A stretch of 58,363 nucleotides of DNA from Pseudomonadota bacterium (lineage in GTDB: Bacteria; Pseudomonadota; Gammaproteobacteria; Burkholderiales; Burkholderiaceae_C), in contig JBJOPV010000001.1 of NCBI GenBank assembly GCA_046050625.1, forward strand, positions 1 through 58,363. The letters run 5' to 3'. The translations under genes and the position numbers were made by a program. The notes under the pieces were generated by a model, which was not told the DNA's origin, searched no databases, and saw only the letters and a program-made list of their open reading frames with translations. Position 1 is the first letter of the stretch. Every line of letters starts with the position of its first letter. This document shows, piece after piece, positions 1 to 58,363 of this stretch.

Positions 1-2
1 AG

Positions 3-215
3 CCGGGCAAGCTGCGCCTGATGTACGAGGCCAACCCGATGGCCTTCCTGGTCGAGCAGGCCGGCGGCATGGCCACCAACGGCACGCAGCGCATCATGGA
101 CATCCAGCCCACCAAGCTGCACGAGCGCGTCAGCGTGGTCCTGGGTTCGCGCAACGAAGTCCGCCGCGTGACTGAATACCATCTGGAAGACGCCGAAAAG
201 GCTTCCCAGGCCTGA
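3..215 (+). CDS. fbp: Fructose-1,6-bisphosphatase class 1, C-terminal fragment (5' end outside the window)
   Basis: Frame from nt 3 reads [22 protein letters not shown], the FBPase class 1 signature (GKLRLxYE...EQAGG). Confidence 0.95.
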
Positions 216-226
216 GCTTTCCAGCC

Positions 227-232
227 TATAAT
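227..232 (+). promoter_or_regulatory. Putative sigma70 -10 box of the tRNA-Thr promoter
   Basis: Perfect TATAAT 17 nt upstream of the tRNA, in a GC-rich context. The -35 box is weak. Confidence 0.55.
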
Positions 233-249
233 GTGAGTCTTGCACCGAT

Positions 250-325
250 GCCGGTGTAGCTCAGTTGGTAGAGCAGCGCATTCGTAATGCGAAGGTCGTA
301 GGTTCGACTCCTATCTCCGGCACCA
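250..325 (+). tRNA. tRNA-Thr(CGT)
   Basis: 76-nt cloverleaf GCCGGTGTAGCTCAGTTGGTAGAGC...TTCGTAA...GGTTCGACTCC...CCGGCACCA with anticodon CGT and encoded CCA. Closely resembles E. coli thrW. Confidence 0.97.
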
Positions 326-333
326 GACACCTG

Positions 334-366
334 AAGGGGTGATTCCAGAATGGAATCACCCCTTTT
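334..366 (+). terminator. Intrinsic terminator after tRNA-Thr (may also serve the convergent gene)
   Basis: AAGGGGTGATTCCA-GAA-TGGAATCACCCCTT is a perfect 14-bp stem that runs into a T tract. Confidence 0.85.
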
Positions 367-387
367 CGTTGGAGGTGCCGGATCTGC

Positions 388-1257
388 TCAAGGCCGGGCG
401 AGCTGCCCTTCCGCAGCGGCCGCGCTGCGCAGCAGGGCCTGGCGCACGCCAGCATCCAGACCCTCGAAACCGCGCGATCCGGCGGCGGCCGCGCGGGTCA
501 TCTCGACGCCCTGGCGGCTCGAGACGCGGCCCAGCGCCATCAGCGCATGATCGATGTTGTCGCTGCGCACCTGCTGCAGCACGTAGTCGGTCGATTCCAT
601 CGTGCCCAGATGGGCCAGGCCGTGCAGGGCCGACATCGCCAGCGCCGAGCGCTTCTCGCCGGTGTCGGCCTCGACGATGTGGACCAGCCCGTCGAGCGCC
701 TCCGGCCGCAGGGTCTGCTCGAGCACCTGCAGGATGCGGCCACGCCACTCGGGCGGCAGCCGGCCGTAATCCTCGCCCAGCGCGGTGATCGTCTCGGCGT
801 CGGCCAGCCGAGCCAGCACGCTGATGGCACTGCGCTCGACCGCCGGATGTGGGCTGCGCAGCAGCGCCTCGCGCCAGGCTGGCAGGCTGGCCGCATCGGC
901 CGTGTCCTCGAGCCGGCGGGCCAGCGCGATCGCATCGTCGCCGGGCGGCAGCGCGGCCAGCCGGCTGATCTCGCCGGCGGTGGCACGGGCCGCGAGCGGC
1001 AGCGCCGGCAGCGCGATCGCCCCGGAAGCCCCGCTGCCAAACGGCGAGCCGGCCGTCGATCCGGGCGGGACGATCAGGCCGCCCCCCGTCGATCCGGCCA
1101 CCGCCGTGGCGCCGCCTTGCACCGAGGCGGGAGCCATGCGGTCACGGACCAGCCAGGCGGCCGTGCAGGCCACCGCCGCCAGCGCCAGCCCGGCCACGAT
1201 CAGCCGGGTCGGCCGTACCCGACGCTGCATCCGGGAGGACTCAGGGAATGGTGACAT
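388..1257 (-). CDS. Membrane-anchored HEAT/armadillo-repeat-like hypothetical protein
   Basis: N-terminal basic residues plus a TM helix (RLIVAGLALAAVACTAAWLV), a Gly/Ser linker, then amphipathic helical repeats (VERSAISVLARL, WRGRILQVLEQ, ALHGLAHLG, ALMALGRV). Start overlaps the 3' end of the lysyl oxidase gene. Confidence 0.6.
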   Translation of the reverse strand: MSPFPESSRMQRRVRPTRLIVAGLALAAVACTAAWLVRDRMAPASVQGGATAVAGSTGGGLIVPPGSTAGSPFGSGASGAIALPALPLAARATAGEISRLAALPPGDDAIALARRLEDTADAASLPAWREALLRSPHPAVERSAISVLARLADAETITALGEDYGRLPPEWRGRILQVLEQTLRPEALDGLVHIVEADTGEKRSALAMSALHGLAHLGTMESTDYVLQQVRSDNIDHALMALGRVSSRQGVEMTRAAAAGSRGFEGLDAGVRQALLRSAAAAEGQLARP

Positions 1258-2812
1258 TCAGGCGTCCGGTGTTGTTGCTCTCGTCGAGTTCGTCGATCAG
1301 GTTCATCGGGTCCATGACGATCTCGAGCACATAGCTGCCCGCCGGCACGCCGGTGATGTCGATCCACTGGCCCGACAGGTTGGAGCTGTAGACGTCCGCC
1401 CAGCCGGCCTGGATGCCCTGGTTGCTGCAGGTGTAGCGCGCCGAAGGGTTGGCGCCGCTGTCGATGCGGGTGATGTCCATCAGGCAGAAGCCCACCTTCT
1501 TGCCGGTGCGCACCACCGCGCCGCTGGCGTCGAGCAGGCGGTACTGCGCAAAGCTGCGGAAGTGGTAGTGGCCGTGGCAGCCCCCCCACTCGAAGGAACT
1601 GCTCGAGGCCGGATTGCCCAGCACCAGATCGGCAGAGCCGATGTTGCGCGTCTGGGTGTTGAAGCGCAGCAGCCGGTGCGTGCCAGCGGTGATGGTGCCC
1701 TCCTCGATCTCGCAGGCGTTCGCCGCGAAGGTCTCGGTGGTGATGCGCGGGTTGGCCGCCGCCATCGAGATGGTGATGTCGGGCCGGCCGGTGCTGGCGG
1801 TGCCGGACTGGGTGGCCTTCAGCGTCACGCCGGCGTAGGCACGGTAGCCGTGCAGCATCAGGAAATAATCGCCCGCGCGCGGCGTGGCGATCGTCACCGT
1901 CTCGGCATTGCCCGACAGGTAGGGCCGCTGATCCCAGGTCGAGGTGGTGGCGAGCTGGCCGTACTTCACATGCAGATCGGCATCGCCGCTGCCGCCCGAG
2001 ATCGAGAAGCTCACGCTGCTGACGCCCGCCGGCACCGCGACGCGGAAATTGGCCACGCTGCCCTGGCCCCCGGCCAGATTGGCCACCGACGCGCCGATCG
2101 CCAGCGTCTGCACCGGATTGATGAGGGTGTAGGTGCCGGCGCTCACGCTGCTGACCGACTGGCTGCCGACAAAGGCCGCCGCACGCACCTGGGTGGTCGT
2201 GGTGACCAGGATCGGTGCGGTGTAGACCTCCGAGCCGGTGCCGGGGGTGCTGCCGTCCAGGGTGTAGCGGATCACCGCATCCGGCGTGGCCGAGGCCAGG
2301 CTGACGCTGACGCGGCCGGAGTGCGTGCCCGGCGCCGGGCTGAAGGTGGGTGCGGCCACCGTCGCCGCCGAGCCACCACCGCCGTCATGGGTCGCCTTGA
2401 GCGTCAGGCCGCTGTAGGCGCTGTAGCCGCGCAGCATCACATGCCAGGTGCCGGCCGCCGGTGCGCTGACCGAGACCGCTTCGTTCGAGCCGCTGCGGTA
2501 GGGGCGGTAATCCCAGGTCGACAGCGTCGGCGCGGCGCCGCGACGCACATACAGGTCGGCGTCGCCAGAGCTGCCCGCAGTCGAGATCGACAGCGTGCTG
2601 GCACCCGCCGGCACTTCGATCGTGTAGTAGCGCTGGCTGCCATAGGCGCCGGCAATGCCGCCGACCGCGGTGCCGCTGGCCAGCGCCTGCGGCGCGGAGG
2701 CGGTCTGGGCCACAGCGGGCGCGGTGACGGTCAGTCCAGGCAGCGCCAGCGCGGCGGCCAGGAGGATGCGGGCCAGCAGCGATGCCGGTCGGAGTGCGGT
2801 CAGGGCGTTCAT
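1241..2812 (-). CDS. Secreted lysyl oxidase family protein with PPC, Fn3-associated/chitobiase-like and second PPC domains
   Basis: Signal peptide (..APAVA-Q). Two PPC repeats (GDADLYVRRG/GDADLHVKYG..YRPY..GSNE). APTFSP..IRYTLDGSTP..YTAPI module. C-terminal LOX motifs RLLRF..RNIGSADL, CHGHYH, KKVGFCLMD, GWADVY, QWIDITGV..GSYVL, ESNN. Alternative GTG start at 2839. Confidence 0.88.
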   Translation of the reverse strand: MNALTALRPASLLARILLAAALALPGLTVTAPAVAQTASAPQALASGTAVGGIAGAYGSQRYYTIEVPAGASTLSISTAGSSGDADLYVRRGAAPTLSTWDYRPYRSGSNEAVSVSAPAAGTWHVMLRGYSAYSGLTLKATHDGGGGSAATVAAPTFSPAPGTHSGRVSVSLASATPDAVIRYTLDGSTPGTGSEVYTAPILVTTTTQVRAAAFVGSQSVSSVSAGTYTLINPVQTLAIGASVANLAGGQGSVANFRVAVPAGVSSVSFSISGGSGDADLHVKYGQLATTSTWDQRPYLSGNAETVTIATPRAGDYFLMLHGYRAYAGVTLKATQSGTASTGRPDITISMAAANPRITTETFAANACEIEEGTITAGTHRLLRFNTQTRNIGSADLVLGNPASSSSFEWGGCHGHYHFRSFAQYRLLDASGAVVRTGKKVGFCLMDITRIDSGANPSARYTCSNQGIQAGWADVYSSNLSGQWIDITGVPAGSYVLEIVMDPMNLIDELDESNNTGRLNVTIP

Positions 2813-2899
2813 GTCAGGGAGTGCGTCAGGCGCGTCCACGTATCAATTCACAAATTATGTTACATGCATTTACATTGAAGCCTCCTCTCCTTTTCGCCG

Positions 2900-4720
2900 A
2901 TGCCTTCGCGCATGTGCTTTGCCCCGACTTCCATCTCGCTCCTGCCTGCACTGCGGATCACCCGCCTTGTCGCTGTCTTCCTGCTGCCGATCGGGGCGGC
3001 GGCGGCCACAGCGGCTCCGCCGGCCCCTGTGCCTCGGATCACGATGCTGGTCATCGACCGGAGCGGCAGGCCACTGCCACTCGACCAGCTCGGTGCAGTG
3101 CGCGACCGCCGCGGCCGGGCGCTGTCGATCAGCCGGCTCGACCTGATGCTCTCGGGCCTGCAGCTGCAGACCGGCGATGGCCGCTGGGTGGGGCCGGCCG
3201 GCTGGCATGGCCATGTCCGCGCCGCCCTGCCCGACCGGCACGAGCCGCTGCCGGGCCTGGCGCCGGGCCGCTACCGCGCGCTGCGCTTCGCGATCGGCGT
3301 CGCGCCCGAGGCCAACCATGCCGACCCGAACCGGCTCGCGCCCGGCGACCCGCTGCATCCGCTGGTCAACGACATGCACTGGGGCTGGACCGGCGGCTAT
3401 GTCTTCGCCGCGATCGAGGGCCTGTGGCAGTTCGACCGTGCCGAGGCCGGCCGCACCGGCGGCTTCTCGTACCACCTGGCCGGCGACATCCACCGCATCA
3501 CCGTGACGCTGCCGGGCCCGCTGCAGCTCGCCGCCGGCGGCACGCTGCGCCTGAAGCTCGATGCCGGCCGGCTGCTGGCGGCGGTCGACCTCTCGAAGGA
3601 CGGCGACTCGACCCACTCGCGCAGCGACGACCCGCCCTCGCGGGCGCTGAGGGCGGCGCTGGCACGCGCCTTCCGGGTCGAGGCGCTGGCCCCTCAGGCG
3701 GCCGCGGACCCGCGCAGCGGCACGACCGCCGCCGGCACGGCCCCCATCGGCACCACGCCTTACCGCTGGAGCGTGGGCGCCCACCTGCCCCGGGTGACGC
3801 TGCCGGCCGACAACCCGCTGACCGTGCAGGGCGTGGCGCTCGGGCGCCAGCTCTTCGGCGATCCGCGCCTGTCACGCGACGGGCGCGTCAGCTGCGCGAC
3901 CTGCCATGTGCCCGACCGGGCCTTCGTCGATCCAGGCCGGGCGACCAGCCGCGGCGTCGACGGCCGCGAAGGCCTGCGCAACACCCCGACGCTGAGCAAT
4001 CTGGCCTGGAGCCGCCATTTCGGCTGGGATGGCGGGCGCAGCACGCTGCGCGAGCAGGCACTGCGCCCGATCGAGCTGATGCACGAGATGGGCGACCGGC
4101 TGCCGCAGGTGGTCGAGCGGCTTGGGCGGGATGCGGCGCTGCAGGCGCGCTTCCGCCAGGCCTTCGGCGGTCCGGTCAGCGCAGCGCGCCTGGGCCTGGC
4201 GCTGGAGCAGTACCTGCTGACGCTGGTGGCACAGGACGCCAAGTTCGACCGCGTGATGCAGGGCCGCGCGCAGTTCAGCCCGGCCGAGAAGCGTGGCTTC
4301 GAGCTCTTCCTGACCGAGCACGACCCCCGCCAGGGCCTGCGCGGCGCCGACTGCTTCCACTGCCACGGCGGCAGCCTGTTCACCAGCCAGCAGTTCGCCA
4401 GCATCGGTCTGCCGCGCCTGAAGGGCCGCCCGGACGATCCCGGCCGCGCCGGCGTCACCGGGCTGGAGAGCGACCGCGGCCGCTTCCGGGTGCCGAGCCT
4501 GCGCAATGTCGCGCTGACCGCGCCCTACATGCACGACGGGCGCTTGCGCACGCTCGAGGAGGTCATCGAGCACTATGACCACGGCGTCGAGCGCGGTCCG
4601 AGTCTCGATCCCAACCTGGCCAAGCACCCGCCCGCCGGCCTGGGCCTGTCCGCCGAGGACAAGGCCGCGCTGGTGGCCTTCCTGAAGACGCTGACCGAGA
4701 TCAGCGCGGCCGGACGCTGA
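2900..4720 (+). CDS. MbnP-MbnH fusion: WxW copper-binding domain plus di-heme cytochrome c peroxidase (MauG/MbnH type)
   Basis: Signal peptide. MbnP-like LRFAIGV..NHADP..MHWGWTGGY. Then PADNPLT..LGRQLFGDPRLS..SCATCH, RNTPTL, WDG, CFHCH, FRVPSLRNVALTAPYMHDG, VIEHY. Confidence 0.85.
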   Translation: MPSRMCFAPTSISLLPALRITRLVAVFLLPIGAAAATAAPPAPVPRITMLVIDRSGRPLPLDQLGAVRDRRGRALSISRLDLMLSGLQLQTGDGRWVGPAGWHGHVRAALPDRHEPLPGLAPGRYRALRFAIGVAPEANHADPNRLAPGDPLHPLVNDMHWGWTGGYVFAAIEGLWQFDRAEAGRTGGFSYHLAGDIHRITVTLPGPLQLAAGGTLRLKLDAGRLLAAVDLSKDGDSTHSRSDDPPSRALRAALARAFRVEALAPQAAADPRSGTTAAGTAPIGTTPYRWSVGAHLPRVTLPADNPLTVQGVALGRQLFGDPRLSRDGRVSCATCHVPDRAFVDPGRATSRGVDGREGLRNTPTLSNLAWSRHFGWDGGRSTLREQALRPIELMHEMGDRLPQVVERLGRDAALQARFRQAFGGPVSAARLGLALEQYLLTLVAQDAKFDRVMQGRAQFSPAEKRGFELFLTEHDPRQGLRGADCFHCHGGSLFTSQQFASIGLPRLKGRPDDPGRAGVTGLESDRGRFRVPSLRNVALTAPYMHDGRLRTLEEVIEHYDHGVERGPSLDPNLAKHPPAGLGLSAEDKAALVAFLKTLTEISAAGR

Positions 4721-4725
4721 CGGCT

Positions 4726-6906
4726 TCAGTCCGCCGCCAGCAGCCCCGGCAGCCCGCTGGCGCGCCGGGTGCGCCGCTGCAGCGCACGCGCCCAGACGCT
4801 GCGGTCGGGCGCCACCAGCGTGAAGGCGTCCTTCGCACGGGTGATGCCGGTGTAGACCAGCTCGCAGCTCAGCACCGGGTTGATCTGCGGCGGCAGCACC
4901 AGCGCCACATGGGCGAACTCCGAGCCCTGCGACTTGTGCACCGTCATGGCGAAGGCAGTCTCCACCGCCGACAGCCGGCTGGTCATGATCGCGCGCGGCG
5001 CCAGCCCCTCGCCATCGACGAACCACACCCGCAGCCGCCCGTCGGCCGAGCGCAGCGTGACGCCCACATCGCCGTTGTGCACGCCCAGCGCCGGATCGTT
5101 GCGGGTGACCATCACCGGCCGGCCGGCGTACCACTCGCCATCGCCGAGCCTCCAGCGCGCCCGCGCCCGCGCCTCGATCAGGCGGTTGAGCCCCTGGACG
5201 CCCCAGTCGCCCTCGCGCAGCGCGCACAGCAGCCGGAAGCGCTCGAAGGCGTGCACGACCTGCGTGATCGCGTCGGGCTGATCCGGCCGGACCCGGTCCA
5301 GCAGCGCCAGGAAGTCGCCATAGCCCGGCGCCTTGTCCCCGCGCCCGTCGAGCGCCAGCGCAGCCACCCGCTCCAGCGCCGCCGCGCTGGCCGAGGCGGC
5401 ATCGGGCAGCGCCAGCCGCGCCACCGCCACGTCGCCCCGGCGCAGCACGTGCATGGCGGCCTCGGCATCGCGGGCATTGACGGCCAGGGCGAGATCGCCG
5501 ATCGCGCCATCGAAGCGCCGGCTCTCGCGCAGCATCACCGTCTGCTGCGCCAGCACCGACACCGGCGGATCGTCGGCCCGGACCGCGCCCGAGCGCGACT
5601 GCGGCAGCCTCATCCCGGCCGGCAGCGTCTGGCCGGTGCAGGCCTCGATCCAGGCGGCGCTGGCGTCGTCGTAGTGGCCGCGCACCGCGTCGCCACAGAA
5701 GTCGCCCAGCACCGCGCCGGCCTCGACCGAGGCCAGCTGGTCGCGGTCGCCCAGCAGCACCAGCCGCGCCGAGGCCGGCAGCGCCGCCAGCAGCGCGGCC
5801 ATCATCTCCAGGTGCACCATCGAAGCCTCATCCACCACCAGCAGATCGACCTCGAGCGGATGGCGCGCGTCGTGGCGCAGCGCGCGGGTGTCGGGCCGCG
5901 CGCCCAGCAGCCGGTGCAGCGTGGTGGCCTCGCGCAGGCGCTCGCCCAGATCGACCCAGTCGAGCACGCCCGGCAGCGCCTGGCCGAGCTGCTGCAGCGC
6001 CAGGTCGATCGACTGCTTCAGCCGCGCCGCGGCCTTGCCAGTGGGCGCGGCCAGCGCGATGCGCAGCGTGCGCGGCGCCGGATGCAGCGCGTAGCCCAGC
6101 GCCAGCAGCCGGGCGACGGTGTAGGTCTTGCCGGTGCCGGGGCCGCCGGTGATCAGCGCCAGCTGCCCGCGCAGCGCCACCGCGCAGGCGATGCGCTGCC
6201 AGTCGGGCCCGTCCTTCGGATCACGCGGGCTGAACAGCCGGTCGAGCCACTGACGCACGTCGGCGGGCGCGGGCGTCGGCCAGCCGGTGACGGCCTCGCC
6301 CGGCGGCTGCGGCCGCACCCGCTCGCGCACCGCGGCGGCCACCGCCTGCTCGTCGCGCCAATGCCGGCGCAGGTAGAGCCGGCCGTCGGCTTCGAGCACC
6401 AGCGGCGCGCCGGTGGACGCCGCGCCGCCCTCCTCCACCGCCCCGCTGCCCAGCAGCGCGGCGCGCCAGTCGTCCAGGGACTGCGGCAGGCGCCGCAGCA
6501 GCGCCGCCAGCGCCTGCTGGGCCGCCGCCGGCCCGTCGAGCCAGCCTTCGTCGTCGGCGCGATCGGCCTCGCCGGGGCGGCGCTGGCGCAGCAGCTCGCC
6601 GAGCGCGATGCAGGTGTGGCCGCGGCCCTCGCGCTGCGCCAGCAGCGCCGCGGCCAGCAGCAGCTCCGGCCCGGCCTGCGGCCGCTCGTCGGCCAGCCAC
6701 CGCGCCAGCGCCACGTCGAGCCGGCGCAGCCAGCGCTTCTTCTTCTCGGCCGGGATCTCCTGGCCCCAATGGTCGAGCAGCGCGAGCAGCTCGGCCCGGT
6801 CCGGCGCACGCGCCTCGGCCACGGGCTCGGCCTCGGCGGAAAGATCGAACGGGTCGGGCGCGTCGTGGGCGGCGCCGGGGGGCGGCCGCCGGTCAGGTCG
6901 GGTCAT
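4726..6906 (-). CDS. recD: Exodeoxyribonuclease V alpha subunit
   Basis: ITGGPGTGKT Walker A, AAPTGKAAARL, TLHRLLG, VVDEASM, LGDRDQL, AMTVHKSQGSEF, YTGITRA. Confidence 0.96.
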   Translation of the reverse strand: MTRPDRRPPPGAAHDAPDPFDLSAEAEPVAEARAPDRAELLALLDHWGQEIPAEKKKRWLRRLDVALARWLADERPQAGPELLLAAALLAQREGRGHTCIALGELLRQRRPGEADRADDEGWLDGPAAAQQALAALLRRLPQSLDDWRAALLGSGAVEEGGAASTGAPLVLEADGRLYLRRHWRDEQAVAAAVRERVRPQPPGEAVTGWPTPAPADVRQWLDRLFSPRDPKDGPDWQRIACAVALRGQLALITGGPGTGKTYTVARLLALGYALHPAPRTLRIALAAPTGKAAARLKQSIDLALQQLGQALPGVLDWVDLGERLREATTLHRLLGARPDTRALRHDARHPLEVDLLVVDEASMVHLEMMAALLAALPASARLVLLGDRDQLASVEAGAVLGDFCGDAVRGHYDDASAAWIEACTGQTLPAGMRLPQSRSGAVRADDPPVSVLAQQTVMLRESRRFDGAIGDLALAVNARDAEAAMHVLRRGDVAVARLALPDAASASAAALERVAALALDGRGDKAPGYGDFLALLDRVRPDQPDAITQVVHAFERFRLLCALREGDWGVQGLNRLIEARARARWRLGDGEWYAGRPVMVTRNDPALGVHNGDVGVTLRSADGRLRVWFVDGEGLAPRAIMTSRLSAVETAFAMTVHKSQGSEFAHVALVLPPQINPVLSCELVYTGITRAKDAFTLVAPDRSVWARALQRRTRRASGLPGLLAAD

Positions 6907-9900
6907 GAGGGCAGGTCTCCGGGGGTGGGCCCCAGGGCCCGGTCAAGCGCCTCGAGCATCGCGGTGGGCGGGCGCAGCAGCACGCAGCCGCGCTCCGGGC
7001 CCTGGATGCCGCGCAGGAACAGGCAGATCGCGCCGCCCAGGTGGGCTTGCGGATCGTAGCCCGCGCCCAGGCGGCTGCGCAGCAGGCGGTGCAGCGCCAG
7101 CAGATAGAGCAGCGACTGCAGCTCGTAGCGGTGCGTCAGCACGGCGTGCTCGAGTGTGGCGCGGTCGTAGTCGGCATCGCGCGTGCCCAGGCGGTTGGAC
7201 TTGTAGTCGATGAGCCACCACCGCCCCTCGTGCTCGAAGACCAGGTCGATGAAGCCCATCATCATGCCGTCGAGCTGGCGCGCCACCAGCGCCGGCCGGG
7301 CCTGCCCCGGCAGCAGCGCCTGGCGGCTGAGCCGGTCGAACGCGGCGCTGTCGAGCTGCGGGCAGGGCATCCAGAACTCCATCTCCGGCTGCAGCGTGAC
7401 GATCTCGGCCAGCGGCGTGCCGCCCAGCGGCGGCAGCGGCGTGTCGAGCACCTGCGCCATCCAGTCGAGCACCGCGTCGGCGCGCTCGTCGGGGTGGCCG
7501 GCGCGCTCGCAGCGGCGCCGCGCCATCCGGCGCACCGCCTCCTCGCCCTGGCGCGCGAAGCCTTCCTGCGCCAGCAGCTGCAGCAGTTCGTGCAGGAAGT
7601 TGCCCGCCAGCGCCCCGGACTCGAATCCATGCCAGGCCGGCTCGGCAACGGCATCGCGGGCGGGTCGCGCCGCAGGGCCCTCGAGCGCGTCGGCCGGCTG
7701 CACCGCCCATTCCTCGCGCACCTGCTCCTGCCGGCGCGCATCGGCCAGCAGCGCCGCCATTGCGGCGCGCTCCTCGCCCGGCGCCGCCGCCTTCATGTCG
7801 CGCACCAGGGCGGTGAAGCTGCTGACGGCCCACCGGTCATCGATCTGCCCCGTGTAGTCCGGCAGATCGGCCAGCGACCGGACCGGCGCGCGCCGCTGCA
7901 GGCGCGCCCGCGGCCCCTCGGTCGCCATGCGGCTCACCTGGATCGAGCCGGGCTCGACCGCCTGGCCCTGCGCGGGCGCGGGCTCCTCGGCCCAGCGCGA
8001 CAGCGCCTCGAAGACCTGATCGGGCGTGAGCGGCTGCCCCTCGCCGAGCAGATGGCCCAGCGCGCTCTGGTGCAGCAGGTGCCCGTCCTGCGAGCGCGGC
8101 TTGTGCGCCAGCCCGACGCCCAGCCACAGCAGATGGCGTGGGCGGGTCAACGCGACATAGAACAAGCGCAGGTCCTCGCGCAGGCGCTCGCGGTCGGCCT
8201 CGGCCAGCGCGTCCTCGTCCAGCTCGAAGTCGAGCCGGCGCAGGCCGGCCTCGTCGATGCGCTCGACGAAGACGCTCTCGCCCTTCTTCACCGGCCGCGC
8301 CGATGCGGCGAAGGGCATCACCACCACCGGATATTCCAGGCCCTTGGACTTGTGCACCGTGACGACCTGGACCAGCTCGGCGTCGCTCTCCAGGCGCACC
8401 ACCCGCTCGTCGCTGCTGCCGTGGTCCGCGGCGATCTGCTCGGCCAGCCAGCGGATCTGCGCCTGCTCGCCGTCGAGCCGGCTGCTGGCCGACTGCAGCA
8501 GCTCGCCCAGGTGCAACAGGTTGGTCAGCCGACGCTCGCCGTCGGCCACCGCCTGCCCGGCCAGCCAGCGCGCGGGCAGGTCCAGCCGGTGCAGCGTCTG
8601 GCGCACCAGCGTCAGCACGCCGTGGCGCTGCCAGACGTGGCGCAGATCGCGCAGCATCTCCAGCCGCACGTCCCAGGCCGCGTCGTCGTGCACCAGTCTC
8701 GCCAGCTCGTCGAGCGACAGGCCCGCCGTCGCGGTGGCGAAGGCCGCCCGCGCCAGCCGCGTGTCCAGCGGCGAGGCCACCGCCTGCAGCCAGCGCAGCA
8801 GGTCGCAGGCCTCGGCGGTGTCGAAGACCGAATCCTGATCGGACAGATAGACCGAGGCCACGCCGGCCCGCCGCAGCGCCCGGCGCACCGCCTCGGCCTC
8901 GCGGCGGTGGCGCACCAGCACCGCGATGTCGCCCGGCGCCAGACGGCGCCACGACGGCTGGGCGCCCTCGGTGCGAAAGCCGACCTGCGGATCATCGAGC
9001 CAGTCCACGATGCGCGTGGCCGCGCGCTGCGCCAGCGCCTCGCGCAAGGCCTCGGCCGGCAGCGGCGTGGGCAGCAGCTCGACCTGCAGCGCCGGCAGCC
9101 GGCCCGCCGGCCCGTCGAGCCGCTCGGTGCGCCCATGCGCGCTCACCGGCTCGAAGGGCAGCGCGTGCGAGCCCGCGCCCTCGCCGGCGGCGGACGCCGC
9201 GCGGCCCAGCGCGAACGCCCCGCTCGCGCGCTGCCGCTCGGCCTGCGAGAAGACCGCGTTGACCGCCCCCACCATCGCGTGGGTCGAGCGGCGGTTGGTG
9301 CCCAGCGTGTGGTGGCGCCCGACAGTGGCGCGGCGCACCGCCAGGTAGCTGTAGATGTCGGCGCCGCGGAAGCGGTAGATCGACTGCTTGGGGTCGCCGA
9401 TCATCAGCAGCGCGGTGGCCGGATCATCTTCGGCCACCCGGTAGAGGCGGTCGAACAGGCGGTACTGCAGCGGCGAGGTGTCCTGGAACTCGTCGATCAG
9501 CGCCACCGGATACTGCGCCAGGATGCCCTCGCGCAGCCGCGCGCCCGCCGGCCCGGCCAGCGCCTGCTCCAGCCGGCGCTGCAGGTCGGCGAAACCGAAC
9601 TGCGCCGCGGCGCGCTTGAGCTGCTCGATGCGCTGCGCGACGCGCCGCGTGGCGTGGCGCAGCAGCCGCGGCGCCAGCGGCTCCAGCGCGTCGATCTCGC
9701 CCATCAGCGCCTCGAACTCGGCGAACTCGGCCGGGATGGCGCCGCAGTCGTGGTTCTTCTTCAGCGCATCGAGCAGGCCCTCGGGCCGGAGCCGCTTGCG
9801 CCCGGAGTCCGGATCGAGCACCAGCCGCTCGGCCAGCGGATCCTCGGCCCAGGCGACGATCTGGGCGTGCCATTTCTCCAGCGACTTCGGATTGACCTTG

Positions 9901-10703
9901 ACGGCGTTGAACGGCGGCTTCGGTCCGTTCTGCTGGCGAAAGATCCAGGCGAACATCGCATCGGCCCGCTCCGCCCAACCCTGCTTGAGCTGCGCCAGCG
10001 CATCGCGGCGCGCCTCCACCCAGCCGGGCAGCCAGTCGGGCAGCGCCTGCGCACCGTCCTGGGCGCCGAGCAGCTCCTCGTGCATCAGCAGCGGCCCGAT
10101 CTGGCGGCCCATCACCTCGGCCTCGGGCCAGACGCGGTGCAGCCGCTCCAGCGCCGCCATCGGCAGCGGATAGACCTCGCGGCGCCAGACGTCGAGCACC
10201 GCCTGCGCCTGCAGCTCGCGCTCGTCGGCGACCAGCTCCTCGGAGAACAGGCTGCCGCTGTCGAAGGCGTGCTCGCGCAGCATGCGCTGGCACCAGGCGT
10301 CGATGGTGTGCACCGCGGCCTCGTCCATCACCTCGGCGGCCAGCGCCAGGCGGTGCGCCGCCTGCGAGCGGGCCGCGTCGTCGGCGTATTTTTCCGCCAG
10401 CTTGCGCAGGAAGGCGTCACCGGAGGCCGCCAGCGCCGCGGGGTCGCGGAATAACCGCGCCGCCTCAATCAGCCGCTCGCGGATGCGCGCCGACAGCTCG
10501 CGGGTGGCCGCCCGGGTGAAGGTCATCACCAGGATCTGCGCCGGCGACAGCGCACACGGCGCGCGGCTGTCATCGTCGCCGTGGCCCAGCACCAGGCGCA
10601 GGTAGAGCGCCGCGATCGTCCAGGTCTTGCCGGTGCCGGCGCTGGCCTCGATCAGGTGCGAGCCACGCAGCGGCAGGGTCAGCGCATCGAGTGTGCGAGT
10701 CAT
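6903..10703 (-). CDS. recB: Exodeoxyribonuclease V beta subunit
   Basis: IEASAGTGKT, TFTRAAT, IDEFQDT, IGDPKQSIYRFRGAD, TVHKSKGLEY, YVALTRP, and C-terminal nuclease motif GFIDLVF..IDYKSN. ATGA overlap with recD. Confidence 0.97.
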   Translation of the reverse strand: MTRTLDALTLPLRGSHLIEASAGTGKTWTIAALYLRLVLGHGDDDSRAPCALSPAQILVMTFTRAATRELSARIRERLIEAARLFRDPAALAASGDAFLRKLAEKYADDAARSQAAHRLALAAEVMDEAAVHTIDAWCQRMLREHAFDSGSLFSEELVADERELQAQAVLDVWRREVYPLPMAALERLHRVWPEAEVMGRQIGPLLMHEELLGAQDGAQALPDWLPGWVEARRDALAQLKQGWAERADAMFAWIFRQQNGPKPPFNAVKVNPKSLEKWHAQIVAWAEDPLAERLVLDPDSGRKRLRPEGLLDALKKNHDCGAIPAEFAEFEALMGEIDALEPLAPRLLRHATRRVAQRIEQLKRAAAQFGFADLQRRLEQALAGPAGARLREGILAQYPVALIDEFQDTSPLQYRLFDRLYRVAEDDPATALLMIGDPKQSIYRFRGADIYSYLAVRRATVGRHHTLGTNRRSTHAMVGAVNAVFSQAERQRASGAFALGRAASAAGEGAGSHALPFEPVSAHGRTERLDGPAGRLPALQVELLPTPLPAEALREALAQRAATRIVDWLDDPQVGFRTEGAQPSWRRLAPGDIAVLVRHRREAEAVRRALRRAGVASVYLSDQDSVFDTAEACDLLRWLQAVASPLDTRLARAAFATATAGLSLDELARLVHDDAAWDVRLEMLRDLRHVWQRHGVLTLVRQTLHRLDLPARWLAGQAVADGERRLTNLLHLGELLQSASSRLDGEQAQIRWLAEQIAADHGSSDERVVRLESDAELVQVVTVHKSKGLEYPVVVMPFAASARPVKKGESVFVERIDEAGLRRLDFELDEDALAEADRERLREDLRLFYVALTRPRHLLWLGVGLAHKPRSQDGHLLHQSALGHLLGEGQPLTPDQVFEALSRWAEEPAPAQGQAVEPGSIQVSRMATEGPRARLQRRAPVRSLADLPDYTGQIDDRWAVSSFTALVRDMKAAAPGEERAAMAALLADARRQEQVREEWAVQPADALEGPAARPARDAVAEPAWHGFESGALAGNFLHELLQLLAQEGFARQGEEAVRRMARRRCERAGHPDERADAVLDWMAQVLDTPLPPLGGTPLAEIVTLQPEMEFWMPCPQLDSAAFDRLSRQALLPGQARPALVARQLDGMMMGFIDLVFEHEGRWWLIDYKSNRLGTRDADYDRATLEHAVLTHRYELQSLLYLLALHRLLRSRLGAGYDPQAHLGGAICLFLRGIQGPERGCVLLRPPTAMLEALDRALGPTPGDLPS

Positions 10704-13700
10704 GCGGCCTCCTCGGCATCGTCCTCGTCATCGCCCGCCTGCGCGTCGCCCAGCGGCTCGACCGTCACGCCGCCGTCGCGCACCCAGGCCTGCCACGGTC
10801 CGTAGAGCGCCTCGGTCCAGGCCTCGAAGCCGGGGGTGTCGCGCAGCGTCTCCCAGTCGGGAAAGAGCCGTGCCAGGGCGGGCTCGCGCCCCTCGCCCGG
10901 CCAGGCGCCGGGGATCTGCCGGCCCTCGAAGGCCGTGCGGGCGGCGGACTCGGCGCGCTGCGGATCGTCGGGGGCCTCGTCGCGGCCCTTCAGCCACGCC
11001 AGCGCGGTGCGCTGCGCCACCGGCAGCGGCACGCTCAGGTGCTGCCGCCAGCCCGAGAGCAGCGCATCGACCGCGAGACGGGCCTCGGCCGGCGCCGGCG
11101 GCACCAGCCGCAGCACCGCATCGCGGCCGATGAGGCGCCCCTCCACCGCATGACCGCAGGCCGCGGCCAGCGCCATGCGCAGCCACGCGCGCAGCAGCTT
11201 GCCCGGCTGCGGCGCCAGCTCGCCCTTGCGCTCGCCGGAGGGGATCGGCCGGCACAGCGTGCGCGCCTCGATCGACAGCCACAGCGCCGGCGCCGTCCCC
11301 GCGTCGGCCGGATCGCGGCGCAGGCCATCGAGCCAGTCGTCGATGCGCAGATCCGGGTGCGGCACGGCCAGCTGCAGCGGCCGCAGCGGCTCGCACCAGC
11401 GATGGCGCGAGCGCTGCCACTCGCGCCAGACCGGCGCGCTCTGGCGCACGAAGCGCAGGCGCCACAGCTCGCCCAGGCCGCGCAGCGGCAGCTCGCCGCG
11501 GCGCACCAGCCGCTCGGTGCGGCGCAGCAGCTCGGCGTGGCAGGCCGCCAGCGTCATCGGCGCGGCGGACCGCTCCTCGCCGTGCTCCAGCAGTTCGCGC
11601 AGCAGCAGCGTCTCGTCCAGCGCCCCGACGGCCAGCGGCTCGTCATCCAGGATCTGCGGCTCGATGGGCGGGAACTCGACATCGAGCCGCTCGCGGAAAT
11701 GGTGCTGCACCGGGTTGCGCAGAAAGCGCTCCAGCCGCGCCAGGGTGATCGGCTCGGCGGCGCCCGGCGCTGCGGGTGCCGCCGCCGCGCTGGAGGGTGC
11801 CGGCAGGGCCGATCCGGCCAGCGCGTCGGCATGGGCCTGGCGCCATTCGCGCGCCCAGGTGTGCAGCGCCGCCCCGGCGGCCTGATCCTCGGGCGTCTCG
11901 AAGTAGCGCCGGCTGAAGGGCTGCAGCGGGTGCTCGGTCGTCAGCCGCGCCGACAGGCCCGCGCCCCAGCCGGCGTCGAGGTGATCGCGCAGCTGCGCCA
12001 CCAGCACCGAGGGCGGCTGCTCGCTGTTGTCGCGCACGCTGCGCCCAGCGCTGCTGATCGACAGGACGCGGCGCGCCGCCAGCAGCGCCTCGAGCATCAG
12101 CATGCGGTCGTCGTCGCGGCGGGCACGGTCGCCGGGGCGCTGCGTGCCGGGCAGCGCCAGCAGGTCGAAGTCGCTGCGGGGCGCGCGGCGCGGGTAGTCG
12201 CCGTCGTTCATGCCCAGCAGGCAGACGATCTCGAACGGAATCGCCCGCATCGGCATCAGGGTGCAGAACACGACGCCGCCGCCCAGGAAGCGGCTGTTGA
12301 GGCTGGGCTCGTCGACACCGGCCAGCCAGCCCTCGCGCAGCACCTCCAGCGGCACCGGCGGCGCAAAGCCGGCGTCCTCGCAGTCGTCGAGCCAGCGCCC
12401 GAGCGCCTCGTTGAGCGAGGCCCGCAGCAGCCGGTCGGTCTCGTCGGCCTCGACGAAGAAGGCCTCCAGCAGGCCGGCGGCGCGCTGGCGCCAGACCGGC
12501 GGCGTGGCCGGCGTCTCGGCCTGGCGCCACCACTGGCGCAGCGCGTCGATCAGCGTGGCCAGGGCGCCGGCGATCTCCGCGTCCAGGCCGCCCACCTCGT
12601 CGTAGGGGTCGATGCCCTGCCAGGGCGTGTCGGTGTCGCGCGCCTCGTCCCAGCGGCCGTGCGCGTAGCCCAGCAGCATGCGCCGCAGCCCGAACAGGCC
12701 GCTGTTGACCTCGCCACAGGCCTGCAGCTTCAGGCCGCCGCGCTGCTCGGCGTCCAGCCCCCAGCGCACGCCCGCGCCCTCGAGCCAGCGCGCGGCGATG
12801 GCCCGGTCCTCGTCGCGCGCCAGGCCGAAGCGCACCGCCACCGCCGGCACGTCGATCAGGTCGCGCAGCTCGCTGACGGTGCAGCGCTGGCGGGTGATCT
12901 TCAGCAGCCATTCCAGCGCCACCAGCATCGGCTGGCGCCCGCGCAGCTTCAGGTCGGCGATCTCGTAGGGAATGCGGCGTGCGTCCCCCGGTTGATGCTG
13001 ACCGAAGACGGCATGGATCAGCGGCGCCCAGGGCTCGATGTCGGGCACCATCACGACGATGTCGCGCGGGGCCAGCGGCGCGCCGGGGCGGCCGTCCGGG
13101 CCAGCGGGCGGCGCGGCCAGCAGGTCCAGCAGCCGGTCATGCAGGATCTCGATCTCGCGCATCGCGCTGTGCGCGATCGTGAAGCAGACCGAGCGGTCGT
13201 CCGGGGCCAGCGGCGGCGCGGCGGCCTCGCGCTCGACGATCTCGGGCAGCGGCAGACCGTCGCGGATCGCGCGCTGCACCCGCACCAGCAGCGGCGCGCC
13301 GTGCACCGGATCGTCGTGCGCATAACTCGAGTCGTCGAACAGGTCGATGCGCGGGAGCTCGATCTGAAACCGCGCCAGCACGGCCGGCGCATCGTCGAAC
13401 TGGTCGAGCAGGCGGATGAAGTCGCGGCCCTGCCGGCCCCAGGCGGCCAGCAGCGGATGGGCGTGCGCATGCATGCGGTCAAGCGGGATCTCGGCCAGGT
13501 CCGGCCCACCACGCGGCTGCTGACGGCGGCGCGCCGCCCGCAGCAGCTCGCGCCCGTCGATGATGTCGGCCCAGTGGAAGCGGCAGGGATTGGGCACCGC
13601 CAGCAGCACCTGCGCGCGCTGCGACAGCGCCACCAGCGCCTCCAGCGTCTGCCACGGCAGATGGCTGTGCCCGAACAGCACCACCCGGCGTGGCAGCGGC

Positions 13701-14416
13701 TGGCGCGGCGCGTCGCCCGCCTCGACCGCCGCGACGAAGCGCCGGTGCACGTCGCTGCGCACCGCGCGCCGGCCCGCCTCGTCGAGCGACGCCAGCAGGC
13801 CGTGCCACAGCCGCGCCTGCCAGCGCTGCGCCTCGGGCAGCACCATCTCGCGGCCGTCGCCCAGGCGCAGCACCTCGCGCCCGCGGCCCCAGTCGTCGAG
13901 CCAGTCGGCGCGGTAGATCTGGTATTGGTCGTACAGGTCGGCCAGGCGCTCGGCGAGCTGCAGCCGGCGCACCGGGTCGTCCAGCGCATCGCCGCGCGCG
14001 GCACCCGCCTCCAGGAACTGGCGCAGCGGCTCGAAGCCGGGGCGCTCGATCCAGCCCGGCAAGGCCTGCATCAGGCGCCAGGTCATCGGCGCCTTGTCGA
14101 AGGGCGAGCGCGCCGGCGCGCCCTCGCGCCCCAGCATCGCGCGGTAGATCCGCCACAGGAAACGCGCCGGCAGCTCGACCCGCGCCGCCGCGCTGACGCC
14201 GGCATGGCGCGCCAGCGACATCTTCATCCACTCGGCGATGCCGTTGCTCTGCACCAGCAGCACCTCGGACTCCAGCGGGTCGAGCGGGTGGCGCTGCAGC
14301 CAGGTGAACACCGCCTCCTGCAGCAGCTCGAGCCGGTTGCCGTGCAGCACCAGCAGGCCAGGCCTCAGCGCGTGGCGGTGGACGGGCGTTCCAGGCATTC
14401 CTTCAGACATTGACAT
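10700..14416 (-). CDS. recC: Exodeoxyribonuclease V gamma subunit
   Basis: HGNRLELL, LVQSNGIAEW, HPLLAAWGRQGRD, REIEILHD, DIVVMVPDI, CTLMPMRAIPF, HPLQPFS. Start set at ATG 14416 (or 14410) rather than the ORF-track start. Confidence 0.95.
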   Translation of the reverse strand: MSMSEGMPGTPVHRHALRPGLLVLHGNRLELLQEAVFTWLQRHPLDPLESEVLLVQSNGIAEWMKMSLARHAGVSAAARVELPARFLWRIYRAMLGREGAPARSPFDKAPMTWRLMQALPGWIERPGFEPLRQFLEAGAARGDALDDPVRRLQLAERLADLYDQYQIYRADWLDDWGRGREVLRLGDGREMVLPEAQRWQARLWHGLLASLDEAGRRAVRSDVHRRFVAAVEAGDAPRQPLPRRVVLFGHSHLPWQTLEALVALSQRAQVLLAVPNPCRFHWADIIDGRELLRAARRRQQPRGGPDLAEIPLDRMHAHAHPLLAAWGRQGRDFIRLLDQFDDAPAVLARFQIELPRIDLFDDSSYAHDDPVHGAPLLVRVQRAIRDGLPLPEIVEREAAAPPLAPDDRSVCFTIAHSAMREIEILHDRLLDLLAAPPAGPDGRPGAPLAPRDIVVMVPDIEPWAPLIHAVFGQHQPGDARRIPYEIADLKLRGRQPMLVALEWLLKITRQRCTVSELRDLIDVPAVAVRFGLARDEDRAIAARWLEGAGVRWGLDAEQRGGLKLQACGEVNSGLFGLRRMLLGYAHGRWDEARDTDTPWQGIDPYDEVGGLDAEIAGALATLIDALRQWWRQAETPATPPVWRQRAAGLLEAFFVEADETDRLLRASLNEALGRWLDDCEDAGFAPPVPLEVLREGWLAGVDEPSLNSRFLGGGVVFCTLMPMRAIPFEIVCLLGMNDGDYPRRAPRSDFDLLALPGTQRPGDRARRDDDRMLMLEALLAARRVLSISSAGRSVRDNSEQPPSVLVAQLRDHLDAGWGAGLSARLTTEHPLQPFSRRYFETPEDQAAGAALHTWAREWRQAHADALAGSALPAPSSAAAAPAAPGAAEPITLARLERFLRNPVQHHFRERLDVEFPPIEPQILDDEPLAVGALDETLLLRELLEHGEERSAAPMTLAACHAELLRRTERLVRRGELPLRGLGELWRLRFVRQSAPVWREWQRSRHRWCEPLRPLQLAVPHPDLRIDDWLDGLRRDPADAGTAPALWLSIEARTLCRPIPSGERKGELAPQPGKLLRAWLRMALAAACGHAVEGRLIGRDAVLRLVPPAPAEARLAVDALLSGWRQHLSVPLPVAQRTALAWLKGRDEAPDDPQRAESAARTAFEGRQIPGAWPGEGREPALARLFPDWETLRDTPGFEAWTEALYGPWQAWVRDGGVTVEPLGDAQAGDDEDDAEEAA

Positions 14417-14448
14417 GGGGCGCAGTATCGCTGCTGCGCAGCACGGAT

Positions 14449-15186
14449 TCAGGCCGCGCGCAGCCGCGGCGCCGCATCGAGCGCAGCCTCGACGACGCGC
14501 ATCGGCACATCGTGGGCACGCGCCTCGAGCCGTTGCACCGCGCGCACCTGCGGCAACGGGAAGCGGCACAGCGCTTCGCGCTCATGGCACCAGGCGTCGA
14601 GCAGCCAGAGGCCACCGTCGTGCACCAGGCGCAGCGGCGAGACGATGCGCTCGCGCTCGCCGCCGCCGTCGCCGTCGCCCGGCTCGATCGTCAGGCGCAG
14701 GCGGCGGCGCTCGAGCACCGCGCCGGCCAGGCGCTCGAAGCTGCGTCCGCGCACCGGCTTGCGCACCGGAGGCACCACACGCAGCCGGCGCACCAGCTCG
14801 CGCGCTTCGCTCTCGCTGGTACCGAGCATGCCGTTCAACCGCTCGAGCACCGGCTGCAGATGCCGACCCAGGCTGCTCGCACCGCCCAGGCCGTCAAGCA
14901 GCTGGTGCATGGTGAGCAGTGCGTGGATCTCGCGCTCGCTGAACCACACCCCGGGCGTCGCGGGATCGGCGCCGCGACGCGACGCCCGGGCCGCACCGGC
15001 GAAACGGTAGCCGTTGCGCTCGCGGTCGTAGACGATGGCGGCATCCATGCGGGTGCGCAGGTGATCGAGATCACGCTTGAGCGTGGCCCGCGAGACACCC
15101 AGCTCGGTCATCAGGTCGGCAAAGCTGACACAGCCGCGGCTGCGGATCAGCAGCTCGATCCGACAGAAGCGTTCCGTGCGTTCCAT
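14449..15186 (-). CDS. HTH-WYL domain transcriptional regulator (short, apparently without the WCX domain)
   Basis: N-terminal wHTH (ELGVSRATLKRDLDHLR..IVYDRERNGY) and WYL domain (RIVSPLRLVH..LWLLDAWCH.REALCRF). 245 aa from ATG 15186. Confidence 0.85.
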   Translation of the reverse strand: MERTERFCRIELLIRSRGCVSFADLMTELGVSRATLKRDLDHLRTRMDAAIVYDRERNGYRFAGAARASRRGADPATPGVWFSEREIHALLTMHQLLDGLGGASSLGRHLQPVLERLNGMLGTSESEARELVRRLRVVPPVRKPVRGRSFERLAGAVLERRRLRLTIEPGDGDGGGERERIVSPLRLVHDGGLWLLDAWCHEREALCRFPLPQVRAVQRLEARAHDVPMRVVEAALDAAPRLRAA

Positions 15187-15239
15187 GTGGACTTCCCCTT
15201 GTTGGTCCGGCTCGTGCGCGTCGCCGGACACACCCGCCG

Positions 15240-15256
15240 GGCTCAGCTCATGAGCC
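15240..15256. promoter_or_regulatory. Candidate operator, inverted repeat GGCTCA-N5-TGAGCC
   Basis: Perfect 6-bp inverted repeat about 54 nt upstream of the WYL gene start, next to an AT-rich patch at about 15260-15310. Confidence 0.5.
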
Positions 15257-15489
15257 TGATGTTAGCTGGCGTTTATGCAATTCAAGCAATCAATTGATCC
15301 CGCATTCAAGGGATGGCAGACACCACCGGGAACATTGGCGCCAAGTCTTTACGCCACGTGACAAGGGGGGGCGGATCCCCGTGCAGGACACGACAAATGG
15401 CTACACACCCGTCAGGCGCTTCATGGCCTGGCAACAAGGCCGACAAGCAGGCAGACCTAAACTCGTCCGATCCTCCGATCGCCCCACCG

Positions 15490-17547
15490 ATGATGATGAC
15501 CCGCTCCGCCTCGAACACGCTGGCCACCCTGACCTTGTCGGCGCTGTCGGCGCTGTTCCTGCCCGGTCTGGCCCCGCCGGCCCTGGCTGGCACGGAGCGC
15601 ATGCCGCTTCGCGCCGCCACCGTCCCCGACGAGAGCGCCGAGACCGCGCGGGTGATCGTGCGCCTGCGCACCAGCGGCCGGCTGGCCTCGACGCTGTCGG
15701 CCGGCAGCAGCCGCGCCACCGTGGCGGAGCTGCGCCAGGCCCAGGCGCTGGGCAGCCGCCTCGGCCTGGCGCTGCAGGACGGCCACAGCCTCGCTCCCGA
15801 CATGCAGGTCATGACCGCCAGCGGCATGAGCAGCGCGACGCTGGCGCGCCGGCTCGCGACCGACAGCGAGGTGCTGTCGGTGCATGTCGACCAGCGCCGC
15901 CGCCCCCATGCCGCGGTCAGCGATCCGCTGTACGCCGGCGGCGGCGGCTTCAGCCCGGCCAGCGGCCAGTGGTATCTGCGCAGCGCCTCGAGCACGCTGG
16001 TCTCGGCGATCAATGCCGAGACGGCCTGGTCGCTGACCACCGGCAGCGCCGGTGTCGTCGTCGCGGTGCTCGACACCGGCGTGCGCTGGAACCATCCGGA
16101 TCTCGACGGCAAGCTGGTGGGCGGCTACGACTTCATCTCCGAGTCGGTGATCGCCAACGACGGCGACGGCCGCGACAGCAATCCGGCCGACCCAGGCGAC
16201 TGGATCAGCAGCAGCGAGAACAGCAGCCACGCCACGCTCAAGGGCTGCGGCGTCTCCGACAGCAGCTGGCACGGCACCCAGATGGCCGGACTGGTCGGCG
16301 CGTCGACCAACAATGCCAGCGGCATGGCCGGCTTGGGCCGCCATGTGCGGGTGCTGCCGGTGCGGGTGCTGGGCAAGTGCGGCGGCTACGACTCGGACAT
16401 CATCGCCGGCATGCGCTGGGCCGCCGGCCTGACGGTGCCGGGCGTGCCCGCCAACCCGAACCCGGCGCGGGTCATCAACATGAGCCTGGGCTACAAGGAT
16501 GACAGCGCCAGCGGCTGCACGGCGTCCGACCCCTATTCGGTCGCGGTGGCGGAGGTCAATGCGGCCGGCGCGGTGGTCGTGGCCTCGGCCGGCAACGACA
16601 GCCGCCAGGTCAACAAGCCGGCCAACTGCCCCGGCGTCATCGCGGTGGCCGGCCTGCGCCACGCCGGCACCAAGAACGGCTTCTCCAGCCTCGGCCCGCA
16701 AGCGACCCTTGCCGCGCCGGCCGGCAACTGCGTCAACCTCAGCGGCGAGTGCCTCTATCCGATCCTGAGCACCAGCAACACCGGCACCACCACGCCGTCC
16801 TGCCCCACCCACACCACCGGCGGCAGCGATGCGGCGGTCGGCACCAGCTTCTCGGCACCGCTGGTGTCGGGCACCGCCGCGCTGATGCTGGCAGCCAACC
16901 CGGCGCTCACGCCGGCGCAGGTCATGGCACTGCTGAAATCGAGCGCCCGCAGCTTTCCGACCAGTGGCGCGGGTGTCGGCGTGTCGACCTGCGTGGCCGG
17001 CATCAGCGTCGACCAGGACGAGTGCTACTGCACCACCGGCACCTGCGGCGCCGGCATGCTGGACGCGGGCGCCGCCGTGCGCGCCGCCGCCGGCACGCTG
17101 CCGGTCGCGCGCATCGGCGAGACGACGACCCGCATCGATCTCGGCAGCGCGACGCTGCTCGACGGCAGCGGCTCGAGCGTGGTGGCCGGCCGCAGCCTCA
17201 CCGGCTACGGCTGGGCGCTGGGCGACAGCACGCTGGCGCGCTTCAATGGCACGGCCAGCGGCTCGACCGCTTCGGTCTCGGCGCTGGGCAGCGGCCTGGT
17301 GGCGGTCACGCTGACCGTCGGCGACAGCGCAGGCGCCAGCGCCAGCAGCTCGGCCGTGTTGCGCACCGGTCCGGCCCCGAGCGCCACCTGCGGCACCGAC
17401 AGCAGCGATGGCACCGGCACGCCTGCGACGACCTCGACCACCACGGAGGACAGCGGCGGCGCCCTGGGGGCGGGCTGGCTGGCAGGCCTGGCGCTGATCA
17501 CTGCGCTGCTGGCCGCGGTGCGCCGCCGCACTGCGGCCGCGATCTGA
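15490..17547 (+). CDS. S8 subtilisin-like serine protease with PKD-like domain and GlyGly-CTERM sorting signal
   Basis: Signal peptide, prodomain, catalytic triad VAVLDTG / SWHGTQMAG / GTSFSAP, oxyanion SAGND, Cys-rich CYCTTGTCGAG, and C-terminus SGGALGAGWLAGLALITALLAAVRRR. Confidence 0.92.
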   Translation: MMMTRSASNTLATLTLSALSALFLPGLAPPALAGTERMPLRAATVPDESAETARVIVRLRTSGRLASTLSAGSSRATVAELRQAQALGSRLGLALQDGHSLAPDMQVMTASGMSSATLARRLATDSEVLSVHVDQRRRPHAAVSDPLYAGGGGFSPASGQWYLRSASSTLVSAINAETAWSLTTGSAGVVVAVLDTGVRWNHPDLDGKLVGGYDFISESVIANDGDGRDSNPADPGDWISSSENSSHATLKGCGVSDSSWHGTQMAGLVGASTNNASGMAGLGRHVRVLPVRVLGKCGGYDSDIIAGMRWAAGLTVPGVPANPNPARVINMSLGYKDDSASGCTASDPYSVAVAEVNAAGAVVVASAGNDSRQVNKPANCPGVIAVAGLRHAGTKNGFSSLGPQATLAAPAGNCVNLSGECLYPILSTSNTGTTTPSCPTHTTGGSDAAVGTSFSAPLVSGTAALMLAANPALTPAQVMALLKSSARSFPTSGAGVGVSTCVAGISVDQDECYCTTGTCGAGMLDAGAAVRAAAGTLPVARIGETTTRIDLGSATLLDGSGSSVVAGRSLTGYGWALGDSTLARFNGTASGSTASVSALGSGLVAVTLTVGDSAGASASSSAVLRTGPAPSATCGTDSSDGTGTPATTSTTTEDSGGALGAGWLAGLALITALLAAVRRRTAAAI

Positions 17548-17554
17548 TCCGGAC

Positions 17555-18298
17555 TCAGGCGCTCAGCCGAGCGGCGAGTGTCTGCACATGGCCCATCGAG
17601 ACGCGATGGGCATGAACCACAGCCATCAGGCCGCTGCGATGCAGCTCCAGCACCGCCTCGTCGGGCAGCGTCGCCAGGCGCTGCTCGTCGATCAGGAAGA
17701 AGCCGGTGGCGTTGAGCTGGCGCCCGCTGCCGAGCTCGCCGCGGATTTCGCCGCCGCGCAGCAGGTCCAGCGCGACCAGACGGTCGCACAGCGCGCGGGT
17801 GCGCAGCGTGTCGCGCTCGTAGCGCTCCAGGACGGCCAGCGTCTGCTTCAGGAACTCGGTCGGCTGGCCGTCGTCGGCGATCAGGCGCTCGCCCTCCACC
17901 GTGTTGAAGCCGGGCCAGGATGCATCCACCGCCAGCGTCGGCGCACCGTCGTCGGCCGTGGCGTAGGCAAACGGGTAGCGGCGCAGGAAGGCGGGAATCG
18001 TCGTGCCGATCCAGCGGCCGTCGGCGTCGATGCAGAGGTTCTCGCCCTCGCTCAGGCCCAGCAGGGCCACCGGCGCGACGCGGGTGCGCCCCTCGCCGTC
18101 GCGCCCCGCCGGCACGAAGGCCAGCGGCAGCTCGCGCGCGAGGGTCTCGAATTCGGCGAAAGTGACCGGTACCGCGTTCAGGCCGGCGGCGATGCGCCAG
18201 TCGGTGACCGGAACGACCCGTCGATCGGCATGCTGCTCGCGGGTCAGCAGCACCGGATGGCGGTAGAGCACGCCGGATCGGGCAGCGGACGATGTCAT
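17555..18298 (-). CDS. SapC family protein
   Basis: LYRHPVLLTREQH, AVPVTFAEF..LARELPLAF, ALLGLSEGENL, IPAFLRRYPF, LHRSGLMAVVHAHRVSM. ATGA overlap with the upstream gene. Confidence 0.85.
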   Translation of the reverse strand: MTSSAARSGVLYRHPVLLTREQHADRRVVPVTDWRIAAGLNAVPVTFAEFETLARELPLAFVPAGRDGEGRTRVAPVALLGLSEGENLCIDADGRWIGTTIPAFLRRYPFAYATADDGAPTLAVDASWPGFNTVEGERLIADDGQPTEFLKQTLAVLERYERDTLRTRALCDRLVALDLLRGGEIRGELGSGRQLNATGFFLIDEQRLATLPDEAVLELHRSGLMAVVHAHRVSMGHVQTLAARLSA

Positions 18299-19602
18299 GT
18301 CGTGGGCTCCTCGGTGGGTTCCTCGATGCGGCTGGCCAGCACCTTGTCGACGCGCTTGCCGTCGAGGTCGACCACCTCGAAGCGCCAGCCTTCCCATTCG
18401 ACCGCGTCAGCGGTCTGCGGCAGCCGGCCCAGCAGCAGCATCACCATGCCGGCCAGCGTGTTGTAGCGGCCCCGGTCCTCGTCGGGCAGCAGCTTCAGGC
18501 CCAGCCGGTCCTTCAGCTCAGGCACCGGGATCAGGCCATCGACCAGCCAGGAGCCGTCGGCGCGCTGAACCGCCCAGGCATCTTCGGCCAGATGCGGGGT
18601 GAATTCGCCGGTGATGGCCTCGAGCACATCGCGCAGCGTGATCACACCCTGCACGACACCGTACTCGTCGACGACAAAGACCATCTGCACCGGCGAGCCC
18701 CGGAAATGCTCGAGCAGCTCCATGCCCGAGAGCGTCTCGGGCACGAACACCGCCGGCTGCATCGACTCGAGCAGCACGAACTCGCGGCTGCCGGCGAGCT
18801 GCATCAGCAGCTGGTGCGCGGTCACCACGCCCAGCACCTCGTCGAGGCTGCCGCGGCAGACCGGATAGCGCGAGTGGCCGTGCTCGGTCAGCACCGACAG
18901 GATTTCCTCGCGCGCAGCAGCCACGTCCAGCCAGGCGATGTCGCCGCGCGGAATCATCATCGAGCCGATCTGGCGGTCGTCGAGCCGGAAGACGTTGCGC
19001 ACCATCAGGTGCTCGTGGGCCTCGATGACGCCGGCGTCCAGGCCTTCTTCCAGGCTGGCGGCGATCTCCTCCTCGGTCACGCCGCGGCTGCCCGTGTCGC
19101 GCACGCCCAGCAGCTTCAGGATGGCCTGGGTCGTGCCCGACAGCAGCTTGACGAAGGGGCCGGCGGCCACCGACAGCCAGGCCATCGGCTGCGCGACCAG
19201 GCGCGCCACCGTCTCCGGGTACATCTGGCCGACACGCTTCGGGACCAGCTCGCCGAAGATGATGGTCACGAAGGTGATGATCACGACCACGAAGGCCGTG
19301 CCGATCACCGAGGCGATGTTCTCGCGCACCGGAAAGGTCTCGATGATCCAGGCCGAGAGCAGCCCCGAGAAGGCCGCCTCGCCGACGATGCCGTTGAGCA
19401 CGCCGATCGAGGTGATGCCGATCTGCACCGTCGAGAGGAACAGGGTCGGGCTGTCATGCAGCGCCAGCGCGGCGCGAGCGCCGGCATCGCCGGTCTCGGC
19501 CATCACCTGCAGCCGCGCCTTGCGGCTGGCGGCCAGGGACATCTCGGACATGGCGAACACGCCATTGAGCAGGATCAGCGAGAAAAGAAGAGCTAGGTCC
19601 AT
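18295..19602 (-). CDS. Hemolysin-family CNNM(DUF21)-CBS-CorC membrane protein
   Basis: LNGVFAMSEMSL, FLSTVQIGITSIG, FGELVPKR, GHSRYPV, VVDEYG, YNTLAG, VVDLDGKRVDKV. Confidence 0.93.
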   Translation of the reverse strand: MDLALLFSLILLNGVFAMSEMSLAASRKARLQVMAETGDAGARAALALHDSPTLFLSTVQIGITSIGVLNGIVGEAAFSGLLSAWIIETFPVRENIASVIGTAFVVVIITFVTIIFGELVPKRVGQMYPETVARLVAQPMAWLSVAAGPFVKLLSGTTQAILKLLGVRDTGSRGVTEEEIAASLEEGLDAGVIEAHEHLMVRNVFRLDDRQIGSMMIPRGDIAWLDVAAAREEILSVLTEHGHSRYPVCRGSLDEVLGVVTAHQLLMQLAGSREFVLLESMQPAVFVPETLSGMELLEHFRGSPVQMVFVVDEYGVVQGVITLRDVLEAITGEFTPHLAEDAWAVQRADGSWLVDGLIPVPELKDRLGLKLLPDEDRGRYNTLAGMVMLLLGRLPQTADAVEWEGWRFEVVDLDGKRVDKVLASRIEEPTEEPTT

Positions 19603-19667
19603 GACAGGCACGGCCAGGCACGCCGCGCCGGAAGTTGAGGCCCGGCGAGCGTAGCAGAATCCGGGCC

Positions 19668-20489
19668 ATGATTTACCTGATCGGCGACCTGCAAGGCTGC
19701 TGCGACGCTTTCGAGCGACTGCTGGCCACCCTGGACTTCTCCCCCTCGCGCGACCGCGTCTATCTGCTGGGCGACCTCGTGAACCGGGGACCGTGCTCGC
19801 TGAAGGTGCTCGAGCGCCTGGCCGGCCTCGGCGACGCGGCCACCTGCCTGCTGGGCAACCACGACCTGCATCTGCTGGCGGTGGCGCACGGGGTGCGCGC
19901 GCCACACCGCGCCGACACGCTCGGTGAAATCCTCGCCAGCCCGCGTCGCGAGGCCTGGCTGGACTGGCTGCGCCAGCAGCGCCTGGCCGTGCAGGCGCAC
20001 GGCTGGCTGATGGTGCACGCCGGCGTCGTGCCGCAGTGGGACACGGCGCGCACGCTCGCGCTGGCCGCCGAGGCCGAGATGATGCTGCGCGGCCCCGACC
20101 TGCCCGACTTCCTGCAAGTGATGTACGGCAACACGCCAGCGCGCTGGAACGAGACCCTGACTGGTCACGATCGGCTGCGGCTGATCATCAACGTGCTGAC
20201 CCGCATCCGCTTCTGCGAGACCGACGGCACGATGGACTTCCAGCTCAAGGAAAGTGCCGATGCCGCGCCCGCTCACCTGCGCCCCTGGTTCGACATCCCC
20301 GGTCGACGCACCGAGGGCACGCCGGTCGCGTTCGGCCACTGGTCGACGCTGGGCACGCTCGACCGGCCCGACCTGCTGGCGCTCGACACCGGCTGCGTCT
20401 GGGGTGGCCGACTCACCGCTGCGCGCATCGATGGCGGCCGGCGTGAACTTGTGAGCATCGACTGCGCGCAGGCCCTCGCGCCGTTCTGA
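19668..20489 (+). CDS. apaH: Symmetrical bis(5'-nucleosyl)-tetraphosphatase
   Basis: GDLQGC, GDLVNRGP, LGNHDLHLL, VHAG, LTRIRFC, FGHWSTLG, LDTGCVWGG. Confidence 0.95.
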   Translation: MIYLIGDLQGCCDAFERLLATLDFSPSRDRVYLLGDLVNRGPCSLKVLERLAGLGDAATCLLGNHDLHLLAVAHGVRAPHRADTLGEILASPRREAWLDWLRQQRLAVQAHGWLMVHAGVVPQWDTARTLALAAEAEMMLRGPDLPDFLQVMYGNTPARWNETLTGHDRLRLIINVLTRIRFCETDGTMDFQLKESADAAPAHLRPWFDIPGRRTEGTPVAFGHWSTLGTLDRPDLLALDTGCVWGGRLTAARIDGGRRELVSIDCAQALAPF

Positions 20490-20508
20490 CTACAATGGCG
20501 GCCCTGCT

Positions 20509-20598
20509 GGAGGTGTGGCCGAGCGGTTTAAGGCACCGGTCTTGAAAACCGGCGAAGGGGGAACCCTTCCGTGAGTTCGAATCTCACCGCCTCCGCCA
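20509..20598 (+). tRNA. tRNA-Ser(TGA)
   Basis: 90-nt class II tRNA GGAGGTGTGGCCGAGCGG..CCGGT-CTTGAAA-ACCGG, long variable arm, GTTCGAATC, ..CCTCCGCCA. TACAAT -10-like box at 20491-20496. Confidence 0.96.
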
Positions 20599-20624
20599 GC
20601 AGGCCCCCCCCGACTGCGATCTGC

Positions 20625-22004
20625 TCAGCGCGGCCCGGGCTCCGCCCGGAACGGCGCCAGCCAGGCGCGCAGACCCGCCCCGGCGGCCTGCATCTGCAGC
20701 AGCGCCATCAGATGTTCATGTTCAGCCTGGGCCCGTGCGAGCTGCAGTTGCGCATGATCGTTCTCGGCCGAGATCAGATCGAACAGCGAGCGCCGGCCCA
20801 GACGTGCCCACTGCTCCCGGGTGGCGCGCCGCAGCCGGTCGCTCTCCTCGAGCAGCTGCACGATCTGCTGCTGACGGGACTGCGCCGCCTGCGCGGCGTC
20901 GTGCAGCACCTGGATCTGACGGCTGCGATCTTCAAAGCGTGCCTCGCGCTGCATGCGCGCCGCGGTGACCCGCTCGATCGCAGCCTGCACGCTGGCAGCG
21001 GCAGCGCCGGCATCGGCCAGCACCAGGCCCAGCGTCAGTCCCGCATTCCAGGCGGTGATCGAACTGCCATCGCGCCGACTGGCCGAGGAGCCGATCTGCC
21101 AGCTCAGCTGTGGCGCGTTCGCCGCACGGGCCGCCTCGACCTGGCGGTCGAGCGCCTCGGCCTGGCGCTGCAGCTGGCGCAGCTCGGCCGCCTCCGGCAG
21201 GGCGTCGATCAGGCCGGCCAGCGACGGCAGCGTCTCGAGGCCCTCGAGCGAACCCGGTGGCAGCTCGACCGACGCCGCGCCCCCCTCCCCGACCAGGCTG
21301 CGCAGCCTCAGCTCCGACTGGCGCAGCTGTGTCTGCACCTCCGTGCGCGACAGCTCGGCCTGGCGCAGGCTCTTGGCGGCCTGCACCTGCTCGCTGCCAC
21401 GCCCGCGGTCGAGCGCGACGATCTCGCTGACCTGCCGCGCCAGACAGGCCATGCGTGCCACCTGTCGGTCCCAGACCCGCAGCTGGAGCGTCTGGCGCCG
21501 ACGCTCCAGCGCCGCGGCGATCGCCTCGAGCGCGATCTGCTCGCGCATGGCCTCGGCACCCAGCTCGCCGGCCTCGGCCAGTCCACGGTAATAGGCGGAT
21601 TCAGCCTGGCGCCGGCCGCCGTCGAGCAGCGGCGCCGACAAGGTCAGGCCCAGCCCCTGCTGCAGGCTCGAGCCAGACTGGCCGCCACCGCGTGCACCGC
21701 CCCAGACACCCGAGCCGGACAGGCCGAGCTGAGGACGACCGCCCGCCTCGACCTGCAGCCGGTCCTGACGCCAGGCGCGACTGCCGGCGATCTGGCCCGC
21801 CACCTCGGGGCTGCGGCGCACCGCCTCGTCGGCCAGCGCGGCCAGCACCGCGCGGGCATCGCGCAGCACCGCCGGCCGCGCGGCGGGCGCCGCGGTCTCG
21901 CTGTCCTCGTCACAGACCGATGACGGGGCAGACTGGGCCCGCACGCCCGGCGCCAACGCCATCAGGCCGGCCAGCAACGCCAGACACAGAACCGGCCGCT
22001 GCAT
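20625..22004 (-). CDS. TolC-family outer membrane protein of a type I secretion system
   Basis: Signal peptide, two OEP-like helical repeats, LSAPLLDGG, EQWARLGRRSLFDLISAEND. In an operon with the HlyD and ABC genes. Confidence 0.85.
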   Translation of the reverse strand: MQRPVLCLALLAGLMALAPGVRAQSAPSSVCDEDSETAAPAARPAVLRDARAVLAALADEAVRRSPEVAGQIAGSRAWRQDRLQVEAGGRPQLGLSGSGVWGGARGGGQSGSSLQQGLGLTLSAPLLDGGRRQAESAYYRGLAEAGELGAEAMREQIALEAIAAALERRRQTLQLRVWDRQVARMACLARQVSEIVALDRGRGSEQVQAAKSLRQAELSRTEVQTQLRQSELRLRSLVGEGGAASVELPPGSLEGLETLPSLAGLIDALPEAAELRQLQRQAEALDRQVEAARAANAPQLSWQIGSSASRRDGSSITAWNAGLTLGLVLADAGAAAASVQAAIERVTAARMQREARFEDRSRQIQVLHDAAQAAQSRQQQIVQLLEESDRLRRATREQWARLGRRSLFDLISAENDHAQLQLARAQAEHEHLMALLQMQAAGAGLRAWLAPFRAEPGPR

Positions 22005-23266
22005 CAGCGCTCCCGGAAGGCCTCGCGGCCCTTGAGCATCGGAGAGATCAGGAACTCGAGCACGCTGCGCTCGCCGGTGCGGATCTCGATCGAGGCGGTC
22101 ATGCCCGGCAGCACCGGCAGCGGCTGCCCGTCCGGCCCCTGAAGCGTCGAGACGCGAGTCGCCACCCGGACCCGGTAGTGGGTCTGCGGCTGCCCGTTCG
22201 GGCCATTGCCGGCCTCGAGGGTGTCGGGGCTGATGTACTCGACCTCACCCGTCAGGCCGCCGTAGCGGTAGTAGTCGTAGCTGTCGAGCTTGATGGTGGC
22301 CGGCATGCCCACCCGCACGAAGCCGACCTCCGCCGGCGCCAGCCGTGCCTCGATGCGCACCGTCTCGCCGACCGGCACCAGCTCGAGGATCGGCGCGCCC
22401 GCGCCGACGACACCGCCGCGCGTGGTGATGCGCAGGTTCTTGACGATGCCGCGCACCGGGGCCTTCAGCGTGGTGCGCTGCAGCACGTCCAGCCGCGCCA
22501 CCTGTTGCTCGCCGATCTGCGCCAGCTCGCCGCGCACCCGCAGCAGGTCGGTGGCCGCGTCCTGGCGGAAGCGGTTGATCCGCTCGGCCATCTGCATCTG
22601 CAGGTCGTTGCGCTGGCGCTCGAGCCGCAGCACCTCGACCTCGGACATCAGGCCGCGCGCGGCCATCTGGCGCGCGGTGGCCAGCTCGGCATCGAGCATC
22701 GTCATGCTGGACCGGCTGACCGCGATCGCCTCGTCGAGGGCGCGCCGCCGCGCCTGGAAGGCCTCGGTCTCGGCCGCGACCAGCCCGGCCTGGGCCCGTA
22801 CCTCCGCCGGGAAGGCCGGACTGCGCCCGCCCGCCTCGGCCTCCAGGCGCGCAGCGGTGGCCAGCAGCGCAACCTGACGCGCACGGCCCTCGTTCTGCTG
22901 CGCGGCGAAGCGGGTCGGGTCCAGCCGCACCAGCTCGGCGCCGGCCTCGACCAGATCGCCCTCGCGCACCAGCAGCTCGGCCAGCAGGCCGCCCTCCAGG
23001 CTGGCGATGACCTGCTCGTGGCCACCGGGTGCGACCTTGCCGGGCGCCTTGGCGACGATGTCGACCCGCGCCTGCGCCGACCACACCCCGGTGACGGCCA
23101 CGATGACGCACAGCAGGTAGAGCGCCCACAGCGCGCGCGGCATCGGCTCGCCCAGCTCGGCCTGGCGGCTGCCGTGCAGGAAACGCTCGTCGCCGGGCAT
23201 CAGCACGCCGGCGGCCGGGGCGGGTGTCTGGCGCCGGCCGGAAGGGGTCAGGATCGGACTCGTCAT
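22004..23266 (-). CDS. HlyD-family membrane fusion protein
   Basis: TM segment, QVIASLEGG..LLVREGDLVEAG, LKAPVRGIVKN, YGGLTGEVEYISPD, PGMTASIEIRTGERSVLEFLISP. Confidence 0.95.
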   Translation of the reverse strand: MTSPILTPSGRRQTPAPAAGVLMPGDERFLHGSRQAELGEPMPRALWALYLLCVIVAVTGVWSAQARVDIVAKAPGKVAPGGHEQVIASLEGGLLAELLVREGDLVEAGAELVRLDPTRFAAQQNEGRARQVALLATAARLEAEAGGRSPAFPAEVRAQAGLVAAETEAFQARRRALDEAIAVSRSSMTMLDAELATARQMAARGLMSEVEVLRLERQRNDLQMQMAERINRFRQDAATDLLRVRGELAQIGEQQVARLDVLQRTTLKAPVRGIVKNLRITTRGGVVGAGAPILELVPVGETVRIEARLAPAEVGFVRVGMPATIKLDSYDYYRYGGLTGEVEYISPDTLEAGNGPNGQPQTHYRVRVATRVSTLQGPDGQPLPVLPGMTASIEIRTGERSVLEFLISPMLKGREAFRER

Positions 23267-23268
23267 GT

Positions 23269-25500
23269 TCAGCAGACCTCCTCGGCCCGGGGGGCCGTCG
23301 CCGTGGCCGCCGCACCCGACACGGGACGGGTGCCAGTCAGCGCTTGCAGAACCGCCTGGCGCGGGCCGTCGGCGATGAGCCGCCCGCCCTCGAGCACTGC
23401 GATGCGCTCGACCAGCTCCAGCATCGCCGGCCGGTGCGTGACCACCACCAGCGTGCAGCGCGGCAGGGCCTGGCGCAGCTGCGCGACGAACTGCGCCTCG
23501 GTCTGCGCGTCCATCGCGCTGGTGGGCTCGTCCATCAGCAGCACCTGAGGGCGCAGCAGCAGCGCCCGCGCCAGCGCGACCAGCTGGCGCTGGCCGCCCG
23601 AGAGCATCACGCCACCCTCGCCCACCGGCATGTCCAGACCCATCGGATGCGCGGCCACCACCCGGTCCAGCCCGGTCAGTCGCAGCACCTCGGCGAGCTG
23701 GTCAGCGCCGGCCTCGCGGCCCAGCAGCAGGTTCTCGCGCACCGTGCCACGGAACAGCCGGGGCTCCTGCTCGACCACGCCGATGTGCCGGCGGAAATCG
23801 GCCGGGTCGAGCTGGCGCAGGTCCAGCCCGTCGATCTCGACCGCACCGCTGGTGGGCTGGTAAAGCCCGGCGAGCAGCCGCAGCACCGTCGACTTGCCAC
23901 TGCCGATGCGCCCGAGCAGCGCGATGCGCTCGCCCGCCTGGAGGCGCAGCGTCACGCCCGAGAGGGCCTGCGGCGCCTGGCCCGGCGGGCCGTAGGCGAA
24001 GCCGACATCGCGCAGCGCCAGCCGCCCCTCCACCCGTGGGCAGGGCAGGAAGGCGCGCTGCGGATCGCGCTCGACCGGCAGCGCCATCAGGCGGTCGAGC
24101 ATGCGCAGCGCCGCGCGCGCGCCCTGGTAGCGCGAGGCCAGCGCCACCACGCTGCCCAGCGGCGCGATCGCCCGGCCGGCGAACATCACCGCCGAGATCA
24201 GCGCCCCGCCGGTGAGCTGGCCGGCGCCGATCAGGTGCACGCCCCAGACCAGCATCACGATGGTGATCAGCTGCTGCGCCACCATCGACACATTGTTGAC
24301 CCAGCTCGACAGCGCCCGCGCCCGCAGCGCCGACTGCGAGGCCAACGCATGCGCCTGCTCGTACTGGCGCTGCACATGGGCCTGCGCGCCGGTGGCCCGG
24401 ATCGTCTCGATGCCGTCCATCGCCTCGACCAGCAGTCCCTGCATGTCGGCCATCTGGTGCTGCTGTGCCAGCATGCTGCGCCGCATCAGGCTCTGCACGC
24501 CCACCGTCATCAGCAGAATCAGCGGCACCGCGATCACCAGCACCAGTGCCAGCGGCCCGGCCAGCAGCCAGGTCGCGGCAATGAACAGCGCGATGAAGGG
24601 CAGATCGCTGACCACCGACATCGAGGCCGAGGCAGAGAACTCGCGCACCACCTCGAGCTGGGCCATGTGATGCGCGAAGGATCCGGCCGAATCGGGCCGG
24701 TGCTCCAGTCGCAGCCCGAGCGACTGGCGCATCAGCACGCTGCCCAGCGCCAGATCGGCGCGGCGACCCGCCTGGTCGATCAGGTGGCTGCGCAGCTGGC
24801 GCGCCACCAGATCGAAGCCGGTGGCCAGCAGTGCCCCGATGGCCAGGGACCACAGCGTGACGGTGGCCTGATGCGGAATGACCCGGTCGTAGACCACCAT
24901 CGCGAACAGCCCGCCCACGAGCATCAGCACGTTGCTGAGGAAGGCCGCCAGCATCGCGCCGCGGTAGTAGGGCAGATAGCGGCCCAGCGTGCGCCAGAAC
25001 CAGTGGCCGTCCAGCGACTCGGCCGGCGCGTCGGCCGCCGAGCGCGAGGACAAGCCGCGCGACCCGTGCGACTCGCCCGGGCCGGCCAGCAGCATGTCGC
25101 CGTCGTGCAGCGCGCACAGCGCCTCGTCGTCCAGACGCTGCGGGACCGGCGTCGTGCCGCTGGCGTCGAAGATCAGCAGCTCGTGGCTCAGGCGAGCATC
25201 GGCGCCGACATGGCGTGCCAGCAGCACCGCGGTGCGGCCGTCACGCAGTGGCAGCAGCACCGGCAGCAGCAGCGCCAGCACCTCGGCGGCATCGCGCCTC
25301 ACCCGCCCGGCCTGCAGGCCAGCGTGCTCGAGCACCTGGCAGGCGCCGGCGGGCGTGAGCGGCCGCTGCACGCCCAGGCCGTCGAGCAGCGAGCCGGCGC
25401 TGCGCTCGATGCCATGGTGGCGGCAGAGCCAGTGCACCGCGCCGAGCAGCGCGTCGGCGCTGCCGGCCGCGGCCTGCCCGGACGGTGCGGCGGCGTTCAT
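23269..25500 (-). CDS. Type I secretion ABC transporter (C39-like domain, permease, ATPase; LapB/LssB-like)
   Basis: VYDRVIP, GRIGSGKST Walker A, LSGGQRQ signature, MDEPTSAMD, VVTHR. N-terminal C39-like domain. Start ATG 25500 overlaps the upstream stop. Confidence 0.95.
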   Translation of the reverse strand: MNAAAPSGQAAAGSADALLGAVHWLCRHHGIERSAGSLLDGLGVQRPLTPAGACQVLEHAGLQAGRVRRDAAEVLALLLPVLLPLRDGRTAVLLARHVGADARLSHELLIFDASGTTPVPQRLDDEALCALHDGDMLLAGPGESHGSRGLSSRSAADAPAESLDGHWFWRTLGRYLPYYRGAMLAAFLSNVLMLVGGLFAMVVYDRVIPHQATVTLWSLAIGALLATGFDLVARQLRSHLIDQAGRRADLALGSVLMRQSLGLRLEHRPDSAGSFAHHMAQLEVVREFSASASMSVVSDLPFIALFIAATWLLAGPLALVLVIAVPLILLMTVGVQSLMRRSMLAQQHQMADMQGLLVEAMDGIETIRATGAQAHVQRQYEQAHALASQSALRARALSSWVNNVSMVAQQLITIVMLVWGVHLIGAGQLTGGALISAVMFAGRAIAPLGSVVALASRYQGARAALRMLDRLMALPVERDPQRAFLPCPRVEGRLALRDVGFAYGPPGQAPQALSGVTLRLQAGERIALLGRIGSGKSTVLRLLAGLYQPTSGAVEIDGLDLRQLDPADFRRHIGVVEQEPRLFRGTVRENLLLGREAGADQLAEVLRLTGLDRVVAAHPMGLDMPVGEGGVMLSGGQRQLVALARALLLRPQVLLMDEPTSAMDAQTEAQFVAQLRQALPRCTLVVVTHRPAMLELVERIAVLEGGRLIADGPRQAVLQALTGTRPVSGAAATATAPRAEEVC

Positions 25501-25985
25501 GCGGTCTTGCGCAGCAGGCTCATCAGGTGCACGCCGCGCCATTCCTGGCTGAGGATCTGGAAGCTGCCCCGGAAGCCATACATCGAGGCCCAGCGCACCT
25601 TGTCGTCGAAGTACAGCGGGAAGGTCTCCTCGGTGATGATGTTGACGTGGGTCGGATCCCGGAAGGCCGGCCCGTGCGGGAAGGCCGGCGTGAAGGACAT
25701 GAACACGCCACCGGGCTTGAGCACCCGGTGGATCTCGTTCATCACCTCGACGAAGGCGTTGCGGCGCTGCGGCAGGTAGATCAGGCGCGGCACATGCTCG
25801 AGGAAGTCGTGCGCGGTCACATAGTCGAAGCTGTCATCGGGAAACGGAATCGGCTCGATGACCAGATCGGCCTTGACGATGTGCGCCTCGGCGTCGTCGC
25901 GCACGTCGATGCCGTAGACCTCCTGGGCGTTGAACGGATTCTTGGGCTGCAGGCCGCAGCCGAGGTCGAGGGACTTGGTCGTCAT
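25497..25985 (-). CDS. Class I SAM-dependent methyltransferase
   Basis: LDLGCG motif I, IPFPDDSFDYV..DFLEHV, EIHRVLKPGG, DPTHV. Confidence 0.9.
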   Translation of the reverse strand: MTTKSLDLGCGLQPKNPFNAQEVYGIDVRDDAEAHIVKADLVIEPIPFPDDSFDYVTAHDFLEHVPRLIYLPQRRNAFVEVMNEIHRVLKPGGVFMSFTPAFPHGPAFRDPTHVNIITEETFPLYFDDKVRWASMYGFRGSFQILSQEWRGVHLMSLLRKTA

Positions 25986-26028
25986 CTGGTGTCGTCCTGT
26001 TCCGTGAAGAAGGAGCGGGGGGAGGCGC

Positions 26029-26841
26029 TCAGGCGGGCGTGGCCGGCGCGGTGGAATCGGCCAGCGGGCCGGGTTCGGTGAGACGGGCCGGCACGGTGGT
26101 GGCCTGCAGCGGCGGCGGCATGCGGAAGAAGCGCGCCCAGAAGTTCGGGCTGTACTTCCACCAGGCGTGGCCGCCCATCGGCGGGCGGCAGTCGATCGCG
26201 TGGTAGTGCTCGGGCTGCAGCTCCCAGGAGAAGCGTGCGGCCTCGCGCTCGTTGGGCAGCACGAAGTCGGCCGACAGCAGGCCCATGATCGCGAAGTACA
26301 GGTCCTCGCTCGAGCCGGTCCGGCGGAACATCTCCAGCGCCTGCGGGAACTCGCGCAGCAGCGCCTGGCACTTGCGGATGCGTCGCAGGCTCAGGCCGCC
26401 GTTGCCCACCAGCGCGCGCACCGTCTTGGCATGCGGCCCGCAGAACGGGTCCAGATCGACCTTGACCGTCACGCCCTGCGGCCACGGCGCGCCGATGTAG
26501 TCGTAGGGACGGCTCATCCAGTGGTCGAGGTCGTCGCGCAGCAGGATGGCGTCGGTCTGCAGCACCAGCATGAACTCGTGCGCCGCGTAGCGCTCGTAGA
26601 AGGCCGGCGACAGCATCAGCTGGTTGTAGCCGGCGATCGACGCGAAGTAGGCCGGATCGAAGGCCTCGAACGGAATGCCCGGATAGCGCAGCTGGTAGTA
26701 GCCGTAGTCCAGGCCGCGCGGACCGATGAAGCGCACGTCGCGCCCGGCCAGCAGCGGCAGCGAATGGTCGAGCGAGAACTGCTCCAGCACCGACAGCAGG
26801 GGCTGGTAGATCGGGATCAGGATGATCGTCGAGGGGGTCAT
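26029..26841 (-). CDS. DUF5672 family protein (glycosyltransferase-like)
   Basis: IPIY, YNQLMLS..FYERY, LQTDA, YDYIGAPW, VGNGGLSLRR, EDLYF, GGHAWWKY. Confidence 0.8.
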   Translation of the reverse strand: MTPSTIILIPIYQPLLSVLEQFSLDHSLPLLAGRDVRFIGPRGLDYGYYQLRYPGIPFEAFDPAYFASIAGYNQLMLSPAFYERYAAHEFMLVLQTDAILLRDDLDHWMSRPYDYIGAPWPQGVTVKVDLDPFCGPHAKTVRALVGNGGLSLRRIRKCQALLREFPQALEMFRRTGSSEDLYFAIMGLLSADFVLPNEREAARFSWELQPEHYHAIDCRPPMGGHAWWKYSPNFWARFFRMPPPLQATTVPARLTEPGPLADSTAPATPA

Positions 26842-26882
26842 GGCAGGCCTCGGCAGGCGCGGGGTCAGAGGATGCGGGGGCG

Positions 26883-28829
26883 TCAGGGCATGGCGCACAG
26901 CGCGTCGCGGGCATCGCCCAGGCGGCTCTGGCGCCACATCGCGATGCAGGCCGCCTCGACATCGCGGGTGAAGCCGGCCGTGTCGAACAGGGCCGAGTGC
27001 ACGCGCTGCGCCTGCAGCTTCGCCCGCAGCGCCGCGCGCCGCGCCGGATCGCGCGCCAGCGCCAGCGCCAGCGCCTCGTAGTCGGCGTGGCTGGCGGTGA
27101 CCAGCTCCGGCAAGCCGGCGGCCTGCAGCAGGCTGCCCGCCACCCGCGACGGAAAGGCCTGGCCGGAGCAGGTCAGCACCGGCAGGCCCGCCAGCAGTGC
27201 GTCCGCCGCGGTGGTGTGGGCGTTGTAGGGATGGGTGTCGAGGAAGAGATCGGCGACGCGGTAGCGCGCCAGGTGGTCCTCGACCCGCGGCACGCGCTGG
27301 GCAAACACCAGCCGCGCCGGATCGATGCGGGCGGCCTGCGCGGCCGCGCGCAGGTTCTTCTGCGACAGCGCGCTGCGCGACATCAGCCACAGCACGCTGC
27401 CGGGCACCGCCGCCAGCAGCCGCATCCAGATCGCGAAGACGCCGGGCAGGATCTTGTAGTCGTGGTTGAAGGAGCAGAAGACCACGCCGTCCTCGGGCAG
27501 GCCGCACTCGGCCCGCGTGGGTGTGCGCTCGGCGATCTGCAGGCCGGCGGCCGGCGGCAGGTAGGCGTCGGGCAGGTAGATCACCCGCTCGTCGTAGAAG
27601 CGCTGCTGATCGGGCGGGATCACATGGCGGTCGGCCAGGATGTAGTCCATGTAGCCATTGCCCAGCGTGCCGGGATAGCCCAGGTAGTTGACCTGCACCG
27701 GCGCGGGCCGGTGGCTGAAGATGTCGCTGCGCGAGTCGGCGGTGTAGCCGGCCAGGTCGATGGCGATGTCGACCTCCATCGCGCGCAGCTGCCGGGCGAT
27801 GTCGATCGAACTCATGCGGCGCGCGTCGATGAAATGGTCGAAGGCGGCCAGCATGCGCGTGCGCAGCCGGCTGCCGTCATCCGGCCCGAGCGAGACCGCG
27901 ATGGTCTCGAAGCGGCGGCGGTCGTGGTGCTCGAAGATGCCCGCCATCAGATGGCCGACCGGATGCTCGCGCAGGTCGGGCGACACATAGGCCAGACGGA
28001 TGCGGTCGTGGCGGTAGCGCTCGCCGTTCCACAGCCGGGTGGTCGAGGGTGGATAGCGGTGGGCGGAGAAGGTGCGCGCACAGCGCTGGTGGTCTTCGGC
28101 AGAGTCCGACAGGCCCATGAAGGCCAGCGACTTGCACGCGCGCCGGCCGGCGCGCACGCCCTCGATGACCTGCTGGGAGAGCACGTCGAAGCCGCTCCAG
28201 TCACAGGCATGGAGCTGTTCGTAGACCAGCATGCCCGCGCCATAGTCGTAGGCCGGATTGATCGTCTGCAGCTGGCGCAGCATCGCCACCGCCTCTTCGG
28301 TGCGGCGGAACTCGGTCAGCAGCGTGGCGCAGTTGGCCAGCGCGGTCTCGTTGGCCGGCTGCAGCGCCAGCACCTGCTGGAAGCGCTCGAGCGCGGCGGC
28401 ATGCTGCAGCAGCTCGCGCAGCAGCACGCCGCTGTTGATCAGCGCCTCGGTGTAGTCGGGCTTGAGGTCGATCGCGCGCTGGTAGCTCGTCAGCGCCTCG
28501 TCGCGACGGCCCGTGCCTTGCAGCGCGGTCGCATGCGCGAACCACAGTGGCGCGAAGCCGGGCACGTCGCGCACGCCGCGCTCGAGCAGCGCCAGCGCCT
28601 CGGCCGCGTCGGCACGGCGCAGCAGGATGACCGCCAGCGAGTACAGCGCGACCGGATCGGCCGGCCAGTGCCCAAGATAGAAGCGGAAGAGCTGCTCGGC
28701 CAGCTCGACGCGCCCTTGGTTCTGGTGGTCGAGGGCCTGGATCAGCAGCGCACGATCGGGGACCAGCGGTGCGGCCGCTGCAGCAGCCGGGGCGGCCGAG
28801 ATCTGGGGGGGCGAGGCGGTGAGGACCAT
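26883..28829 (-). CDS. TPR-containing O-GlcNAc transferase-like protein (GT41/SPINDLY family)
   Basis: N-terminal TPRs, then RLAYVSPDLREHPVG, DIAIDLAGYT, RPAPVQVNYLGYPGT, FNHDYKI, DLFLDTHPYNAHTTAADAL, SRVAGSLL. Confidence 0.92.
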   Translation of the reverse strand: MVLTASPPQISAAPAAAAAAPLVPDRALLIQALDHQNQGRVELAEQLFRFYLGHWPADPVALYSLAVILLRRADAAEALALLERGVRDVPGFAPLWFAHATALQGTGRRDEALTSYQRAIDLKPDYTEALINSGVLLRELLQHAAALERFQQVLALQPANETALANCATLLTEFRRTEEAVAMLRQLQTINPAYDYGAGMLVYEQLHACDWSGFDVLSQQVIEGVRAGRRACKSLAFMGLSDSAEDHQRCARTFSAHRYPPSTTRLWNGERYRHDRIRLAYVSPDLREHPVGHLMAGIFEHHDRRRFETIAVSLGPDDGSRLRTRMLAAFDHFIDARRMSSIDIARQLRAMEVDIAIDLAGYTADSRSDIFSHRPAPVQVNYLGYPGTLGNGYMDYILADRHVIPPDQQRFYDERVIYLPDAYLPPAAGLQIAERTPTRAECGLPEDGVVFCSFNHDYKILPGVFAIWMRLLAAVPGSVLWLMSRSALSQKNLRAAAQAARIDPARLVFAQRVPRVEDHLARYRVADLFLDTHPYNAHTTAADALLAGLPVLTCSGQAFPSRVAGSLLQAAGLPELVTASHADYEALALALARDPARRAALRAKLQAQRVHSALFDTAGFTRDVEAACIAMWRQSRLGDARDALCAMP

Positions 28830-28905
28830 GGTGCGCCATGGTTGCAGCGATGCCCTGCACGAACTCGCAGAAAGCGCAAGGCAAGCCCGGCGCATTTCGG
28901 CAGTT

Positions 28906-28945
28906 CGGGACGGGGCCGTCCCCCCCCCCGTCCCGTCCCGTCCCG
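28906..28945 (-). terminator. GC hairpin with a C10 tract and (GTCCC)3, between the giant gene and the GT41 gene
   Basis: CGGGACGGGG...CCCCGTCCCG inverted repeat just downstream of the giant gene stop. No U tract, so terminator function is uncertain. Confidence 0.4.
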
Positions 28946-28956
28946 GTTTCAGGACT

Positions 28957-31900
28957 TCAGAGCAGCGGCTGCTGGCGCAGCAGCTCGTCCAACGCCGGAG
29001 TGGCGCTCGGCGCGATCACCGAGGCGACCACCGCCGCGCTCGCTTGCGGTGCGGCGGCCTCCGTCTCGGTCACGCCGGCCAGCGCAGCTGGCGCCTCGAC
29101 CAGCAGCTCGCCCAGTGCCGGGACGGGAACCGCCTCGCCGCGGGCGAACCAGACATCGGCCATCGCATGCACGCTGCCATCGCTGCGGGTGTAGCCCGAG
29201 ACCAGACCCAGCAGGTTGCCCTGATCGGTCGCGCTGCCAGCCTGCGCATTCAGATCGAGCGAAACGATGCCCAGATCGGCCAGACCATGCAGCTCGGCTG
29301 CCGAGGACAGCCCATCGGCATCTGCGTCGACCCAGACCCTGAGCTCGCCGAAGGCGGCATCCTTCGCGTCGAGCCGGCCGTCGCCATTGCTGTCGAGCGC
29401 CTGCATCGCGACATAGCCGTTGCCGGCGAGATGCCCCCCGTCGATCCGGGTCGCCACGCCGAAGAGCTCTCGCCCGTCGTCGATGTGGCCGTTGCCGTTC
29501 AGGTCTCGCACCAGCAGGCCGTCGCTGGCGGAAACCCAGCCGGTGGCATGGGCATGGCCGCTGGCCAGCAGGTCGAAGCGCACCCCGGCCGAGGCCGAGA
29601 GCGTGCGCACCCCGTCGCCGTTGAGATCCAGCACGATCGGCGACAGCGCGGTCAACGCGCTGCGCTGGGCCTCGCTCATCGCATCGATGTCGGTCTGCTC
29701 GAAGGCCGCGGCCTGGGTCATCGACATCGCGGCGATGTCACGCGTCTCCAGCACCACCACCTGCTCGGTGGTCAGCGCGACGATCTGGGCGGTCGTCAGC
29801 GCAGCGGCCTGCAGCGTGGTCATCGCGACGATGTCGACCGTCTGCAGCGCCTGGAGCTGATCGGTGGTCAGCGCGGCGAACTGGCTGCTCGACAGCGAGG
29901 CAATCTGCGTGCTGCTCATCGCCACCAGATCGCCCGTCTCCAGCGCGACGATCTGGCGGGTGCTGAAGGCCGTCAGCTGCGTCGTGGTCAGCGCCGCCAC
30001 CTGCGTGCCCGTCAGCGCCGCGATGTCGTCGGTGCCAAGCGCAGCGATCTGGCGGGTCGACAGCGCGATGATCTGAGCGGTCCCCAGGGCACCGATCTGG
30101 TCGGCGCCGAAGGCGGCAAGATCGCTGGTCTCGAGCGCACCGATCTGCACGGTGGTCAAGGCGCCGATCTGCACGGTGGTCAGCGCACCGAACTGTGCCG
30201 AGCTCATCGCCACGATCTGCGCAGTCGACAGCGCCCGCAGCGCCGCCGAGCCCAGGCCGGCGATGTCCGCCGTCTCGATCGCAGCGATCTGCGCGGTGCT
30301 CAGCGCAGCGACCTGCGCGCTGCCCAGCGCAGCGATCTGATTGCTGTCGAATGCGGCGATGTCGCGGCTCTCCATCGCCACCAGCTGGCTGGTGCGCAGC
30401 GCAGCGACCTGCAGGGTCGTCAGCGCCGCCACCTGATGCGTGCCCAGCGCCACCAGATCGCCCGTCTCGAGCGCAGCCACCTGCGTGGTGGTCAGTGCAT
30501 GGATTTGGTCGGTGGTCAGCGCAGCAGCCTGGAAGACCGTCAAGCCGATGATCTGGGCCGTGGTCAGCGCCCGCACCGCCGTGGTCGACAGCGCGACCAG
30601 ATCACGGGTTTCCAGCGCCGCGAACTGCAGCGTGTTCAGCGCCGCGATCTGCGGGCCGCTCAGCGCCGCCACCTGGCTGCTCGACAGCGCAGCGATGTCA
30701 CTCGTCTCGAAGGCGGCGAACTGGCGGCTGGTCAGCGCGGCGATCTGCTCGGCACTCAGCGCAGCGATCTGCACGGTGTTCAGCGCGACGATGTCGGCCG
30801 TCTCCAGCGTGGCGATCTGGCGGGTTCCGAAGGCCGCGAGCTGGGCCGAGCTCAGCGCGGCGACCTGCGCGGTCGACAGCGCGAGCACCTGCTGGGTGGA
30901 CAACGCCGCAGCGCCGTCCGTGCCCAGCGCGACGATGTCGCGCACCTCGAGCGCGGCGATCTGCGTGCTGGTCAGCGCGGCGATCTGCGCGGTGTCCAGC
31001 GCCGCGACCTGGGCGCTGGACAGCGCCACGATGTCATCGGTCTGCAGCGCAGCCACCTGACGGGTATGGAGCACCGCCATCTGCGCGGTCGTCAGCGCGG
31101 ACACCTGCTGCGTGCTGAAGGCGACGAGGTCGGCCGTCTCCAGCGCGGCGACCTGGGCCGTCGTCAGTGCGGCGACCTGGCCGGTGGACAGGACCGCCAG
31201 ATGCGCCGAGCTGAGCGCGACGATCTGGGCCGTGGTCAGCGTGCGCAACGCGTTCGTGTTCAGCGCGCTCAGGTCATGCGTTTCCAGCGCAGCGACCTGG
31301 CTGCTCGAGAGCGCGGGCAGCAGTCCGGCGTTGCCGAGCGCGGCGATGTCGGTGCTCTCCAGCGCACGGATCTGGCTGGTGCTCAGCGCCGCGACCTGGG
31401 TGCTGGTGAGCTGGCCGATCTGGGCTGTGCCCAGCGCGACGATCTGGCTGGTGGAGAAGGCCCGGACCGCAGCGGTCGACAGCGCGGCGATGTCGCGCGT
31501 CTCCAGCGCGGCCACCTGAGCACCGGTCAGCGCGGCGACCTGGGTGGTGCGCAGCACTGCGACCTGCTCGCTGGTCAGCGCGGCGATGTCGCGGGTCTCC
31601 ATCGCAGCGATCTGGCGGGTGGTCAGCGCACTGATCTGCACCGTCGACAGTGCGGCGATCTGGTTGGACGACAGCGCAGCGATGTCGGCGGTGTTCAGCG
31701 CCGCCATCTGCGCGGTGCTCAGCGCGTTGAGCTGGCTGGTGGTCAGCGCACCCGCCTGCAGCGTGGTCAGCGCGCCGATCTGCAGCGTGGTGAAGGCCCG
31801 CACTGCGCTGGTGCTCAGGGCCGCGAGGTCACGCGTTTCCAGCGCCTGCAGCTGCAGGGTGTTCAGCGCGGCCAGCTGCAGCGTGCTCATCGCGCCGAAC

Positions 31901-34900
31901 TGCACGCTGGTCATTGCAGCGATGTCGGCGGTTTCCAGGGCGCCGATCTGGCGTGTGGTCAGTGCCGCGACCTGGGTGCTGGTCAGCGCGGCGATCTGGG
32001 TGGTGCCCAGCGCCACCAGGTCGACGGTCTCCAGCGCGGCCACCTGCAGGCTGGTCATCGCGGCGACCTGCACGCTGTTGAGCGCCGCCACCTGGGCGGA
32101 GGTCAGCGCCACCACCTGCGCGGTGCTCAGCGCACCGATCACCCGCGAGCTCAGCGCAACCATGTCACGCGTCTCCAGCGCCTGGATCTGGCTGGTGCTG
32201 AGCGCGGCGAGCTGGTGAGTGCCCAGTGCACCGATCTGGTGGGTGCCCAGCGCGGAGATGTCCTCCGCCTGGAGCGAGCCGATCTGGCGGGTGGTCAGCG
32301 CCGCGACCTGGGCACTGGTCAGTGCCGCGGTCTGCAAGGTGCTCAGCGCGACCAGATCCGACGTCTCCAGCGCCGCGATCTGATCCGTCGACAGCCCGGC
32401 CACCTGGGCAGAGGCCAAGGCCGCCACCTGCACCGAGCTGAGCGCGACGATCTGCGCAGTCGTCAGCGTGCGCACGAAGCCGGTGCTCAGCGCGGCCAGA
32501 TCCCGGCTCTCGATCGCAGCCACCTGGCTGGTGGTCAGCATGCCGATCTGGGTGCTGTTCAGCGCCGCCAGCTGCGCGCTCGACATCGCAGCGATGTCGA
32601 CGGTCTGCAGCACCGCGACCTGAGCCGTCGTCAGTGCGGCCACCTGGCTGGTGGTCAGCGCGGCGACCTGGGTCGAGCTCAGGCCGATCACGTCGGCGCT
32701 TTCCAGCGCAGCGATCTGGCGGGTGGTCAGCGCGGCGATCTGCGCGGTGTCCAGCGCGGCGATCTGCGCACTGCCGAGAGCGACAATCTGACTGGTCGAC
32801 AGCGAGCGCAGCTGGGTGCTGCTCAGGGCCCCCAGATCACGGGTCTCCAGTGCCATCAGCTGGACGCTCGACAGCGCACCGAGCTGGGCCGTGGTCAGCG
32901 CACCGAGCTGAGTGCTCGACAGCCCCGCCAGGTCGACGGTCTGCAGCGCACCGACCTGAACGGTCGTCAGCGCGACCAGCTGGGCAGTGCTCATCGCAGC
33001 GATCTGGGCGCTGCTCATCGCCACCAGATCAGCCGTCTCGATCGCGGCGATCTGGCGGGTGGTCAGCGCCGCGACCTGGGTGCTGGTCAGCGCGGCCGCC
33101 TGGGCCGTGCCGAGTGCGGCGATCTGGGTGGTCAGCAGCGAGCGCAGCGCGTCGGTCGACAGCGCGACCAGGTCGCGGGTCTCGATCGAGGCGATCTGCG
33201 CCGAGCTCAGCGTCACCAGCTGGGCCGTGCCCAGGGCGGCCAACTGGGTGCTGGACAGCGCCGCGATGTCGGCGGTCTCCAGCGCGGCGATCTGGCGGGT
33301 GGTCAGCGCAGCCGCCTGAGCCGTGGTCAGCGCAGCGATCTGGCCGGTGCCCAGCGCGACGATGTCGGTGGTCTCCAGCGTGCGCAGCTGGCTGCTGCCC
33401 AGCGCAGCGATCTGGCCGGTGGTCAGGGCGGCCACCTGAGCGGTGTTCAGTGCCAGGATCTGTGCAGTCGTCAGCGCGTGCAGCGAAGCGGTGTTCAGCG
33501 CGGCGAGGTCGCGCGTCTCCAGCGCACCCATCTGCGACGAGGTCAGTGCAGCCAGCTGCACCGTGCCCAGCGCGTTGAGCTGGGCGCTGCTGAGCGCGGC
33601 GATATCGGCAGTCTCGATCGCCGCGACCTGCCGGCTGTTGAGCGCAGCGATCTGCGCGGTGGTCAGCGCAGCGACCTGCAGGCTCGAGAAAGCCGCCAGA
33701 TCGGTGGTCTCCAACGCGGCGATCTGTGCGGTGGTCAGTGCGGCCACCTGCGCGCTGCTCAGCGCAGCGGTCTGCGCGGTGTTCAGCGCCACGATCTGCT
33801 GGGTCGACAGGCTGCGCAGCGCCCCCGTGCCCAGCGCGGCCAGATCACGCGACTCGATCGCCAGCACCTGCGCAGTGTTCAGCGCGGCGAACTGCGCGGT
33901 GCTCATCGCATTGATCTGGGCACTGCCCAGCGCAGCGATGTCGACAGTCTGCAGCGCACTGACCTGCACGGTCGTCAACGCAGCGACCTGCGCAGTCGTC
34001 AGCGCGGCAATCTGGTTCGAGCTCAGGGCGATGATGTCGGCGCTCTCGAGCGCCTGGATCTGGCCGGTCGTCAACGCGGTGAGCTGGACGGTGTTCAGGG
34101 CCGCGACCTGCGCGCTGGAGAAGGCCTGCATCTGCGCGGTCGACAGCACGCGGAGCTGCGCGGTGGACAGCGCGGCGACATCGCGCGACTCGATCGCCAG
34201 CACCTGGGCATTGCCGAGCGCGGCGACCTGCGCGGTCGTCAGCGCACCGATCTGCAGGCTGGAGAAGGCAGCGATGTCGGCGGTCTCCAGCGCACTGATC
34301 AGCCGCGAGCCCAGCGCGACGACCTGTGCGGAGGAAAAGGCGGAGACCTGCGCGGTGTTCATCGCGATCAGATCGGTCGACTCGAGCGCGGCGACCTGCA
34401 CGGTCGACAGTGCCTGAATCTGCAACGTGCCCAAGGCCAGGGTCTGCGCGGTGGTCAGCGCGGCCACCTGCGCCGTGGTCAGCGCCCGCACGCCGGCGGT
34501 ACCCAGCGCGGCCAGATCACGGGTCTCGATGGCACCGATCTGGGCCACCGACAGCGCGGCGACCTGCACGGTCGACAGCGCCTGGATCTGCGTGCTGCCC
34601 AGCGCCACGATGTCGGAGGTGTCAAGCGCTCCGAGCTGGCGGGTGGTCAGCGCCGCGACCTGGATGCTGCGCAGCGCACCGACCTGGGTGCTGGAGAGCG
34701 CCTCGATCTGCGCCGTGCTCATCGCGCGCAGATCGGCGGTGTCGATGGCGGCCACCTGGGTCGAGGTCAGCGCGGCGATCTGCTCGGTGGCCATCGCGGC
34801 CACCTGGATGCTGGTCAGCGCGGCGATCTGGCCGGTCGACAGCGCGCGCACGGCCGCGGTCGACAGCGCGCCGATGTCGCGGCTCTCGATCGCGGCGATC

Positions 34901-36375
34901 TGCACCGTCGACATGGCCACCACCTGGGCGGTCGACAGCACGGCAACCTGCGCGCTGTTCAGCGCCACCAGGTCGGCGGTCTCCAGCACAGCAATCTGGG
35001 CCGTCTTCAGCGCCGCCACCTGGTGCGTGCCCAGCACGGCGATCTGCGTGCTGCTCATCGCCACCAGGTCGGTGGTCTGCAGCGCGCCGATCTGGGTCGT
35101 CGTCAGCGCGGCCACCTGGGCCAGCGACAGCGAGGGCATCTGCAGCGTGGTCAGCGCGGTGATCTGCAGCGTGGTCAGCGCGGCGGCATTCTCGGCACCC
35201 AGCGCCTGGACCTGTGCCGGCGACAACGCGGCAATGCCGGTCGTGCCCAGCGCCAGCACCTGCGCGCTGGTCAGCGCGGCCACCTGGGTGGTGCCCAGCA
35301 CCGCCAGGTCGTTCGTGCCCAGCGCGGCGACCTGCGCGGCGGTCAGCGCAGGAATCTGCCAGGGCCGCAGCGCGGCGACCTGCGAGGTCGACAGGGCCTG
35401 GATGTCGGCCACCGCCATCGCGGCGATCTGCTCGGAGCTGAGCGCGATGATCTGCGCGGTGTTCAGCGCGGCAAAGTCGGTCGACTCGAGCGCGACGATC
35501 TGCGCCGTGCTCAACGCACCGATCTGCACCGTGCTGAGCGCGGCCACTTGCACGGTGCTCAGCGCAACGATCTGGTTGCTGGTCAGCGCACCCAGGCCAG
35601 TGGTGCCCAGACCGACCAGATCACGCGTCTCGATCGCACCGATCTGGGTGGTGCTCAGCGCGGCCACCTGCGCGGTCGTCAGCGCAGCGAACTGCGCGCT
35701 CGACAGCGCCGCGATGTCGGCGGTCTCCAGCGCACCGATCTGGCGGGTGGTCAGGCCAGCGATCTGGTTCGTGCCCAGAGCGGCCACCTGCGTGCTGGAC
35801 AGTGCAGCCACCTGCGCCGTCGACAGCAAAGCGATCTGCTCGGCCGAGAAGGCCCGCAGCGTGGTGGTGCTCAGCGCGATCAGGTCCTGCGTCTCGATCG
35901 CACCGAGCTGCGCGGCATCGAGCAGCGGAGCCTGTGCGGTGGTCAGCGCACCGACCTGCGTGCTGGCGAAAGCGGCGATGTCGGCTGCGGACAGGCCGGC
36001 GAGCTGCGCGGAGCCAAGCGAGGCGATCTGCACGGTCGTCAGCGCCGAGGTCTGCAGGGTCGACCAGACCGACACATCCTCGGAGGCCAGGCCGCCGATC
36101 TGCGCCACGGTGAGCGATACCACCTGACCGGTGGTCAGCGCGGCGACCTGGGTCGTGCTCAGCGCGGTGATCGCCTCGGCATCGAAGCCGCGCAGCGCGC
36201 TGGTGGTGATGGCCGCCAGCCCCAGACTCTCGATCGAGGCGATCTGCTCGGCCGACAACACCGCCACCTGCGCGGAGCTGATGCCGGCCCAGTCCTCGGT
36301 GGTCAGGGCCGCCAGTTCCTCCGGCGGCAGCTCGGCGACTTCTGCGGGGGAGAGCGTGGTGAAGATCGAAGCCAT
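28957..36375 (-). CDS. Giant (2472 aa) Ser/Thr/Ala-rich octapeptide-repeat surface protein, probable T1SS substrate, with a C-terminal FrpC SPM-like Ca-binding domain
   Basis: From ATG 36375 (MASIFTTLSP), roughly 2200 aa of L[ST]xxQ[IV]AA / LETxD[IL]AA units. No Sec signal. C-terminal SPIVLDLNGDG..TGWVS..DGLLVRDLNGNG..ELFG..LDSNGDG..LRVWVD. Lies upstream of the T1SS genes on the same strand. Confidence 0.88.
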   Translation of the reverse strand: MASIFTTLSPAEVAELPPEELAALTTEDWAGISSAQVAVLSAEQIASIESLGLAAITTSALRGFDAEAITALSTTQVAALTTGQVVSLTVAQIGGLASEDVSVWSTLQTSALTTVQIASLGSAQLAGLSAADIAAFASTQVGALTTAQAPLLDAAQLGAIETQDLIALSTTTLRAFSAEQIALLSTAQVAALSSTQVAALGTNQIAGLTTRQIGALETADIAALSSAQFAALTTAQVAALSTTQIGAIETRDLVGLGTTGLGALTSNQIVALSTVQVAALSTVQIGALSTAQIVALESTDFAALNTAQIIALSSEQIAAMAVADIQALSTSQVAALRPWQIPALTAAQVAALGTNDLAVLGTTQVAALTSAQVLALGTTGIAALSPAQVQALGAENAAALTTLQITALTTLQMPSLSLAQVAALTTTQIGALQTTDLVAMSSTQIAVLGTHQVAALKTAQIAVLETADLVALNSAQVAVLSTAQVVAMSTVQIAAIESRDIGALSTAAVRALSTGQIAALTSIQVAAMATEQIAALTSTQVAAIDTADLRAMSTAQIEALSSTQVGALRSIQVAALTTRQLGALDTSDIVALGSTQIQALSTVQVAALSVAQIGAIETRDLAALGTAGVRALTTAQVAALTTAQTLALGTLQIQALSTVQVAALESTDLIAMNTAQVSAFSSAQVVALGSRLISALETADIAAFSSLQIGALTTAQVAALGNAQVLAIESRDVAALSTAQLRVLSTAQMQAFSSAQVAALNTVQLTALTTGQIQALESADIIALSSNQIAALTTAQVAALTTVQVSALQTVDIAALGSAQINAMSTAQFAALNTAQVLAIESRDLAALGTGALRSLSTQQIVALNTAQTAALSSAQVAALTTAQIAALETTDLAAFSSLQVAALTTAQIAALNSRQVAAIETADIAALSSAQLNALGTVQLAALTSSQMGALETRDLAALNTASLHALTTAQILALNTAQVAALTTGQIAALGSSQLRTLETTDIVALGTGQIAALTTAQAAALTTRQIAALETADIAALSSTQLAALGTAQLVTLSSAQIASIETRDLVALSTDALRSLLTTQIAALGTAQAAALTSTQVAALTTRQIAAIETADLVAMSSAQIAAMSTAQLVALTTVQVGALQTVDLAGLSSTQLGALTTAQLGALSSVQLMALETRDLGALSSTQLRSLSTSQIVALGSAQIAALDTAQIAALTTRQIAALESADVIGLSSTQVAALTTSQVAALTTAQVAVLQTVDIAAMSSAQLAALNSTQIGMLTTSQVAAIESRDLAALSTGFVRTLTTAQIVALSSVQVAALASAQVAGLSTDQIAALETSDLVALSTLQTAALTSAQVAALTTRQIGSLQAEDISALGTHQIGALGTHQLAALSTSQIQALETRDMVALSSRVIGALSTAQVVALTSAQVAALNSVQVAAMTSLQVAALETVDLVALGTTQIAALTSTQVAALTTRQIGALETADIAAMTSVQFGAMSTLQLAALNTLQLQALETRDLAALSTSAVRAFTTLQIGALTTLQAGALTTSQLNALSTAQMAALNTADIAALSSNQIAALSTVQISALTTRQIAAMETRDIAALTSEQVAVLRTTQVAALTGAQVAALETRDIAALSTAAVRAFSTSQIVALGTAQIGQLTSTQVAALSTSQIRALESTDIAALGNAGLLPALSSSQVAALETHDLSALNTNALRTLTTAQIVALSSAHLAVLSTGQVAALTTAQVAALETADLVAFSTQQVSALTTAQMAVLHTRQVAALQTDDIVALSSAQVAALDTAQIAALTSTQIAALEVRDIVALGTDGAAALSTQQVLALSTAQVAALSSAQLAAFGTRQIATLETADIVALNTVQIAALSAEQIAALTSRQFAAFETSDIAALSSSQVAALSGPQIAALNTLQFAALETRDLVALSTTAVRALTTAQIIGLTVFQAAALTTDQIHALTTTQVAALETGDLVALGTHQVAALTTLQVAALRTSQLVAMESRDIAAFDSNQIAALGSAQVAALSTAQIAAIETADIAGLGSAALRALSTAQIVAMSSAQFGALTTVQIGALTTVQIGALETSDLAAFGADQIGALGTAQIIALSTRQIAALGTDDIAALTGTQVAALTTTQLTAFSTRQIVALETGDLVAMSSTQIASLSSSQFAALTTDQLQALQTVDIVAMTTLQAAALTTAQIVALTTEQVVVLETRDIAAMSMTQAAAFEQTDIDAMSEAQRSALTALSPIVLDLNGDGVRTLSASAGVRFDLLASGHAHATGWVSASDGLLVRDLNGNGHIDDGRELFGVATRIDGGHLAGNGYVAMQALDSNGDGRLDAKDAAFGELRVWVDADADGLSSAAELHGLADLGIVSLDLNAQAGSATDQGNLLGLVSGYTRSDGSVHAMADVWFARGEAVPVPALGELLVEAPAALAGVTETEAAAPQASAAVVASVIAPSATPALDELLRQQPLL
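29660..36360 (-). repeat. Degenerate 24-bp coding tandem repeat with a 336-bp higher-order period
   Basis: E[TS]RD units recur at exactly 336-nt spacing: 31493, 31829, 32165, 32501, 32837, 33173, 33509, 33845, 34181, 34517. Confidence 0.9.
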
Positions 36376-36860
36376 GGGGTCGGGTCCGGTGATGTACTGA
36401 TCAGTCGACGGCCACCGCGGCAAGCGCACGACAGCCTTCTCTGCGCCCGATATCGACGCCCCCTGCCCGAACTGGAGCAGGATCACCCGAAAAGATGAAA
36501 TTCCCGCAGCGCCGCGGCAGAACGCCACACCCGAACGCGAAACAATGCAATTGCGCAGTTCAGGCAGAACGACACCTGCGGCTCCAGACCCCTGCCCGCC
36601 GGGCGTGCGCCCCCTGCCTGCCGACAATCCCCCGCCTTGCGCGCACTGGCTCACGCCCTGAACCTCTACCTGCACAGGCCTGCGTGCAGACTTAACGTGG
36701 CCTCACGGAATGAAAACTGCCCCTGCAATCCGGGGAAGCCGCCCGGACAGGTGCCGGATAAACTGCCGCCGGTTTGTTCCGTTTATCACCTCTTTCATTG
36801 CGAGTGCATCCGGCCATGAACCCCACCGGACCCTGCCCTCGCGCCAGGAGTATGCAAGTC

Positions 36861-37850
36861 ATGACATCGGCCCTGTCCACCCGCCCCATCCGTCTGAGCC
36901 GTCTTGTCCTCGTCCCGACCGCCCTTGCCTGCGCTGCGCTGCTGGCCGCGTGCGGTGGGGGTGACGGTGACAAGAAGCCGGCCACCCAGGTGGCTGCCAA
37001 GGTGAACTCCGGCGAGATCTCGGTCCATCAGGTCAACCAGGTGCTGCAGCGCCAGCCCGGTCTCAAGCCCGAGCAGGTCCCGGCGGTGAGCCGCCGGGTG
37101 CTCGACGGTCTGGTCGACCAGGAGCTGGCCATCCAGCAGGCCGCCGAGCAGAAGCTCGACCGCGATCCGCGGGTCGTCTCCGCCATCGAGGCCGCCAAGC
37201 GCGACATCATCGCCCGTGCCTACGCCGACAAGGTCGCCGAGAGTGCCGCCGCGCCCACCGCCGAGGAGATCAAGGCTTACTACGACAGCAAACCCGAGCT
37301 GTTCTCCAAGCGTCGCATCTATGCGCTGCAGGAGTTCAACATCGAGGCCAATACCGAGCAGAAGGCCGCGCTGCAATCGAAGATCCCGGGCCTGCGCCAT
37401 GGCGAGGATCTCGCCTCGACGCTGAAGGCAGCGGGCATCCGCTTCGGTGCCCGCGCAGTGACCCAGGCCCCCGAGAACATCCCGATGGGTGCGCTGGCCG
37501 AGCTGGCCAAGATCAACGAAGGCCAATGGCTGGTCAAGGCCGGCCCAGCCGGCCTGAGCGCAGTCTTCATCGCCGGTGCCAAGCCGGCCCCGGTGACCGA
37601 AGAGGCCGCGAAGAAACCCATCGAGCAGTTCCTGCTGACCGACCGCAAGCGCAAGCTGGTCAGCGACAGCATCAAGAAGCTGCGTGAATCTGCCAAGATC
37701 GAATATGTCGGCACCTTCGCCAATCCAGCGCCGGTGCCGGCGGAGGCCGCCAGCGCCGCGGCGGAAGTCACCCCGACCGTGGCTCCGACCGCGCCGGCCT
37801 CGGATGCGCTCGATGCCGCCACGCTCCAGAAGGGCCTCGGGCTGAAGTAA
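36861..37850 (+). CDS. epsD: EpsD-family peptidyl-prolyl isomerase-like lipoprotein
   Basis: Lipobox LLAA-C, KPATQVAAKVNSGEISVHQVN, LVDQELA, LDRDPRV, PELFSKRRIY, AKIEY. Start uncertain (36852 or 36861). Confidence 0.88.
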   Translation: MTSALSTRPIRLSRLVLVPTALACAALLAACGGGDGDKKPATQVAAKVNSGEISVHQVNQVLQRQPGLKPEQVPAVSRRVLDGLVDQELAIQQAAEQKLDRDPRVVSAIEAAKRDIIARAYADKVAESAAAPTAEEIKAYYDSKPELFSKRRIYALQEFNIEANTEQKAALQSKIPGLRHGEDLASTLKAAGIRFGARAVTQAPENIPMGALAELAKINEGQWLVKAGPAGLSAVFIAGAKPAPVTEEAAKKPIEQFLLTDRKRKLVSDSIKKLRESAKIEYVGTFANPAPVPAEAASAAAEVTPTVAPTAPASDALDAATLQKGLGLK

Positions 37851-37869
37851 CCCCTTCGATGCACGCCAC

Positions 37870-38715
37870 ATGCCGATGACACACCGACTCCCGACCGATC
37901 TCCTGGCGCAGCTGCTGCAGCGGCTGTTCCTGTCCGTGCTGCTGCTGCTGGCGCCTGTCCTGGCCCATGCGCAGCTCTCCGACGCCCAGCGCGACTATGT
38001 GCTGGGCCCCGGCGACGTGGTACGAGTGAGCGTCTACCAGAACCAGGACCTGACCCTGGAAACCCGCGTCACCGAGAGCGGTGCGATCAGCTATCCGCTG
38101 CTCGGTCAGGTCCGTCTGGGCGGCCTGTCGGTGCCACAGGCCGAGAAACTCATCGCCGACGGACTGAAGAACGGCAACTTCGTCCGCCAGCCGCAGGTCA
38201 GCATCCTGGTGACACAGGTGCGAGGCAACCAGGCCTCGGTGCTGGGCATGGTCACCCGTCCGGGGCGCTACCCGATCGAGCAGACCGGCATGCGCCTGAG
38301 CGAGCTGCTGGCCACTGCCGGCGGCATCGCCCAGGGCGGCAGCGACCAGGTCGTGCTGAGCGGCATGCGCGACCGCAAGCCGCTGCGCGTCACCATCGAC
38401 GTGCCGATGCTGTTCGCGGAATCTGGCGGTGTCAACGACCCGGTCATCGCCAACGGCGACACGGTGTATGTCGAGCGCATGCCGATGGTCTACATCTACG
38501 GCGAAGTGCAGCGCCCCGGTGCGATGCGCCTGGAGCGCGACATGACCGTGCTGCAGGGCCTGGCCTCCGGCGGCGGCCTGACCCAGCGCGGTACCGAGAA
38601 GGGACTGCGTCTGCACCGCCGCGGCGCAGATGGCAAGATCCAGATCCTGCAGCCGGGCATGAACGACTTGCTGCAGAACGGCGACGTGATCTATCTGCGC
38701 GAGAGCCTGTTCTGA
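37870..38715 (+). CDS. epsE: Polysaccharide export protein EpsE (Wza/OPX family)
   Basis: YVLGPGDVVRVSVYQNQDL, GAISYPLLG, SLBB repeats (GMVTRPGRY, YGEVQRPG), GDVIYLRESLF. Confidence 0.92.
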   Translation: MPMTHRLPTDLLAQLLQRLFLSVLLLLAPVLAHAQLSDAQRDYVLGPGDVVRVSVYQNQDLTLETRVTESGAISYPLLGQVRLGGLSVPQAEKLIADGLKNGNFVRQPQVSILVTQVRGNQASVLGMVTRPGRYPIEQTGMRLSELLATAGGIAQGGSDQVVLSGMRDRKPLRVTIDVPMLFAESGGVNDPVIANGDTVYVERMPMVYIYGEVQRPGAMRLERDMTVLQGLASGGGLTQRGTEKGLRLHRRGADGKIQILQPGMNDLLQNGDVIYLRESLF

Positions 38716-38757
38716 GCTGACGACGGAATCGATCCGCGCCCCTGGCGCGGCGATCAG

Positions 38758-38786
38758 GGGGCGGCGACGTCATGTCGCCGCCCCTT
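38758..38786. terminator. Hairpin between convergent epsE and GT4 genes
   Basis: GGGGCGGCGAC-GTCAT-GTCGCCGCCCC forms an 11-bp perfect stem followed by TT. Confidence 0.6.
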
Positions 38787-38793
38787 GCGCATT

Positions 38794-39966
38794 TCAGACA
38801 GGCCGCCGCACATGCCGGCCATGCCGCTCGAGGCAGTCAAGCACGCCACGGGCAAAGTTCGACACCATGTTGTCGAGCGTGTAGCGACCCGCCGCCTCCA
38901 GACAGGCCAAGCGCATCGCCCGCAGGCGCGCCTCGTCACGCATCAGCGCAGTCACCGCATCGGCATAGACCGAGGGGTGATCCTCATCGATCACCACGCC
39001 GGTCGTGCCGCCCTGCAGATAGGCGATCTCCGGACTGTGAAGCGCACGTGCGGTGGTGATCATCGGCAGCCCGGCCGAGAAGGCATCGAGCACATGCAGC
39101 CCGACCAGCCCCGGATTGAGCTGCACGCAGGCCAGGCGGAACAGCGCCGCCTTGTCGGCCCCCTTGCGCACGCCCAGCACATGCAGCCACGGCCGCGACG
39201 CGGCGGCCGCACGCACCTCGGCCGCACCGGGGCCGTCGCCAATCATCAGCAGGTGGAAGTCCGGCAGCGCCGCGCGGATGCGGTCGGCTGCGGCCAGCAG
39301 CAGGTCAAGCTTCTTTTCCGGATACATCGAGCCACAGAAGACCGCGATGCGCCGGCTGTCGCCCAGGCCGAGCTCGGTGCGCCAGCGCGCCAGATCGACC
39401 TCGGGCACCGCCTCGATCTGGCGCCGGAAGGCCGAGACGTCGATGGCGTTGTTCAGGTTGGAGATGCGGTCGGCCGCAAAGCCGCTGGCGCGCAGATGGT
39501 CGACCGTCATCGAGGTGTAGGCGAACCACCAGTCGACCTGGCGCAGCATCAGCGACTTCCAGCGCTCGCGCCAGCCGCTGGGCGCGGTCGTCTGGAAATT
39601 GCGCCCATGGCCCCAGAAGGCCAGCGGCGGCGCGCCGGCACCGGCCAGCCTTCGACGCAGGATCAGCGGGTAGTTCGACAGCACCCGATTTTCCTGGATC
39701 ATCACGCACAGGTCGGCATCGCGGGCGGACCGCGGCAGCGGCTGCCAGATCAGGTCCTTGCCGGCCACGCCCAGGAAGCGATTGCGCACCCGGGTGGCCC
39801 AGGGCAGATGGCCCTCGTCCTTGCGCACCGCCTCGGCAGCCGAGGCCTGGCCGTGGACCAGCATCAGCTCGACGCCGTGACGGGCCAGCTCGTCATGCAG
39901 GCGCTGGAAGAAATCGACCCGGTAGTGCAGCAGCCGGTGCTGGAGAATGGCGACCTTGGTGTTCAT
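38794..39966 (-). CDS. Glycosyltransferase family 4
   Basis: [49 protein letters not shown] (GT-B fold). Confidence 0.88.
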
Positions 39967-40595
39967 CGGTGCGGAGGGACAGGCTCGGCATCATCCCGGC
40001 CCGGACAGATCGTGAAGTGGTCGAAGCCCCGCTCGGACGTGCGGAACTCGCCCCGGGCGACCCCACGTTCATGGCGGCCGATGTCGGCTGGATCGCGGAA
40101 GCGCGCACCCACGACCCGCGCCGGATTGCCAGCGGCGATGCTGTAGGGCGGCACGTCGCGGGTCACCACCGCGCCGGCAGCGATCACGCTGCCCCGGCCG
40201 ATGGTCACGCCGGTCAGCACGACGGCACCGTAGCCGATCCAGCAGTCCGGTCCGATGACCGCGCGTTCGCCGAGAAAGGACGAAGGCCTGCGCCGCGAGG
40301 TGATGCATGGCGTGAAGCGCATCGGCGTGCCGACGGCAGAGAAGTCATGGTCGTGGCGGCCGACGATGCCGACGCGATTGGCGATCAGGCAGTGGTCGCC
40401 GATCTCGCAGTTGGCCTCGATGCAGACCTCCTTGCCAATGTAGACGCTGCGTCCGATGACGATCGAGACCGGCGCCCAGAGCCGCACGCCCTTGCCCACA
40501 TGCAGATCCGGCCCGTGCTGCAGATAACCCGACTTGCCAGCCACCCGCCAGGCGGTGGCGAGGCGACGCAGTCCCGCGATGAGCAGAGATCTCAT
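39963..40595 (-). CDS. Hexapeptide-repeat O-acyltransferase
   Basis: [63 protein letters not shown]. Confidence 0.9.
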
Positions 40596-41887
40596 CGTGC
40601 CACCACGTTCGGTCGACGCACGCACAGCATCGGCGTGGACACGATCGTGCGCTTCGACAGGTCCGTCATGGCCACCGCAGATCCGCCAGGCAGCTGGCAG
40701 TGCTGCCAGCGTGCCCTCATCGCCACCGGCAGCCGGGAAAGCGGCTCCGAGGGGCCCGTCGTCCACAGCAGGTCAGCCACGGTGGTGCGGCTGCGCGCGT
40801 CAGTCAGCTCGCAGGTCCAGACATCGGGGGGCAGCGGCCGGCAGGACGACACCTCGCGCTCGCGCAGCCAAGACTGGATCTGCCCGAAGGCCGCCAGCGC
40901 CGGCTTGGGCTCCCGGCTGGTGATCTGCAGCATGCCCAAGCCGTAGCGGTTGTCCAGCGAATACCAGTAGAACCGCCCGAGCTGCTCGGCGCGGCCGAGC
41001 ACGAGCGCGCGCATCAGCCAGGCGGCGCCGGTCGGACCGTCCAGTCGAACCCAGCCGGTGCGCACCATCTCGGGAACCGGCGTACCGTCGGTGTCCTCGA
41101 GCCACCAGCCCGACTCGGTGTTCCAGAGCGGCAGATGGCCCACGCCGTTCTGCCGCATGACGGCACGGACCTGGCGGATCATCGGCACGATCGCCTCCGG
41201 CGGCTGCTGAAAGACGTAGAGATGGTGGGCGACGACATCGATGCACTGGCGCCCGCCGGCCGCCAGGAACTGATCCAGATAATCGACATGCCGACCGCCG
41301 CTGGCGCTGGCCGGTGACACGACCCGCGCCTTCGGGTCGATCGCGCGGATGATGCGGTGGGCCTCGCAGGTCAGTTCGACCATCTGCGCGAGCGTGCCGC
41401 TGTAGTGCACCTTGTCGCTGGGCTCGTTCCAGATGTCATAGGCCTCGATGCGGCCTTGGTAGCGCCGGACCACCGCCTCGACATAGTGGCGCCAGTCCTC
41501 GATGCGGGCAGGCGGTGCCACCCGGCCTGGCCCATAGGGCGAGGGCTCATCAGGCCGAGAAGAGGCCCAGCGCGGCGAGTGGGCCAGCGGCAGCAGCACC
41601 GGCACCCCCTTCTGCCGGGCCGTCTGCACATAAAGATCCAGGCGAGAGAAATCGAACTGGTCACGGCGGGGCTGGAGATCGGCCCAGGTGACCTGGGCAT
41701 CCCAGGCGCGCAGGCTGCCCGGCCCGGGCTCAGGCCAGTTCGTGCCCTTGCCCAGATGATGGATGTGCAGACCGAAATATTCCGGCGGCACCGCCCGTGC
41801 AGGCAGCGCCGCCAGCATGACCGCCCCCAGGACCGCCAGACCTGCGGCGCGCAGCCCTCCCCGCCGCCTCGGTGGTGACGTGCTCAT
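40592..41887 (-). CDS. Exported clan-A glycoside hydrolase (GH39/GH5-like)
   Basis: Signal peptide, WADLQP, IWNEP acid/base, HHLY, LWNTESG nucleophile. Confidence 0.8.
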
Positions 41888-42789
41888 CGGCGAGCCCCAC
41901 CCAGCTCACTCGCGACATTGGCCGCATGCGGCCAGCGCCGCAGCCCCTCGAGGCGCCCGCGCACGCAGCTCAGACCCGCACGCAGGGCACCCATCCGCCC
42001 GCACAGCAAGGGCAGCAGCCAGGGAGCGACCAGACCACGACCGATGACCCAGCCCGAGAGCCGGTGCTTGGCATAGAGCGCACCGGTGCCACGTTCACGC
42101 ACCCTCAAGCGCTCGCGATCCCCCGCATCAAGGCGCGGCCGCTCGACGACCGGCGGCAGGTGATGGTGAACCCGGATCTGCGGCGCGTAGAACATCGCCT
42201 CGTCGCGGCCAGCCAGCCGCATCACCAGATCGGTCTCTTCGGCCGAGCCGAACCACTGGCCAACGCCGAGACGCTCATCGAAGCCGCCGAGCGCACGCAG
42301 CCGCCCGGTCTCGCAGAAGATCGTGATCGAGCTGGCCCGGCGGCCGCGAAAGGACAGCACCTCCTGAGGGCGCAGCGGCTGCGCAGGCGCACCGAGGTCA
42401 CCGCCACGCTCGGCCTGCTCGACCCAGCAGCCGACCATCAGCGCCGGCGCCGGCTGCACACGATCCCATTGCGCGACCAGCGCCCGGATCGTGTCGGGCT
42501 CGTACCAGCAGTCGTCATCCGGAAAGCCGACGATGCCAGCGCGAGCCAGGCCGATGCCGTGATTGCGTGCACCCGACAGGCTGCGTCGGGCGAAGCGCTC
42601 GTGACGGATCATCAGACCAGCACGCGCCGACTCCGCCATGATCGGCACCAGCCGGTCGTCATCGTTCTGGTCGATCACCAGGACCTCGAAATCGCGGCAG
42701 GACTGGGCCGCCAAGGCCTGCAGACCGCGGGCCAGCTCGGTCGTGCGACCGACCGTGGCCAGGACGAGGGAGATGCGCGGCGGACTCAT
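41884..42789 (-). CDS. Glycosyltransferase family 2
   Basis: ISLVLAT, EVLVIDQN, SGARNHG, FPDDDC, GGFDERLGVG, AEETDL. Confidence 0.9.
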   Translation of the reverse strand: MSPPRISLVLATVGRTTELARGLQALAAQSCRDFEVLVIDQNDDDRLVPIMAESARAGLMIRHERFARRSLSGARNHGIGLARAGIVGFPDDDCWYEPDTIRALVAQWDRVQPAPALMVGCWVEQAERGGDLGAPAQPLRPQEVLSFRGRRASSITIFCETGRLRALGGFDERLGVGQWFGSAEETDLVMRLAGRDEAMFYAPQIRVHHHLPPVVERPRLDAGDRERLRVRERGTGALYAKHRLSGWVIGRGLVAPWLLPLLCGRMGALRAGLSCVRGRLEGLRRWPHAANVASELGGARR

Positions 42790-42792
42790 CGC

Positions 42793-43530
42793 TCAGGCCG
42801 ATCGCATCCGGGCGCGACGCACCATGAAGCGCGCGCGGTGCTCCAGCCGATCGAGCAGGCCCGGACCGACATGGCGCATGCGCACCTCGTGGTCCTCCAG
42901 GAAGGCCGCGAGCCGGTTGCTCGAGGACAGGCTGCCGGGGTGCTGACGGAATGCGGCCAGTGCCTCGGGCAGGCAGATCGGATCGCCCCGCGCGCACAGC
43001 CGCAGCCAGAGGTCGTAGTCCATCGCGTACCGGAGCCCGACATCGAAGCCGCCGGCCGCCTCCATCCAATCACGACGCACGAAAGTGGCCGGATGCGGAA
43101 TGAAGTTGCGCCGCAGCAGGGCTGCACGCGAATACAGGGGCGGCGTGAAAGACTCGGGCACTTGCCGACCCTCGATCACGTTGACGATGCGCCCGAAAGC
43201 CCAGCCCGCTCCACTGCCATCGAATGCGGCAACCACATCGGCCACGACCCTGTCATGCAGATAGAAATCGTCCGAATGAAGATGCGCGACCACATCACCC
43301 GTCGCAGCATGCAGACCTGCGTTCATCGCCCTGGAAATGCCACCGCGCACCCCATGGAGTACCTTGAACGGCCGCTCCATGGTGTCGATCAGTTCCAGCG
43401 TCCCATCATCGGATCCGCCATCGACAAAGATGCATTCGATGTCGGCATGGGTCTGTCTGCGCACGGAATCCAGGGCGGCCGGCAGGAACTGGCGGCTGTT
43501 CCAGGTGCAGGTGACGATGCTGACTTTCAT
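42793..43530 (-). CDS. Glycosyltransferase family 2 (WcaE-like)
   Basis: MKVSIVT, VDGGSDDGT, AMNAG, LHSDD, HPATF, AMDYDLWLR. Confidence 0.9.
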   Translation of the reverse strand: MKVSIVTCTWNSRQFLPAALDSVRRQTHADIECIFVDGGSDDGTLELIDTMERPFKVLHGVRGGISRAMNAGLHAATGDVVAHLHSDDFYLHDRVVADVVAAFDGSGAGWAFGRIVNVIEGRQVPESFTPPLYSRAALLRRNFIPHPATFVRRDWMEAAGGFDVGLRYAMDYDLWLRLCARGDPICLPEALAAFRQHPGSLSSSNRLAAFLEDHEVRMRHVGPGLLDRLEHRARFMVRRARMRSA

Positions 43531-44990
43531 CACGTGGCCTTCAACACGGTGAGCTGGACAGACGCGCTGCTCTCGAGTGGAGGCCTGTCCTTCGTCTTCG
43601 ACTTGGGAGGCTGCACCGAAAAGCCACGGGCCGAAAGCATGACCAGCACCAGATGCGCGTACACATCCCCGTTGAAGAGCGTGGTGATATTGAGCGGTGT
43701 CTCGGTGATGCAGCGCAGCCAGACCAGGATCAGCAAGGCCAGCGAACTGCCACGGGTGATTCGTGCCGCTTTGACCGCCCCCCAGGACAGCGTCAGGAGA
43801 TACACGGTCAGTGCCATCAGACCCACCGTTCCGGAGAGTCCCATGCTGTTGAGAAACTGGTTGTGCGCGTGCATTGCAAAGGGCATCTGGATGCTTGCCC
43901 GGAAGGCGTTGTCCCAGAGCGTTGGCCCGAAACCGAAAATTGGATTGTCCATCCAGACATCCAGAGCGACATCCCATATCCGGGTGCGGCCCGTGAGCGT
44001 CAGCACGTCATTGCCCGCTTTCGACTCCGCAAGCATGTCGAGCAGAACCGTGGGTGGCGCCACCATCAGCGCGATGCTGAATGCCGCACCGATCAGCAGC
44101 AGCAAGATGGCGGTTCCCACCCGCAGTCTGCCCTGCCGGTCCAGGCCGAATCGATAGAGCAGGATGCACTGGACCGCGATGGCCGCGGCAATCCAGGCGG
44201 TCTTCGACTGGGCCAGCACGACCACCACGAGAGAGGACAGCACCACCAGCAGGCGCAGACGGCGAATCCGGGTGGGCCGCGCATACTCGAGCAGCAGAGC
44301 CAGCACCGCCAGAGGACCGATGCTGTTCGGATTCGAGCCCAGTCCCCACAGCCGCACGTCGAGCCCGGGAATCCAGCCGCTGTAGCCGGGCTGCAGCGCG
44401 AGGTTGGGTGTCACGATCACCGCGATCAGGCTGGCCGCCATGATCGTGTGCAAGGCCATCTTCGCCCACTCGATGACCAGTTCCAGATCCTTTGTGGCGC
44501 TGATGATGGCCACCAGGAACAGGGGAAAAGCGTAGTACTGGTTATGGATGAACGCAGGCTTCTCGCCCATGAAGGCGGGAATCACATTCGTCGCGATGAA
44601 ATAGGCGATGAAGACCCCTGCCAGTGGCTTTTCGGGCCCGAAGATCTGTCGGGTGCCCGACATCTTCAGGCTGTCGAAGATGCGCCCGACGATGATCGAC
44701 AGCGACAGCCCGAGAATCAGGAACGTGACCATCCGATTCGGCCAGGTCGCACCGCCCGGCTCGGCATTCATGCTGTCGACCGCAAAGGCCGCGAAACGCA
44801 CGTCGCGCCCGGACAGCGCCACGCCCAGCGTCATGCCCAGCGCGCACAGCGCCAGCATGAGCGGCACGAAATAGCGGCCGATGCGCGTCTGGGTGTGCAT
44901 GATCAGCGCGAAGACCAGCACCATCACCACCGCCAGGATGGACAGCACCGATCCGCCCATCGCGAGAAAGATCAGTTCACCCTTGCTCAT
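43530..44990 (-). CDS. O-antigen ligase/Wzy-like polymerase
   Basis: Multiple TM helices, NPNSIG, AQSKTA, TLTGRTRIW..NPIFGFG, HAHNQFL. Confidence 0.88.
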   Translation of the reverse strand: MSKGELIFLAMGGSVLSILAVVMVLVFALIMHTQTRIGRYFVPLMLALCALGMTLGVALSGRDVRFAAFAVDSMNAEPGGATWPNRMVTFLILGLSLSIIVGRIFDSLKMSGTRQIFGPEKPLAGVFIAYFIATNVIPAFMGEKPAFIHNQYYAFPLFLVAIISATKDLELVIEWAKMALHTIMAASLIAVIVTPNLALQPGYSGWIPGLDVRLWGLGSNPNSIGPLAVLALLLEYARPTRIRRLRLLVVLSSLVVVVLAQSKTAWIAAAIAVQCILLYRFGLDRQGRLRVGTAILLLLIGAAFSIALMVAPPTVLLDMLAESKAGNDVLTLTGRTRIWDVALDVWMDNPIFGFGPTLWDNAFRASIQMPFAMHAHNQFLNSMGLSGTVGLMALTVYLLTLSWGAVKAARITRGSSLALLILVWLRCITETPLNITTLFNGDVYAHLVLVMLSARGFSVQPPKSKTKDRPPLESSASVQLTVLKAT

Positions 44991-44993
44991 TGC

Positions 44994-46526
44994 TCACTCC
45001 TCCAGAAGTCGGCGCAGCGCCCGCAGCTGGCGCAACCCGACAGGCAGTCTCGCCAGGACCGGCCGGAGGGCCGGACGCACCGCGGGCGCAACCGTCAGCG
45101 ACAGCGTGGCGGCCATCAGCAGCAGTGTGCCGCCCAGTCCGAGCGCCAGACCTGGCAGCAGCAGCCCCGCCGAGCCAACATCCATCAGCCGTCCCAGTCG
45201 CAGCAGGACCTCGCAGCTCAGGCCGACCAAGACACAGGCCAGCACGCCAGGACGCAGCGTGCACCAGAGATCACGTGCCGGAATCGACAGCACCCGGCAC
45301 ACCTGCCCCACCATCGTCGCCGCACGCACGAAGAACAGTCCCGCCACGGCCCAGGCGACCCAGAGAACCGGGCCTTGCGCGGCGATCGCACACACCAGCA
45401 GCCACAGCAGCAGCACCGGCAGCTGCGAGCGGAATTCCCGACGAGCGTGTCCAGCCGCCCAGAGCATCGGGGTCGACATGCCCCAGATCAGGAAAGCCGG
45501 CATCGCCAGCGCGAACGGCGTCAGCAGCGCGCCAGCATCGTGCCAGGCGGAGCCATAGAGCAGTGCGATGATCGGCTCGGCCAGCACGGCCGCCGCCACA
45601 TAGACCGGCGCCAGCAGCAGCAGGATCACCAGCAGTACCGCCTGATAGACACCCGCCTGGCGGGCGCCGTCCGCGCTGTCCATCCGGGCAGAGGCCGAGT
45701 AGAAGACCGGCTGAATCACCCCGAGCAACGTGGTCGTCGGGGTGTAGACCAGGTTATAGGCCGCAGAGTAGCTGCCAATGCTGCTGGCGGCGTAGCTGCG
45801 AGCCACCACCGCGCGATCGACGTTCTGCAACAGCCAGTTCAGCAGATTCGTCACCATGACCGTCAGACCGACCGACAGCATGGCAGGACGGTCCGCGGTA
45901 TTCCAGAGCGGTCGCAGCGGATGGCGCACGGCCGCATAAGCCCACATCAGGGCCACGGCCGACTGAACCAGCCAGGCCACGACAAGCGCCCTCACATCGC
46001 CCAGCCACAGCGCCAGTGGCAGTCCGCACAGCACATGCCCGATCACATAGGAGCCGACTTGGGAGAGCTGAATGCTGCGAAAGTCCATCCGGCGCTTAAG
46101 CATGTTCAGCGACGGTGCCGACAGCGCGTTGAGCAGGCAGACCGGTGCCAGGGCTGCCACCACGGCGGCAGCTCTCGGCTCGCCGAAGCCGCGTGCGATG
46201 AGCTCGGCTCCGGCCCAGACGCCGGTGGCCACGACCAGACCGACCAGAATCTGCCAGGTGAAGACGCAGCGCAGATCGTCGTCGCTGACCTGCGGCTTCT
46301 GGATCAGCCCGTAAGCCATGCCGAAATCCGCCAGGAAGGTCGCCAGGCTGACCACCAGCACACCCATCGCGAACAAGCCGTACTGCTCGGGCCCGAGGAT
46401 GCGCGCCAGCATGATCTGCGTACCGAACTGCAGCACCAGCTTGGCGATCGAGCCGGCAGCGCCCCACCCGATCGCACGAGCGGCTTGGCCGGCCAGACCG
46501 GCGTCGGCGCCCATACGACGACTCAC
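44994..46526 (-). CDS. Wzx-type polysaccharide flippase (WzxC-like)
   Basis: LARILGPEQYGL, DFGMAYGLIQ, multi-TM, NVDRAVV, GSYSAAY. GTG start overlaps the epsI stop (alternative ATG 46514). Confidence 0.88.
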   Translation of the reverse strand: MSRRMGADAGLAGQAARAIGWGAAGSIAKLVLQFGTQIMLARILGPEQYGLFAMGVLVVSLATFLADFGMAYGLIQKPQVSDDDLRCVFTWQILVGLVVATGVWAGAELIARGFGEPRAAAVVAALAPVCLLNALSAPSLNMLKRRMDFRSIQLSQVGSYVIGHVLCGLPLALWLGDVRALVVAWLVQSAVALMWAYAAVRHPLRPLWNTADRPAMLSVGLTVMVTNLLNWLLQNVDRAVVARSYAASSIGSYSAAYNLVYTPTTTLLGVIQPVFYSASARMDSADGARQAGVYQAVLLVILLLLAPVYVAAAVLAEPIIALLYGSAWHDAGALLTPFALAMPAFLIWGMSTPMLWAAGHARREFRSQLPVLLLWLLVCAIAAQGPVLWVAWAVAGLFFVRAATMVGQVCRVLSIPARDLWCTLRPGVLACVLVGLSCEVLLRLGRLMDVGSAGLLLPGLALGLGGTLLLMAATLSLTVAPAVRPALRPVLARLPVGLRQLRALRRLLEE

Positions 46527-47260
46527 TGAAGACCGGCGATGCGCAGGCGGTTCTCAGGCCCCATCGCCGCCAGCATCTCCTGTGCGAACCGGTCCTGCAG
46601 CACGAAGGCACGCGGACTGTCACGGTCGATGCTCGACATGCGAAACAGCAGGCCGTCCGCAATGTAGCCCTTCAACGCGTAGCGCATCTCCATCAATTTC
46701 TTGTCGGTGCCATTCTTGACAGCATGATCACCCAGCGTGGTCCAGTAGGTGACCGGCTCGAACCGGTTCGAGCCGTAGGTGGTCTCGACCCGGCGCACCG
46801 GCACCGTTCCCTGAGGGGTGATCAGCTCGGCTGCGCTGGTGCGCTGAACCTGGAAGCCTTGGGCCGGATAGCAGATCTCTGGCTTGTGCACCTGAAAGGA
46901 GTCGCTCTGGTTCTTGCCGTAGGCCACCGAGAGCATGATGGTCTCGCCCTGCGAGTTGCGATAGACCCGGTTGACCAGCTCGGCATACAGCTTGTCCTGC
47001 ATCGTCTGCGCCTGCGGATTGACGACGCCCTGAGCCATCGGCACATGCTGCCAGTCGCCAAAGCGCTCCGGGATCAGGGCTTCCAGCTTCACCGGCGGGC
47101 GGGTGTCGGCCAAGTGGAGATCAGGCTTCAGGGACGAGCCCAGCACCGAGGCCCCGATCATGACGGCCGCCAGCACGGCCGAGGTGCGCAGCGCCCGGGA
47201 AGGCGCGGGCCTGGCCGCGGGGACGGACGGATGGGGCGGCGTCGTCTTGGAGATCATCAT
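46523..47260 (-). CDS. epsI: Exosortase-associated protein EpsI (B-type)
   Basis: LEALIPERFGDW, IMLSVAYG, QVHKPEICYPAQGF, EPVTYW, DGLLFRMSSI. Start uncertain. Confidence 0.88.
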   Translation of the reverse strand: MMISKTTPPHPSVPAARPAPSRALRTSAVLAAVMIGASVLGSSLKPDLHLADTRPPVKLEALIPERFGDWQHVPMAQGVVNPQAQTMQDKLYAELVNRVYRNSQGETIMLSVAYGKNQSDSFQVHKPEICYPAQGFQVQRTSAAELITPQGTVPVRRVETTYGSNRFEPVTYWTTLGDHAVKNGTDKKLMEMRYALKGYIADGLLFRMSSIDRDSPRAFVLQDRFAQEMLAAMGPENRLRIAGLQ

Positions 47261-47296
47261 CGGAAGCATCCTGGATGGAGTGGGCAAGCACGCAGC

Positions 47297-48190
47297 TCAG
47301 GCAGCGACGGGATGCGGCAGGTCAACGGGCCGGCTCGGCAACATCCAGCGCACCGCCGAGTCGACCATCATGATCAGCATCAGCGCAGCCAGGAACAGCA
47401 CCATGCCCGCGAAGCCATGCAGGAAACCCTGACCCGCCTCATCGCCAAGGTAGTAGGTGATGAGCGTCAGGGTGATCACCCGAATCACGTTGGCGGTGAA
47501 GCTGATCGGCACCACGAGCACGGCCAACGTGACATTGCGGATCACCGACTCATGCCGCACCAGGTTCATGTACAGCAGACCCATCGCCTCGAGCGTGAAG
47601 AGCGTGTTCAGGCCGGCACAGGCATCGGCGACCAGCAGCTGATACTGGCCGATCTGCAGGATCACACCGGAACGACTGATCGGGTAGCCTGCGTGATAGA
47701 GAATCCACTCGACGACATAGGAGACCGCGATCTTCATCGGCTGGGTCAGGGCATCGACCACCTGACCCGGCAGCGGAATCATGAAGATCAGAAACAGCAG
47801 CCCGAACCACAGCGGACGCAGGCCAGCGCCTCCCTTGAGCAGCAGCACGCTGCCCGCGAGCACCCCGATGCAGGAGCCAAGCTCGAAGATGATGATGTCC
47901 TGCGAGCGACCCAGCACGAACAGCAGCACCGAAGGCAGCAGCACCGCCAGGCCGACGATCCAGGCCGGCCGGTCAGGCAGCGCCAGCATCTCGGGCCCAC
48001 GACGCCACATCAGCCACAGGCCAATGGCCAGAACGATCGGACCGTGACCATGCTGGTCCCCTGCCCAGGGCCCCTTGAAGAGATCGTTCACCGTGGGGCC
48101 GTAGAGCGCCACGAAGCCCAGCGCCAGCACCAGCCACGGAGTCCACGCTGGAACTCCTCCGTGATCAGCCTTGATCCGAACAGCAGACAT
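47297..48190 (-). CDS. xrtB: Exosortase B (EpsH)
   Basis: HGHGPIVL, GYPISRSGVIL.IGQYQLLVADAC(Cys)AGL, ANVIR(Arg)V, FLH(His)GFAG catalytic triad, flanked by epsG and epsI. Confidence 0.93.
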   Translation of the reverse strand: MSAVRIKADHGGVPAWTPWLVLALGFVALYGPTVNDLFKGPWAGDQHGHGPIVLAIGLWLMWRRGPEMLALPDRPAWIVGLAVLLPSVLLFVLGRSQDIIIFELGSCIGVLAGSVLLLKGGAGLRPLWFGLLFLIFMIPLPGQVVDALTQPMKIAVSYVVEWILYHAGYPISRSGVILQIGQYQLLVADACAGLNTLFTLEAMGLLYMNLVRHESVIRNVTLAVLVVPISFTANVIRVITLTLITYYLGDEAGQGFLHGFAGMVLFLAALMLIMMVDSAVRWMLPSRPVDLPHPVAA

Positions 48191-48275
48191 GTTTCAAGCC
48201 CCCGCAGCCCGGCGCCGGACATCCGGTCGGCCGCCGATTTCCTTGTATCGATGAAATGTCCCGGGTTCCCGGGAC

Positions 48276-49193
48276 TCAATGCTCATTGAGGACCACGCCA
48301 GCCAGCTTGGCCGAGGCCGCCACCATGCTGTCGACCAGCGTGTTGAGGCTGGCCATGCGGGTCTTGTTCTTGCGCGAAACCACCAGGGCCGCACCACAGC
48401 GCGAGGCGATCACCGCCGCGTCGCTGCCACTCGAGGCTGGCGGCGTGTCCACGATGACATGGTCGAACTTGCGCAGCAGCTCGCCCACAAGCAGCCGGAA
48501 GGCCGGTCGCTCGAGCAGCTCCAGCGGGTTGGGCGGCAGGATGCCGACCGGCATCACAAAAAGACTGGGAATGTCTGCCGCCTGATAGATGACGTTCTCC
48601 TCTTGGCGGCCGCTGAGAATGCCGCTCAGGCCGGCGGCATTGGGCACACCGAAGAGATCGTGCTGGCGGGGGGTGCGGAAATTGGCATCCATGATCAGCG
48701 TGCGCCCGCCCAGCTGGGCCAGCACGATGCCGAGATTGGCCACGAAGTAGGACCGGCCGTCACCGCTGTCCGGACTGACCACCGCCATGGCACGCCTGGG
48801 CTCGATCGGGCTGAAGACCCGCATCATCAGCTGACTGCGAATCGCCCGGAAAGCCTCGGCGCGCGGGCCGAAGGGCTGCGTCGCAGTGACCAGCTCCGGA
48901 TGAATATGACGACGATCCTCAGGCGTGTAGGGGTAATGGAACTGCTGGCTGAGCGCGAAGACGACATCGGCGTCAGTCGCCAGCCCCAATGCGACGGCCG
49001 CTTCTCCGAAGCGCACGCCATGATCGCGCTGATAGGCCAGGATGGCCTCGATCTGTTGCTCGCTGAGGCTCTTCTTCTCACGGATCAGATCGCCGATGCA
49101 GCGATCCTCGCCAGCAGCCAGGGCCGTCTCGTCAGCGCGGGTCATGGAGGATTCCATCCGGAGGTTCTTTTCCTGGGGTCGGGCGAAGCTCAT
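48276..49193 (-). CDS. epsG: Chain-length determinant tyrosine kinase EpsG
   Basis: GVRFGEAAV, ALSQQFHYPY, EAFRAIRSQL, SPDSGDGRS, DANFRTP, PPNPLELL, IVDTPP. Confidence 0.9.
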   Translation of the reverse strand: MSFARPQEKNLRMESSMTRADETALAAGEDRCIGDLIREKKSLSEQQIEAILAYQRDHGVRFGEAAVALGLATDADVVFALSQQFHYPYTPEDRRHIHPELVTATQPFGPRAEAFRAIRSQLMMRVFSPIEPRRAMAVVSPDSGDGRSYFVANLGIVLAQLGGRTLIMDANFRTPRQHDLFGVPNAAGLSGILSGRQEENVIYQAADIPSLFVMPVGILPPNPLELLERPAFRLLVGELLRKFDHVIVDTPPASSGSDAAVIASRCGAALVVSRKNKTRMASLNTLVDSMVAASAKLAGVVLNEH

Positions 49194-49223
49194 CGCGAAA
49201 CGCCTTTCAGAGGGGGAGTCGGA

Positions 49224-50657
49224 TCAGGAGCCCGAACCGGGCAAGCGAGCGATCACATGCTGGGAGACCCGGCCCTGTGCGGGCACGGCGCTGCCACCCC
49301 GTCCGATCCGGCCCGTCGCACCCGGCAGCACGCCAAGCACAGGCAGCCCGATCGAGTCGGAGAAGTCGCTGAGCATGCGCACCCGACGATCGAAGACCTC
49401 ACGAATCAGCACGAAGGCCACTGCCAGCAGGATGCCCAGGAAAATGCTCAACAGCGAGTTGAGCAGCAGCTTCGGCGACGAAGGCTGGGTCGGTTCCGTG
49501 GCTGCCGACAGCAGAGAGATGTTGGTCTGCGTGGTCTGGCTCTCCATGCTGGTCTGCAGCACGCGCTGGTTGATCTGGTCATAGGAGCGTTGCAGCGACT
49601 CAACCTCGCGCTGCAATGCCGTCAACTCGTTGCGCTGTTCCTTCATGCGCAGCACCTTGGTGCGCTGGGCCTCCAGGGAGGCCCGGGCCTCGGCCTCACG
49701 CTGCCGGTTGATGTTGTTGGTCACACCAACGCTGCTGCCCACACGACGGGACTCGCTGTCGATGCGGCGACGCAGTTCATCGATGTTGGCCTTGAGCTCG
49801 ACCACCTGCGGATGCGCATCGCCCAGACGGGCGCCCAGCTCGCCAAGCCGAGCCTCTTGACGTGACAGGTCAGCACGCAGGCCAGCCACCACCGGGTTGG
49901 CAATCACGTCCTGGAGCTGATCCCCCGAGACGCGAACCTGCGAAGAGCGGCTGTTCGAGTCGGCCGCCTGGGCCTGGATCATCACCAGCTGCGAGCTGAG
50001 CTCGTTCAGGCGCTGGGTCTCGATGTCGAAACGCTCGTCTGCCACGGTGATGCCGTACTGCTTCTGCATGTCGGCCAGGCGGGTCTGAGCCTTGTCGAGC
50101 GAATCGCGCAGATCAGCCGCCTGCTTGGTGAAGAAGTCGGCATATTGCTGTGCCGGCAGCGTGCGCAGCCCCAGGCTGATGTCGATGTAGGCCCGAGCAA
50201 AGGCATTGGCCAGGGCGGCGGAGAACTTGGGGTCCGGGTTCGAGTAGGACACGTAGATCACGTTGCCGTCACGCGAGGGCTTCACGTCCAGCTTCTTGCT
50301 GATCATCTGTGCCAGCCAGGACTCGAAGCTGCCTTGGCTCTTCGCCTCGGTCTCCCATTGCTCGCGGATCTGGGCGCTCTCGTTCAGGCGCAGGCCCTGA
50401 ACCACGCGCAGCGCGACACGCTCGCTCTGGAGCACCTCGACCTGAGTCGCCATGTAGGACGGCATCGCCATCGCGCCCATCGTCATGCCCAGGATCGGAT
50501 CCGGAGAGCGGACATCCAGCACCAGGGACGACGTCGCGGTGTAGGTCTTGGGCAGCATCAGCGTGACCGCCACCGTGGCACTGACGGTCAGCAGCAGCAC
50601 CAGCAGAGCCGACAGCCAGCGCGCCCGAAGAATGGCGAAGAACAGAGGAAAGGTCAT
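49224..50657 (-). CDS. epsF: Chain-length determinant protein EpsF (Wzz/Wzc-N)
   Basis: ILRARW, LPKTYTAT, YMATQVEVLQSERVA, coiled coil, HPQV, PSSPK followed by a TM helix. Confidence 0.9.
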   Translation of the reverse strand: MTFPLFFAILRARWLSALLVLLLTVSATVAVTLMLPKTYTATSSLVLDVRSPDPILGMTMGAMAMPSYMATQVEVLQSERVALRVVQGLRLNESAQIREQWETEAKSQGSFESWLAQMISKKLDVKPSRDGNVIYVSYSNPDPKFSAALANAFARAYIDISLGLRTLPAQQYADFFTKQAADLRDSLDKAQTRLADMQKQYGITVADERFDIETQRLNELSSQLVMIQAQAADSNSRSSQVRVSGDQLQDVIANPVVAGLRADLSRQEARLGELGARLGDAHPQVVELKANIDELRRRIDSESRRVGSSVGVTNNINRQREAEARASLEAQRTKVLRMKEQRNELTALQREVESLQRSYDQINQRVLQTSMESQTTQTNISLLSAATEPTQPSSPKLLLNSLLSIFLGILLAVAFVLIREVFDRRVRMLSDFSDSIGLPVLGVLPGATGRIGRGGSAVPAQGRVSQHVIARLPGSGS

Positions 50658-50929
50658 GTCGTTCGAGAGTGGTGACTGGACAGGGTCGATAAGTGATACC
50701 GAGCCCGGGGCTTGATCACTCGATAACGGGCCTTGCGTCGCATCTTATCGGCCTGTAACGACTCGTCAGATACTCGCGCCGTACCGCCCGGAACCACCGC
50801 GCAATAGCGCCGTTAAGTCTGCACGGATACCCTGTTTCCCTGACTGGCAGGGGGCTCAACTCGAGATCCACGGGCGCAAACGATCCTAGCACGCACCCTC
50901 GTCGGCTCAGCCGGCACAATCACGGCGTC

Positions 50930-52249
50930 ATGCCTGAGACCCCCTCCGAATCGATGCCCCATTCCATCCAGCCCACCGTCGCCGTCATCGGCGTCGGCTA
51001 CGTCGGCCTGCCGCTCGTCGTCGAGTTCGGTCGCCGTCTGCCGACGATCGGCTTCGACATCGCCCATGACAAGATCGCCCGCTGCCAGGCCGGGCAGGAT
51101 CCGTCGCGCGAGATCCCCGACGCGGACATGGCCGCCGCCGTCCATGCCCGCTACAGCAGCGACCCGGCAGCACTGCGCGAGGCCGACTTCATCATCGTCG
51201 CGGTACCCACGCCGGTCGATCAGGCGCGCATTCCCGATTTCGGGCCGCTGATCGGCGCCAGCCGCACCATCGGGCCGCACCTGAAGAAGGGCGCCACCGT
51301 CATCTTCGAATCCACCGTCTATCCCGGCGCCACGGAAGAGGTGTGCATCCCCGAGCTGGAACGCGCCTCCGGCAAGACCTGGAAGCGCGACTTCTTCGTC
51401 GGCTACAGCCCCGAGCGCATCAACCCGGGGGACCGCGAGCACCGGCTGACCAACGTCATCAAGGTGGTCGCCGGCGACAGCGAGGCCACGCTCGAGAAGG
51501 TGGCAGCGCTCTACGAGACCATCGTCGAGCCGGGCGTTCATCGCTGCTCCAGCATCAAGGTCGCCGAAGCCTGCAAGGTGATCGAGAACACCCAGCGCGA
51601 TCTCAACATCGCGCTGATGAACGAGCTGGCCATCATCTTCGACAGGATCGGCATCGACACCACCGAGGTGCTCGAAGCCGCCGGCACGAAGTGGAACTTC
51701 CTGCCCTTTCGCCCCGGCCTGGTGGGCGGGCACTGCATCGGCGTCGATCCGTACTATCTGACGCACAAGGCCGAGATGCTGGGCTGCCACCCGCAGGTGA
51801 TCCTGGCCGGACGGCGCATCAACGACGGCATGGGCAAGTTCATCGCCGAGCAGACGGTCAAGCAGATGATCGCCGCGGGCAGCTACATCAAGGGCTCGCG
51901 GGTCAACATCCTCGGGCTGACCTTCAAGGAGAACTGCCCGGACCTGCGCAACAGCAAGGTGGTGGACATCATCACCGAGCTGCGCAGCTACGGCGTCGAG
52001 GTCTTCGTGCACGACCCGATGGCCGACCCCGACGAAGCGATGCATGAATATGGCGTGCGCCTGCTTGACTGGGCGGATCTTCCTCGGGCGGACGCCATCG
52101 TCGCAGCGGTCGCGCATCGGGGTTTCCGTGCGCTTGGCCTCGAGGATTTCACCCGCAAGCTGATCAAGGGTGGCTGTGTCATTGATGTCAAATCGGGACT
52201 GGATGAAAAGGCGTTGAGGGATGCCGGATTGCACGTCTGGCGCCTTTGA
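50930..52249 (+). CDS. Nucleotide-sugar dehydrogenase (TviB/WbpO-type UDP-HexNAc 6-dehydrogenase)
   Basis: GVGYVG, VPTP, ESTVYPG, YSPERINPGD, KVIENTQRD, GGHCIGVDPYYL, FKENCPDLRNS. Confidence 0.93.
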   Translation: MPETPSESMPHSIQPTVAVIGVGYVGLPLVVEFGRRLPTIGFDIAHDKIARCQAGQDPSREIPDADMAAAVHARYSSDPAALREADFIIVAVPTPVDQARIPDFGPLIGASRTIGPHLKKGATVIFESTVYPGATEEVCIPELERASGKTWKRDFFVGYSPERINPGDREHRLTNVIKVVAGDSEATLEKVAALYETIVEPGVHRCSSIKVAEACKVIENTQRDLNIALMNELAIIFDRIGIDTTEVLEAAGTKWNFLPFRPGLVGGHCIGVDPYYLTHKAEMLGCHPQVILAGRRINDGMGKFIAEQTVKQMIAAGSYIKGSRVNILGLTFKENCPDLRNSKVVDIITELRSYGVEVFVHDPMADPDEAMHEYGVRLLDWADLPRADAIVAAVAHRGFRALGLEDFTRKLIKGGCVIDVKSGLDEKALRDAGLHVWRL

Positions 52250-52261
52250 GCGCTCCACAAG

Positions 52262-52280
52262 CCCCCCGAGTACCGGGGGG
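52262..52280 (+). terminator. GC hairpin after the dehydrogenase gene
   Basis: CCCCCCG-AGTAC-CGGGGGG. No T tract. Confidence 0.35.
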
Positions 52281-52350
52281 ACGTGGGCAATATTGACTGG
52301 GACTCTTGCAGATGGCTGCCTACCATGCGGCATCTTCTCGACTCCCGACC

Positions 52351-53160
52351 ATGCTCCACCGGCCCGAATTTTCACTGCCGTCGACCTTCTCGGAACCGAT
52401 GCCCGCTTCTGAAGGCCGCACCGTGGAACGCGTGGTCGGCGTGCCCATCGACGTGCTCGACTGGGACGATGCCTGCCGCACCATCAGCCGCTGGGCCGCA
52501 CTGCGGGAGAGCCGCTATGTGTGCATCTGCAACGTGCATTCGGTCGTCACCGCTCGCAACGATCCCGAATTCATGAAGGTGATCGAGGGCGCCGACCTGG
52601 CCACCGCCGACGGCGCGCCGGTCGCCTGGATGCTGCGCCGTCTCGGCCATGCCCGCCAGCGCCGCATCAACGGCCCGGACCTGATGCTGCGCTATTTCGC
52701 CCAGGCCGAGCAGCGCGGCGAGGCCGTCTTCCTGTACGGCAGCACGCCGGCGACGCTCGAGCGACTGCAGCAGCGTCTTCAGGATCGCTTTCCGTCGCTG
52801 CGCATCGCCGGGGTCTGCTCGCCGCCCTTTCGCCCGCTGACGCCCGAGGAAGACGAGCAGATCATCCAGCGCATCAACGCCTCGGGCGCGCGTACCGTCT
52901 GGGTCAGCCTGGGCTGCCCGAAGCAGGAACGCTGGATGGCCGCGCATCGGCACCGCATCCAGGCGGTCACCATCGGTGTCGGCGCCGCCTTCGACTATCA
53001 CGCTGGCGTGATCCGCCGCGCGCCGCAGTGGATGCAAGACATCGGCCTCGAATGGCTGCACCGCTTCGGGTCCGAGCCGCGCCGCCTGGGGCCGCGCTAC
53101 CTGAGCACCAACACCGAATTCCTCTACCGCGCCGCCCGGCAGCTGCTCGAGCGCCGCTGA
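52351..53160 (+). CDS. WecB/TagA/CpsF family glycosyltransferase (copy 1)
   Basis: NVHS, ADGAPV, RINGPDL, SPPFR, SLGCPKQE, GVGAAFD, RAPQWM..GLEWLHR..EPRRL. Start uncertain. Confidence 0.93.
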   Translation: MLHRPEFSLPSTFSEPMPASEGRTVERVVGVPIDVLDWDDACRTISRWAALRESRYVCICNVHSVVTARNDPEFMKVIEGADLATADGAPVAWMLRRLGHARQRRINGPDLMLRYFAQAEQRGEAVFLYGSTPATLERLQQRLQDRFPSLRIAGVCSPPFRPLTPEEDEQIIQRINASGARTVWVSLGCPKQERWMAAHRHRIQAVTIGVGAAFDYHAGVIRRAPQWMQDIGLEWLHRFGSEPRRLGPRYLSTNTEFLYRAARQLLERR

Positions 53161-53174
53161 AGGCTGCACGAGCC

Positions 53175-53972
53175 ATGCCAGACACCCTCTCTGCCGCCCC
53201 TGCCGTGGCCTCGACGGCACGCCGCACCGCGCCGGTGCTTGGCATTCCGGTCGACCTGATCGACTGGGACACCGCCATCGGTCGCATCTGCCGCTGGGCC
53301 GAAGCGCACGAGCCGCGCTATGTCTCGATCTGCGATGCGCACTCGATCGTGCGCGCCAGCCGCGACACCGCACACGGCCGCCACATCCGCGCCGCCGACA
53401 TGGTCACGCCTGACGGCTGGCCGGTGGCCTGGATGCTGCGCCGCACCGCCGACCCGACCCAGCAGCGCATCAACGGCCCGGACCTGATGGGGCGACTGCT
53501 CGATGCAGCCCAAGAGCACGACCTGGGCCTCTATCTCTACGGCACCACCGACGCCACGCTCGACCGCCTGTGCGCAGCACTGGCGCGTTCGCACCCGCGG
53601 CTGCGCATCGTCGGGCGACACTCGCCCCCTTTTCGGCCGCTGACGCCCGAGGAAGACGCTGCCGACGTCGCGCACATCAACGCCTCCGGCGCGCACCTGG
53701 TGATGACCGGCCTGGGCTGCCCGAAGGAAGACCGCTGGATGTTCGAGCACCGCCCGGCGGTGCGCGCAGTCACGCTGGGCATCGGTGCCGGGATCGATTT
53801 CCACGCCGGCACCGTCAGTCGTGCCCCTCAGTGGATGCGCGAGCACGGCCTGGAGTGGTTCTACCGACTCGGCCAGGAGCCGCGGCGGCTCTGGCGCCGC
53901 TACCTGGTGCACAACACCCTGTTCGTGTGGGGTGCGCTCGGTCAGTTCGCACGCCACAGGCGCGGCAGCTGA
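53175..53972 (+). CDS. WecB/TagA/CpsF family glycosyltransferase (copy 2)
   Basis: PDGWPV, RINGPDL, SPPFR, GLGCPKED, GIGAGID, GLEWFYRL.QEPRRLWRRY. Confidence 0.92.
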   Translation: MPDTLSAAPAVASTARRTAPVLGIPVDLIDWDTAIGRICRWAEAHEPRYVSICDAHSIVRASRDTAHGRHIRAADMVTPDGWPVAWMLRRTADPTQQRINGPDLMGRLLDAAQEHDLGLYLYGTTDATLDRLCAALARSHPRLRIVGRHSPPFRPLTPEEDAADVAHINASGAHLVMTGLGCPKEDRWMFEHRPAVRAVTLGIGAGIDFHAGTVSRAPQWMREHGLEWFYRLGQEPRRLWRRYLVHNTLFVWGALGQFARHRRGS

Positions 53973-54076
53973 GCCGGCCATCCACCGTTCGTCGCCTGGC
54001 TGTCATACGCTGACATCTGCCCTGAAAAGAGCCCACCTCACGCCATTTCCATGTCTTTCCTGGGGGATTCGACAAC

Positions 54077-55189
54077 ATGCAGATTCAACGTGTCCAGCAA
54101 GTCCAGCCCTGGATCGGTCGGCCGGAGACCGAGGCGATCGAAGCCTGTCTGGAGCGCAACTGGCTGACGGAAGGCCCGGCGGCTGCCGCCTTCCGCCAGA
54201 ACCTCGGCCAGCTCACCGGCTCGCCGCACATCTCCTTCGCGCCCAATGGCACGCTGGGACTGTTCCTGGCGCTGCTGGCGCTCGATCTGCCGCGCGGCAG
54301 CGAGATCATCATTCCCGGCTTCACCTTCATGGCCTCGGCCAGCGCGGCGGTCTTCGCCGGACTGAAGCCGGTGCTGATCGATGTCGACCCGAACACCTTC
54401 GCCGCCCGGCCCGAGGCCTTCGAGCGCGCGATCACTCCGCGCACCTCGGCGCTGATGCCGGTGCACATCTACGGCCAGGCCGCCAACGCGGCCGAGATCG
54501 CCCAGCTCGGCCAGCGCCACGGCCTGGCGGTCATCGAGGACGCCGCACAGGCCTGCGGCGTGCGCTACCGCGGTCAGCACGCCGGCACCTTTGGCGATGT
54601 CGGCGTGATCTCCTTCTTCGCCGACAAGTCGATCACGATGGGCGAAGGCGCGGTGGTCATGGCGCGCGACCCGGCGCTGGCACGGCGCATCAGCCTGATC
54701 CGCAACCAGGGCCGCGAATCCAGCGGCACCTTCGTGCACGAGATGCTGGGCATGAACTTCCGCGTCACCGACCTGCAGTGCGCGCTGGGCAACGCCCAGC
54801 TGGCACGGCTGCCCCAGGTGCGCGCCGACCGGCTGCGGCGCTACAACCTCTACGCCGAGGCCCTGGCCGGCCTGCCACAGCTGCGCATGATGCGACTGGA
54901 CCCCAATTCCGATTTCATTCCCTTCCGCTTCCCGATCCTGTGCCCGCGCATGCCCGAGCTGCGCGAGGCGCTGGAGAACTCGAGCATCCAGACCCGCTCG
55001 ATGTTCTACCCGCTGCATCGCCAGCCCTGTCTGCAGGGCCTGATCGACCCAGTCGACCTGCCGATCTGCGACACCCTGTTCGGCGAAGGCCTGTGCCTGC
55101 CGATCCACCAGAGCGTCAGCGACGAGGACGTGCGGCGCACCTGCGGCATCATCCGGCACACGCTGATGCGGGAAAGCGTGGCCTGCTGA
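54077..55189 (+). CDS. DegT/DnrJ/EryC1/StrS PLP-dependent sugar aminotransferase
   Basis: NGTLGL, PVHIYG, IEDAAQA, SFFADKSITMGEG (PLP Lys), GMNFR, LCLP. Confidence 0.93.
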   Translation: MQIQRVQQVQPWIGRPETEAIEACLERNWLTEGPAAAAFRQNLGQLTGSPHISFAPNGTLGLFLALLALDLPRGSEIIIPGFTFMASASAAVFAGLKPVLIDVDPNTFAARPEAFERAITPRTSALMPVHIYGQAANAAEIAQLGQRHGLAVIEDAAQACGVRYRGQHAGTFGDVGVISFFADKSITMGEGAVVMARDPALARRISLIRNQGRESSGTFVHEMLGMNFRVTDLQCALGNAQLARLPQVRADRLRRYNLYAEALAGLPQLRMMRLDPNSDFIPFRFPILCPRMPELREALENSSIQTRSMFYPLHRQPCLQGLIDPVDLPICDTLFGEGLCLPIHQSVSDEDVRRTCGIIRHTLMRESVAC

Positions 55190-55338
55190 GACGCAGACAA
55201 GCACGACATATTCCCGACATGCCGACGTGAGCAGGCCACCCCCCGCATTCGCGGGGTCAACCGGACCCGCGGGTCCGGGGCACATTTGCTTTTCTTGCGC
55301 CTGCGCCTGTCTCTGCCCTGCCTGCCTCACCTGCCCCC

Positions 55339-56424
55339 ATGACCCGTCGCCGCCTGTCCATCCTGGTCACCGGGGCCGCCGGCTACATCGGCTCGGCGCT
55401 GGTGCGGGCCCTGCTCGTGCAGGGCCATCAGGTCACGGCGGTCGACAGCATGCTGTTCGGTGATCGCGCGCTGACCGCGTTGGTCCATCACCCGCAGCTG
55501 CACATCCTGCGCATGGACATCCGCGGCCTGCGGCGCGAGCACCTGACCGGCATGCAGATGCTGATCGACCTGGCCGGCCTGTCGAGTGACCTGGCCACCG
55601 AACTGGACCCGACCTGGAACGGTCTGGCTCATCACCACGCCCAGGTGCGGCTGGCGCGGCTGGCGCGCAGCTGCGGCGTGTCGCGCCACCTGCTGATCAG
55701 CAGCTGCGATGTCTACGGCCGGCGCCCCGGCCAGATCCTGAACGAACTCACCCCGCCCCAGCCCCTGACCCGCCTCGCCCACGGCGTGTTGCACACCGAA
55801 GCGGCGGTGCTGCCACTGGCCAGCGATGGCTTCGCGCCCGTGGTGCTGCGGCTCGGACAGGTCTTCGGCCGCTCGGAGCGCATGCGCTTCGACCTGACGA
55901 TCAACGCGATGACGCTCAGCGCACTGCGCCTGCGCCGTGTCACGCTCGACCAGGGCGGCCAGCGCCGGCGTGCGCATCTGCATGTGCGCGATGTCGTGAA
56001 CGCCCTGGTCGCGGTGCTGGACGCCCCGGTGAACAACATCTCGCGGCAGATCTTCGACATCAGCCACCTGACGCTGAGCACCGCCGAGATCGCCGAGGCG
56101 CTGCGCCAGACGCTGGGCAGCCAGCTGCGCATCGTCGCCGATGGCGCCGCCCCGGACCCGCATGACCTGGCGCCGGAAGGCCGCAAGGCGCGCGACCTGC
56201 TCGGCTTTCACCCGCAGGTCAGCCTGCGCGAAGGGCTGGAAGAAGTGCTTGCCGGCCTGGACCATGGCGCCATCACCGACAGCCCGGAAACCCACGCCGC
56301 GCGCTGGGTGCACGAGGTCCTCGCGCTTGGCCGCGAGATCCGCGGCATCACCGCCCCTTCGTCCGGGCGGCGCTCCACGGTCTGCGGACCATCAGGTACC
56401 GGACAAGCTCTCCGATTGCAATGA
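55339..56424 (+). CDS. NAD-dependent epimerase/dehydratase-like extended SDR with a degenerate catalytic motif
   Basis: ILVTGAAGYIG, DLAGLS, SSCDVYG, RMRFDL.INAM, LHVRDV. The YxxxK position reads LAHGV. Confidence 0.8.
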   Translation: MTRRRLSILVTGAAGYIGSALVRALLVQGHQVTAVDSMLFGDRALTALVHHPQLHILRMDIRGLRREHLTGMQMLIDLAGLSSDLATELDPTWNGLAHHHAQVRLARLARSCGVSRHLLISSCDVYGRRPGQILNELTPPQPLTRLAHGVLHTEAAVLPLASDGFAPVVLRLGQVFGRSERMRFDLTINAMTLSALRLRRVTLDQGGQRRRAHLHVRDVVNALVAVLDAPVNNISRQIFDISHLTLSTAEIAEALRQTLGSQLRIVADGAAPDPHDLAPEGRKARDLLGFHPQVSLREGLEEVLAGLDHGAITDSPETHAARWVHEVLALGREIRGITAPSSGRRSTVCGPSGTGQALRLQ

Positions 56425-56578
56425 CTGTTGCACCCAGACCCGGGTCGTGACAACACATCGCGCGGATTGATCAGAATTTCCGTGTCTTATCTCTCCGGGA
56501 GAGGCTCGATTTGCGGGACAAGGCATGAATGATGCTCCATCTCATCAGACACTCACAAAGAACTCAGGGGAAACACGC

Positions 56579-58027
56579 ATGAGCGCAGAAGTTCCAGTCC
56601 AGCATCCGCCCAGCGCGTTCAAGATCAGCCGCCTTGGTGGCTCGCCGGTGGATGCGCTGCCCTTCTCTCCCCCGCCGCCGTCCGTGCCGGTGTTCCTGGC
56701 GGCGGTGCTCGAGCCCATCCTGGCGGTGGTCACGTTCCTGGCCGTGCACTTCGCGCACGGGCATGTGCTCGACCGGGCATCGATGCTGCTGAGCATCCTG
56801 GTGATGCTGCTGGTCTTTCCCGGCACCAACCGCTTCTACGAAAACCGCCTGAACGCCCTGGTCGACCTGTGCGCCGCCTGGGCCACCGTCATGGCCATTC
56901 TGGTGCTGTGCGGCTTCGCGACCAAGAGCTTCAAGTTCTTCGATACCGATGTGCTGCTGTGGTGGGCGGTGCTGACACCGGTGGCGCAATACGCCGCCGT
57001 GCTGGCCGGTGGCGCGCTGATGCGCCGCCATGCGCTCCGGCCTGAGGCCCGCCGCGCCGCGCTGGTGATCGGTGCCGGCACGCTGGGCGCCAAGGTCGGG
57101 CACATGCTGGTGAACCGCAAGTCCTTCGGCCATGACTTCGTCGGCCATCTGGAAGACCGCGATGCCAGCCGCTGCGCCCCCAGCGCGCGCGAGCACATCG
57201 TGGGCCGCATCGACGAGGCGGTCGAATGCATCCGCCGCCACAACATCAAGGATGTCTACATCACGCTGCCGCTGAGCTCGCAGCCGCGCATCGAGCGCAT
57301 GATCGCCGCGCTGCACGACAGCGCCGTCTCCATCTACTTCGTGCCTGACGTGTTCGGGTTCAACGTCATCCAGGGCCGCATGCGCAACATGGACGGCCTG
57401 CCGGTGGTCAGCCTGCTGGAGAGCCCGTTCGTGGGCATCAACGGCCTGGTCAAGCGACTGTCCGACATCGTGCTGGGCGGCATCATCCTGGTGCTGATCT
57501 CGCCGCTGCTGATCGGCGTGGCGCTCGGCGTGCGCATCAGCTCGCCCGGCCCGATCATCTTCAGGCAGAAGCGCGGGGGCCTGGACGGCGAAGACATCAC
57601 CGTCTACAAGTTCCGCTCGATGCGCGTCATGGAGAACGGCGCCAAGGTCACCCAGGCCACCCGGGGTGACCCGCGCATCACGCGCTTCGGGGCCTTCATC
57701 CGCCGCACCTCGCTGGACGAGCTGCCGCAGTTCATCAACGTGCTGCAGGGCCGCATGAGCATCGTGGGCCCGCGCCCGCACGCGGTGGCGCACAACGAGG
57801 AATACCGCGAGCTGGTCAAGGCCTACATGCTGCGCCACAAGGTCAAGCCCGGCATCACCGGCTGGGCCCAGGTCAACGGCCTGCGCGGCGAGACCGAAAC
57901 CGTCGAAAAGATGGCCGAGCGCGTGCGCTACGACATCGAGTACCTGCGCAACTGGTCGCTGACGATGGACCTGCGCATCATCGCGCGCACTGTCAAGTTG
58001 ACGGTGGTGGACAGCAACGCGTATTGA
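56579..58027 (+). CDS. wcaJ: Undecaprenyl-phosphate glucose phosphotransferase (priming glycosyltransferase)
   Basis: TM segments, IGAG, KRLSDI, YKFRSM, DPRITRFG.FIRRTSLDELPQF.NVLQG.MSIVGPRPHA, KPGITGWAQVNG.RGET. Confidence 0.93.
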   Translation: MSAEVPVQHPPSAFKISRLGGSPVDALPFSPPPPSVPVFLAAVLEPILAVVTFLAVHFAHGHVLDRASMLLSILVMLLVFPGTNRFYENRLNALVDLCAAWATVMAILVLCGFATKSFKFFDTDVLLWWAVLTPVAQYAAVLAGGALMRRHALRPEARRAALVIGAGTLGAKVGHMLVNRKSFGHDFVGHLEDRDASRCAPSAREHIVGRIDEAVECIRRHNIKDVYITLPLSSQPRIERMIAALHDSAVSIYFVPDVFGFNVIQGRMRNMDGLPVVSLLESPFVGINGLVKRLSDIVLGGIILVLISPLLIGVALGVRISSPGPIIFRQKRGGLDGEDITVYKFRSMRVMENGAKVTQATRGDPRITRFGAFIRRTSLDELPQFINVLQGRMSIVGPRPHAVAHNEEYRELVKAYMLRHKVKPGITGWAQVNGLRGETETVEKMAERVRYDIEYLRNWSLTMDLRIIARTVKLTVVDSNAY

Positions 58028-58114
58028 GGCATCTGCGCGGCACTCGCCGTGCGGCCCTCCCCTGACCACCCAGTGTGTGTCATGCCTACTTCGTCTGTCA
58101 TCGCGCCCAAACGC

Positions 58115-58140
58115 CGTCATGCCCGCGCAGGCGGGCACCC
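58115..58140 (+). repeat. REP/dRS3-like palindromic element
   Basis: CGTCATGCCCGC-GCAG-GCGGGCACCC resembles the widespread GTCATTCCCGCGCAGGCGGGAATCC type. Single copy seen in this window. Confidence 0.5.
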
Positions 58141-58236
58141 CACGCAAGACACATCCCACGCATTCATTTCTCGGCGCAGCCACGGCTGCCCCGCTGTTCC
58201 CTGCATCTTCTTATCTGCAATAAAGAAAGCTGAACT

Positions 58237-58363
58237 ATGAAAGTCACCGTCATCGGCACCGGCTACGTGGGACTTGTGACGGGCGCGTGCCTGTCGGAAA
58301 TGGGCAACCATGTGATGTGCCTGGACGTGGATCCGGCCAAGATCAAGATCCTGAACGACGGGG
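58237..58363 (+). CDS. ugd: UDP-glucose 6-dehydrogenase, N-terminal fragment (runs off the window)
   Basis: [36 protein letters not shown]. Missed by the ORF track because it has no stop in the window. Confidence 0.92.

What the first reader, a model, noticed from the sequence alone, without database searches (positions are those of the whole stretch)
388..4720. Three-gene copper/quinone module: lysyl oxidase and HEAT partner divergent from an MbnP-MbnH fusion
Seen: an exported lysyl oxidase homologue and an overlapping membrane-anchored helical-repeat gene share a short (under 100 bp) AT-rich divergent spacer with an exported MbnP-MbnH fusion. The unit sits between tRNA-Thr and recD. Known: LOX needs Cu and a Lys-Tyr quinone (LTQ) and releases H2O2. 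MbnH converts a Trp in the MbnP WxW motif to kynurenine, creating a Cu site. MauG-type di-heme enzymes build protein quinone cofactors. MbnPH pairs usually accompany methanobactin or TonB copper-uptake genes, and none are in this window. Inference: this is a dedicated maturation unit in which MbnPH supplies Cu to LOX, assists LTQ formation, or uses the H2O2 that LOX produces. I know of no described LOX-MbnPH system.
Basis: partly seen in the sequence, partly recalled or inferred. Interest (0 to 1): 0.88.

Follow-up and report, generated by a model that had tools for sequence, protein, structure and literature searches.

The report
Lysyl oxidase with its copper-loading partner
A three-gene unit found at different chromosome sites in distant bacteria keeps a predicted exported relative of the collagen-crosslinking enzyme lysyl oxidase beside a fused copper-site/two-haem protein that likely loads it with copper, and close relatives of that fused protein sit beside a different copper oxidase in other bacteria.

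Summary
The lysyl oxidase (LOX) keeps all three copper histidines and the cofactor Lys/Tyr. The MbnP-MbnH fusion keeps WxW and both haem motifs. The HEAT-LOX/MbnPH trio is a conserved cassette: 6 of 7 other LOX-positive genomes of the genus, 3 of 3 in another family, and one Verrucomicrobiaceae genome, at several chromosome sites. It has one origin, though, and most other bacterial LOX genes examined have no MbnP nearby, so the fusion is not generally required. Of the 80 closest fusion loci, 33 lie near YHYH genes, 21 near galactose-oxidase-like copper enzymes and 2 near LOX. The LOX-linked fusions branch from among the galactose-oxidase-linked ones, which points to a client swap. Best reading (0.5): an accessory that uses H2O2 to build its own kynurenine copper site and passes copper to LOX. 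Nothing biochemical is shown, and enzymatic cofactor synthesis is less likely. Two key MbnH/MbnP papers could not be read.

The parts
388..1257 (-). HEAT-like partner, 289 aa: N-terminal membrane anchor (predicted), low-confidence Pro/Ala/Gly linker, helical repeat domain (residues about 88-287); a small discrete family
   Evidence: 29 clusters at E<=1e-30 among 1.84 billion representatives; directly downstream of LOX in every trio locus
1241..2812 (-). Lysyl oxidase homologue, 523 aa: leader, PPC, Fn3_assoc, PPC, LOX domain with His413/415/417, Lys439, Tyr475
   Evidence: aligned to LOXL2 5ZE3, E 7e-23; the five residues are invariant in 82 homologues
2813..2899 (.). 87-bp divergent spacer with an AT-rich core; ATGTTAC-like motif shared by related spacers; TTACAT direct repeat at 11-bp spacing; one sigma-70-like site on the + strand
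   Evidence: 1 site; shuffles 0.1; 10 spacers aligned; regulatory role is inference
2900..4720 (+). MbnP-MbnH fusion, 606 aa: MbnP domain with M159-H-W161-G-W163, H192, H239 and no cysteine; di-haem domain with CATCH (332-336), CFHCH (485-489), W376, Y559
250..325 (+). tRNA-Thr(CGT), left flank; not part of the cassette
   Evidence: other trio loci have other flanks
4726..6906 (-). recD, right flank; not part of the cassette
   Evidence: RecD_N, AAA_19, UvrD_C_2

Best explanation
The unit is a conserved three-gene cassette in which the MbnP-MbnH fusion likely acts as a copper-loading accessory for the predicted exported lysyl oxidase: its di-haem domain would use H2O2 to convert its own WxW tryptophan to kynurenine, the resulting site would capture scarce copper and pass it to LOX, and LOX would then build its Lys-Tyr quinone by itself. 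Shown here: the genes, their catalytic residues, their conserved linkage and the ancestry of the fusion among galactose-oxidase-linked fusions. Taken from published work on relatives: kynurenine formation and copper binding by MbnP/MbnH, and autocatalytic LTQ formation. Inferred: copper hand-over, use of LOX-derived H2O2 by the fusion, joint control from the spacer, and the HEAT protein as a membrane-anchored scaffold or folding helper for LOX. The accessory is probably helpful under copper limitation rather than essential. The amine substrate of this LOX is not identified.
For: (1) Linkage: 6 of 7 other LOX-positive genomes of the genus, 3 of 3 LOX-positive among 135 genomes of another family, 1 Verrucomicrobiaceae genome and 3 metagenome contigs (one has a LOX domain identical to that of G1043). 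At least five different flanking contexts. Identities to the window fall to 74% (LOX domain), 44% (HEAT) and 55% (fusion), with congruent trees. (2) G024 and G028 have a second MbnP elsewhere (in G024 a split MbnP+MbnH pair beside a TonB receptor) and still keep the fusion beside LOX. (3) Of 80 closest fusion loci, 21 are near a galactose-oxidase-like gene, 33 near YHYH, 2 near LOX, 24 near none, and none near two kinds. The one galactose-oxidase neighbour aligned to solved structures keeps Cys, Tyr, Tyr-His and His; one YHYH neighbour is fused to a multicopper oxidase. In 145 Verrucomicrobiaceae, 30 of 105 galactose-oxidase-like genes lie within 5 kb downstream of an MbnP on the same strand, against 0.26 by chance (a lower bound). 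(4) The 13 LOX-linked fusions form one branch (98/97) inside the galactose-oxidase-linked side (98/95); the galactose-oxidase group is never one branch in 200 bootstrap trees. (5) W161 is kept in 88 of 90 fusions, W163 in 85, H192 in 88, H239 in 89, both CxxCH in 90. (6) In G010, which lacks the fusion, LOX has 72 unique changes against 30 in a sister, while tauE has 8 against 7 (one case). (7) Literature: MbnP co-expressed with MbnH has a kynurenine copper site (PMC11951088, passages); mbnP and mbnH deletions leave copper-bound methanobactin (PMC13729199, passages); Streptomyces GlxA needs Sco and the peroxidase DtpA under low copper and is rescued by copper (PMC4736821, abstract and first part of discussion).
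Against: (1) The LOX link arose once, so the genomes are not independent tests. (2) Other LOX genes mostly lack it: of 30 metagenome LOX loci with at least 2 kb upstream only 1 has MbnP, and none of 13 other genome LOX loci does (some contigs are short). G392 has a same-architecture LOX and no MbnP match. G010 keeps LOX and HEAT with no MbnP match (83% complete). (3) An archaeal LOX refolds active with 1 mM CuSO4 and no helper (PMC6452851, passages). (4) The Met before WxW, which I take to be the MbnP copper ligand, is Met in the window and in 7 of 13 LOX-linked fusions but Leu in 79 of 90 fusions; the four cysteines of canonical MbnP are absent. (5) One galactose-oxidase-linked fusion (L047) has lost the WxW segment and kept the haem domain. 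(6) 24 of 80 fusion loci show no client, and 75 of 105 galactose-oxidase-like genes have no listed MbnP within 5 kb. (7) No expression, binding or activity data.
Confidence: 0.5

Rival explanations
1. Co-regulated passengers: LOX-HEAT and the fusion came together once, share a bidirectional promoter and travel as a block, but do not act on each other.
For: Single origin. Solitary LOX genes are the rule. Clean loss of the fusion in G010 at the same chromosome site. The partners are divergent, not one operon.
Against: The block is kept down to 44-55% identity at five or more sites, with unrelated flanks. The sister fusions also lie beside a copper oxidase. LOX speeds up where the fusion is lost (one case).
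Confidence: 0.18
2. Peroxide partner: the di-haem domain removes the H2O2 that LOX releases, or oxidises the client by one electron, and the MbnP domain is secondary.
For: Both identified clients release H2O2. A fungal copper radical oxidase is activated by a peroxidase encoded head-to-head with it (PMC9770985, passages). DtpA uses GlxA-made H2O2 (PMC4736821). L047 keeps only the haem domain intact beside a galactose oxidase.
Against: LOX has no radical resting state to re-oxidise (established knowledge). 12 of the 21 galactose-oxidase neighbours already show their own two-CxxCH module. WxW is kept in 85-88 of 90 fusions. The Tyr aligned to MbnH suggests an oxidising rather than a detoxifying enzyme (role of that Tyr recalled).
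Confidence: 0.17
3. Enzymatic cofactor synthesis: the di-haem domain oxidises Tyr475 of LOX at long range, as MauG does for TTQ, and so builds LTQ.
For: MauG-like fold and residues. mtoX-SCO1-mauG couples a copper enzyme to a MauG homologue (PMC5739008, passages). Earlier scan notes report His-less LOX genes beside MauG-type genes (not tested by me).
Against: This LOX keeps the full three-His copper site. LTQ is listed as autocatalytic (PMC11951088). The di-haem domain has its own likely substrate in the same chain. No LOX-MbnP or LOX-MauG fusion among 16 longer LOX proteins (weak evidence).
Confidence: 0.1
4. The fusion serves the unlinked 1801-aa galactose-oxidase-like protein of the same genome, and LOX is only its neighbour.
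For: G000 encodes such a protein on C131 and has no other MbnP match. 4 of 7 trio genomes of the genus have a galactose-oxidase-like gene.
Against: G011 (99% complete) has the trio and no galactose-oxidase match; G023 (98%) has a galactose-oxidase-like gene and no MbnP match.
Confidence: 0.05

Closest known systems
MbnP/MbnH pair of Methylosinus trichosporium OB3b (PDB 7L6G, 6E1C; PF20243; TIGR04052, TIGR04039)
   Same: MbnP domain with WxW aligned to 7L6G; di-haem domain closest to 6E1C by sequence and fold.
   Different: One polypeptide; no cysteines in the MbnP part; below the NCBIfam cut-offs; no methanobactin or TonB genes nearby; neighbour is a copper oxidase.
Lysyl oxidase family (PF01186; human LOXL2 5ZE3; Haloterrigena turkmenica LOX)
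   Same: His-x-His-x-His, Lys and Tyr are conserved.
   Different: PPC-Fn3-PPC N-terminal modules, a coupled HEAT partner and a linked MbnP-MbnH fusion. The passages read of PMC4448552 and PMC6452851 mention none of these.
Streptomyces GlxA with Sco, ECuC and the peroxidase DtpA (PMC4736821)
   Same: An exported copper oxidase with a self-made cofactor depends on a copper chaperone and a haem peroxidase under low copper; the peroxidase uses the oxidase's H2O2.
   Different: Different oxidase (Cys-Tyr radical, not LTQ), different peroxidase family (DyP) and chaperone (Sco); here both helper roles would be in one chain.
mtoX-SCO1/senC-mauG operon of methanethiol oxidase (PMC5739008)
   Same: A copper enzyme is linked to a copper-binding domain and a MauG-like domain, sometimes fused in one gene.
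   Different: SCO1 instead of MbnP; the proposed role of MauG there is TTQ synthesis in the client.
Fungal tandem peroxidase-alcohol oxidase pair (PMC9770985)
   Same: Head-to-head genes for a secreted copper oxidase and a haem peroxidase.
   Different: Class II peroxidase that activates a copper radical oxidase; no copper-site domain; LOX has no such activation step.

Membership tests
Lysyl oxidase (PF01186) | Pfam domain above cut-off | tested here: met
   112.6 bits against 20.4
Lysyl oxidase (PF01186) | Three copper histidines | tested here: met
   CHGHYH aligns to LOXL2 CHRHYH; H413/415/417 invariant in 82 sequences
Lysyl oxidase (PF01186) | LTQ-forming Lys and Tyr | tested here: met
   K439 and Y475 align to the Lys of GHKASFC and the Tyr of WDMY in 5ZE3 (that these form LTQ is recalled); invariant
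Lysyl oxidase (PF01186) | Mature LTQ and amine oxidase activity | not testable with these tools
   needs protein chemistry
MbnP (PF20243 / TIGR04052) | Profile match | tested here: inconclusive
   Pfam 70.3 bits against 27 is met; TIGR04052 27.2 against 140 is not
MbnP (PF20243 / TIGR04052) | WxW motif | tested here: met
   W161-G-W163, aligned to MAWNW of 7L6G; 88 and 85 of 90 fusions
MbnP (PF20243 / TIGR04052) | Met and His copper ligands | tested here: inconclusive
   M159 matches the Met before WxW in 7L6G but is Leu in 79 of 90 fusions; which His binds copper in 7L6G could not be read; H192 aligns to a 7L6G His
MbnP (PF20243 / TIGR04052) | Four-Cys motif (name of the 7L6G entry) | tested here: not met
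   no Cys between residues 7 and 331
MbnP (PF20243 / TIGR04052) | Kynurenine at the first Trp and bound copper | not testable with these tools
   needs mass spectrometry and metal analysis
MbnH / MauG-type di-haem enzymes | Two CxxCH motifs and the bCcP/MauG fold | tested here: met
   best fold match 6E1C, E 4e-24
MbnH / MauG-type di-haem enzymes | Inter-haem Trp and axial Tyr | tested here: met
   W376 and Y559 align to Trp and Tyr of 6E1C, kept in 90 and 89 of 90; their roles are recalled
MbnH (TIGR04039) or MauG (TIGR03791) as named equivalogs | Score above curated cut-off | tested here: not met
   204 against 363 and 188 against 444 bits
Methanobactin / TonB-linked MbnPH loci | Neighbouring methanobactin, TonB-receptor, SCO or PCuAC genes | tested here: not met
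   none among the best hits of 29 window genes; such loci exist separately in the genus
MauG-type maturation of a client cofactor (MauG-MADH, mtoX-mauG) | Direct oxidation of a client residue | not testable with these tools
   needs enzymology; no complex prediction was obtained

The most novel reading that the evidence does not exclude
Fused MbnP-MbnH is a general, swappable copper-metallation module for exported copper oxidases. It matures itself with the H2O2 its client makes, and it has moved from a galactose-oxidase-type client to a lysyl oxidase, with YHYH proteins as a third client class of undiscovered copper enzymes. This would be the first dedicated maturation factor for any lysyl oxidase, and would name the missing copper acceptors of MbnP.
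Probability: 0.35. Interest if true: 0.82.

Novelty: new variant of a known kind. Interest (0 to 1): 0.6.

Why it matters
Two questions meet here. The destination of the copper bound by MbnP is not known outside methanobactin loci, and bacterial lysyl oxidases have no known physiological context (PMC6452851 calls their function enigmatic). This 4.3-kb cassette lets both be tested with three genes; a near relative of the LOX is annotated in a named Sphaerotilus species. A soluble bacterial LOX with its own helper genes may also be a route to a structure with mature LTQ, which the 2025 review (PMC11951088) says has not been obtained. The score is held down because the LOX link has one origin, is not needed by most bacterial LOX genes, and has no functional data.

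Tried and rejected
Complex prediction of the LOX domain with the HEAT domain: the queue was full and no job ran, so there is no verdict. Expression: contigs from four RNA libraries cover the genes, the spacer and recD alike, so they may be DNA and say nothing on transcription; they only show the same trio in strains about 94-96% alike. Viral contigs: no LOX relative. Plasmids: 37 records matched, none over 80% of the protein, and the 20 listed cover only the N-terminal modules. LOX fused to MbnP or MauG: none among 16 longer proteins (weak evidence). HEAT function: Foldseek gave only generic helical repeats, best E 2e-3; the Atlas gave generic HEAT clusters. HEAT as a lysine-rich LOX substrate: rejected, it has one lysine. 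YHYH adjacency across 145 genomes could not be counted, since 244 matches were unlisted. tRNA-Thr as a cassette boundary: rejected, other trio loci have other flanks. Literature: searches showed no paper on LOX with MbnP/MbnH; one search was swamped by unrelated words (15 of 220 listed) and 118 listed 15 of 85. Kenney 2019 (J Biol Chem, MbnH) and Manesis 2021 (PNAS, MbnP) are not held; their neighbourhood analyses and supplements may mention fusions or these partners. No supplements of any paper were read.
Full report
Observation. The three genes are as described. On the minus strand a 523-aa protein (1241-2812) carries PPC, Fn3_assoc, PPC and Lysyl_oxidase domains, and overlaps by 17 bp a 289-aa gene (388-1257) with one N-terminal hydrophobic stretch and a helical repeat domain. 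On the plus strand one 606-aa frame (2900-4720) joins MbnP and CCP_MauG domains. The starts are 87 bp apart, with an AT-rich core. tRNA-Thr and recD flank the unit. The LOX homologues most like it include proteins named for Sphaerotilus. No TonB or copper-chaperone family appeared among the best hits of the 29 other genes scanned in the window.

Catalytic residues. The LOX domain aligns to human LOXL2 (5ZE3, E 7e-23) with His413/415/417, Lys439 and Tyr475 in register, and all five are invariant in 82 homologues. The fusion's haem domain is closest to MbnH 6E1C by sequence (E 2e-49) and by fold (model pLDDT 88.9). Across 90 fusions both CxxCH motifs and W376 are kept in all, Y559 in 89, W161 in 88, W163 in 85, H192 in 88 and H239 in 89. 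An MbnP profile finds only 7L6G, with the WxW in register. Differences from canonical MbnP: no cysteines, and the Met before WxW is Leu in 79 of 90 fusions, though Met in the window and in 7 of 13 LOX-linked ones. NCBIfam cut-offs for MbnH, MauG and MbnP are not reached.

Conservation of the trio. Among 61 related genomes 8 have this LOX, all in the window's genus. Six of the 7 others have HEAT, LOX and the fusion in the same arrangement; G010 (83% complete) has LOX and HEAT only. In another betaproteobacterial family 3 of 135 genomes have it, all with the full trio; two of these are near copies. One Verrucomicrobiaceae genome of 145 has the trio. Flanks differ: tRNA-Thr or an efflux pump with recD; tauE with DUF2322; and three further contexts. 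Identities to the window run down to 74%, 44% and 55% for LOX domain, HEAT and fusion; pairwise identities of the three genes correlate (rho 0.77-0.79 over 78 non-independent pairs) and the trees agree. So the three genes are inherited as a block.

Limits of the link. I searched metagenomes with a profile led by a distant, same-architecture LOX. Of the best 80 of 423 loci, 3 have MbnP beside LOX; of the 30 with at least 2 kb upstream, 1 does. None of 13 other LOX loci from samples of 401 Verrucomicrobiota and 401 genomes of the window's family has MbnP or MbnH in the fetched stretch (several contigs are short and one ends inside the gene). G392 has a same-architecture LOX and no MbnP match. 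On the LOX tree all 14 trio rows fall in one starred branch with G010 and seven proteins of unknown context; two LOX+HEAT loci without the fusion lie next to it (weak support) and 18 solitary loci further out. This fits stepwise assembly with a single origin: LOX, then LOX+HEAT, then the trio.

What the fusion usually accompanies. The 80 closest fusion loci (best of 579 from a partial scan) are mostly from Verrucomicrobiota. Within up to 8 kb, 33 have a YHYH gene, 21 a galactose-oxidase-like gene, 2 LOX and 24 none of these; no locus has two kinds. Neighbours sampled from the 24 are mostly unrelated genes. The galactose-oxidase neighbour tested keeps the Cys, Tyr, Tyr-His and His of copper radical oxidases, and the Cys motif is found in 18 of the 21. 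In 145 Verrucomicrobiaceae not chosen by similarity to the window's fusion, 109 have MbnP and 80 a galactose-oxidase E-set domain; 30 of 105 such genes lie just downstream of an MbnP, against 0.26 by chance (27 MbnP matches were unlisted). On the fusion tree the three client labels need only two changes. With six canonical MbnH sequences as outgroup, the 13 LOX-linked rows form one branch (98/97), with the Verrucomicrobiaceae row splitting first, inside a LOX plus galactose-oxidase branch (98/95); their exact place in it is weak and the outgroup is distant (16 of 33 YHYH rows kept, the no-client rows left out). The simplest reading is a client swap in Verrucomicrobiota followed by transfer to Betaproteobacteria; the direction is inferred.

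Further hints. G062 holds three fusion paralogues: one beside LOX, one beside a galactose oxidase and one with no recognised client. The galactose-oxidase-linked copy has lost its WxW segment, which counts against copper loading as the only role. In G010, where the fusion is missing from the same site, LOX has 72 and 70 unique changes against 30 and 31 in two sisters, while tauE shows 8 against 7 and speB 13 against 7; this is one case. The window's own genome has an unlinked 1801-aa galactose-oxidase-like protein with a built-in di-haem module, but such genes do not track the fusion in the genus.

Mechanism. Published work shows that MbnP co-expressed with MbnH carries a kynurenine-containing copper site, and lists LTQ as autocatalytic (PMC11951088, passages). 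Deleting mbnP or mbnH leaves copper-bound methanobactin, which the authors read as a role in copper release or uptake (PMC13729199, passages). An archaeal LOX matures with copper alone (PMC6452851, first part and passages). In Streptomyces a copper oxidase needs Sco and a haem peroxidase only when copper is scarce (PMC4736821, abstract and first part of the discussion). Together with the neighbourhood data, the best reading is that the fusion makes its own copper site using H2O2, part of which LOX could supply, and loads copper into LOX in the periplasm, after which LTQ forms unaided (0.5). Rivals are co-regulated passengers (0.18), a peroxide-handling or activating partner as in the fungal head-to-head pair (0.17; PMC9770985, passages), MauG-like LTQ synthesis (0.10; compare mtoX-SCO1-mauG, PMC5739008, passages) and service of the unlinked galactose oxidase (0.05). 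The HEAT protein belongs to a small discrete family (29 clusters at E<=1e-30) with only generic fold matches. Its layout of membrane anchor, flexible linker and helical domain directly behind the enzyme gene recalls lipase foldases (recalled), so a scaffold or folding role is a guess. No complex prediction was obtained.

Novelty. All parts belong to known families, and pairing a copper oxidase with a copper chaperone and a haem peroxidase is a known kind of system. A LOX client, and a fused MbnP-MbnH that changes clients, did not appear in my searches. PMC3621798 (passages) notes MbnP/MbnH pairs far beyond methanobactin producers and has no hit for 'fusion', 'fused' or 'lysyl'. Of PMC4448552 I read only the first of six parts. 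The two primary MbnH/MbnP papers could not be read. Earlier notes of this scan report the galactose-oxidase and YHYH pairings on other DNA; a look-up with this LOX sequence found nothing. I rate it a new variant of a known kind, interest 0.6.

Noticed in passing
L201:1805-7207 (-) (G000 contig C131): 1801-aa galactose-oxidase-like protein with Kelch, GO E-set, F5/8, PKD, YVTN-like propeller, a C-terminal CCP_MauG module and a jacalin domain; unlinked to the fusion.
   Followed up: partly
L089:11545-14034 (+), L090:4162-6723 (-), L122:345-2873 (-): A second 830-850-aa CCP_MauG protein (ricin-type lectin domain in the two scanned) lies between the fusion and recD in close relatives and is absent from the window.
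   Followed up: partly
L047:7476-9002 (+) (G062 contig C30): Galactose-oxidase-linked fusion whose MbnP part lacks the WxW/His segment while the haem domain is intact.
   Followed up: partly
L095:5394-6989 (+) (G010): LOX and HEAT without the fusion; LOX evolves faster than in sister genomes while flanking genes do not.
   Followed up: yes
window 2850-2880: TTACAT repeated at 11-bp spacing and an ATGTTAC-like motif shared by related spacers; may be an OmpR-family site (inference). Several YHYH-linked fusion loci have response-regulator genes nearby.
   Followed up: no
L193:3368-6154 (+) (G879): A different LOX domain sits on a He_PIG/PA14/GLEYA scaffold like that of the giant galactose-oxidase-like proteins; the contig ends inside the gene.
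   Followed up: no
L043:2504-7960 (+): YHYH domain fused to multicopper oxidase domains, directly upstream of an MbnP-MbnH fusion.
   Followed up: no
L089:1565-6844: In G024 about 7 kb of extra genes, including an integrase-like frame (judged by eye), lie between tRNA-Thr and the HEAT gene.
   Followed up: no
window 20628-36675 (-): Type I secretion genes, a TPR/GT41 glycosyltransferase and a 2572-aa protein with about 60 ALTTAQ repeats.
   Followed up: no
window 36774-58024: Exopolysaccharide cluster with exosortase EpsH, DUF3485, polysaccharide export and glycosyltransferase genes.
   Followed up: no
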